Assembly (NCBI RefSeq): GCF_008000775.2
Contig: NZ_CP042905.2
Coordinates: 1,860,001-1,892,000, forward strand
DNA length: 32,000 bases
From: Promethearchaeum syntrophicum
GTDB taxonomy: Archaea; Asgardarchaeota; Lokiarchaeia; Sigyniarchaeales; Promethearchaeaceae
Direction: 5' to 3'
The position numbers were made by a program, and so were the translations under genes. Shown here piece after piece: positions 1-32,000 of the stretch; within the stretch, counting starts at the first letter, position 1, and each line of letters opens with the position of its first letter. Below the pieces are notes generated by a model. The model had not been told where the DNA came from, made no database searches, and was given only the letters and a program-made list of their open reading frames with translations.

Positions 1-2
1 AA

Positions 3-383
3 ATGGAACTTTATTCCAAAAATTCTAGTGGATCAAATCCATTTCTAATGCAATTAACATTAATTCTCATAATTGAAGAACCATTTGATATCAATTTAGT
101 CCTTCTATTAATTGGAGGATTTACAGTAATAACTTTAGCATTTCTATTCCTTAGAAATAAATTACAAATTTTATCCATATCTAAGACTTTTAAAACTTCA
201 ATTATTGGCTTAGATCCTTTAGGAATACCCTCCTTATTCGATAATAGTGATGATCTTCCAATGATTTCAAAGAGAAATTATCGAAAAATGCAACGATTTA
301 TTGTAAAGGACATTCTTTATTCAAATATTGACATTAACCAAATGGATGATTTAGAATTTTGTAAAACCTTGAAAAAAATTTAA
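3..383 (+). CDS. Hypothetical small membrane protein. The true start may lie upstream of the window.
   Basis: ORF-track ORF with a hydrophobic stretch (LVLLLIGGFTVITLAFLFL). No recognisable motif. Confidence 0.3.
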   Translation: MELYSKNSSGSNPFLMQLTLILIIEEPFDINLVLLLIGGFTVITLAFLFLRNKLQILSISKTFKTSIIGLDPLGIPSLFDNSDDLPMISKRNYRKMQRFIVKDILYSNIDINQMDDLEFCKTLKKI

Positions 384-426
384 TTTAGTTTGTCAATATA
401 CAATATTATATTTCTTCTAATCAATT

Positions 427-1179
427 ATGGGGGATTATTTGTTCCTATTTATTATAACTGAAGATCCAAATATCTTAGAAAATTTAAAACAAGGTTCCGA
501 TGTAAATCAAGAAAAATATGGCCGTTACTTTGATTACATATGTAAACTTTGCCCTCAACGAACACAAAAACATATATATTCAGATCAATTAAAATCTCGG
601 TTGAGAAAAAAGTTTCGAATTGATGATCTAACAGTTAAGGCAATTATTGCATATTTTGTTAATAAAAATGCCCTTATTGTAGCATTTGATGATTCTGTTA
701 GTATTAATCTTTTATCTAATACTACTCGTAAGAAAATACATGATTTAATTGAAGAATATCCAGGAGTTTACTCAAATATTTTTATTAAATTTCTGGGGCT
801 TGGCTCTAGACAAGTATTATGGCATATTTCCTTTCTATTGGAGTTTAATATAATTGAATATCTGAGTTTTGGAAAAATCAAAGCCTATGGTCTAATAGAA
901 ATAGATAAGAAACTAATTATGATTGGATATGTAATATTAAAGGATTCACTTCGAGAATTGTTAAAATGCCTTTTAGATCATCCAAATGGATCATATCTAG
1001 GTGAAATTTCGGAATTATTAGGAAAACCGAAAAATTCGACTCTTTATACTTTGAACAAATTAAAACAACTGAAAATTCTTATTCTATCACAGGATAATAA
1101 GAAAAAATATTCAGTAGATAGGAAATATATACAAATAATGAACCAAACTTTAGAAAGACATAAAAAAAAATTTCCGTAA
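427..1179 (+). CDS. Putative DNA-binding protein with two winged-helix-like segments
   Basis: 250-aa ORF. The C-terminal segment LGEISELLGKPKNSTLYTLNKLKQLKIL resembles the recognition region of ArsR/MarR/TrmB-type wHTH proteins. A second similar segment lies mid-protein. Confidence 0.45.
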   Translation: MGDYLFLFIITEDPNILENLKQGSDVNQEKYGRYFDYICKLCPQRTQKHIYSDQLKSRLRKKFRIDDLTVKAIIAYFVNKNALIVAFDDSVSINLLSNTTRKKIHDLIEEYPGVYSNIFIKFLGLGSRQVLWHISFLLEFNIIEYLSFGKIKAYGLIEIDKKLIMIGYVILKDSLRELLKCLLDHPNGSYLGEISELLGKPKNSTLYTLNKLKQLKILILSQDNKKKYSVDRKYIQIMNQTLERHKKKFP

Positions 1180-1567
1180 TTCTAGGCTTTATTCAATTAA
1201 TCTAGAGCATTTTTTTTCTTTTTACTTAATAACATATCCAAAATTATATTTATCTTTATTTATTTTTAATTCTGAACGAATTTCGATTTAATTTATAAAT
1301 ATTAGGATAAAAAATCATATTTCCCAGAATATCACTTTTTATCACTTAATATCGTCCTTCGTAGTGAAATAGTTAAATTAGTCAATATTCAAAAAAAAAA
1401 CCACACCTCTTTATTACATTTTTTTCCTATTTTTTGTTTAAGATGATTTTTTGTAAGAAAAATGGTCTAACATCAAAGAAATGATCATATTTGATGATTT
1501 TTTAAAAAAATGAAAAAAAATACAAAATTGTTGAAATTTTGTATCAATAAATATAGGTTAGAAAAAA

Positions 1568-3997
1568 ATGAAAACTAAACAATTAAAAAACTTTGGAATT
1601 GCAGTTATTATGATTGCTGTAGTGTTGGGGAGCTTACCAACTCAAGTACTCGCAGGTGTGCCCGGTGATCCTGATGATGATATACCATACGTTTACAGCC
1701 CTTCCATAACAGCGCGGCCAGCAAATGTTATTTATCAGAGAGCAGATCAAGGACAAACTCTATATTGGAAAGCTTATGTTGCAGGTAGTAATAGTCTTAC
1801 GTCTTCTAAACTGCAACGTGATACCACTGGGGGCTCAAGTTATAGCAATTATCTATCTAGAGGCAATTGGGCTGATGGGGTAAATATTGGATATTCTGTT
1901 TCAACTCCAAATATGGTTCCAGGAGCACCTATATGGACTTATAACTATCGATTTTATGCATATAACTCCTACAAGTATGCCTATGATTATGTGACTGTCA
2001 AATATTATTTACCATACTCGGATACTGATGGTGATGGATTAACGGATGGAGAAGAAATTAACACCTACAATACAAATCCTCAAGATGCTGATTCAGATAA
2101 TGATGGATACAATGATCATTTTGAAGCTTTTCTCCAATCTGATCCAAATGATGCGAATAGTCTACCACGTCTCAATGCTCCTTCAATTACAAATAGACCT
2201 GCAAATACTATTTACTGTGAAAATGGACATTCTAAATCATTGACATGGAAAGCAATCGTTAGCGGTCCAAATGATTATACTTCATCATATCTCGATGTCT
2301 ATGATAGTAGTGAAGGAGATTGGGATCGAATTTCGCAAAAGGGGGTATGGCAAGATAGTTCTTCGATTTCTTATGGTATCACTCCACCAAGTATCTCTAC
2401 ATCTTCTTCTCCTGTTAAATTTCAATATAGACTAAGAGTATGGAGCACGTCAAAATCGGCAACTGATTATATTGATGTTTTTGTATATAATTACAACGTA
2501 GATACTGATGGCGATGGATTGACTGATGGGGAAGAAATTAATAGCGGGAATGATGGGTATATAACGAAATATAATAATCCAGACAGCGACTATGATACTT
2601 ACCCAGATAACATCGAAATTGAATTTGGATCGAATCCAATTTCATCTTCAAGTACTCCCAATATCCAAACTCCATTATTCTTTGATAGACCCAGTGATGT
2701 GTTTTACTATGATTTAGCAAGTGCTAGTTCTTTTCAATTAGATTGGGTTATGCAAATACTTTCAGGGACTAATGATTATACTTCTTCTCAATTGCAACGA
2801 TATTATTGGAATGGAGCTGAATTTGTGTTTGATATTGAATTTATAGGGGGTGGATGGCCTGATGTTGAACCGACCATCTCTTTTGATATAGTTAAGCCAA
2901 GTATCCCATCAGATAGTGTTACTCAATGTTATAAGTACAATATGACTGCATGGAATTATGACCAATCAAATTCGGATGAATTTCTTGTGTATTATTATAA
3001 TTATAATGTAGATTCAGACGGAGATGGTTTGAATGATTTCTCTGAAATTAACACTTTTGGCACAGACCCTTTAAATAAAGATTCTGATGACGATTTAGTA
3101 AATGATCTACATGAACTTGCTTATGGTTCAGATCCTTTAGATTCAAATAATAATCTTACAAGATTTTTGCCTACAGAACCATCTCAATCATATTATACTC
3201 CCGATGATCCATCTATACAAGGCAAAATATTTACAGAGCCTATAGTTTTTAATGAAGAAGCAACCTCATGGTGGAATGATGACATGTTAGGAGGTTTTCA
3301 AGTAGGATTTTCAGATGCTGATTTTTCAGAAGATGGAAAAATTTTGCATGAAACTGGAAATCTTTTTGTGGATTTAGAAGTGGAAATTAATCCAGATAAA
3401 GATTTGGATACTTATGATAAACAAAGTTATAATGTAATTGATTCTCTTACTCTATATATGTCTGTTCTTAAAAATGATGATGAATTTCTCTCATTTGAAC
3501 AAATATGTCAAACTTTATCAGGAAATCCTAATCCTAAATTCTCAATAGAAAATGATGAACCAACTCTTTTGGAAAGAATTTCATTTACATTATTATTAGG
3601 AAGTCTAAATTTATTATTCGGTAAAGCTTTTCCGAAATGGAGTTGGATTGAACTTGGGCTTGACTGTGTAGCAGAAGCAGTTCCTGATGGTGAATCAGAT
3701 ATACTTTCATTTAATGATTTAGGAAGTTGTTCTTCGATAACTTATGATTTTTCTGATACAACGAACTTAGGTGAAAGAAGAGATATATATGGTATAAAGA
3801 TGTGTGTAGATTTACTTCATCAGTTTAATTCATTAACATCTATTGCACAAAATGGTGATGTATTTAACTATTTTATGAGGATGGAAGTCGGTATGAAAAA
3901 TTATGAAAAGGAAAATGTTCCTACTGCTTTTTGGGAAAAAAATGGGCCTCTTAGATATAATTATTATGATAATTTTCAATTTATCTATGAAAACTAA
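1568..3997 (+). CDS. Secreted repeat protein with three ~160-aa modules separated by Asp-rich, thrombospondin-type-3-like calcium-binding repeats, plus a unique ~280-aa C-terminal domain
   Basis: N-terminal signal/TM segment (FGIAVIMIAVVLGSLPTQVLA). DTDGDGLTDGEEIN occurs twice and DSDGDGLNDFSEIN once. Each module begins with a PSIT-RPAN-like segment. The nucleotide-level repeats start at ~2021, ~2501 and ~3011. Confidence 0.7.
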   Translation: MKTKQLKNFGIAVIMIAVVLGSLPTQVLAGVPGDPDDDIPYVYSPSITARPANVIYQRADQGQTLYWKAYVAGSNSLTSSKLQRDTTGGSSYSNYLSRGNWADGVNIGYSVSTPNMVPGAPIWTYNYRFYAYNSYKYAYDYVTVKYYLPYSDTDGDGLTDGEEINTYNTNPQDADSDNDGYNDHFEAFLQSDPNDANSLPRLNAPSITNRPANTIYCENGHSKSLTWKAIVSGPNDYTSSYLDVYDSSEGDWDRISQKGVWQDSSSISYGITPPSISTSSSPVKFQYRLRVWSTSKSATDYIDVFVYNYNVDTDGDGLTDGEEINSGNDGYITKYNNPDSDYDTYPDNIEIEFGSNPISSSSTPNIQTPLFFDRPSDVFYYDLASASSFQLDWVMQILSGTNDYTSSQLQRYYWNGAEFVFDIEFIGGGWPDVEPTISFDIVKPSIPSDSVTQCYKYNMTAWNYDQSNSDEFLVYYYNYNVDSDGDGLNDFSEINTFGTDPLNKDSDDDLVNDLHELAYGSDPLDSNNNLTRFLPTEPSQSYYTPDDPSIQGKIFTEPIVFNEEATSWWNDDMLGGFQVGFSDADFSEDGKILHETGNLFVDLEVEINPDKDLDTYDKQSYNVIDSLTLYMSVLKNDDEFLSFEQICQTLSGNPNPKFSIENDEPTLLERISFTLLLGSLNLLFGKAFPKWSWIELGLDCVAEAVPDGESDILSFNDLGSCSSITYDFSDTTNLGERRDIYGIKMCVDLLHQFNSLTSIAQNGDVFNYFMRMEVGMKNYEKENVPTAFWEKNGPLRYNYYDNFQFIYEN

Positions 3998-4037
3998 GAA
4001 AATTTCCACGATTACATAAAAAAAATATGTGTAGATT

Positions 4038-4068
4038 GAAATGAGGTTCTCATTTCATTTTTTTTTTT
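4038..4068 (+). terminator. Hairpin followed by a T11 run, a likely terminator of the 809-aa gene
   Basis: GAAATGAG-gtt-CTCATTTC is a perfect 8-bp stem, followed by a, then 11 T residues, about 40 nt after the stop codon. Confidence 0.5.
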
Positions 4069-4185
4069 CATTTTTATTTTAAAAAAATTTTCAATAATTT
4101 AACCTATTCACCAAAAAAATCGAAACAAAAAAAATATATAAATTATTCTTGTCTATTTTCACTGAATAATCTCTTTTTCAAAATT

Positions 4186-4255
4186 TATGGCTTCACATCC
4201 TTGCAGGACTCATCTTTCTCGCTCAAAGTTGTGCAGATATCTAATTAAAGCCATA
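4186..4255. repeat. Distal copy (A) of a GC-rich structured repeat shared with 5108-5186
   Basis: 4187-4230 matches 5113-5156 at 41 of 44 positions, in direct orientation. A flanking 8-bp closing helix pairs 4186-4193 (tatggctt) with 4248-4255 (aagccata). Confidence 0.6.
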
Positions 4256-4378
4256 TGAGAATTCTGATGAAAGAATAGAAATTTATTAGTTTTTATTTGG
4301 TCCATAGTAGAATTTTTTAATTAAAATAAAATTAGAGAGTTTTTTTTAATTTGATTTCTATTGTTAATTTAGATAATA

Positions 4379-4618
4379 ATGACTCAAATTTCGATGGATA
4401 AAGATCTGGCAATGGATTTGATTGAATCTAAACTAAGAAACATTAAGAAACAAATCTTAGAGATATTAGGAAAATGGAATCAACCTTCTGCAGAAATTAT
4501 GATTCAATTATCTCGAGATGGGAAACTACCAGAATCTGAAATTGATGCTATTGGATTAACTAATCTTCAAAAAAAAATGTATGAATTAGAGAAATATCAA
4601 CGAAGTTTGGAGGATTAG
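4379..4618 (+). CDS. Small helical protein, a putative partner (antitoxin-like) of the downstream TumE/DUF6516-like gene
   Basis: 79-aa ORF ending 41 nt before the next ORF. The assignment rests on position only. Confidence 0.35.
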   Translation: MTQISMDKDLAMDLIESKLRNIKKQILEILGKWNQPSAEIMIQLSRDGKLPESEIDAIGLTNLQKKMYELEKYQRSLED

Positions 4619-4659
4619 AGATTTCCGCTCGTAAAAAACTTATATATGCTCAAAATGAA

Positions 4660-5001
4660 TTGTATTCAAATCTTTCAGAATCAATCCTATCTTTTTCTTA
4701 TATTCCTGAGCAAAATCAATTAAGATTTGACCTTAGAAATGGTTCACGTTTATACATCGTATATAATGATTTTGAGGAATATGCTTATCAGTATAATTTC
4801 TCAGATGATCCATTAGATCGTGTTAGATTTGATGCAATGGACAAGAAGTGGGTTGTTCCAACCCCTCCCCATCATTTTCATCCTCGATTTAACAAAAATG
4901 GGTTCCTTAGTCCAATGAACGGAAATCCTTCACATGATATCCCAATTTTAATTAAAATGCTAAAATCTCATGAATTGGAGGACAAAAACTTACAATTCTA
5001 A
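4660..5001 (+). CDS. TumE/DUF6516-like toxin-antitoxin family protein (start codon uncertain; TTG at 4660)
   Basis: The pattern YAYQYNF...RVRFDAMDKKWVVPTPPHHFHP resembles, from memory, the Y-Y...R-DN-pHH...PHHKH signature of the TumE/DUF6516 family. Confidence 0.5.
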   Translation: MYSNLSESILSFSYIPEQNQLRFDLRNGSRLYIVYNDFEEYAYQYNFSDDPLDRVRFDAMDKKWVVPTPPHHFHPRFNKNGFLSPMNGNPSHDIPILIKMLKSHELEDKNLQF

Positions 5002-5059
5002 GAAAAATTGAAACATCCTATCAATTTTATTATAGTTCACTATAAAAATTTTAACAAAG

Positions 5060-5067
5060 AAAAAAAA
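5060..5067. terminator. A8/T8 tract between convergent genes, a possible bidirectional oligo-T terminator
   Basis: The tract reads T8 on the minus strand, about 130 nt after the mvhD stop and downstream of the structured 3' UTR element. Archaeal termination commonly uses oligo-T runs. Confidence 0.35.
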
Positions 5068-5107
5068 TAAAATTTATATTTCTCAATTCCGATTAACTCT
5101 ATTTCCA

Positions 5108-5186
5108 AATATATGGGTTCTCATCCTTGCAGGACTCATCCTTCTCGCTCAAAGTTTGTAGCTCAAATTCATCTGTACCATATATT
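5108..5186 (-). promoter_or_regulatory. Structured 3' UTR element of the hdrA-mvhD operon, a candidate SECIS (proximal copy B of the repeat)
   Basis: The element starts 12 nt after the mvhD stop. A 9-bp closing helix pairs 5108-5116 (aatatatgg) with 5178-5186 (ccatatatt). On the minus strand an AUGA (5172-5169) lies on the 5' side and GAGA (5122-5119) on the 3' side. The core is GC-rich in an AT-rich intergenic region. Confidence 0.45.
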
Positions 5187-5197
5187 GTATTCTCATA

Positions 5198-5695
5198 TCA
5201 TTTTCCTTTTACGGATTTTTCCTTTGCTTTCGCTGCTTTCTTTGCTGCGGCTTTCGCTGCAGCATCTTGCTGATACAACCGAATTTTTGAAGGTCCAAGT
5301 TTCCGAATAGTCTGATCCATTTTCGTCGTTAACTGTCTGAACCGTTCACCCTCGGCAGCTGAAAAGAACATCATCTGAATGCGCTCGCGTTCTTCTTTTC
5401 CAACCATGGTTTCCAGAATATCTTGAATGTAGAAAACCAGGTTCCTGGCATATAAATTACCTTGAACGTAGTCGCACTCTCCGACATGTCAGCCACCGAT
5501 GATTACTCCGTCAGCACCTTTATTAAAAGCACGCATTATCATATCGGAAGAAACCCGCGCTGTGCACATAACTCGAACTGGACGAATGCTGGTAGGATAC
5601 TGCGCCCGGATTGTTCCGGCCATATCACATGCCCCGTAACCTCATTTCCAGCACAGAAAAGCGATGATTCGTGGTTCGAAATTTTCATCTGTCAT
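5198..5695 (-). CDS. mvhD: MvhD/VhuD-type hydrogenase delta-subunit-like iron-sulfur protein carrying two in-frame TGA (selenocysteine) codons
   Basis: ATG at 5695 is in frame with track ORF 5198..5407. My translation is MTDENFEPRIIAFLCWK[TGA]GYGACDMAG...RVMCTARV...GADGVIIGG[TGA]HVGECDYVQGN. The TGA codons at 5644-5642 and 5491-5489 fall where the family has Cys (CNWC and GCH). Confidence 0.85.
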
Positions 5696-5706
5696 GTTTT
5701 TTCGCC

Positions 5707-7692
5707 TTATGATTCTGTTTCTTCAACAAATAGTGCGTCTTCCAATATGCCGTCTATTAAATCGAAGTATTGCTCATCACGATAATATCGTAATGTAATC
5801 GCTTCGCTCGGACAGACAGCAACGCATAGTCCACAACCCCTGCATAAAATATCATCAACAATTGCGCCTTTTTCTTGAGTAATTCTAATCGCGCCATATG
5901 GGCAACTTTTTTCACACATTCCGCATCTTGCACACTTATTCGGATCGGAAATAGCTCGGATGAGTTTTATCCGGTATTCGCCATTCGAAAGAAGCTTTAC
6001 AATCGAGGATGAAGCGCCTTTGGCTTGCATAATTGTTTCGGATATCGCTTTAGGGGCATGGCATGCGCCTGCTAACGAAATTCCTGGGACATCTGTATCA
6101 ACTGTGTTTAATCGCTGGTGGAACTCTTTAAGGAATCCGCTGGGATGTTTTGAAATATTAAGAGTTTTATTAAGTTTATCAAATGTGCGTGAGGGCATCA
6201 TAGCCGCCGATAAAACAACCATATCAAATGTATATTCTTTGATTGTTTTATCTGGACTTAGAGTGTCTTCAAGTACTACTTTTAGGCTCTTAGTTTTCGG
6301 ATCTTCTCTGATACGGCCTACTTTTGAACGAATATATTTTACACCTTCTCGACGTGAGGCGGTGTAATATTCTTCATAACCTTTTCCTGCTGCACGAATA
6401 TCAATATACGCAACCATTACTTGAAGCGATGGGTCGTGTGATTTTACTAGTTTAGAATTTTTTATACTAATCATACAACACACACCACTTGAGCAATATT
6501 CGTTTCTATTGATATCCCTTGACCCGACACATTGCACGAATAGAATGCTTTTTGGTGTTTTTGCATCAGATGGTCGGACGAGATGTCCAACAACAGGACC
6601 GTTAGGTGCAATCATCCGTTCTAAGGTTAATTGGGTTATGACATTTTCATATTGATCATATCCCAAATAGCCGTATTCAGGTTCGTATTCATCCCAACCT
6701 GTAGCTATGATAATACCTCCAACTTTGACTGAGAACTTCGTATCTTTTTGTTCATAATCAACCGCTTTAAGCTCGCAAACATTGGCACAATTTCCACAAA
6801 GAATACAATGGTCCATGTCAATTTGAGCAACCATCGGAACTGCTTGAGCGAATGAATAGTAGATAGCTCTGCGGGGTCCAAGTCCCATATCGAATTCACT
6901 TGGGACTATTGCAGGACACACGTCAAAACATGCTCCACATCCATTACAATCATTTTTTGTATATCGGGCTTTTTGTAAAATCTCCACTTCGAAGTTTCCA
7001 ACATAACCACTTATTTTTGTTACTTCGGAGAGGGTAAATAACTCGATATTTTCATTCCGTTGAGTTTCTAACATGACAGGACCTAAGATTCAGATACTAC
7101 AATCGTCTGTGGGGAATGTTCGGTCAAGCATTGACATTTTACCACCAATCGTAGGCTTTTGCTCTACTAAGTACACTTTGTGTCCTTGGTTTGCTAAGTC
7201 TAGGGCTGATTGTAAACCTCCTACTCCTCCACCGATAACTAGTACTGCATCTGTTACCGGGACGACTCTTTCGGGTACCATTTCGAGTTTAGCTGCTCGC
7301 GCAACACCTGCTCGAATTTGTTCTTTTGCCATATCTAAGGCTTTCGGTTGTTCTTTCTGATGAACAAAGCTTACATGTTCTCTGATGTTGACGAACTCCA
7401 GGTATGATGGATCCATTCCACAGTCCGTTAAAACTGCCTGAAAGACTGGTTCATGGGTTTTGGGAGTTCAAGCCGCGATAACTACACGGTTTAGATCATT
7501 ATCCTTAATATATTTTTTAAGGAAATCAGCACCTGATGTAGTTCAAAGAGAGATATTCTTGTCAGCTATTATTACATTTGGTAAAGTCTTGCTAAACCTT
7601 ACCAATTCGTCCATATCAAGAACGCCAGCTATATTAACACCGCATGAGCAAGGAAAAACCCCAATTCTAACTTCTTCGGGATTATCGCTCAT
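5707..7692 (-). CDS. hdrA: Heterodisulfide reductase subunit A (HdrA), 661 codons, with three in-frame TGA (selenocysteine) codons
   Basis: ATG at 7692 is in frame with track ORFs 7090..7416 and 5707..7074. The TGA codons lie at 7545-7543, 7470-7468 and 7092-7090. Motifs present: GVFPCSCG, the FAD-binding VLVIGGGVGGLQSAL, FPTDDCSI[TGA]ILGP, and four CxxCxxCxxxCP ferredoxin motifs. Confidence 0.9.
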
Positions 7693-8443
7693 TGTCAATT
7701 TATACCGTGTTAGTTCTTAAATATTGAAAGAATACTACTGAATTCTTTTTCATCCATCATCGGAATTACTCCCTAATTTTTCCATTGTTAGAGAGACCTC
7801 ACTCCAAATCATCGGATAATATTTGAGTTTACCAATCTTTTTTTCTATAATAACGCAACTTAAACTTAAGTTTTGTTATTACCTATGTTAATGTGAGAAT
7901 AAATCCACAATGATACATTTCATTCATATTCTGTAAAATAGTGCATTTTTTCCACAAAAGCATAAAGTTTTGATAAACTTTCAATGAAAAATATAATGAA
8001 AAAAAGTTTAATTATCTTTACACTAGAAAAAATAATAACAAGTGTGAAAAAAATTAAATAATTAATTTGAGATTCAATAACAATTCTCTTACATGTTTTT
8101 TAGTCGATTTGAAGATTATATTTTCTTGATAATTAATTAGAAATCTATTATATATGCCATGAATTTTATCGGTAGAAGTGTTAAGAAGGAAATACAAGAT
8201 TTGTTATGTATTAACATCATTATTAAAAACCAAAACTTTTAGAAATTGGTTTATGTATAATGTATATTCAAAATATAGAAGAAATAAAGAAATAAATCAT
8301 TTTTAGTGTGAAGCATATAAAATTAACTATTACTTACTGGATTTGATAGAAATGTACCATATGATTTTATAAAAAACATAATTATGTTTTAATCATCAAA
8401 AATTTCGATTTTTGATTAAAGTAAAAAAAAAATGTGAAATGAA

Positions 8444-8995
8444 ATGAAAAAATCAACAAAAAGCGTATTAGTTCTTGGGGTTATGTGTTTTTCATTGCTA
8501 TCAATTATCAATTTATCTTATAATAGTAGTGCTTCTACAAAAACATTGAAAACCTCTTATGTTAGGATCAATTGGATTGAAATAGAAAATAACTTGGCAG
8601 ATCATGAATATGATTTGAAATTTAGTCTACAATGGGAACGAATATATGGAGCCTATGGAGGAGATTTTTCGGCCGACAATCAATATAGCAGCACTTTGGG
8701 TTGGGAAAATTGGAAAATAGTGGTTAATAATTTTGAAGGTTACAGACCAGCTGGTACTCGTATATATAATGGATACTATTATTTACCAACTAGCTATGGA
8801 ATTGATATATCTGCATCTGGATATGAATATAAAATGTTGGTAACATTAGATAATGAAGATTTTCTTGGCGGTGAACAAAAAGTCTCTTTTGAATTCGGAA
8901 GTGGTCAAGCTTATAATGTGGATTACTCAAAAACGCTTGAATTCTCGCAATATGGTGGAGCTATTGAGTTTAATTATAGGATTGTGAACACATAA
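8444..8995 (+). CDS. Secreted protein of unknown function
   Basis: N-terminal signal-like segment (KSVLVLGVMCFSLLSIINL). The remainder is rich in Tyr, Gly and Asn and looks beta-rich. It is the first gene of the same-strand cluster containing the ABC transporter. Confidence 0.55.
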   Translation: MKKSTKSVLVLGVMCFSLLSIINLSYNSSASTKTLKTSYVRINWIEIENNLADHEYDLKFSLQWERIYGAYGGDFSADNQYSSTLGWENWKIVVNNFEGYRPAGTRIYNGYYYLPTSYGIDISASGYEYKMLVTLDNEDFLGGEQKVSFEFGSGQAYNVDYSKTLEFSQYGGAIEFNYRIVNT

Positions 8996-9142
8996 TTTTT
9001 ATTACTTTTTTCTTTTTTAATAATAAACAATGACACTATTAAAAACTCAAAAAATTCATAAGGATCAAAAATAAAACTTATATGTCTTCCATTAAAGATT
9101 TCGCTTGAAAAGACAACTAAGAAAAATTCTATGAAGTAATAT

Positions 9143-9964
9143 ATGAGAAAGAAAAAAGGTACTTATATGATACGAATAAAAAATCGCAATTCAATAAAAT
9201 ATTACTGCATAATACTTATTTTTCTGATTTGCACTATCTCATTTGCATACTCTTCTACCGCTCATAAGTCAGATTTAAATCAAAATTATGAATATATTTT
9301 CAACTCTGATATATCGGCTGATGTAGATCCATCATTATATAATGCTACCTTTTACCCTTTTATTAATTTAAGTTTAAGTTTTTATAAAAATGGAATAATT
9401 CATAATAATGATACTAACAATATTTTCGTGAGTATTAAAATTACAAAAATAGATTCAGATGATAATCCTTTTAGAATAAAAATGGAATTGATTGGTGGTT
9501 TTAACGATCTTGATACAAAAGATATTGGCATTAAAAATATTAGCAATCAATTTATCTGGGATCTAGATCAAAGTGAAAATTGGTTAGATTTTACTTCAAA
9601 TCGCCCAATCACTATCCTGAACTCAGGATTAAATAGAATAAATGTAAAATATGATCCAATTCATGCGAGATATTATGAATATTATAACCATTCTGGTGTT
9701 ATTGAAAGAATTGAAGTTGATTGCAATAGGAATTTATTGTTGAATTCTAGAATAATCCTTCCTGAAACAAGCTCAAACTTTGATTTGTATGACTCCAGAA
9801 TTTTTACAAAAAATCGCTTGGGATTAAGTTTAAATCAAATTCCTGAAAATGGTGAAGAACCTGAAAATGGAACCTTTTTTTTACAATATTTCGGAATTAT
9901 TATCTTAATCGGTGTTACTTTTATTATTTTAGGCAATATTATTAAAAAATTTAGGAGTTATTAA
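9143..9964 (+). CDS. Membrane-anchored extracellular protein of unknown function
   Basis: An N-terminal hydrophobic segment and a C-terminal TM anchor (FFLQYFGIIILIGVTFIILGNII). Its stop is 1 nt before the permease start. Confidence 0.55.
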   Translation: MRKKKGTYMIRIKNRNSIKYYCIILIFLICTISFAYSSTAHKSDLNQNYEYIFNSDISADVDPSLYNATFYPFINLSLSFYKNGIIHNNDTNNIFVSIKITKIDSDDNPFRIKMELIGGFNDLDTKDIGIKNISNQFIWDLDQSENWLDFTSNRPITILNSGLNRINVKYDPIHARYYEYYNHSGVIERIEVDCNRNLLLNSRIILPETSSNFDLYDSRIFTKNRLGLSLNQIPENGEEPENGTFFLQYFGIIILIGVTFIILGNIIKKFRSY

Positions 9965-9965
9965 G

Positions 9966-12665
9966 TTGAAATTAAATAGAGATTGGATACGTATTAAATC
10001 AAAAAAAAAAAAAATCATTGATTTATCTTTTTCAATTGGATTTCTAATATTAATTATTAGTTCAGTATCATTCTTAACAGAATTAATTGAACCTCAACAA
10101 TTAGCAGATAAATTTAATGATATCTCAGATATTTCAGAAAAAAATGAATATTATAGATATATTCACCTCTTTCATAGTAGATCTCGCAATTTAAACATTA
10201 TGAATGATTTTGATTCCAATATTGATAAAATATTTTATGATGATGTTAATAATTACAATTTTTCTCAATCTTCCTTATTTTCTTACGATTTGTGTAATTT
10301 AAATGATACAGGTGCAATATTAGTCGGATTAAGCACCAATTTGATAGAACAAATTAGATCTTTTACAAATGATAAAAATAATAGTGAACTTTATATCATT
10401 AATTCACAAAACGATTTTCTTCTAAATTATACTTCAGATTTTAATATAACAGTTGGAGATATAATTAGTATCAATGTTGATAATTACAAACTTTTAAATA
10501 TATCTCATTTTGAAGTAAATTTTCCCCTATTATATAACTTTTTTTTCAATGGCAGTAGTGGATATGACTTTTTAAGCCAAGATATTTCAACAATAATTTT
10601 TTCTTCCATGAATTTTTTTTATGAATTGTGGGAAGATGAAGTTAGCAATAATCCTGAATTCCAATTTTCTTTTATTGGATTTCAATATTTGTATTCCTTT
10701 TCTGATTTCAATGATATTATTTGGTCCGAAGATGAAATAGATAATTATTCTGAATTTGTTAGAAATGTTGAAGAATTTTTTGATAATGAATACCAAGATA
10801 TCGATATTTTCTATATTGAGGATTCTAAGATGATTAATTTATTCCACCAAACATCTCCAATTCTGAGAATATGCGTTTCAATAATACGAGTTTTGCAATT
10901 TTTATTTATTTTGATTCCTGTAGGATTTCTTTTTAGGAAAATCAATAAATATTTTGAAACTGATTTTTTTTATGAAGCCAATGAATTACTTCATGGTTTG
11001 CCAAAAATTGTTCGATTTAGATATTACATTAATGAACTAGGTTTAATATATGTTTTGAGTGAAATTATCGGATGTATATTAGTTTACGTCTTTATTTTAT
11101 TTCAAAAATTATTTTTTAACATAGAACTCTATTTCAATCAACAGTTTTTTATCGTAATTAGTCTTCTTTCCTTTATTTGTCTGATTTTAAGTATAATTTT
11201 GAATGAATTTTTATTACATAAAGTACTAACAAGTAAAATTGAAACACCCAACTTAAAAAATATTAATAAATTAATTCCATTTTGGTTAAAAATAGCAGGA
11301 TTAATAATATTAATTATAATATTTATTTTATTAAATCGTTTAAGCAATTTATTATTGATTTATTCAATTATTATTGGTGTTATTACAATTTGTATTGTTG
11401 TAACTTATTCTATATCAAAATTAATACGCTTTTATATAAAACTAAAAAATAATAGAAATAAAATTAGGAAAAACAAAATATCAACTAATTTCATTTTATT
11501 CAAACAATGGAACCAATTCACTCCAAAAAAGATTTTTGCATTTACACTCATTTCTTGTATTTGTACTTCAATAATAATTGGAAGTTCAATCACTCTAGAT
11601 ATTGTAAAAAATGATGCAGAATGGTCTATTGGATCTCAAATATCATTTAAAAAATACCACAATGCAACGGATATTTCTAACAATCTTGATTCTAATAGTG
11701 ATATTGAGAGTTATACCTCATATATATCGATTAATACAGATTTCAACACTTCATCGTCGGTAATTCAATCTTCCTATAATATAATGGGTATAAATATTGA
11801 TGATTGGATTAGACATTATTCAAAAAATAGAATTTCTTCTTTCTTAAATTATGAAAATGATTTTAACCTCTCAAAAGATGATGTTTTCATCTCCTATAAA
11901 TACAAGGAATCGGGTTTTGATATCAATGATAGTTTTCCCCTATATTTCTATAATAACACTATACATAACATTGATTTTATAAATTTTTCAGTAAAAGCAT
12001 TGGTCAAAAACTGGCCAATAATTTCATCTTTTCCTGAAAATTTAGATTCAATTAATACTGAAAACCAAGAATTTATTATATTACCTTTAGAACAAACGAA
12101 AAATATTTTGGATCAATTAAATATTGAATTTTATGAAACCTTTTTATTAAAAGTGGATGATAATAACATTGGGAATATAATTAAATATATTTCTTCCTTA
12201 CCTAACATTACTGAAATAAGAACCGTTGACTTAAGATATTACGAAAGTATTAATGATCTTGCAATGAATGCTTTGAAATTAATCATCCAAGGGGGATTAT
12301 TATTTGTAATTATCTTTTTAATTTCTGACTTAAAAAATAATGACATTAATGATAGCTTTAAATCAAAAATTTTAGGAATTCTGGGTTTGAAATCAGATTT
12401 TAGGAAAAATCTTGGTTATAATTTAATGTATGAATGTTATTTGCTCTTAATTTCGCTAATAATTAGCAGTGGTTTATTATTATTTATCTTTAAAATAATC
12501 CTTACAGATGGGTTTAGTAATTTTTTCGAGTACTCACAGACTACATTAACTAAAGTTATAATTACTCAATTGTCGGTTTCAATTTTTATAATTTTTAGTC
12601 AATTTGTGTCATACTTAAAATTTTCAAAAATTGAAATATCAAAAATATTTAGACATCCCGAGTAG
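9966..12665 (+). CDS. Large fused FtsX/MacB-like ABC permease with two TM bundles and two large extracytoplasmic domains
   Basis: 899-aa ORF with a TTG start. Hydrophobic clusters fall at about aa 20-40, 300-480, 520-545 and 770-890, separated by large polar domains. The gene is followed directly by two ABC ATPase genes. Confidence 0.6.
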   Translation: MKLNRDWIRIKSKKKKIIDLSFSIGFLILIISSVSFLTELIEPQQLADKFNDISDISEKNEYYRYIHLFHSRSRNLNIMNDFDSNIDKIFYDDVNNYNFSQSSLFSYDLCNLNDTGAILVGLSTNLIEQIRSFTNDKNNSELYIINSQNDFLLNYTSDFNITVGDIISINVDNYKLLNISHFEVNFPLLYNFFFNGSSGYDFLSQDISTIIFSSMNFFYELWEDEVSNNPEFQFSFIGFQYLYSFSDFNDIIWSEDEIDNYSEFVRNVEEFFDNEYQDIDIFYIEDSKMINLFHQTSPILRICVSIIRVLQFLFILIPVGFLFRKINKYFETDFFYEANELLHGLPKIVRFRYYINELGLIYVLSEIIGCILVYVFILFQKLFFNIELYFNQQFFIVISLLSFICLILSIILNEFLLHKVLTSKIETPNLKNINKLIPFWLKIAGLIILIIIFILLNRLSNLLLIYSIIIGVITICIVVTYSISKLIRFYIKLKNNRNKIRKNKISTNFILFKQWNQFTPKKIFAFTLISCICTSIIIGSSITLDIVKNDAEWSIGSQISFKKYHNATDISNNLDSNSDIESYTSYISINTDFNTSSSVIQSSYNIMGINIDDWIRHYSKNRISSFLNYENDFNLSKDDVFISYKYKESGFDINDSFPLYFYNNTIHNIDFINFSVKALVKNWPIISSFPENLDSINTENQEFIILPLEQTKNILDQLNIEFYETFLLKVDDNNIGNIIKYISSLPNITEIRTVDLRYYESINDLAMNALKLIIQGGLLFVIIFLISDLKNNDINDSFKSKILGILGLKSDFRKNLGYNLMYECYLLLISLIISSGLLLFIFKIILTDGFSNFFEYSQTTLTKVIITQLSVSIFIIFSQFVSYLKFSKIEISKIFRHPE

Positions 12666-12671
12666 ATAAAA

Positions 12672-13382
12672 ATGAATAATAGTATAGAAAATACCATCAT
12701 ATTGAAAAACGTTACAAAAATTTTTGCACATCCATCAGAAAAATTCACAAATATATCAATTTTTAATGGACTTGATTTAGAGATCGATTCATCAAAACTT
12801 AATTTTATTATTGGTCCATCTGGTTCTGGAAAAACAACTTTTTTAAAGATGATATTGGGAATAGAAAGTGTTTCTGCGGGAACAATTATTTTTAATGAAT
12901 TTGAAATTCATAAAATCAATTATGAAAAATATGAAACCAAAGCAAAATATTGGAAACAAGTTGGATATATTAATCAATTTCCTCAAAGAAATATTTGCTT
13001 TTCTTTAAGTGTAGAAGATAATTTGAAATATTCATATTTAAGCAATTCTTCACAAAAAAAAAAAAAAAATGAAATAAATGAGATCTTGTCTGAATTCAAT
13101 TTGCTGAATCAAATTCACACAAAAACAGAATTTCTTTCGGGTGGTGAAATTCAAAGACTTAGCTTTGCGTGTGCGATGGTTAATCCTCCAAAATTAATGC
13201 TTTGTGATGAACCAACCTCTCAATTAGATGAAGAAAATAAATATGCACTTATTGATTTATTACATAAAATTCAAAAAAAATACAATATTTGTGTCATAAT
13301 TTCTACTCATGATTTGTCTATAGCAAAAAATTCAAATATATTAAAAATTAGTGGAGGAAAAATAGAATATGTCAATTGTTAA
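12672..13382 (+). CDS. ABC transporter ATP-binding protein (first of two)
   Basis: Walker A GPSGSGKTT, signature LSGGEIQR, Walker B LMLCDEPTSQLD, H-loop STHD. Confidence 0.9.
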   Translation: MNNSIENTIILKNVTKIFAHPSEKFTNISIFNGLDLEIDSSKLNFIIGPSGSGKTTFLKMILGIESVSAGTIIFNEFEIHKINYEKYETKAKYWKQVGYINQFPQRNICFSLSVEDNLKYSYLSNSSQKKKKNEINEILSEFNLLNQIHTKTEFLSGGEIQRLSFACAMVNPPKLMLCDEPTSQLDEENKYALIDLLHKIQKKYNICVIISTHDLSIAKNSNILKISGGKIEYVNC

Positions 13383-14046
13383 TTTAAAAGATGTTGGATA
13401 CGATGTAAATATATCAAATCATTTCACAAAAAAAATTTTAAAAAAAATAAATTTTATTGCACATCCAGGAGAATTCCATGCAATTATAGGACCTTCAGGA
13501 TGTGGAAAAACAACTTTACTTAATATAATTGGTAGTTTATTAAAGCCATCAACTGGGTCAGTAGAATTATTTGAAAAAGATATAACTAATTTTTCTGAGA
13601 AAAATATCCATAAAATTAGAAAAAATATAGGTTATATATTTCAATCAGTTTATATTCCAAAAAATATGTCGGTTTTTGAATATTTGATTTTTTTCGCAGA
13701 ATTAAGTGGTTTAGAACCTAATAAAGCTATAGAGACATCAAATAGTTTTCTTAAGGAGTTCAATTTACAAACTCTTCAATACAAAAAATCAGATATATTA
13801 AGTGGTGGAGAAAAACAATTGGTTTCGTTACTTTCAATCTTAATTTCTGATCCACAGTTAATATTACTTGATGAACCTACAGGTTCCGTAGATTATGAAC
13901 ATAAATTAAGAATTTGGGAATCTATTAAATCTTTATGTAAAACAAATAAAACAATAATTGTGGTTTCTCATGATAAGAAAATACTTGAATATGCTGATTA
14001 TACTCATTTATTAAATTATGGTGAGATATTTCAACAAAAGAAATAA
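13369..14046 (+). CDS. ABC transporter ATP-binding protein (second of two)
   Basis: Walker A GPSGCGKTT, signature LSGGEKQ, Walker B LILLDEPTGSVD, H-loop VSHD. It overlaps the upstream ATPase gene by 14 nt. Confidence 0.9.
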   Translation: MSIVNLKDVGYDVNISNHFTKKILKKINFIAHPGEFHAIIGPSGCGKTTLLNIIGSLLKPSTGSVELFEKDITNFSEKNIHKIRKNIGYIFQSVYIPKNMSVFEYLIFFAELSGLEPNKAIETSNSFLKEFNLQTLQYKKSDILSGGEKQLVSLLSILISDPQLILLDEPTGSVDYEHKLRIWESIKSLCKTNKTIIVVSHDKKILEYADYTHLLNYGEIFQQKK

Positions 14047-14534
14047 TTTCTTTGGAAAAGTTGGAGGATAATTTATAATATCCTAGTAATGGGGATCTCA
14101 TTTGCAAATTTTCTGAGTAAACATAATGTATACTCTTTTTCCCTCCTAAGGTTATAAAAACCGTTCATCCATAATTAAATTACCTCTATTCGCTAAAAAA
14201 TGAGAATCTTGGGTGAGTAAAATTTTACATTCTAACAAAATTCGATTATAATCTAGATATATTTCAAACAATAGTGAGTTTTATAGTATTTCTATAATTA
14301 GAATTTCAATATTATTCTCTTCGATTTATAGTTTACGTAAGTTACACTGTGAATTGGAGAGAAATTTTGAAAAAGATCATCTATTGAATGGAATAATTCC
14401 AATCTATTCACATTGTAGAAATATTAAATGAAAGAATTGGAAATTCTATTAATTATTTATCCAATTTTAGATTATCTTTAATTAGCAGAAAAATACTTAT
14501 AAATCTTGTAGGATTACACTAAGATTACAAAATC

Positions 14535-15431
14535 CTACAAATAAAACTTAAAGTAATCATTTCTTAAGTAATATTTCAGAAACCAATTAATAAAAATCAT
14601 TTCATTATCTTGCAGATTACTCCTTTCCAGAGCAGTATAATAAGAGAATCTATCTTTATATCGAATATTTACCATAGGATAACCGTTTTTATACAAAATA
14701 TAATTCATAAGCATTCTTGAAACTCGTCCATTTCCATCAGCAAAGTTGTGAATTAGACCTACAATCTTATATTTGAATAATCCAGCGAGTAAAACAGGGT
14801 GATAGATCCGCTTTTTTGCATTATACCACTGAATAAGTTGTTTCATTAATACTTTTACGTTTTCGTGAGGAGGGAATTTTGCTTTACTATTTCTAATTGA
14901 AACATTTCCTTTTCTTAATTTTCCTGCAATATCTGATTTAGTTTCGCTAAATAATGATTTATGCAATTCTAAGATAAATTTCACCGAGATTTCTTTCTTT
15001 GAATCCAATAGGATATTGAAACTTTTCATGTGAAAATAAATTTCTAAACAGTCCTTAAAACTCCGTTTTACAGGTGAAATGTCCTCATCTAATAACATTT
15101 GGGTATCTCGATAAGATAATGTAGAACCTTCTATGCGATTCGAGTTAAATGTGAAATTTATACCAAACTTTCTTAATTCTTGCTTTTTTAATTCGGTTGG
15201 ATATGTTAAAAAATAGTCATATCCACTTTTAATCTTGCTAAAATCATCTTTGAATCTTTTTTCAATTATCTTATTATAAAACTCATCTTTCTTTTTATCC
15301 AATATTTCAAAGGGGGGTATTGTATCGTATCCAATTCCTTTTTCAATATGTTTTAAATGATTATTTTGTCGATATGAATAAACAAATGAATAATAATTTC
15401 TCTTATTTCTGACTCGTTTTAACATTTCCAT
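14535..15431 (-). CDS. Fic/DOC family protein (putative AMPylase) with an N-terminal inhibitory motif
   Basis: The Fic active-site motif HNFADGNGRVSR (HxFx[DE]GNGRxxR) lies at nt ~14715-14750. The SNRIEG match to [ST]xxxE[GN] lies at nt ~15126-15143. Confidence 0.85.
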   Translation of the reverse strand: MEMLKRVRNKRNYYSFVYSYRQNNHLKHIEKGIGYDTIPPFEILDKKKDEFYNKIIEKRFKDDFSKIKSGYDYFLTYPTELKKQELRKFGINFTFNSNRIEGSTLSYRDTQMLLDEDISPVKRSFKDCLEIYFHMKSFNILLDSKKEISVKFILELHKSLFSETKSDIAGKLRKGNVSIRNSKAKFPPHENVKVLMKQLIQWYNAKKRIYHPVLLAGLFKYKIVGLIHNFADGNGRVSRMLMNYILYKNGYPMVNIRYKDRFSYYTALERSNLQDNEMIFINWFLKYYLRNDYFKFYL

Positions 15432-15500
15432 ATCATATTAATAAATTTCAAATAAAAAACGTTTTTGCTATGGTAAAATGCGTTAAAATTGTTAAAAAAG

Positions 15501-16211
15501 TTATGATTTAACCTGCTTTAATCGTGTTTTGAAATATTTCATTATATTTCTCATAGCTTGTAATGTCATAAAATTGTTATATATTATATCTTCTTTTCTT
15601 AATTCATCATTTTTTAGAAAATAAGCAATTTCGTCTACTTTAGGTGAAATATTTTCTGGAATATCTTCCCATGCGTTATTTTCAAGAATTCTATTGATAT
15701 CTCCCCCAAACTCAATTATTTTTTCCAATTCTGATTTTGAATAATCGAAATATTTATCATCTGAATAATAACGTTTTAATTTCTCTTCAATTTCTGGATT
15801 TGAATTAAAACAATCATAATTCTTTATAAAATTCCAAATTTCTTGCCAAAATTCATCTTTGTAAAAGCCTAAATCATGATAATATGAAACAATACTAAAT
15901 ATATCAGGTTCTTCATTCATACAAGAATCTTTTATACATTGTATTGAGGATAGATTTAATAGATCCTCTTCCGAAATTGAATATCTTAGCATTTTTTCTA
16001 AATATTTGATTAATTCAATTCCTAATTCTTCTTCAAGTGGTTTGTATGTAGATTCGATTTTTTTATACATTTGAATTATTTCTAATTCTAAATCTTTCGA
16101 TACCATATTAGTTTCAAGTTTGTTATTAATATCAACTAATATCTCCCATTCTTCCATTTCGTTTAATTCGGTTAAAATATTCTTTCGTTTAAAATTTTCA
16201 ATTTGTGTCAT
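15501..16211 (-). CDS. Hypothetical protein
   Basis: 236-aa ORF co-oriented with its neighbours. No recognisable motif. Confidence 0.45.
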   Translation of the reverse strand: MTQIENFKRKNILTELNEMEEWEILVDINNKLETNMVSKDLELEIIQMYKKIESTYKPLEEELGIELIKYLEKMLRYSISEEDLLNLSSIQCIKDSCMNEEPDIFSIVSYYHDLGFYKDEFWQEIWNFIKNYDCFNSNPEIEEKLKRYYSDDKYFDYSKSELEKIIEFGGDINRILENNAWEDIPENISPKVDEIAYFLKNDELRKEDIIYNNFMTLQAMRNIMKYFKTRLKQVKS

Positions 16212-16229
16212 TTGCTTTCCCTTTCTGTT

Positions 16230-16997
16230 TTATGGCATTTTTAACTCTGCTCTCCAATCTTCAATTGCTTCTTGTTGCTCAATTAACTGCTCTTTTATAT
16301 TAGATTGCTCATTAATATAAAAATAATAATCAGATTTTTGACAAAAGCATAAATCTTCAATTATATATTTGCATTTTTTCTTTTCTTTCATATCTTTGCA
16401 ACTGAGTAAAAAATCATTTTCTGCAGTTATAAAATCATCTACAATTCCATTTTGGTCTATTACAGGATACCATTCTCCTATTGAACAATTTTTAATATCG
16501 ATTAATGGAAGTTCCAAATCAATAATCGTTTTAAATAACTCTTCTTGATTGTCTCCCTCTAAATCATTATTGTTAATAAATTGAAATAATTCGTTCTTTG
16601 TTATTTTTTCCTTTAATACATTATTATTATTTATTTCAACTGATCTTTCCCTTTCATCCCTTTCATCCGTTTCATCCATTTCATCTAATTCAGTCAAAAT
16701 TTCTATTAATTCGTTTTCCTCTGAGTTTTCCCTCCATTCAATAATATTACTCAATGTTTCTCTTATGAATTTCTCGTCAATATTATTCCGATCAAAATAG
16801 TAATTCATAAATAGCACTTGATCAGTCGCATGGATATGGATTTCTTTTTTTTGATCATATACTTTAAATTGATTGGATCTAAAGCGAAAATATAATGATT
16901 TTTCAGCAGTTTCAATTGTACCTTGCGTAGGACACCCATGTGTGTCCCAAAATTCTATTTTTGGATTTGTTAATTTCCTGTCTATAATTGCTACCAT
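16230..16997 (-). CDS. Hypothetical acidic protein
   Basis: 255-aa ORF with the acidic tract ELDEMDETDERDERE. No recognisable catalytic motif. Confidence 0.45.
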   Translation of the reverse strand: MVAIIDRKLTNPKIEFWDTHGCPTQGTIETAEKSLYFRFRSNQFKVYDQKKEIHIHATDQVLFMNYYFDRNNIDEKFIRETLSNIIEWRENSEENELIEILTELDEMDETDERDERERSVEINNNNVLKEKITKNELFQFINNNDLEGDNQEELFKTIIDLELPLIDIKNCSIGEWYPVIDQNGIVDDFITAENDFLLSCKDMKEKKKCKYIIEDLCFCQKSDYYFYINEQSNIKEQLIEQQEAIEDWRAELKMP

Positions 16998-17187
16998 TTT
17001 TATTTTACCTGTTTTTCTGTTTTTTTTATGAAAAAAGTATGCTTAAAATTCTCATAAAAACAATTAATTTCAAGTATTTAATCTAATAATAAAAACAAAT
17101 GATATATTTGTAATTAATAAGAGATTATTAAAAATTCATGCAGATTATAATGATTACAGAATTAGTACGTGAGATTTTATTTCTTTT

Positions 17188-17607
17188 TCAAAATGGATTT
17201 GGTGGTGGATTCAAAGCTGAATAAACTAATTTTTCAAGCGATTGTTGGTCATAACAATCTGTCTGCAATTGCAATTCGATTTTCTTGCGAATGTCTACGA
17301 ATTTCGCTTGTTCACCAATGGGGAATTGGGGATCGGTAATCCTCTTAGTAATCTCGGCTAATAAGCGTTTGTTTCGCTTATAATGTTTAGATTTTGTGGG
17401 TTTAGTAGGTTTAATTTTTGCAGAGGTTTTCCCTTTTTTCTCACTGTGATCCCTGTTAAAATTCTGTTTCATGATGCGGAAGGCAGATCCAAAATTCAAA
17501 GCATAATCTTTATAATGCTTATTTTGTCGATAGGCTCTTTCACTAATAAATTCGGGCGTCAGTCTATTCTTTCTTTTATAATCTATACGTTTTCTTGTCA
17601 TGTTCAT
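17188..17607 (-). CDS. Hypothetical basic protein
   Basis: 139-aa ORF rich in Lys and Arg (KIKPTKPTKSKHYKRNKR). It overlaps the upstream gene by 32 nt. Confidence 0.4.
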   Translation of the reverse strand: MNMTRKRIDYKRKNRLTPEFISERAYRQNKHYKDYALNFGSAFRIMKQNFNRDHSEKKGKTSAKIKPTKPTKSKHYKRNKRLLAEITKRITDPQFPIGEQAKFVDIRKKIELQLQTDCYDQQSLEKLVYSALNPPPNPF

Positions 17608-17986
17608 CCTTTCTCATGAAAGCTGTGCAGGTGACAGCTTTTGATCGTTTTTCAAAGCCATACGCTAATAATATCTTCTTTGAATTCTTAAAAAATCTCT
17701 TTTTCAGATCGGGAACGTTGTTAATTTTGTTAAAAGTATAGAAAATTTCTTTGATATTGATATATTGCTTCGTTCTGATAAAATCTACGACAAATTCATT
17801 GATAATCGCTTTAAATTCACGTTTCCGTAAAAGTTCGTTTATATCTATCAAACTTGTAATGATATGTGTTGTTGAGCATTGTGTATGAATGAAATACTCT
17901 CCAAATTTTTTCTCATTTCGATAGATTAAATTATTGCAAATTACACAATAATTTAAATCTTTTGCAGTTTTAGTTTCTAGTGCCAT
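17576..17986 (-). CDS. Hypothetical protein with an N-terminal Cys2-His/Cys zinc-finger-like motif
   Basis: CVICNNLIYRNEKKFGEYFIHTQC has the pattern CxxC...HxxC. Confidence 0.4.
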   Translation of the reverse strand: MALETKTAKDLNYCVICNNLIYRNEKKFGEYFIHTQCSTTHIITSLIDINELLRKREFKAIINEFVVDFIRTKQYINIKEIFYTFNKINNVPDLKKRFFKNSKKILLAYGFEKRSKAVTCTAFMRKDEHDKKTYRL

Positions 17987-17997
17987 ATTTTTTTCAC

Positions 17998-18345
17998 TTA
18001 GTCTTTTCTTTCTAATATTAATACTGATACGATCTGATTCTTGTTAGAAAATCGTTTAAACGTTATGTATTGTTCTAAATTTTTTAGCTGTAATCTGTTG
18101 TAATTAATATCTTGCTCTAATATTTTAAATGGGATCTGCTTTATTGGTAAATCAGCTTTTTTTAGTATTTCTACATGAGGATAGATAATCGTTTTCGCTA
18201 AATCCACAATAATTGAGATCTTATCGCCTTTCTGATAAAATCTGCCTTGTGTTTGTGAGAGAATTGCTATAAATTTCTTGTGTTTCAATTTGTAGAAATT
18301 GTGCTTAAACATTAAATGATTTTTCTTGACAGTTTGCATTTTCAA
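17998..18345 (-). CDS. Member 1 of a three-gene paralog family, possibly an ASCH/PUA-like beta-barrel
   Basis: It shares with 19138..19599 the pattern [IV]L..TQ...Y....D...IIVD ... IP...L..DI ... QLKNL ... h-h-E-h-RK. Confidence 0.45.
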   Translation of the reverse strand: MKMQTVKKNHLMFKHNFYKLKHKKFIAILSQTQGRFYQKGDKISIIVDLAKTIIYPHVEILKKADLPIKQIPFKILEQDINYNRLQLKNLEQYITFKRFSNKNQIVSVLILERKD

Positions 18346-18707
18346 TTTTCCCTCTTATTTTCAAGAATGAACACATTCGTTCTTTTTTTTCTCATAATAA
18401 TACCTGATATGATATTTTTTTGTAAATACGTTTCATTTCGAACCAAACACACTGATAAATTTAACGGAACACTTAATTTAGGGTATTTTGGTTTAGGTTG
18501 ATTCTGTTTGAATTGTTCTATCTCATGTTTAGCTGTCTTATAATCAATATATTTTGTGTTACAGAGTTTCGAATATTCGCATGAATCAAAATATTGAGAG
18601 AAATAACTGTATTTATGATGATTACATAAGATTATATAAAAATAGTTCTGAATTTGCACATTATACGGTGTATAACTCACAGTATTAGCAGAGGCTGTTG
18701 ACAACAT
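18342..18707 (-). CDS. Hypothetical protein
   Basis: 121-aa ORF with 4-nt and 1-nt overlaps with its neighbours, which suggests translational coupling. Confidence 0.4.
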   Translation of the reverse strand: MLSTASANTVSYTPYNVQIQNYFYIILCNHHKYSYFSQYFDSCEYSKLCNTKYIDYKTAKHEIEQFKQNQPKPKYPKLSVPLNLSVCLVRNETYLQKNIISGIIMRKKRTNVFILENKREN

Positions 18708-19138
18708 TAATTAAAAATCTCCATTTTTTCTTTTTCTTCTATTTTTTTCAATTTCAAGATGTAAAACATAGGATTCGATTCTTCTAAACCCCATAAATTA
18801 AGAAATGCTTTCGGGGATTTTAACATAGAATTCGTAGTAGCACAATTATATCTCAATAATGCAAAATCAATTTTGTGGAATTCTGTCGGGATAATCTCAA
18901 CTATTTTAGCGGTACATACAACCTGAGTTTTTTTGATATAATTCAAAAATTCAGTGGTTTTATATCTAAACTCAATTTCATTCCCTATCGTTAAAAAATG
19001 GTATTTTTGCATGAATTTAGCAGGAATTATGTGAATAAACGTACGATATTCAAATTTAGTATAGCGTTCCTTCACTAAAAGAAAATTGATCTTGTTCTTT
19101 GCAGGGTTAGATCGATTTTTTATGATTAATTTCTGCAT
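18707..19138 (-). CDS. Member 2 of the three-gene paralog family
   Basis: It is collinear with the other two members (TFIHIIP..., AKIVEIIPTEFHKIDF, FLNLWG...NPMFYILKLKK). Confidence 0.45.
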   Translation of the reverse strand: MQKLIIKNRSNPAKNKINFLLVKERYTKFEYRTFIHIIPAKFMQKYHFLTIGNEIEFRYKTTEFLNYIKKTQVVCTAKIVEIIPTEFHKIDFALLRYNCATTNSMLKSPKAFLNLWGLEESNPMFYILKLKKIEEKEKMEIFN

Positions 19139-19599
19139 TATCCAATTAACTCCCGAAATGATTTTTGGTGAGGAAAGCTCACGATTTGATGTTTCCGAAA
19201 TTCGAATATTACCAATTTAGGATTCCCTTTCAGATTTTTTAGTTGTTGATAATCTTTACGAGTGTTAATCGCAAATTCGTGATTATCGATGTCAAATTTC
19301 AATTTTAATAATGGAATTTCGTTAAACCGCTTAATTTCCCGCTTGATTGCTTTACAATAGCCTAAATTCTCAAAAAAATTAGTCAATTTACTTTTATTAT
19401 CTACAATAATCAAATAATCTCTGTTTTGCTCATATGTATTCATTTGAGTTAGGGGAAGAATTACTGTGAATACATTATATCGTAATTTATCATATTTCTC
19501 TTCGAAATATAAGAGGTTTTCACTAAATTCTGTAGAAATGTACTCTAACTCCCGTATTTTTCTTTTTAGTGTGAAGGTTAATTGTTCCATATTTTTCAC
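19138..19599 (-). CDS. Member 3 of the three-gene paralog family
   Basis: VFTVILPLTQMNTYEQNRDYLIIVD, EIPLLKLKFDID and QQLKNLKGNPKLVIFEFRK parallel the motifs of the 115-aa member. Confidence 0.45.
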   Translation of the reverse strand: MKNMEQLTFTLKRKIRELEYISTEFSENLLYFEEKYDKLRYNVFTVILPLTQMNTYEQNRDYLIIVDNKSKLTNFFENLGYCKAIKREIKRFNEIPLLKLKFDIDNHEFAINTRKDYQQLKNLKGNPKLVIFEFRKHQIVSFPHQKSFRELIG

Positions 19600-19695
19600 T
19601 GATTTCTAATGATAGGATTCAATCTGACTCCATTCTAATGCATTTTGAAAGATTTCTGCTACAAATGACTGAGAAAATTAGAATTTCTACCTGCA

Positions 19696-19905
19696 TTAGT
19701 TTTCCCCTTCAGTTTTTGTAATAAATTTTTCCAGATATTTGCGAAACAAACCAGATACATTAATTTCTTTATGTTTTTTTAAAAAATTAAATTGGGTTTT
19801 AGTGATAGAGATGCTAATTATTTTAATATCCATATTAAAATTAATAGGGTTAATAAATTTAAAGCTTGTGACTTTTCTAGTTAATATTATGCAAGATTCA
19901 TACAT
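19696..19905 (-). CDS. Ribbon-helix-helix (CopG/Arc-like) DNA-binding protein
   Basis: KIISISITKTQFNFLKKHKEINVSGLFRKYLEKFI fits a beta-strand, helix, helix pattern. Confidence 0.45.
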   Translation of the reverse strand: MYESCIILTRKVTSFKFINPINFNMDIKIISISITKTQFNFLKKHKEINVSGLFRKYLEKFITKTEGEN

Positions 19906-20192
19906 TTGGAAGGAGTAAATGAGTTTTTATTTCAAAAACGACATAACCCATGATACTTTGCTTTTCTCTCAATCGCTACCATTTTTCAAGATTGAGAGAT
20001 TTCAAAACAGATTTGCAAAGAACAAAACTCGGCAAGAAACCTGAACTCAATTTACGTAGTATATCTCTATACATTACCAAATGATGATGAAGGTAAGTTT
20101 TGCAGGAAAGAATCAGAAAAATCTAAGGAAAAAAGGGTGGGTTGATTGCTCAACCTAAAAAAAAGTGGTTTTTTTATGGAAAAATGAGAAGT

Positions 20193-20888
20193 TTAATTTG
20201 TGAGTTGATCAGCAGATAAAAGACTGCTTTTATAATACTCAGTTCCTAAAGGACTGATTTTGTATAATCCTACCATTATTTTCTCAAGAAAGCCTAACTC
20301 AGCTAGTGTTTTCAAATATTTACTAACAGTAGTTCGAGATAAATGAGGGTATTTTTGCATTATTTCAGGGATTTCTAAGAGATGTTCATACACCATTTTT
20401 ATTGCTAAGTTATTTTGAGTGTCATGAAAATATTTTAAAATATAGTATCGATTCGGGATAGCTAATGTAATGTAAATTCGTGAATATTTCTTAAAAATCT
20501 CTTGTTGAGCCTGAGTATTTTCAAATTGCTCATTAATTATTCGTTCTTTTTCACTAATTTCTTGCTCATGCGTTCGATTGTATTCTTGTAATTCTAATAA
20601 ATCTTGCTCAAGAATCTCTTTCTCATTAAATGTTATCTCAAATTGCCCCTCAAGCGAGGTAATTCTCTCATTTAATTGATCAATCTCAGTTTTTTGCTTT
20701 TCATACACTGAAAAAATCTTAGCCATTTTGGGTAAAAATTTATTAATATCACAAAAAAAAGTATTTTCATTTTTGATAGATTTCGTTACGTGAAAGTAAC
20801 GTTTCAAATTTTGTAGTAAATTGCGATTTGTACCTATACTTTGCGTAATTTTGAAAGTATATTCAGGATGTAGAGTAGTAGTTTCCAT
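20193..20888 (-). CDS. Coiled-coil protein with a C-terminal winged helix-turn-helix domain. It may bind the origin or iterons, or act as a regulator.
   Basis: A central heptad-rich region (EIDQLNERITSLEGQFEI...LELQEYNRTHEQEISEKE) is followed by a C-terminal LSRTTVSKYLKTLAELGFLEK. The gene lies directly downstream of the 2.3-kb repeat-rich non-coding region. Confidence 0.55.
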   Translation of the reverse strand: METTTLHPEYTFKITQSIGTNRNLLQNLKRYFHVTKSIKNENTFFCDINKFLPKMAKIFSVYEKQKTEIDQLNERITSLEGQFEITFNEKEILEQDLLELQEYNRTHEQEISEKERIINEQFENTQAQQEIFKKYSRIYITLAIPNRYYILKYFHDTQNNLAIKMVYEHLLEIPEIMQKYPHLSRTTVSKYLKTLAELGFLEKIMVGLYKISPLGTEYYKSSLLSADQLTN

Positions 20889-22342
20889 AATTCTCTATGT
20901 AACTTAAGGAAACATGAGTATATAACAGTATGGATCTTCTATAATAATATAAACTATAGTTATCGCTTTAAATTTGCGATTGGTTTAGACAAAATATAGG
21001 TGTTTAATACTATACCACACTTAAAAACCACTAAAAGCCCTAAAAACACTGATTTTATTCATAAAATTGACTTAGATCCCTGTAATACTGATTTGAGGTG
21101 TATTTCATCGAGGATTTAACGGGTGAAAAAGTGGTTGAAATGAAGCATTTCCTCGCTTGAAACCACCTACAGACACTCCTAACACTCTACTTTGTTCAAA
21201 ACTTCCAAGCAAATTTTCTTATTCTATTCAGTCAGATAGATAGGGTTAGTGTATACTATTTTGGACAACGGTTCTAATAGTTTTTTAGGGTTATGAATCT
21301 ATTAAACATATTTATAGAATCTGCCAAAAATCAATTATCTCCAAAAATCTCGCTGATACCATTGCTATCCCTTTCTAGAGAGCCAACTGTAGAATTCCTT
21401 GTTCAAAAACTACGGAAGGACTGGGTATGGATTAGCAAGGTTTACGAAAGGCAGGTCTATCGCTGAGTAGATTGATTGAAAATACCTATATTCGATTAAA
21501 TTAGGTTGTAGGTTGGTTTAACACTGATTCTTTGTTTAAAACAGTTAATCATATAATAAAATTCATTCTAATGAATATTCCATGCAAATGCTATTTTGAA
21601 AACTCTCAACAGGGCTTGGAAACCCCTTAGACAAAAGAATGACACAAAAATACTCAAAGGGGGGGGTTGGGGTGTCCTACTGTTTGAGATTGAATGATTC
21701 CAGAGCAAATATTTACGGGATTTGAACGAACTTTCAGTATTAGAGAAATTGGCTATCGCTGAAAAGTGGTTCAAACGTGCTATATCGCTGAAAAGTTGTT
21801 CAAAGCATTCATTCAGATTGTTAATGGATTGAATTCAAAATTGAGAGAATTCTACATAGTTTGCAAAAATGGAAATATACCGATGATTGCTTAAGAAAAG
21901 GTCTATGATTCAAATAAGATTACTTGATTGATTCCCGTTAAAATGGATCGGATAGGAAAAGAAAACGTAAAAAAAACAGAGGGTGTGTGGGTTTTTGAGC
22001 CTTCCCGATCCCAAAAAATCAGATTTTTGTGTGAATTTAGTGTGAAATTAGATAACATTGTGAAAAAAGGAGGTTAAATTGACAAATTCGGGACTATTTC
22101 AAAGAAGAATTTGATAAGGAATGAAAACTTTACATGATCGAGGTAAAATCAACATTTATTCCATGTATTATTTTGTCTTTTTGGATGATATGTGAAAACA
22201 TATCTGATTTAAGCATCTTTACGATGCTCTTATTTTATCTGACAGCTTGTCAGATTGATGGAAAAAGTTGGTTTTACCTTAACTTTTGAGGATTTTTCCC
22301 AAAATGTTATAAAGAAAAGTAGAAAAAATAAGTTTGACAGGG

Positions 22343-22401
22343 ATTAGTGTTAACAGAAATAGAATTAGTGTTAACAGAAACTTAATTAGTGTTAACAGAA
22401 A
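22343..22401. repeat. Three direct iterons ATTAGTGTTAACAGAAA with an exact 21-bp period
   Basis: Copies lie at 22343-22359, 22364-22380 and 22385-22401. Each contains the palindromic octamer TGTTAACA. Confidence 0.85.
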
Positions 22402-22678
22402 TAAATGAATTCTACCTGCTATAATTATTTTTGAAAAATAACACTTGATTATTATTTTCTATTCCCTTTTCTGACCGCAATTTTCAACCCTTATGCAATG
22501 CGTTTATTCATGCTGAAGGCGGTCTAAAGCAGGTAAATTTTCTTGGCTTTTTGGTCTTTCCTCGCTTCCATGTGCAAGGCGGTGAGGTTGGCGGGGGATG
22601 GAGCTGGGGAGGGGATCTTTTTTTGGAAGTTTAACAGGATGGATTTGAAAAATCATAAATCAAATAGAAAAGTTGCAT

Positions 22679-23071
22679 GGTTACAAAACCAAATATATGA
22701 ATGTAACCTTTTTTGTAACCTTTTTTCTCGGTGAAAATAATCAGAATGTGAGTATCCTTAATATAATAATAAAAGGTTACAAGGTTACATTATATTATAT
22801 ATATACCCTCATGTGCATTTAGATACATTTTATTTTATTTTATCACGATCAAAAAAATATATATTTTCACCCTTCGTTACATGTGGGGTATATTTCTCAC
22901 ATTGTAACCTTTTTTGTAACCTCCCTTAAAATATCTACATCTCCATATTTTTGATTTTCATTTTTTGAGAAAAAACTGTTTTCTCAATTTTATTGTTATG
23001 AGGATAATTATATATATAGGTAACACCATTTTTTCAACATTTTGTAACCTTCAAAAAATTAGATTGTAACC
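22679..23071. repeat. GTAACC iteron field flanking AT-rich tracts, a candidate replication origin of the element
   Basis: TGTAACC occurs at ~22702, 22714, 22903, 22915, 23043 and 23065. The inverted form GGTTAC occurs at ~22679, 22775 and 22783. Near-pure AT stretches lie at ~22789-22866 and ~22940-23020. Confidence 0.5.
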
Positions 23072-23227
23072 TTTTTTTCACCCTTTCTAAAATCATCTAC
23101 AAGCAATTTATTTTAATCAGTTTTTTTAGGTTTTTTTGGAAAAAAGTTAGAAAAGTGACTGAAATTACTAAAATTACTAATTTATTTGATAAAATCTAAA
23201 ATATATTTGAAAAATAAAAAAAAAAAT

Positions 23228-26200
23228 TTAGTTTAGGAATTCTTTCACTAAAAAATAACCATTATTTTTAAACATAATAATTTCATTTGAAAGAAAATTT
23301 TGTATGGTTTCATTTAATATATCTTCGTTGATATTTAGAACTTCAAAATCATCCATTATAATTCCTGTTTCTGAATCATCATTTGTAAATTCAATTATTT
23401 TTTGTAAAATCTTATTTGTTTTCTTTTCCTTATCGAAAAATTGTCTTGGAGTTAAAATCTTAGATTTTATTTTTTTGGTAATTTCCAAATCTAAAATTTC
23501 ATTCTCTTCCGATTCTACAATTTCAGTTTCTTTAGGTTCTACTTTAGGATTTACTGAATCATTCTGATTATCATTTGATTCATCATCTTCAATATTTAAC
23601 TTACCTAATAATTTTTCAAATTTAGACCATGATTCACGAATACAACGCTGAGTTTTTCCATTAATTTTTACGTTTTTTGTTTTATCACATAAATCAAGAG
23701 TTCTTCCGAATTCAATTAATTTTGTAACTCCCGCAATTTCAAAATCTTCCATAATCCAAGAAGGAATTATTACTTCTTCATTTCTCATAAATTCTGGAAT
23801 TGATCCTTCTTTCAATAATATAAGATACATCTGAGAAGTAGTCATTTCTAAATTTTTTTCCACATACGCTTGTAAATCTTCACTTTCTTCTCTTTTTATG
23901 GATTGTTTTCTATTATGGTCTTTGAAATACAATCTTCTAATTCGTTGGATAAATTCATTTCTCAATTGGATATATAATTCGGGTTTTTCATCTTCTTCAT
24001 TTATAGATTCATACCATTCATTTTTTATCCATTTTGGCACTTTTAAATCTGCATACTCATACATTGCAGAAAGACATTTAATTGCAGTATCTCGCCATTT
24101 TAGTTCGGTTGCATCTAAATAATTACTTACATACCAATATCCCGCAAATTGACCTCCAAATTTAAGATTTTTTTCATTCTCAAAGATAAATTTATTGAAT
24201 TTAACTTCATTTTTCTCAATTTGTTTCTTATCTTCAAATGAGAATCCCATATATAGACATCTTCGATCAAAAGCTGGATCTGGATGTTTTAAATAATTCA
24301 TAGTAATGAAATAATTAGTTATTGCAGGATATTCTTGCCAATATTTTCCATTTCGTTCAAATCTTCCACCTGCAAATCTACTTTCAATATGAGATTTTAA
24401 AGCTTCTAAAACAAATCTATATCTTTCATCATAAATTTTAGAGATTTCTTTTAATTCAACTGAAAATCCTGTTCCACTTGCAGTACTTCGTAAACGTGCT
24501 TCACTCATAATTGAATTGAATGGTTTTTCTGATTCAAACCGATCCCAAATTTTTTGAATTATTGCAGAATGAGTCGTGCTTTTGCCTGTTTTTTGAGCTC
24601 CATGAGCCACAAAGAAAGGAATATTGTAATTTTCTATAAATCTTCCCTTCTTTCTCACGTATGCTGTTGGCATTGCAAATCCCCATAATAATTGAGTGGT
24701 AAATTTATGGGGAGCATGGGTATAAAACTGATCATGAATTGTATTTAATGCTTCGCAAGTTTTTCTAACATCATCGGGAGTAGTTGGACAAGAATCGCCT
24801 TTTTGCAAGAAAATATCTCCATTTTTGAAAGTTGGAATTTCTTCGATAAGATATAAACCATCAATCGTTAATTGAGTTTTTTTAATAATCTTTTCTCTAT
24901 TTATTTGATCAAGCCATAAACGAGCAAAAATACCATTCAATTCCTTTGTATCAATTGCAAAATTCTTTTCTTTTAAAAGTTCTGGAAATAAGTTTGCATA
25001 ATCCGATCTTAAAATTATTTTATCTGGATACATTTTTTGATTAGTGTGTTTAACACTAATTTCAAATTCAACCTTATTTGTTAATTTATTTGAAAATTGA
25101 TTTTCTTTAGTATAATAAAGGGGATTTGTATATTCTAATCCACTTTCCATTGAGCAATATGCAAGTATTTTTCCTTCATTAACAAATGAATATGGTACAT
25201 TATTCTCATTCACACCTGTAATTACTTTAACCAAATACATCATATTTTTTTCATGGTCATTATACAGATAATCCTCTATCTCTTTATCATCTGTAGCAGT
25301 TCTATTCAAGAGGATCTTATCAATTAACTCATTTTCATTATTTGATTCTTCTAATGGAGTTTTTGCATTATCTAATTGTTTTTGTTGTTCTTTTTCTATT
25401 TCTTGAGTAAATATTTTCAAAGCTCGTTTTTCATATATTTTATATGTTGTTGATCCGATTTTCTTCTTCTTCAATTTCTCTAATAAATCTCTTCTTTTAG
25501 CAAGATTCGTTTCAATCTCTCCATCTTTAACATAAAACGTAAAACGAATAATATTTTCAAATTCTTTATCAGAAGGTTTTTCAGGTAAATTATCAATCAA
25601 GAAATCTAAACCTTCTTTGGCTTTATTCACAAGATCTTCCATTAACATTTCTCTACCTTCATCATCATCAGCTTTTAAATAATCATCAAGGTCGATTTTA
25701 TCAAGATCTTCATCTTTCGGGATCTTTCCAATATAAGCATTAATTCCATTTCCCAAAAGATATTTTAATGTTTTTATTGAACCTGTTAAGCCCGGTGTGA
25801 TTGTTTTTCCTGTGTTTTTGTCAATTGTTACATCATTATCATTGATTACTACTACTTTTTCAAATCGTTTTACATAAGGAATTAGCAATTTGGCTTGTTT
25901 CTCTGAAAATTGAGTAGTAATTGGTGATAAACATGGATATTTGGCTTGAACAACACTCACCGTATCAAAAATTCCTTCAGTTATAACTAAAATGTTTTTC
26001 TCTTTAAATAAATGCAAAGAATTTCTTCCATATAGATATTGCTCAATATACTCTAATCCGCTTGTATATTGCTTAGCATACTTCATTCCTCTTTTTTTAT
26101 TTATTTTAGGATCAAATTTAGGTGATGAAAAATCTGGATCACTTTTGATAGTTCCCCATAAAAAGTAAATTGGGTTTCTATTCTCATCCAGATATGGTAA

Positions 26201-26992
26201 AACATATCGGTTATCGATAGACCATCCATGTTTTCCTGTTGAGTTTTTAAACCCAACCATTATTAATTCTTTTAGCGAATATTTTTTTTCCATAATGTTT
26301 CTGATAGATCTATCATGTAATCCGATTCGGAATTCTTCTATAGTTTCATTGGTGATATCACGCTGTTTTTTCAATTCATCATAAATTGGGGATTTTTTAA
26401 GATTTTTTTGACAAATTGTGGTGTAAAACTCTTGAATATCATTAATTTTTGACTTTTTCTCAATTTGTTCCTTAGAAATATTGTTAAATGGAAGTTTATA
26501 CTCCAATGCCATTTTTTCTATCGCATCCCATCGTAATGAGAGATTATTTTGTAATCGGTATAACTCAATTACATCCCCACTTTTTTTACATTTATAACAT
26601 CTCCATATTTCAGAATCAGGATAATATTTTGCAGATCTTCCTGTTTCATTACCATACTGAGGACACTCAAGATAATTGTTTTCTACTGAAACTAAATCTG
26701 GAATTTTGACTTTTTCCTTAATTATATCCCAAATTTTCTTTTCAGAATTGTGATGTTGATTTCTATTTGGTTTTTTTGCAGGGTGATCTTCCTTCTTTTT
26801 CTTTTTTCCATCCTTTTTTTCACCCACATGAAAGGGATTTTTAGGCGAACTTTTTTCTATTTGAATTTCTTTTAAGCTAGTATCTATTTTTCTCCCGTTT
26901 TGAAAAATAGTAGAGTCAGAATCCTTATCCGTCTTGGCAGAAAGGGGGGATTTTGACTCAATTTTCTTGTTTTCTGTTGTTTTGTTTGTCAT
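23228..26992 (-). CDS. Replicative primase-helicase fusion: DnaG-like zinc finger, Toprim domain and P-loop NTPase
   Basis: Zn-finger-like CPQYGNETGRSAKYYPDSEIWRCYKCKKSGD at nt ~26588-26665. Toprim glutamate in ILVITEGIFD and DxD in VVVINDNDV at nt ~25673-25993. Walker A GAQKTGKST at nt ~24575-24601. Confidence 0.8.
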   Translation of the reverse strand: MTNKTTENKKIESKSPLSAKTDKDSDSTIFQNGRKIDTSLKEIQIEKSSPKNPFHVGEKKDGKKKKKEDHPAKKPNRNQHHNSEKKIWDIIKEKVKIPDLVSVENNYLECPQYGNETGRSAKYYPDSEIWRCYKCKKSGDVIELYRLQNNLSLRWDAIEKMALEYKLPFNNISKEQIEKKSKINDIQEFYTTICQKNLKKSPIYDELKKQRDITNETIEEFRIGLHDRSIRNIMEKKYSLKELIMVGFKNSTGKHGWSIDNRYVLPYLDENRNPIYFLWGTIKSDPDFSSPKFDPKINKKRGMKYAKQYTSGLEYIEQYLYGRNSLHLFKEKNILVITEGIFDTVSVVQAKYPCLSPITTQFSEKQAKLLIPYVKRFEKVVVINDNDVTIDKNTGKTITPGLTGSIKTLKYLLGNGINAYIGKIPKDEDLDKIDLDDYLKADDDEGREMLMEDLVNKAKEGLDFLIDNLPEKPSDKEFENIIRFTFYVKDGEIETNLAKRRDLLEKLKKKKIGSTTYKIYEKRALKIFTQEIEKEQQKQLDNAKTPLEESNNENELIDKILLNRTATDDKEIEDYLYNDHEKNMMYLVKVITGVNENNVPYSFVNEGKILAYCSMESGLEYTNPLYYTKENQFSNKLTNKVEFEISVKHTNQKMYPDKIILRSDYANLFPELLKEKNFAIDTKELNGIFARLWLDQINREKIIKKTQLTIDGLYLIEEIPTFKNGDIFLQKGDSCPTTPDDVRKTCEALNTIHDQFYTHAPHKFTTQLLWGFAMPTAYVRKKGRFIENYNIPFFVAHGAQKTGKSTTHSAIIQKIWDRFESEKPFNSIMSEARLRSTASGTGFSVELKEISKIYDERYRFVLEALKSHIESRFAGGRFERNGKYWQEYPAITNYFITMNYLKHPDPAFDRRCLYMGFSFEDKKQIEKNEVKFNKFIFENEKNLKFGGQFAGYWYVSNYLDATELKWRDTAIKCLSAMYEYADLKVPKWIKNEWYESINEEDEKPELYIQLRNEFIQRIRRLYFKDHNRKQSIKREESEDLQAYVEKNLEMTTSQMYLILLKEGSIPEFMRNEEVIIPSWIMEDFEIAGVTKLIEFGRTLDLCDKTKNVKINGKTQRCIRESWSKFEKLLGKLNIEDDESNDNQNDSVNPKVEPKETEIVESEENEILDLEITKKIKSKILTPRQFFDKEKKTNKILQKIIEFTNDDSETGIIMDDFEVLNINEDILNETIQNFLSNEIIMFKNNGYFLVKEFLN

Positions 26993-26993
26993 C

Positions 26994-27641
26994 TTAAGCG
27001 GTCACCATTGTTCTTTTTATGGATTTAGCTTCCAAATCCATCTGTTTGTCCCAAATTGATTCAAAAGTATGTTTTAATTGATTTCTAATTTCATAAATTT
27101 GAATTTTGATCAGTTTTTCAGGTATTGTGGATTCTTTTTGGATCAAAATTTTGAGTTGATTGTAAATCAAATTTTGAGCATTTATTTGAATTCTTGAGAA
27201 ATGTTGAGCTAGTTGTTCTTTACTAAGACAATAAATATAGTCCAACAGTTCATCTTCTTCAAATAATTCATAAAAATCCAAGCTTTCCCCAATAATTTTC
27301 TGTGTATTCAAATTTAACACATACAAATCTTCATCGAGTGTATCTCCAATTTTGAGCAATTTTATTGAGCAATCAAAATGTCCGATACAACGTTCTCCTT
27401 CTTTTCTCAATTTATTTAAAATTTCATTATATTCTTCTATAGTTGAAATTTTTTCGGCTGGTGGAAGCTCGTAAGAGCCATTTCCTTCAATTTTTTCTAT
27501 GTTTTCCATAATTATAACCCAAGATTGAAAAAAGTCGAATGAAATGGCGATTATTAAGGTATTATTAGAATTTTTTAATAGAAATAAATCTGTAATATCT
27601 TTGAATGTAATAATTTCCATTTTTTCAATTTTTTTCAACAT
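26994..27641 (-). CDS. Hypothetical protein
   Basis: 215-aa ORF whose stop is 1 nt from the primase start. No motif recognised. Confidence 0.45.
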   Translation of the reverse strand: MLKKIEKMEIITFKDITDLFLLKNSNNTLIIAISFDFFQSWVIIMENIEKIEGNGSYELPPAEKISTIEEYNEILNKLRKEGERCIGHFDCSIKLLKIGDTLDEDLYVLNLNTQKIIGESLDFYELFEEDELLDYIYCLSKEQLAQHFSRIQINAQNLIYNQLKILIQKESTIPEKLIKIQIYEIRNQLKHTFESIWDKQMDLEAKSIKRTMVTA

Positions 27642-27673
27642 CTTTTTTTTCCCTCCTTTGATAAATAAAAAAT

Positions 27674-32000: not shown

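Follow-up and report, generated by a model that had tools for sequence, protein, structure and literature searches.

The SECIS element behind the hdrA-mvhD genes of Promethearchaeum syntrophicum MK-D1, a probable lokiSECIS with a predicted three-way junction fold

The hdrA-mvhD genes and their 3' untranslated region

The 32,000-nt stretch of Promethearchaeum syntrophicum DNA analyzed here (the window) contains two adjacent minus-strand genes, hdrA and mvhD, that carry in-frame UGA codons, and a candidate SECIS element directly behind the second of them. The genes and the features that surround the element are the following:

5707-7692, minus strand: hdrA, 661 codons and a UAA stop (from the translation; Pfam Fer4/FAD domains)
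7545-7543, 7470-7468 and 7092-7090, minus strand: in-frame UGA (Sec) codons 50, 75 and 201 of hdrA
5198-5695, minus strand: mvhD (vhuD, frhD), 165 codons with a terminal UGA stop at 5200-5198; PF02662 FlpD, 1e-41
5644-5642 and 5491-5489, minus strand: in-frame UGA (Sec) codons 18 and 69 of mvhD
5060-5067, minus strand: U8 tract, from its sequence a probable archaeal oligo-U transcription terminator
4183-4256, minus strand: degenerate second copy of the element (22.3 bits, E 1.3e-3 with the covariance model R2 introduced below)

The two genes are separated by 11 nt (hdrA 7692-5707, mvhD 5695-5198) and their five UGA codons reach up to about 2.4 kb upstream of the element, the farthest lying 2373 nt from its AUGA motif, in agreement with an initial annotation made from this DNA alone. 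The encoded HdrA and MvhD are residue-for-residue identical (100%) to the HdrA and FrhD entries named 'Lokiarchaeia_GCA_008000775_U' in the supplementary sequences of Huang 2024, and GCA_008000775.1 is the assembly of strain MK-D1 (CP042905.1). The sequence files of that study mark Sec as X at the same HdrA and FrhD positions, and MK-D1 HdrA, with three UGA codons, and MvhD/FrhD, with two, were already catalogued there as selenoproteins; the same files give a single Sec-form HdrA/FrhD pair for the MK-D1 genome (PMC11227280). All five UGAs, as well as the UAA stop of hdrA, are kept in two other Promethearchaeum genomes, L001 and L002. Against these two, synonymous and non-synonymous codon differences stand at 139:35 and 129:21 in hdrA and at 48:8 and 57:7 in mvhD, and the synonymous excess is present on both sides of the UGAs in both genes. 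Since synonymous differences far outnumber non-synonymous ones across both genes and the UGAs are conserved, the comparison indicates that translation runs through the UGAs, with purifying selection acting downstream of every one of them. No tRNA gene, including one for tRNA-Sec, was found in the 32,000-nt window.

The candidate element opens with a perfect 9-bp helix, in which 5186-5178 (AAUAUAUGG) is the complement of 5116-5108 (CCAUAUAUU) with 61 nt enclosed, and which starts at the 12th nucleotide after the mvhD stop. The sequence features from which the initial annotation had proposed a SECIS are all present: UACAG-AUGA-AUUU at 5177-5165, GGAU-GA-GAAC at 5126-5117, the U8 tract at 5067-5060, and a GC island (38% for 5108-5186, compared with 19% for the rest of the spacer and 28.9% for the window). 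The elements of L001 and L002, and also those in loci of PrxL, a Lokiarchaeal peroxiredoxin-like selenoprotein, have a similar U-rich tract behind them.

Neither the 9-bp helix nor the fold energy alone goes beyond chance, because the window is rich in seeds of perfect inverted repeats 9 bp long that enclose 3-80 nt (85, against 55 +/- 10 in dinucleotide shuffles) and the fold z-scores are unremarkable. Thus folding of 5090-5200, the check by which the initial annotation had expected the element to be recognized, gave no significant thermodynamic signal (z-score 0.02, and -1.28 for the element alone). Similarly, the significant SECIS match sought with the Rfam covariance models did not materialize, there being no SECIS or other credible family at the gathering threshold, nor at E <= 10 around the site. 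What raises the element above chance is that it is conserved and covaries in its relatives. To abandon the site for want of a significant hit or a stable fold, as the annotation had suggested, would have been misleading; it was the comparative evidence that rescued the finding.

Comparative structure of the element

When orthologous mvhD 3' UTRs are aligned, the element proves to be conserved, with compensatory changes in 11 of its 21 base pairs. The alignment concerned (A3) was made by MAFFT from sequence alone and joins the window to its six closest relatives, seven sequences in all; this clade comprises the above Promethearchaeum spp. (L001 and L002, 93-94% protein identity), L003, L004 (Harpocratesius), Lokiarchaeum ossiferum (L005) and L006. 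RNAalifold recovers from A3 exactly three helices, namely helix I, helix II and a further hairpin, hairpin B, and nothing else; the same three are contained in the window's own MFE and centroid folds. On the minus strand the element is laid out from 5' to 3' as follows:

5178-5186, minus strand: 5' strand of helix I (lower stem), AAUAUAUGG, complement of 5116-5108
5173-5177, minus strand: 5' internal loop UACAG; clade consensus NNCAR in A3
5169-5172, minus strand: AUGA, 5' half of the core, invariant in A3; probably part of a sheared G.A/A.G quartet
5160-5168, minus strand: 5' strand of helix II, A5168 (opposite G5141, unpaired or A.G) followed by UUUGAGCU
5150-5159, minus strand: apical loop ACAAACUUUG, 10 nt, with AAA as its bases 3-5 and G as its last base
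5141-5149, minus strand: 3' strand of helix II, AGCGAGAA followed by G5141
5139-5140, minus strand: proximal GA, 3' half of the core, invariant in 7/7 sequences of A3
5138-5136, minus strand: linker UGA between the proximal GA and hairpin B
5123-5135, minus strand: hairpin B (third helix), GUCCU-GCA-AGGAU, in the RNAalifold consensus and conserved in relatives
5117-5122, minus strand: 3' linker GAGAAC, which includes the distal GA 5122-5121
5108-5116, minus strand: 3' strand of helix I, CCAUAUAUU

Across A3, 91% of the pairings are standard pairs; none of 500 shuffles reaches the observed values, and partners slid out of register pair at 27-45%. Helix I is 94% paired with compensatory changes in four of its nine pairs, helix II has them in seven of eight, and hairpin B is 100% paired, its variation consisting solely of G-U/A-U exchanges with no compensatory change. 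A covariance model with this three-helix structure (R2), built from L003-L006 only and with the window left out, matches 5109-5185 on the minus strand with 70.1 bits (E 4e-16), the sole strong match in the window.

The unusual part of the element is helix II. Its pairs 5167-5160/5149-5142 are U-A, U-A, U-G, G.A, A.G, G-C, C-G and U-A, with G5164 and A5163 facing A5145 and G5146 in a tandem G.A/A.G, so that in the window, L001 and L002 alike six of the nine stem positions hold standard pairs below a 10-nt loop. The tandem G.A/A.G is common to the three Promethearchaeum genomes, and their sole difference in the stem, U or C opposite G, keeps the pairing. Since the basal position of helix II is unpaired in 45% of 106 aligned elements (see below), the basal A.G can be counted as normal, and the real deviation lies in the central tandem G.A/A.G.

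This structure agrees in part with the fold that had been suggested for the site from the single sequence. The AUGA at 5172-5169 was rightly taken as the core and the 9-bp helix as the lower stem; the GA partner was misassigned and hairpin B was missed. In that fold AUGA faces the distal GA (5122-5121), AUUU pairs with GGAU (5126-5123) at the bottom of an extended helix II, which leaves one large apical domain, as in a type-II-like SECIS. Four pairs are indeed possible between AUUU and GGAU in the window and 82% of the corresponding cells pair in A3, but this helix shows no compensatory change there, and the distal dinucleotide is GA in four, GU in two and GC in one of the seven sequences. GGAU is invariant because hairpin B has it as its 3' strand. 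When constrained, the suggested fold has an energy of -10.7 kcal/mol, about 3 kcal/mol above the -13.6 kcal/mol of the three-helix MFE, a difference at which it could occur as a minor conformer. Moreover, no equivalent pairing is found in the other sequence classes of mvhD elements or in PrxL, all of which have the proximal GA and hairpin B, and its 30-nt apical region fits neither of the published types. As the structure of the element we regard this alternative as highly improbable.

A degenerate second copy of the element lies 926 nt downstream of it, past a small toxin-like gene pair. Its 3' half is nearly verbatim and its 5' half has diverged, with AUUA in place of AUGA; the two sites form a direct repeat of 65 nt (4166-4230 and 5092-5156) that is 88% identical at a spacing of 926 nt.

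Relationship to lokiSECIS, other SECIS elements and the k-junction

Mariotti 2016 described the lokiSECIS as AUGA followed by a 9-bp stem with an 11-nt loop and then by GA (AA in VhuU), the first five bases of the loop being A-rich and the last a G; it is situated close behind the stop codon and is known for HdrA-VhuD, VhuU and PrxL genes (PMC4989117). Every HdrA-VhuD pair has a single copy, behind VhuD, which was inferred to act across some 2 kb of a polycistronic mRNA and to serve at most six UGAs; as the VhuD stop is too near the element, UGA is allowed there, whereas HdrA always ends in UAA or UAG (PMC4989117). The MK-D1 element likewise lies just past the mvhD stop, is the one element for hdrA and mvhD, and accompanies a UAA stop in hdrA and a UGA stop in mvhD. 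It shares with the lokiSECIS the AUGA directly before the stem, the nine stem positions, the A-rich loop that ends in G and the GA directly after. It is placed 12 nt after the mvhD stop, and there is nothing comparable in the 11-nt spacer or elsewhere in the operon. It differs in that the published stem is precisely 9 bp, whereas that of the window consists of six standard pairs, an A.G and the tandem G.A/A.G; its loop, ACAAACUUUG, has 10 nt rather than 11, with A at four of the first five bases and the terminal G present. A later survey, Huang 2024, distinguished types I and II of 'eSECIS-like' elements in more than 400 Asgard genomes, type I having a GA_[G/A]A core, an upper stem of 7-15 bp with at most two mismatches and an apical loop of 8-20 nt (PMC11227280). 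The window element departs from the letter of this descriptor by the three non-standard pairs in its nine-position stem; its core and loop length fit.

The initial annotation had referred to eukaryote-like SECIS elements in Lokiarchaeial selenoprotein genes, had seen in the site a candidate of this type and had noted that it would need to serve all five UGAs. This is the published reading of Mariotti 2016 (PMC4989117), and the interpretation is borne out in kind, both by the R2 match and by the correspondence with the shared SECIS described there. The element is also the sole credible SECIS for the pair: a pattern scan together with R2 gave no other significant candidate in or adjoining the operon, and the canonical lokiSECIS pattern occurs nowhere else in the window. 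On sequence comparison, 5186-5108 (minus strand) is homologous to the published lokiSECIS, and we consider it very probable that it is the lokiSECIS of the MK-D1 hdrA-mvhD operon, folding as a three-way junction.

To place the element among its relatives, GTDB species genomes were scanned with the MvhD protein, which yielded 80 Asgard loci, all containing UGA and none of a Cys-only form. Two in-frame stops stand at the Sec positions in 78 of the 80 and one in the other two. In 79/80 there is an AUGA, followed by a stem of nine positions with an A-rich loop of some 11 nt whose last base is G, and then by GA; from the stop to the start of the element the distance is at most 60 nt in 78 loci and about 190 nt in L007, the one locus that our structure parser could not place. 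No further lokiSECIS was found outside the mvhD 3' UTR in these 80 loci. Apart from the window clade, two sequence classes were distinguished, each with its own helix I:

alpha class: helix I AUGUGUU/AACACAU
beta class: helix I CCGAA/UUCGG

A MAFFT alignment of the alpha class has 96% pairing and three compensatory pairs in helix I, and an invariant AUGG/CCAU as hairpin B; for the beta class, hairpin B emerges from RNAalifold with a switch between A-U, U-A and U-G. A covariance model of 25 elements of the alpha class, the commonest paralogue class (R1), matches that class alone (37 loci) and does not score the beta class significantly. Of our two lokiSECIS models, the orthologue model R2 thus recognizes the window element, whereas the paralogue model R1 aligns to it over its full length with 10.1 bits and E 1.8, a value within noise. 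When AUGA, 9 bp, loop and GA were used as a simple descriptor with no more than one or two mismatches, the window and the two relatives nearest to it went undetected, and at looser settings the true site is inseparable from AT-rich noise. The three sequence classes cannot be aligned together by MAFFT, and RNAalifold on mixed or shifted alignments returns no more than helix II, with or without hairpin B. The comparison between classes was therefore based on within-class alignments, on a structure parser with shuffled-flank controls and on a structure-guided alignment (Python).

The parser requires a hairpin 0-6 nt from GA and a helix that joins the 5' flank to the sequence just after the hairpin. 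The window and 79/80 mvhD loci show this layout; their mean score is 20.3, as against 6.4 +/- 6.4 for shuffled flanks, and 90% of the real loci score above the 95th percentile of the null. Likewise, among 45 metagenomic PrxL loci (29 of them distinct), all 29 distinct 3' UTRs have the layout, with a mean of 20.7 as against 8.5 +/- 6.3 for shuffles, and 22 lie above the 95th percentile of the null; one example reads ACCCC-UUUAUGG-AUGA-[helix II]-GA-C-AACCUU-GCU-AAGGUU-GGGGU. The mvhD-derived model R2 finds five of the PrxL elements at E 0.004-0.05. Since the PrxL elements carry the third hairpin too, it cannot be a peculiarity of the hdrA-mvhD operon with its several UGAs. Its consensus is ACCUU-GCA-AGGU in the MK-D1 clade, one mvhD class and PrxL, and AUGG-GWGCA-CCAU in the alpha class of mvhD, the stem sequence thus differing between classes.

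In a structure-guided alignment of 106 distinct elements, AUGA is present in 104-106, a proximal G/A-A dinucleotide in 105-106, AAA at loop positions 3-5 in all 106 and the loop-terminal G in 105; the window has every nucleotide that is invariant across the set, namely AUGA, the loop AAA, the terminal G and GA. Every helix position shows 3-6 types of standard pair. In this alignment helix I and hairpin B are paired by construction; helix II, which is defined by geometry alone, is 88-99% paired at positions 2-9. Taken together, the sequence comparisons indicate that the closing helix and the third hairpin belong to lokiSECIS in general.

As published in the main texts, the lokiSECIS is a single stem-loop with a loosely defined 'lower stem' and 'internal loop', and has no helix I closing over a third hairpin. 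Neither a third hairpin nor a three-way junction is mentioned in the main text of Mariotti 2016, of Huang 2024 or of a review from 2026, and within the literature that could be searched no paper was found to connect SECIS and Asgard archaea with a three-way junction. We advance only tentatively, at a little under even chances, the wider claim that lokiSECIS is a three-way junction with k-junction topology, common to at least two unrelated selenoprotein families, and that this is both real and undescribed.

The k-junction, which is found in TPP riboswitches, was described by Wang, Daldrop, Huang and Lilley 2014 (PMC4005666); its geometry in three dimensions is kinked, with cross-strand hydrogen bonds of the A-minor type and a third helix that stacks coaxially on the C helix. 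Helix I would correspond to its C helix, the G.A/A.G pairs with helix II to its NC helix and hairpin B to its third helix; the loop lies in the 5' strand, and in the topology of its secondary structure the element agrees with the definition as published. The likeness is one of predicted topology only, with no sequence relationship, and linkers of 1-6 nt flank the third helix in lokiSECIS. Huang 2024 cites the k-junction paper solely for the GA_AA pairs (PMC11227280). With the eukaryotic SECIS (Rfam SECIS_1, RF00031) the element shares location in the 3' UTR and, presumably, action at a distance on several UGAs, and also the order of its parts: helix I, internal loop, AUGA..GA quartet, helix II and unpaired apical A's. 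It differs from it in giving no Rfam match at E <= 10, in a helix II of nine rather than about 12-15 positions, and in the extra hairpin within the 3' side of the internal loop. The eukaryotic SECIS is a kink-turn element bound by SBP2, and no SBP2 has been found in Asgard archaea. The euryarchaeal SECIS is associated with the same gene and resembles the window element in its 3'-UTR position, its AUGA motif and an extra lower stem; it has a GAA_A bulge and a GC-rich upper stem, neither of which is present in the window element.

Proposed function, alternatives and significance

In the mechanism that we envisage, hdrA and mvhD would be carried on one mRNA ending at the U8 tract. The 5-nt loop would lead into the AUGA/GA core, whose presumed sheared G.A/A.G pairs form the kink, and the junction would offer this kinked core and the A-rich loop to a binding factor, possibly of the L7Ae/L30 family. 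The factor would link the element to EFSec and Sec-tRNASec at the five UGAs 0.3-2.4 kb upstream, which would thereby be decoded as Sec. A ribosome at the mvhD stop would lie over helix I or open it; at 28 nt from the core this last UGA would be too near for recoding and would end translation, which fits the published minimal-distance argument. While the sequence comparisons show the homology, the three helices, the invariant nucleotides and purifying selection through the UGAs, we infer the kink geometry, the binding factor, the polycistronic decoding and the terminator by analogy with the eukaryotic SECIS and with the lokiSECIS model as published.

It could be argued that the element is a generic 3'-end structure, such as an mRNA stabilizer or terminator hairpin, that is unrelated to Sec, the UGAs being decoded otherwise. 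Its weak thermodynamic signal and its position directly upstream of a U-tract, in the relatives as well, would suit such a role. However, the nucleotides that are invariant are those of a SECIS core and loop (AUGA, AAA and GA) and not those of a terminator, the same architecture stands right after the stop of the unrelated selenoprotein family PrxL, and no other candidate is available in or near the operon; we accordingly give this explanation hardly any credence. Least credible of all is a decaying, non-functional SECIS, with helix II degenerated in the MK-D1 lineage and the operon becoming pseudogenes: the six standard pairs of helix II, the loop 1 nt short, the lack of a score with the paralogue-class model and the local rearrangement with the degenerate second copy might be read in this way, but L001 and L002 have this helix II too, with its tandem G.A/A.G, and the one difference in the stem, U to C opposite G, leaves the pairing intact; tandem sheared G.A pairs are a stable motif, and the MFE fold preserves them; purifying selection is strong in both genes beyond each of the UGAs; and MK-D1 has no other HdrA/FrhD pair of Sec form. 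A functional lokiSECIS shared by the two genes remains the preferred reading.

The principal claim is already known: the shared hdrA-mvhD SECIS was published in 2016 and the genes were catalogued in 2024. Nevertheless, MK-D1 is a cultured Asgard archaeon, and the element mapped here is directly testable in it by RNA probing, 3'-end mapping and proteomics. The published descriptors do not accommodate its helix II, so that scans relying on them may pass over the elements of this clade. The closing helix and third hairpin, appearing in mvhD and PrxL alike, refine the structural model on which the case for an Asgard origin of the eukaryotic SECIS has been built. If the wider claim holds, the third hairpin would be a candidate docking site for an archaeal SECIS-binding factor and would have been lost later in the eukaryotic SECIS. 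The refined structure also offers a tangible starting point in the search for the archaeal protein that binds SECIS.

Variant SECIS cores, stems and positions in related loci

Two SECIS elements of the Lokiarchaeal peroxiredoxin-like selenoprotein PrxL (loci L081 and L083), situated about 20-30 nt 3' of the PrxL stop codon, carry AGGA in place of the core AUGA, with the remaining features all intact; no listing of this core variant was found in the Asgard SECIS literature searched. Among the mvhD loci, a subgroup of the alpha sequence class (L011, L024, L026, L043, L058 and L061) displays a helix II with one bulged nucleotide (U or C) on its 3' strand, after the sixth pair. Throughout this subgroup, the '9-bp stem' thus contains a bulge in addition to its 9 bp.

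In L032, L047, L051, L053, L060 and L071, one and the same UGA terminates mvhD and supplies the last three nucleotides of the core AUGA, and in many loci of the beta class the final mvhD codons contain the helix I 5' strand. Mariotti 2016 (PMC4989117) reported such an overlap between gene end and SECIS for VhuU.1 only. At the outlying locus L007, where mvhD contains only one in-frame UGA, the SECIS (2022-2102) is found about 190 nt 3' of the mvhD stop, as against at most 60 nt elsewhere, and terminates in AA instead of GA.

Surroundings of hdrA-mvhD and a second SECIS copy

Neither hdrBC nor mvhAG adjoins the hdrA-mvhD operon within the 32,000-nt window; apart from a TSP3-repeat protein gene, its neighbours are genes without an assigned function. 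No noteworthy ORF was found in the spacer upstream of hdrA.

Features around the hdrA-mvhD operon
1568-3997, TSP3-repeat protein gene, operon neighbour
4123-4136 / 5056-5069, direct repeats, second pair
4166-4230 / 5092-5156, direct repeats, region of SECIS copies 2/1
4183-4256 (-), degenerate SECIS copy 2, 926 nt downstream of copy 1
4379-4618 (+), small gene, upstream member of a pair, 79-aa product
4660-5001 (+), small gene, 113-aa product, weak match to the TumE toxin family
7693-8443, very AT-rich spacer, ~750 nt, upstream of hdrA

The 3' half of copy 2 shares 88% identity with copy 1, the element 3' of mvhD, and includes the loop end, the helix II 3' strand, GA, hairpin B and the helix I 3' strand; the 5' half of copy 2 has diverged, with AUUA in place of AUGA, and a separate U-tract follows copy 2. 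Copy 1 and its flank match L002, while copy 2 and its flank match L001, and each of these two closest Promethearchaeum genomes has a single copy. This distribution suggests that about 0.9 kb was gained between the copies (or lost in the other genomes), with duplication of about 100 nt that spans the SECIS 3' half and the putative terminator. In its pattern the duplication resembles that of att-sites.

The gene pair between the copies

Both small genes lie between the two SECIS copies, convergent to mvhD. A Pfam search recovered no match for the 79-aa product, and the 113-aa product matched TumE (PF20126) with 22.6 bits, below the Pfam cutoff of 23.4. The pair may represent a toxin-antitoxin cassette brought in with the insertion.

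Follow-up and report, generated by a model that had tools for sequence, protein, structure and literature searches.

How one mRNA can have UGA read as selenocysteine (Sec) several times over and yet end a protein on the same codon is the question raised by a two-gene locus of Promethearchaeum syntrophicum MK-D1, the first cultured Asgard archaeon. The locus lies in a stretch of 32,000 nt that was analysed as a whole and is termed here the window (G+C ~28%). A contig of the Logan collection (run DRR199588) has the identical sequence, and another gene of that run bears a UniRef name with taxid 2594042, Promethearchaeum syntrophicum. On the minus strand of the window, the hdrA-mvhD pair contains five internal TGA codons and one terminal TGA, that of mvhD, together with the features listed below.

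5707..7692, minus strand: hdrA coding sequence, 661 codons with three putative Sec codons (translation; Pfam Fer4 and FAD domains; match to 5odc_A)
7543..7545, minus strand: hdrA UGA codon 50, putative Sec, 2373 nt 5′ of the SECIS core
7468..7470, minus strand: hdrA UGA codon 75, putative Sec, 2298 nt 5′ of the SECIS core
7090..7092, minus strand: hdrA UGA codon 201, putative Sec, 1920 nt 5′ of the SECIS core
5198..5695, minus strand: mvhD/vhuD coding sequence, 165 sense codons plus stop (translation, Pfam, solved chains)
5642..5644, minus strand: mvhD UGA codon 18, putative Sec in a CxxU motif, 472 nt 5′ of the SECIS core
5489..5491, minus strand: mvhD UGA codon 69, putative Sec in a GGU-H motif, 319 nt 5′ of the SECIS core
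5198..5200, minus strand: UGA at the end of mvhD, taken as the stop codon, its start 28 nt 5′ of the start of the AUGA core
5060..5067, minus strand: T8 run 3′ of the SECIS-like element, likely transcript end (read from the sequence; putative terminator)

The hdrA gene ends on TAA (5709-5707) and a spacer of 11 nt separates it from the mvhD ATG (5695-5693). The two in-frame TGAs of mvhD stand in the contexts IIAFLCWK[U]GYGACDMAGTIR (codon 18) and GADGVIIGG[U]HVGECDYVQGNLYAR (codon 69). Beyond the terminal TGA the frame remains open for 32 codons (YENTIYGTDEFELQTLSEKDESCKDENPYIWK) as far as TAG at 5101-5099, a hypothetical extension that would begin [U]YENTIYGTDEFELQTLSEK, and from the same UGA there are 25 nt to the AUGA core of the 3′ element and 11 nt to its helix I. 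Oligo-T tracts are established archaeal terminators, and the T8 run that follows the element may act as one. A first-pass annotation of this DNA had placed the mvhD start at 5695, 11 nt past the hdrA stop, the in-frame TGAs at 5644-5642 and 5491-5489, the stop at TGA 5200-5198 and the end of the 32-codon open frame at TAG 5101-5099. All of these coordinates were reproduced by translation or read again from the sequence, and the distance from the mvhD stop to the 3′ element, given there as 12 nt, is corrected to 11 nt as measured to the outer helix. Elsewhere in the window, ~2.3 kb (~20900-23200) is without an ORF of at least 80 codons; three tandem 21-nt units ATTAGTGTTAACAGAAATA occur at 22343-22403 and several copies of TTGTAACCTTTTTTGTAACC at 22691-23086.

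Internal UGA codons of hdrA and mvhD

With Cys set at its TGAs, the mvhD product matches the Pfam FlpD/MvhD family (PF02662) with an E-value of 1.1e-41 over residues 10-134, spanning both TGAs, and it does so with a score of 142.1 bits against a cut-off of 22.3 and with all of the profile covered (positions 1-123 of 123). Six solved MvhD/VhuD chains also match (E = 1e-37 to 1e-30), and the Cys residues of their CNWC and GGCH/GCH motifs lie opposite the two TGAs. Judged from these alignments, a family match across both TGAs is far beyond chance. The product belongs with the VhuD-type selenoproteins, with UGA at the second Cys of CxxC and at the Cys of GGC-H where homologues that lack Sec have Cys, and VhuD has been tabulated as a CxxU protein with two Sec (PMC13188914). 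The MvhD/VhuD identity and the positions of the TGAs at the CNWC and GCH Cys residues, both proposed in the first-pass annotation, therefore hold up against the full-length Pfam match, the solved chains and the homologue alignment, which puts both TGAs on conserved Cys columns.

The same is true of hdrA, so that all five internal TGAs of the pair fall on Cys columns. HdrA matches the solved HdrA chain 5odc_A with an E-value of 7.6e-84, and its codon 50 lies opposite a Cys of 5odc_A, codon 75 opposite the Cys of ‘VVAAC’ in the solved HdrA and codon 201 opposite ‘DCSIC’ of 5odc_A, the column in which HdrA canonically has Sec (Sec197 in Methanococcus; PMC13518236). The TGAs at codons 50 and 75 are kept in two close relatives (L001 and L002), and nearly all loci that reach far enough have TGA at the distance from the hdrA 3′ end that is equivalent to codon 201. 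The two additional codons (50 and 75; 7468-7545) are placed unlike the N-terminal Sec of most other Loki HdrA.

Conservation was assessed in 83 related loci from genome and metagenome collections, with further ones obtained by exact protein look-up. The first Sec column of mvhD has TGA in 84 of 84 related loci, while the second has TGA in 82 of 84, the exceptions, L003 and L043, having Cys (TGT). When the window was compared with six close relatives in three segments of mvhD (before, between and after the two TGAs), pS was mostly 0.4-0.8 and pN 0.01-0.10 in each of them. Such strong purifying selection in all three segments argues that the frame is translated through the TGAs as one unit.

Two other explanations of the internal TGAs have to be weighed against this. 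The locus could be a decaying pseudogene, or three small ORFs, in which the TGAs are ordinary stops, and in its favor public gene calls and the nr entry hold only the 69-residue C-terminal ORF of mvhD (5198-5407, 100% identical, F420-non-reducing hydrogenase subunit D of Candidatus Prometheoarchaeum syntrophicum). Gene calls in assembly collections give HdrA as C-terminal fragments of 453-455 residues, and an exact look-up of the 455-residue HdrA fragment returned no record. Purifying selection, however, acts on both sides of each TGA, TGA stands exactly at the Cys columns in 84 loci with synonymous sites near saturation, and the pieces of 17 and 50 residues would not be able to fold as MvhD on their own, to judge from the contiguous Pfam and PDB alignments; the chance that the locus is decayed or fragmented is close to nil. 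Alternatively, UGA could stand for a standard amino acid, e.g., Trp or Gly, throughout the genome, as would be suggested by the absence of TGA among the stops of the 17 window ORFs of at least 150 codons (14 TAA and 3 TAG). These long ORFs, however, also lack any in-frame TGA, which argues that the code is not reassigned; in-frame TGA is confined to hdrA and mvhD, and there to Cys columns, TGA and TAA replace one another at the mvhD stop, and complete Sec machinery has been reported for the lineage (PMC4989117; PMC11227280). Genome-wide reassignment is no easier to credit than decay, and both can be set aside as exceedingly improbable. We infer instead, from the sequence comparisons above, that the five UGAs of hdrA and mvhD are read as Sec.

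The terminal UGA of mvhD

Among the clearly coding genes of the window, mvhD is the only one with a TGA stop. The Promethearchaeum clade, compared here as nine distinct close-relative sequences including that of the window, has TGA as the mvhD stop in six and TAA in three. In L090, TAA occupies the exact codon that is the terminal TGA in the window, while in L004/L086 and in L085 the stop is TAA at other positions. A 1-nt indel directly past the stop shifts the frame of the extension in five of the eight other distinct clade sequences, in L001 and L002 that frame meets another UGA after nine codons, and the sequence past the stop is conserved in the way of paired RNA, by paired changes, and not as codons. 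These features indicate that the 32-codon extension is not under selection as protein. On this comparative evidence the terminal TGA of mvhD is a true stop and the protein is predicted to end ...KSVKGK, although some leakiness may occur. The first-pass annotation had counted five Sec UGAs and one stop UGA on the same mRNA and had doubted the extension. With stop identity and spacing now compared in orthologous loci, the count stands, five of the UGAs being on Cys columns and the sixth being interchangeable with TAA, and the doubt was justified.

The terminal UGA could nevertheless be decoded as a sixth Sec, either fully or at a useful frequency, to give a 32-residue extension ending at TAG 5101-5099. 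The frame is indeed open over this length, the UGA at 28 nt is much farther from the core than the overlapping UGA stops of canonical loci, and an in-frame UGA at 33 nt in L075, with UAA six codons later, indicates that read-through could be harmless. Against this stand the TAA of L090 at this very codon, the frame-shifting indel just downstream in most relatives, the further UGA nine codons on in L001 and L002, the conservation of RNA pairs in place of codons, and a published protein that ends KSVKGK (PMC11227280). Decoding of the sixth UGA is hence considered quite unlikely, and termination there is the preferred reading.

The stop codons of a wider set of loci are also informative. The mvhD stops (n = 80) comprise 47 TAA, 21 TAG and 12 TGA, and while TGA is thus used in 12 of 80 mvhD genes it is used in none of 71 hdrA genes (Fisher p = 0.0004). 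An absence of TGA stops from hdrA is expected if any UGA far from the SECIS is recoded. This stop-codon bias, obtained from independent data, reproduces the reasoning of Mariotti et al., by which a UGA distant from the SECIS would be recoded, and so is selected against, whereas a SECIS-adjacent UGA terminates (Mariotti et al., 2016; PMC4989117). In relatives with a canonical lokiSECIS, a UGA stop mostly coincides with the UGA inside AUGA (7 of 9), and compared with these the 28-nt spacing in the window is unusual.

Two further observations concern the ends of mvhD genes in relatives. L075 (3424-3460) has the in-frame UGA 33 nt 5′ of its AUGA core, with the UAA of its relatives six codons on; this UGA is either a stop or a third Sec, and of natural cases it comes nearest to the 28-nt spacing of the window. 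The Lys-rich tail of MvhD (the last 40 codons) changes frame through indels in A-runs (L080, L053 and L016 versus L077, L057 and L074), with one frame stopping at the UGA of AUGA and the other at a UAA 12 nt 5′ of it, and these alternative frames suggest that the SECIS core acts as a back-stop terminator.

The RNA element downstream of mvhD

The 3′ element and its parts, with a partial second copy, are as follows.

5108..5186, minus strand: SECIS-like 3′ UTR element (conservation, pair counts, RNAalifold)
5186-5178 with 5116-5108, minus strand: helix I, 9 bp, AU-rich, followed by a 5-nt loop and then AUGA
5172-5169, minus strand: AUGA core, invariant in 9 of 9 distinct clade sequences
5168-5160 with 5149-5141, minus strand: helix II (A.G, three pairs, tandem G.A/A.G, three pairs)
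5159-5150, minus strand: apical loop, 10 nt, ACAAACUUUG, with an A-rich start and ending in G
5140-5139, minus strand: GA, invariant in 9 of 9 distinct clade sequences
5135-5123, minus strand: third hairpin GUCCU-GCA-AGGAU, 3′ of GA and 5′ of the second strand of helix I
4166..4230, minus strand: second, incomplete copy of the element, retaining the third hairpin and the 3′ strands of helices I and II

Helix II has six standard pairs among its nine positions, the rest being A.G and the tandem G.A/A.G. It contains a compensatory change in L004 (U-A to A-U), both non-canonical positions of the tandem have become standard pairs in L085 (G.A to U-A and A.G to C-G), and L091 has G.A changed to A-U. 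RNAalifold applied to the clade predicted the same architecture. Over the element, identity to the window is 87-95% in six of the eight other clade sequences and 80% in L085, while synonymous differences in the gene are 0.4-0.8. Its folding energy is no better than that of shuffled sequences (z = 0.19 and −1.0), and hence the case for the structure rests on conservation and covariation in a few, closely related sequences. A covariance model built from the Promethearchaeum clade sequences, termed R2, scores the element at 117 bits and over the 32 kb of the window finds one full element and one truncated copy, with none near hdrA, which fits one shared signal. A scan of the window with Rfam gave no family, SECIS included, at gathering score, and a tRNA scan of the window gave no match.

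Several other assignments of the core were considered and rejected. An AUGA at 5196-5193 with a stem of two mismatches, from the first automated scan, is AUAA in L001, and its stem fails in L002. An AUGA at 5139-5136 with the third hairpin is altered by a deletion in L004 (AUGG), and the GA 3′ of it is GU in L001, in L089 and in the second copy. The tandem G.A of helix II was discarded as the kink-turn core, as it is Watson-Crick in L085 and L091 while the outer AUGA and GA are invariant. The third-hairpin assignment made in the clade by a heuristic parser was also wrong, and the pair counts, RNAalifold and an alignment of 16 sequences were used in its place.

The partial copy at 4166-4230 is without AUGA and the 5′ half of the element, and scores 41 bits with R2, the 5′ pairs being broken. 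It is part of a 65-nt duplication of 88% identity (repeat D5; 4166-4230 and 5092-5156) whose copies flank a two-gene cassette on the opposite strand, comprising the plus-strand ORFs 4379-4618 and 4660-5001. The 113-residue product of the cassette has a weak likeness to the toxin TumE (22.6 bits, against a cut-off of 23.4), and eight relatives lack the cassette within the sequence compared. The flank of the second copy resembles the flank past the single SECIS of L001. The sequence of the duplication and its cassette suggests that an insertion or a recombination event took place at the SECIS.

The lokiSECIS was defined by AUGA 5′ of a 9-bp stem, an 11-nt loop that starts with A and ends with G, and GA or AA on the 3′ side (Mariotti et al., 2016; PMC4989117). 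Most relatives have such an element 4-18 nt past the stop, with AUGA, a 9-bp stem, an 11-nt RAAAAnnnUAG loop and GA. A covariance model of 58 canonical VhuD lokiSECIS, termed R1, in whose alignment 91.8% of cells are paired and 9 of 9 pairs covary, gave no match at E ≤ 10 in 5100-5200 of the window and none in L001, L002 or L004. In the reverse direction, R2 aligns in register to canonical lokiSECIS loci (E = 0.008-0.4). The element in the window has the flanks of a lokiSECIS, with AUGA directly 5′ of the stem and GA directly 3′ of it. It differs, however, in its loop (10 nt, ACAAACUUUG, in place of 11-nt RAAAAnnnUAG), in the internal tandem G.A/A.G of helix II, in its AU-rich helix I of 9 bp where canonical elements have CCGA/UCGG, and in the position of the UGA stop, which is 28 nt 5′ of the core where that of canonical loci is inside AUGA. 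It is possibly a divergent lokiSECIS, and this is possibly a new point. When applied by hand, the Type I eSECIS-like model (NNGAN, an upper stem of 7-15 bp that tolerates up to two mismatches, a loop of 8-20 nt, and NGANN or NAANN; Huang et al., 2024; PMC11227280) also describes it, with AUGAA, a stem of UUUGAGCU with AGCGAGAA (8 positions, 2 mismatches), the 10-nt loop and GGAUG. In the parts consulted of the supplementary files of that study, the SECIS sequence of the window was not found.

Features beyond the published definition emerged when 62 canonical elements (loci L006-L083) were inspected with ~15 nt on the 5′ and ~30 nt on the 3′ side of the lokiSECIS. In these, as in the window, an outer helix is present along with a third hairpin, the latter right past ‘GAC’ and before the 3′ strand of the outer helix. 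The outer helix is mostly CCGA/UCGG, with compensated versions (GCGAA/UUCGC, AAUGUG/CACAUU, AAUCGAU/AUCGAUU), and the third hairpin appears as ACCUU/AGGGU, ACCAU/AUGGU or CCCA/UGGG, and as AUGG/CCAU in L008. In the alignment of 16 sequences, which was fitted to the model, 21 of 23 pairs have changes on both sides and 88.5% of cells are paired, as compared to 33-49% when partners are slid, and none of 500 shuffles reaches the observed value. A MAFFT alignment of the extended canonical elements (A4) has helix I out of register and was excluded from the counting.

This arrangement resembles a k-junction, defined as a k-turn whose non-bulged strand accommodates a third helix (Wang et al., 2014; PMC4005666). 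Here the third hairpin (5135-5123) is placed after GA and ahead of the 3′ strand of helix I, covariation is seen in all three helices (n = 16), and, at the level of a predicted secondary structure, there would be a canonical helix 5′ of the loop and a non-canonical helix opened by G.A/A.G. The spacers that separate the third hairpin from its neighbors here (3-6 nt on each side) are longer than those of a k-junction. The main texts of PMC4989117 and PMC11227280 make no mention of a third hairpin or junction, and a three-helix, k-junction-like layout of the Lokiarchaeia SECIS, as modelled here, is possibly a new detail. A more far-reaching version, that the shared HdrA-VhuD SECIS is k-junction-like and that the Promethearchaeum form has diverged so as to be silenced by unwinding of helix I and not by overlap with AUGA, is put forward tentatively and may well prove wrong.

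A peroxiredoxin-like (PrxL) selenoprotein gene of the same organism, L093 (1304-1385), provides a different arrangement. Its stop UAA is followed by UGA, forming AUGA, whereas in its orthologue L094 the UGA of AUGA is the stop. The L093 3′ UTR has three helices and an apical loop GUAAACCUAUGG, with AUGA outside the outer helix and the core placed differently, and neither R1 nor R2 matched it.

A probable shared signal, its relation to known systems and its significance

It is highly probable that hdrA and mvhD are carried on one mRNA in which a single 3′ SECIS serves five UGAs and the sixth UGA terminates. Starting from what is observed, namely gene identity, Sec columns, conservation, stop behavior and a conserved, covarying RNA structure, we infer co-transcription, recoding and a steric cause of termination. 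The two genes would form a selenoprotein operon with, most likely, one mRNA ending past the 3′ element. The 3′ UTR of this mRNA would present a single SECIS-type RNA, in which a hairpin with an A-rich loop rises from a kink-turn-like AUGA...GA core, and this RNA would direct the archaeal Sec-specific elongation factor and Sec-tRNA to the five UGAs located 319-2373 nt upstream. A ribosome with the sixth UGA in its A site would, however, cover or unwind helix I such that the signal could not act, and the release factor would win, giving a protein that ends ...KSVKGK. On this account, termination at the sixth UGA would follow from the ribosome itself covering or melting the signal.

An alternative is that recoding depends on local signals, i.e., a bacterial-type hairpin for each UGA, or on a separate SECIS for hdrA, with the 3′ element serving as a terminator or stability element. 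The 60 nt from hdrA codon 50 (7486-7545) do fold into a hairpin better than 198 of 200 shuffled sequences (z = −2.75), but the contexts of the other four UGAs have no excess structure (z = −0.2 to +2.2), and hairpins of the bacterial type after each UGA were rejected with just one of the five better than shuffles. Moreover, a 3′ UTR SECIS is the documented archaeal mode (PMC4989117), the AUGA...GA, the A-rich loop ending in G and the site just past mvhD are all of the lokiSECIS plan, R2 is in register with canonical lokiSECIS loci, and it finds no second element near hdrA. Local or separate signals are very unlikely, and the single shared SECIS is retained.

Much of this is already on record. 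Loki HdrA-VhuD pairs with a multi-Sec HdrA, a two-Sec VhuD, a single shared SECIS and the UGA-stop logic were described by Mariotti et al. (2016; PMC4989117), and a survey that extended this to selenoproteins of over 400 Asgard genomes (Huang et al., 2024; PMC11227280) includes this very MvhD as Lokiarchaeia_GCA_008000775_U (file 75), which is letter-identical, has X at residues 18 and 69 and ends KSVKGK, together with the matching HdrA (file 77) with three X, codon 50 included. With the phenomenon in the one publication and the exact protein in the other, the finding is already known, and for this genome a two-Sec MvhD gene that ends on UGA has been published before. The locus has the same gene order, very short spacer and single SECIS just past vhuD as other Lokiarchaeota HdrA-VhuD tandems, in which hdrA always stops on UAA or UAG and vhuD may stop on a SECIS-adjacent UGA.

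With Methanococcales and Methanopyrus it shares the VhuD CxxU and GU-H motifs, the HdrA Sec197 column and hdrA-vhuD synteny (PMC4989117; PMC13188914; PMC13518236). In those archaea, however, HdrA has one Sec where there are three here, and each gene has its own SECIS, of the GAA_A-bulge type. No GAA_A bulge with an all-G/C upper stem of 3 bp was found in 5108-5186 by inspection, where the sole GAA beside a short stem, GAA-GGA...UCC-U, comes with a pair other than G/C and with U for the 3′ A.

The eukaryotic SECIS is similar in its AUGA/GA core, its A-rich apical loop and its 3′ UTR site, and it likewise serves distant UGAs while a nearby UGA terminates. The mRNA of selenoprotein P has many UGAs. 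In contrast to the eukaryotic element, helix II here is shorter and one element would serve two cistrons. In archaea, no homologue of SBP2 is known and no SECIS-binding factor has been identified (PMC4989117).

Since the phenomenon and the protein were published in 2016 and 2024, the finding as such adds little. The full selenoprotein genes are unannotated, however, and metabolic reconstructions will therefore under-report the electron-bifurcating module to which they belong. Should the three-helix layout prove real and necessary, the search target would change both for Asgard SECIS elements and for the factor that binds them. Moreover, with a stop at 28 nt and putative Sec codons from 319 nt, the locus provides, in cultivable MK-D1 with its eukaryote-like SECIS, a natural test of the minimal distance for recoding.

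Follow-up and report, generated by a model that had tools for sequence, protein, structure and literature searches.

In the 32-kb stretch of Promethearchaeum syntrophicum DNA analysed here (the window), hdrA lies on the minus strand with vhuD/mvhD immediately behind it, and both frames contain internal UGA codons:

5707..7692, minus strand: hdrA, a single gene of 661 codons plus TAA, recognised by its translation and full-length matches to five solved HdrA chains
7543..7545, minus strand: UGA codon 50 of hdrA (predicted Sec), in the N-terminal domain, motif ISL-U-TTSG; Cys in 5/5 solved HdrA chains
7468..7470, minus strand: UGA codon 75 of hdrA (predicted Sec), in the N-terminal domain, motif VVIAA-U-TPKTHEP; Cys in 5/5 solved chains
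7090..7092, minus strand: UGA codon 201 of hdrA (predicted Sec), motif TDDCSI-U-ILGP; X in 9sfi_A, Cys in the other solved chains
5198..5695, minus strand: vhuD/mvhD (FlpD family), 165 codons, starting 11 nt past the hdrA stop; Pfam FlpD, E=1e-41
5644-5642, minus strand: in-frame UGA codon 18 of vhuD; Cys in solved MvhD/VhuD chains
5491-5489, minus strand: in-frame UGA codon 69 of vhuD; Cys in solved MvhD/VhuD chains
5200-5198, minus strand: terminal UGA of vhuD, its stop

The ORF listing breaks the hdrA region into three pieces (7543..7698, 7090..7416 of 108 aa and 5707..7074 of 455 aa) that have a common frame. Translated from 7692 to 5707, this frame ends in TAA and is interrupted three times, each time by a TGA (codons 50, 75 and 201). 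Residues 8-658 of the read-through product are colinear with residues 4-658 of the solved chain 9sfi_A (E=1.4e-206), and the solved HdrA chains matched are 9sfi_A, 5odc_A, 8rvu_a, 8rvv_A and 7bkb_A (E=1e-206 to 1e-172). Pfam domains of the FAD/Pyr_redox type (Pyr_redox_2, FAD_oxidored) were detected together with four Fer4 stretches, and the FAD-binding GxGxxG and the N-terminal domain fall within the first 200 codons, upstream of the third TGA. Cys15, Cys198 and Cys405 are kept in 43/43 database homologues, and the four ferredoxin-domain cysteines tested (249, 252, 255 and 259) in 42-43 of them. With colinearity over the whole HdrA architecture (N-terminal domain, thioredoxin-reductase-like FAD domain, inserted and C-terminal ferredoxin domains), an FAD Rossmann motif and the Fe-S Cys motifs all present, 7692..5707 is predicted to encode the flavin/Fe-S subunit A of heterodisulfide-reductase-type electron-bifurcating complexes. 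The HdrBC partners expected of an HdrA, which provide the catalytic heterodisulfide site, are missing from the locus, as neither hdrB nor hdrC is among the ORFs of the window, and they may be encoded elsewhere in the genome. Nor did we find vhuAG among these ORFs; of the partner genes, only mvhD/vhuD is adjacent.

Conservation of the UGA codons

Alignment to the five solved HdrA chains placed each of the three TGAs in a Cys/Sec column. Codon 201 corresponds to Cys197 of 5odc_A and to Sec197 described in Methanococcus maripaludis HdrA (PMC13518236), the canonical Sec site of the family. The initial annotation had described one 661-codon gene recoded at three UGA codons instead of three fragments, with every TGA on a conserved Cys column and the third at the Methanococcus Sec site. 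We could confirm all of this: there is one frame with only TGA interruptions and an end-to-end HdrA match, all three columns are Cys or Sec, and the third site is X in 9sfi_A and Sec197 in PMC13518236.

We then compared related loci, among them three independently assembled Promethearchaeum MAGs (L001-L003) with 89-93% DNA identity to the window hdrA. All three TGAs are retained in L001-L003 despite ~10% nucleotide divergence. In every segment between TGAs, synonymous changes far outnumbered amino-acid changes in these MAGs (10-13 versus 0-1 in codons 51-74), which shows purifying selection on both sides of each TGA. Across more loci, codon 50 is TGA in L001-L006 and Cys in L007, L008 and L013, codon 75 is TGA in L001-L003 and L008 and Cys in L004-L007, and codon 201 is TGA in L001-L008. 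Both internal vhuD codons, 18 and 69, the classical Sec sites of this gene, are TGA in L001, L002, L004-L007 and L060. Switches between Cys and TGA at the same columns occur in L004-L008 and L060, as well as in the 43 database homologues, where codon 50 is C in 33 and a code-4 'W' in 10, codon 75 is C in 32 and 'W' in 11, and codon 201 is 'W' in all 43; such a 'W' is a presumed TGA/Sec, and the DNA-level check covered P0001, a four-Sec homologue in which it is indeed TGA. The hdrA gene therefore has the in-frame UGA at a Cys/Sec column, and the constraint past that UGA, that mark a selenoprotein gene.

The three-Sec pattern had been called both typical of Lokiarchaeia and rare. The former agrees with PMC4989117. 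The latter holds outside Asgard but not within it, where the pattern is common, at least three presumed TGA/Sec sites being found in 20/43 full-length metagenomic HdrA homologues.

The SECIS element downstream of vhuD

Behind vhuD we identified an eukaryote-like element, followed by a T-rich run and a second, degenerate copy:

5109..5185, minus strand: lokiSECIS (eukaryote-like), 25 nt past the vhuD stop, identified by covariation and a covariance model
5185-5178 paired with 5116-5109, minus strand: helix I
5172-5169, minus strand: AUGA of the kink-turn core, an invariant column in 8 loci
5167-5160 paired with 5149-5142, minus strand: helix II, with tandem G.A in its middle
5159-5150, minus strand: apical loop ACAAACUUUG, 10 nt, with an A-rich start and a final G
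5140-5139, minus strand: 3' core GA, an invariant column in 8 loci
5135-5123, minus strand: mini-hairpin
5060..5070, minus strand: T-rich run UUAUUUUUUUU, ~40 nt past the SECIS, read directly from the sequence
4169..4265, minus strand: degenerate second SECIS copy, found by repeat search and by the covariance model (41.9 bits, with pairs broken)

Orthologous elements lie behind vhuD or hdrA in 8 loci, with an invariant AUGA/GA core and loop AAA. In their alignment 88% of cells are paired, compared with 29-46% in slid controls, both sides have changed in 13/20 pairs, and 0/500 shuffles did as well. The covariance model gave 94.8 bits for the window element and 39 bits in two loci outside training. 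When the 32 kb were scanned with this model with filters off, one intact SECIS and one degenerate copy were returned, and none between hdrA and vhuD. The support for the structure comes from comparison between loci, since the 3' UTR folded as a single sequence reached energies no lower than those of shuffled versions (z -0.5 to +0.2). A regular-expression scan for AUGA-stem-GA was non-specific (72 matches in the window versus ~35 in shuffles), an Rfam scan of the window at gathering thresholds returned nothing, and a permissive Rfam scan around the SECIS gave only chance-level matches (E 2.5-8.5); Rfam contains no lokiSECIS model matching the window element. These chance-level matches include archaeal C/D-box sRNA models with the common K-turn-like GAUGA motif.

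In the lokiSECIS published for the Lokiarchaeum HdrA/VhuD pairs (Mariotti et al. 2016, PMC4989117), AUGA directly precedes a main stem of 9 bp and GA (or AA) directly follows it; the apical loop has 11 nt, is A-rich in its first five positions and closes with G. Like these, the window element has the AUGA...GA core at the stem flanks, and it is single, lying just downstream of vhuD with none after hdrA. Its stem of ~9 bp and its A-rich loop with a final G come close to the published form. Its position in the untranslated region of the mRNA is that of SECIS elements in archaeal selenoprotein genes. It departs slightly from them in its loop of 10 nt and in its stem, where an A.G pair comes first and helix II follows with 8 positions, six of them Watson-Crick or G-U and the middle two a tandem G.A; the degenerate copy 0.9 kb downstream is a further difference. 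The exact 9+11 geometry is found in L004, L005 and L007.

The T-rich run at 5060..5070 is probably an archaeal oligo-T transcript end; a scan with bacterial-type promoter and terminator models was uninformative, as these models are not archaeal. Beyond it, the 3' half of the second copy is 88% identical to the SECIS over 65 nt (4166-4230), but its core reads AUUA in place of AUGA and its helix II is broken. In L001, the sequence after the SECIS runs straight into what follows the second copy in the window. Judged by these features, the copy is probably a relic outside the working unit. We considered it as a functional second SECIS, as in selenoprotein P, and rejected this as unlikely given the altered core and the broken helix; its position past the T-run and a convergent two-gene cassette also disfavours such a role.

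We propose that hdrA and vhuD would be co-transcribed as a bicistronic mRNA, in which the 3' UTR SECIS (5185..5109) would recruit the Sec-specific elongation factor with Sec-tRNA(Sec). Because it is the only intact SECIS in the window, this element probably serves five UGAs located 319 to 2373 nt upstream, over ~2.4 kb and two cistrons. The terminal UGA of vhuD, only 25 nt before the core, would be too close to the SECIS for recoding and would therefore terminate translation. We know of no experimental precedent for a single SECIS with a reach of 2.4 kb that extends into a second cistron. The window contains no tRNA (ARAGORN), and SelB, PSTK, SepSecS and SPS were not found among its scanned ORFs. 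Our data directly show the frame, the Cys/Sec columns, purifying selection, the conserved UGAs and a single intact SECIS with covarying helices. That this SECIS acts at a distance, that the mRNA is bicistronic and that the genome encodes Sec machinery is extrapolated from what is established for Sec decoding in archaea and eukaryotes and from PMC4989117, in which the full machinery is reported in Lokiarchaeia. The initial annotation had been silent on the two-Sec vhuD and on the single common SECIS.

Competing explanations and related systems

Taking these observations together, hdrA is very probably a single intact selenoprotein gene in which UGA 50, 75 and 201 are read as Sec, with one SECIS recoding the UGAs of both hdrA and vhuD. 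Were the TGAs instead true stops, the locus would be a decayed pseudogene or three small genes of which only the 455-aa C-terminal ORF is made. Indeed, 22 public fragments of ~454 aa, annotated as HdrA or '4Fe-4S binding protein', start right after the third TGA (MLE[TVA]QR...). These are, however, gene-calling artefacts, and the upstream 200 codons, which are under strong purifying selection, contain the FAD GxGxxG and the N-terminal domain found in every solved HdrA. With the TGAs exactly on Cys columns and a SECIS present, true stops are extremely improbable and effectively refuted. Sequencing or assembly errors that made TGA from TGT or TGC have a practically negligible probability: the unknown quality of the window is the only point in their favour, whereas the same three TGAs are present in three independently assembled MAGs at ~10% nucleotide difference, and subsets of them in many more distant loci.

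It is also very unlikely that the UGAs are read without SECIS or Sec, either by general reassignment to Trp or Gly or by near-cognate Cys insertion. Of the 17 window ORFs that reach 150 aa, none stops at TGA, and database entries translate the hdrA UGA codons as W. With 17 ORFs at 28% GC, however, the lack of TGA stops is not significant, and the W arose because short contigs of low GC content were gene-called with code 4. Moreover, vhuD does stop at a TGA, and comparison of loci indicated that the sequence behind it bears indels and shows no conservation at the protein level. When TGA was read as sense throughout the 32 kb, only hdrA and the downstream vhuD gave meaningful longer ORFs, and no other real gene was extended. 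Finally, every in-frame TGA falls on a Cys column and never on a Trp column, and a covarying SECIS lies exactly at the expected place.

Recoding of both genes by Sec fits what is known of their relatives. In Lokiarchaeum, Mariotti et al. 2016 (PMC4989117) described HdrA.1-4/VhuD.1-4 pairs with up to four Sec per HdrA and a common lokiSECIS, and Huang et al. 2024 (PMC11227280) extended this to more than 400 Asgard genomes; the locus architecture in both is identical to the one found here. As in the Lokiarchaeum pairs, HdrA here is a multi-Sec protein that includes the canonical site near residue 200, with all Sec at conserved Cys columns; a two-Sec vhuD follows on the same strand after a very short spacer (11 nt here), and hdrA ends with UAA while vhuD may end with UGA. 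The combination of Sec at 50, 75 and 201 with Cys at 17 differs from these pairs and was seen only in the Promethearchaeum-like L001-L003, while most metagenomic homologues have Sec at position 17. The HdrA of Methanococcales (M. maripaludis, M. jannaschii; 9sfi_A) is orthologous, has its Sec at the same position of the D-C-x-x-U-I-L motif and likewise adjoins a two-Sec VhuD. It has, however, one Sec and a euryarchaeal-type SECIS (GAA_A bulge) instead of three Sec and an eukaryote-like SECIS, and works with HdrBC and Vhu/Fdh in methanogenesis, whereas the window has no hdrBC or vhuAG. Eukaryotic selenoprotein P offers a parallel in that several UGAs per mRNA are recoded from afar by a 3'-UTR kink-turn (AUGA/GA) SECIS, but it is monocistronic, has two functional SECIS and depends on SBP2, of which none is known in archaea (PMC4989117); the window has one intact SECIS for two cistrons.

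Predicted selenocysteines and the N-terminal cluster of HdrA

Sec201 is predicted to replace one Cys in the conserved Cys-x-x-Cys pair that lies beside the bifurcating FAD, and Sec50 and Sec75 conserved Cys of the domain bearing the N-terminal [4Fe-4S] 'shuttle' cluster. They would likely tune electron transfer within a flavin-based complex that bifurcates or confurcates electrons. According to the account of the crystal structure given in PMC9012536, this cluster is held by N-domain cysteines together with Cys197 of the partner HdrA; it is the mobile shuttle cluster, named HA3, in the low-potential branch. The initial annotation had taken Sec50, Sec75 and the CxC as the ligands of this cluster. 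This assignment is not supported: with the ligand role that PMC9012536 gives to partner Cys197, no more than three of the N-domain's four Cys can be ligands. Several other HdrA papers do not itemise which of them ligate the cluster, and BLASTP of the HdrA N-domain against VhuD was too weak for a transfer of ligands.

In the window HdrA, Sec is predicted at two of the four N-domain Cys positions (50 and 75) and at the equivalent of Cys197 (201). With the ligation described in PMC9012536, at least two, and possibly three, of the four ligands of the cluster would then be selenolates, and in P0001, the homologue with four Sec, at least three. Only tentatively do we suggest that all three HdrA Sec converge on one cofactor, the N-terminal [4Fe-4S] cluster, and we regard this as rather doubtful. 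Mariotti et al. 2016 (PMC4989117), which is older than the HdrA structure, called these Cys not cluster ligands. If true, Asgard HdrA would be a natural selenium-ligated Fe-S protein and not a case of classical catalytic Sec, and Sec would tune the potential or the ligand-exchange dynamics of the electron-bifurcation shuttle.

As the hdrA-vhuD-SECIS arrangement was already described for Lokiarchaeota in 2016, our result corrects an annotation and is no discovery; in principle, the locus offers nothing that goes beyond Mariotti 2016 and Huang 2024. Gene callers split multi-Sec hdrA into ~454-aa fragments or, with code 4, put Trp for Sec, so that a central electron-bifurcation subunit can be missed or misdescribed when the metabolism of Lokiarchaeia is reconstructed. 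The locus is also a further clean case of the Lokiarchaeal eukaryote-like SECIS, with one element for several UGAs over two cistrons, a system that bears on the origin of eukaryotic Sec decoding. Finally, cryo-EM papers of 2026 lend mechanistic interest to the Cys/Sec pair by the FAD and to the N-terminal shuttle cluster; the multi-Sec HdrA of Asgard archaea are natural variants at precisely these residues.

The hdrA-vhuD reading frames and their TGA codons

By translating the window, we found that positions 7692..5707 of the minus strand read through as a single frame: 661 codons and then TAA, with TGAs at codons 50, 75 and 201 as the only internal stops. The ORF listing breaks this frame into the pieces 7543..7698, 7090..7416 and 5707..7074, all sharing it, so that both sources confirm the single frame with three internal TGAs described in the initial annotation. 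The next gene, vhuD/mvhD, starts 11 nt past the hdrA TAA, contains two in-frame TGAs and uses TGA as its own stop.

Features of the hdrA-vhuD unit. Distances count from where the UGA begins to where the AUGA core of the SECIS begins (first base in both cases); the SECIS is a predicted selenocysteine (Sec)-recoding RNA element.
7545-7543, minus strand: hdrA TGA codon 50 (translation), 2373 nt
7470-7468, minus strand: hdrA TGA codon 75 (translation), 2298 nt
7092-7090, minus strand: hdrA TGA codon 201 (translation), 1920 nt
5695..5198, minus strand: vhuD/mvhD, FlpD family, 165 codons (Pfam E=1e-41)
5644-5642, minus strand: vhuD TGA codon 18 (translation), 472 nt
5491-5489, minus strand: vhuD TGA codon 69 (translation), 319 nt
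vhuD terminal UGA: 28 nt

With Cys placed at the three TGA codons in protein queries, HdrA residues 8-658 were colinear with the solved chains 9sfi_A (E=1.4e-206) and 5odc_A (E=3.9e-195), and also with 8rvu_a, 8rvv_A and 7bkb_A, while Pfam recognized a FAD/pyridine-nucleotide-disulfide oxidoreductase fold and four 4Fe-4S ferredoxin stretches. As initially proposed, all three TGAs align to Cys columns of these five sequences: codons 50 and 75 in 5/5 chains (motifs ..C[ast][dt]pG.. and vvaaC[st]P), and codon 201 in a column that is Cys in solved chains but X in 9sfi_A (tddcamXil). This X and the equivalent Sec197 of M. maripaludis HdrA (PMC13518236) bear out the assignment of the third TGA to the known Methanococcus Sec site, which is also the "canonical position ~200" of Mariotti et al. 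(PMC4989117). The vhuD codons 18 and 69 likewise fall in Cys columns of solved MvhD/VhuD chains. Neither hdrBC nor hydrogenase large or small subunit genes were found in the 32-kb window.

Conservation of the TGAs and alternative readings

A scan of species-representative genomes for hdrA yielded 13 Asgard loci. In three Promethearchaeum sp. MAGs (L001-L003), with 94-97% protein and 89-93% DNA identity to the window hdrA, the TGAs at codons 50, 75 and 201 are retained in 3/3 loci. Compared with these loci, codons altered only synonymously and codons altered in their amino acid number 9-13 and 1-4 within codons 1-49, 10-13 and 0-1 within codons 51-74, and 26-38 and 6-7 within codons 76-200. Since the former far outnumber the latter in every segment, the sequence 5' of each hdrA TGA is translated and constrained. 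In more distant loci, Cys and TGA exchange at identical columns: in L004-L006 (80% identity), a set that includes the complete genome of Ca. Harpocratesius repetitus, codons 50 and 201 are TGA and codon 75 is Cys, and the TGA pair is 17 and 201 in L007 and 75 and 201 in L008. L010-L012 have Cys at 198/201, the sole pair read in frame, and L013 has Cys at all four sites. Both internal vhuD TGAs are retained in L001, L002, L004-L007 and L060, and L009 has Cys at the second (codon 69) site. Past the terminal vhuD UGA, we observed no protein-level conservation and indels between close relatives, and therefore this UGA terminates.

This selection pattern, together with the Cys columns and the SECIS, excludes that the hdrA TGAs are true stops or that the gene is a pseudogene, and the agreement of independent assemblies excludes sequencing errors. 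A general reassignment of UGA in the lineage would fit the stops of window ORFs of at least 150 aa, of which 0/17 end in TGA (14 TAA, 3 TAG), but at 28% GC this count is insignificant and the sample too small to interpret. Against such a reassignment, TGA serves as the vhuD stop, the sole TGA terminator seen in the window; taking TGA as sense extends no other credible gene there; and a Cys column lies under every in-frame TGA. Cys columns, selection across the TGAs, their conservation and the SECIS support the initial view of one Sec-recoded hdrA instead of three fragments, and we hold it very likely that this one gene is served by a SECIS shared with vhuD.

The SECIS element and its surroundings

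By comparing the 3' UTRs of 8 loci, we found a conserved element, which in the window lies behind vhuD.

Parts of the SECIS and its second copy (all minus strand).
5185-5178 (AUAUAUGG) paired with 5116-5109 (CCAUAUAU): helix I
5172-5169: AUGA, invariant in 8 loci
5167-5160 paired with 5149-5142: helix II
ACAAACUUUG: apical loop
5140-5139: GA, invariant in 8 loci
5135-5123: small hairpin
4169-4265: degenerate second copy, 926 nt downstream of the first, 41.9 bits

In the 8-sequence alignment, 88% of cells hold standard pairs, versus 29-46% with slid partners, and 13/20 pairs are altered on both sides; 0/500 shuffles reached the observed covariation values. A covariance model made from this alignment and searched with filters off matched only the SECIS (94.8 bits) and the degenerate copy in the 32-kb window, and also found the L009 and L060 elements (~39 bits), neither of which was used in building it. 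The element shares with the published Lokiarchaeal SECIS, or lokiSECIS (Mariotti et al. 2016, PMC4989117), the AUGA before the stem, the GA after it and a place just behind vhuD only. Its stem of ~9 bp and its A-rich loop ending in G come close to the published geometry, from which the Promethearchaeum group departs in minor ways: the loop has 10 nt, the first pair is A.G and helix II contains a tandem G.A. This mid-stem tandem G.A/A.G mismatch (UU[U/C]GAGCU / AGCGAGAA; 5160-5167 / 5142-5149, minus strand, and in L001 and L002) is a second K-turn-like motif beside the AUGA/GA core; in more distant loci these positions form Watson-Crick or G-U pairs. The L060 SECIS (5368-5465) apparently has AGGA in place of AUGA. 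The two-Sec hdrA of L008 departs from the "always in tandem" rule: no vhuD follows it, and its own SECIS (3424-3521) comes right after the stop.

The anatomy of the hdrA-vhuD-SECIS unit and its conservation are shown here. The unit fits the model that Mariotti et al. (PMC4989117) proposed, in which up to six UGAs spread over about 2 kb of a bicistronic mRNA depend on a single SECIS, a minimal UGA-SECIS distance is required and UGA is barred as hdrA stop. Accordingly, hdrA and vhuD would lie on one bicistronic transcript, the SECIS would recruit EFSec carrying Sec-tRNA(Sec), and the terminal vhuD UGA near the SECIS would fall under the minimal-distance rule. A T-run at ~5070-5060, ~40 nt past the SECIS, is a plausible candidate archaeal terminator. 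The locus matches the Lokiarchaeal HdrA-VhuD selenoprotein pairs (PMC4989117) feature by feature and agrees with an Asgard-wide survey (PMC11227280) and with PMC9723677. Methanococcal HdrA has one Sec, whereas the window HdrA has three and a eukaryote-like SECIS; unlike eukaryotic SelenoP, the unit is bicistronic and has a single intact SECIS. The multi-Sec hdrA finding is real, correctly interpreted and already known.

The degenerate copy has a 3' half 88% identical to the first (repeat 4166-4230 vs 5092-5156), an AUUA core in place of AUGA and a broken helix II. Because the SECIS of L001 leads straight into the sequence that follows the degenerate copy in the window, the window has apparently gained ~0.9 kb by an insertion in which a 65-nt part of the SECIS region was duplicated. 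Between the copies lie two small convergent ORFs, 4379-4618 (+) and 4660-5001 (+), the latter with a Pfam TumE toxin match just below the curated cut-off (22.6 vs 23.4 bits); they may be a candidate toxin-antitoxin cassette carried as cargo of the insertion. Adjoining the degenerate copy, 1568-3997 (+) encodes a protein of 809 aa that carries bacterial thrombospondin type-3 (TSP3) repeats. Farther away, a long block of mostly unrecognisable ORFs (~14500-30430, -) encodes a 1254-aa protein with a DnaG-type CHC2 zinc finger and Toprim, and a Fic/DOC protein; GC is 0.23-0.29 over roughly 10-30 kb of the window, and the block resembles a provirus or another integrated mobile element.

Predicted selenocysteine sites and database annotation

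The conserved N-domain Cys 11, 13, 46 and 71 (5odc numbering) correspond to window codons 15, 17, 50 and 75, and Cys197 to codon 201. The initial annotation took the CxC pair with Sec50 and Sec75 as the ligands of the N-terminal [4Fe-4S] cluster, an assignment that is putative. According to PMC9012536, this cluster is bound by cysteines of the N-domain and by Cys197 of the partner HdrA. If Cys197' is a ligand, the CxC pair, Sec50 and Sec75 are not all four ligands; should the N-domain contribute three Cys, Sec50, Sec75 or both would have to be among them. Two 2026 cryo-EM papers (including PMC13518236) instead assign the Cys-x-x-Cys/Sec pair, between the MvhD [2Fe-2S] cluster and FAD, a role in redox relay or ligand binding, and describe MvhD Cys16, which aligns in the solved MvhD/VhuD chains with Sec18 of the window VhuD, as a further conserved non-ligand Cys.

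A protein-database search returned 22 HdrA entries of ~454 aa beginning right after the third TGA, and 43 "full-length" entries with Trp in Cys columns. This Trp is a code-4 gene-calling artefact; in the DNA of P0001 (L060 2856-4832), W17, W50, W75 and W201 are all TGA.

Sec combinations in the 43 homologues, presuming every such W to be TGA (DNA verified for P0001).
17, 201: 23/43
17, 75, 201: 9/43
17, 50, 201: 6/43
17, 50, 201, 302: 2/43
17, 50, 75, 201: 1/43
17, 201, 597: 1/43
17, 50, 75, 201, 252: 1/43

These presumed combinations make three Sec per HdrA ordinary in this clade, so that the initial statement that three in one HdrA is rare was wrong within Asgard. The window set of 50, 75 and 201 with Cys17 was otherwise seen only in L001-L003. 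In a few homologues, W stands at extra Cys columns, 252 and 302 (inserted ferredoxin domain) and 597 (C-terminal ferredoxin domain), which would place Sec inside classical CxxCxxCxxxC cluster motifs.

Public collections (database HdrA proteins P0001-P0120) hold Asgard HdrA wrong in two ways, as C-terminal fragments of ~454 aa or as code-4 translations. The value of the hdrA finding is the correction of annotation.
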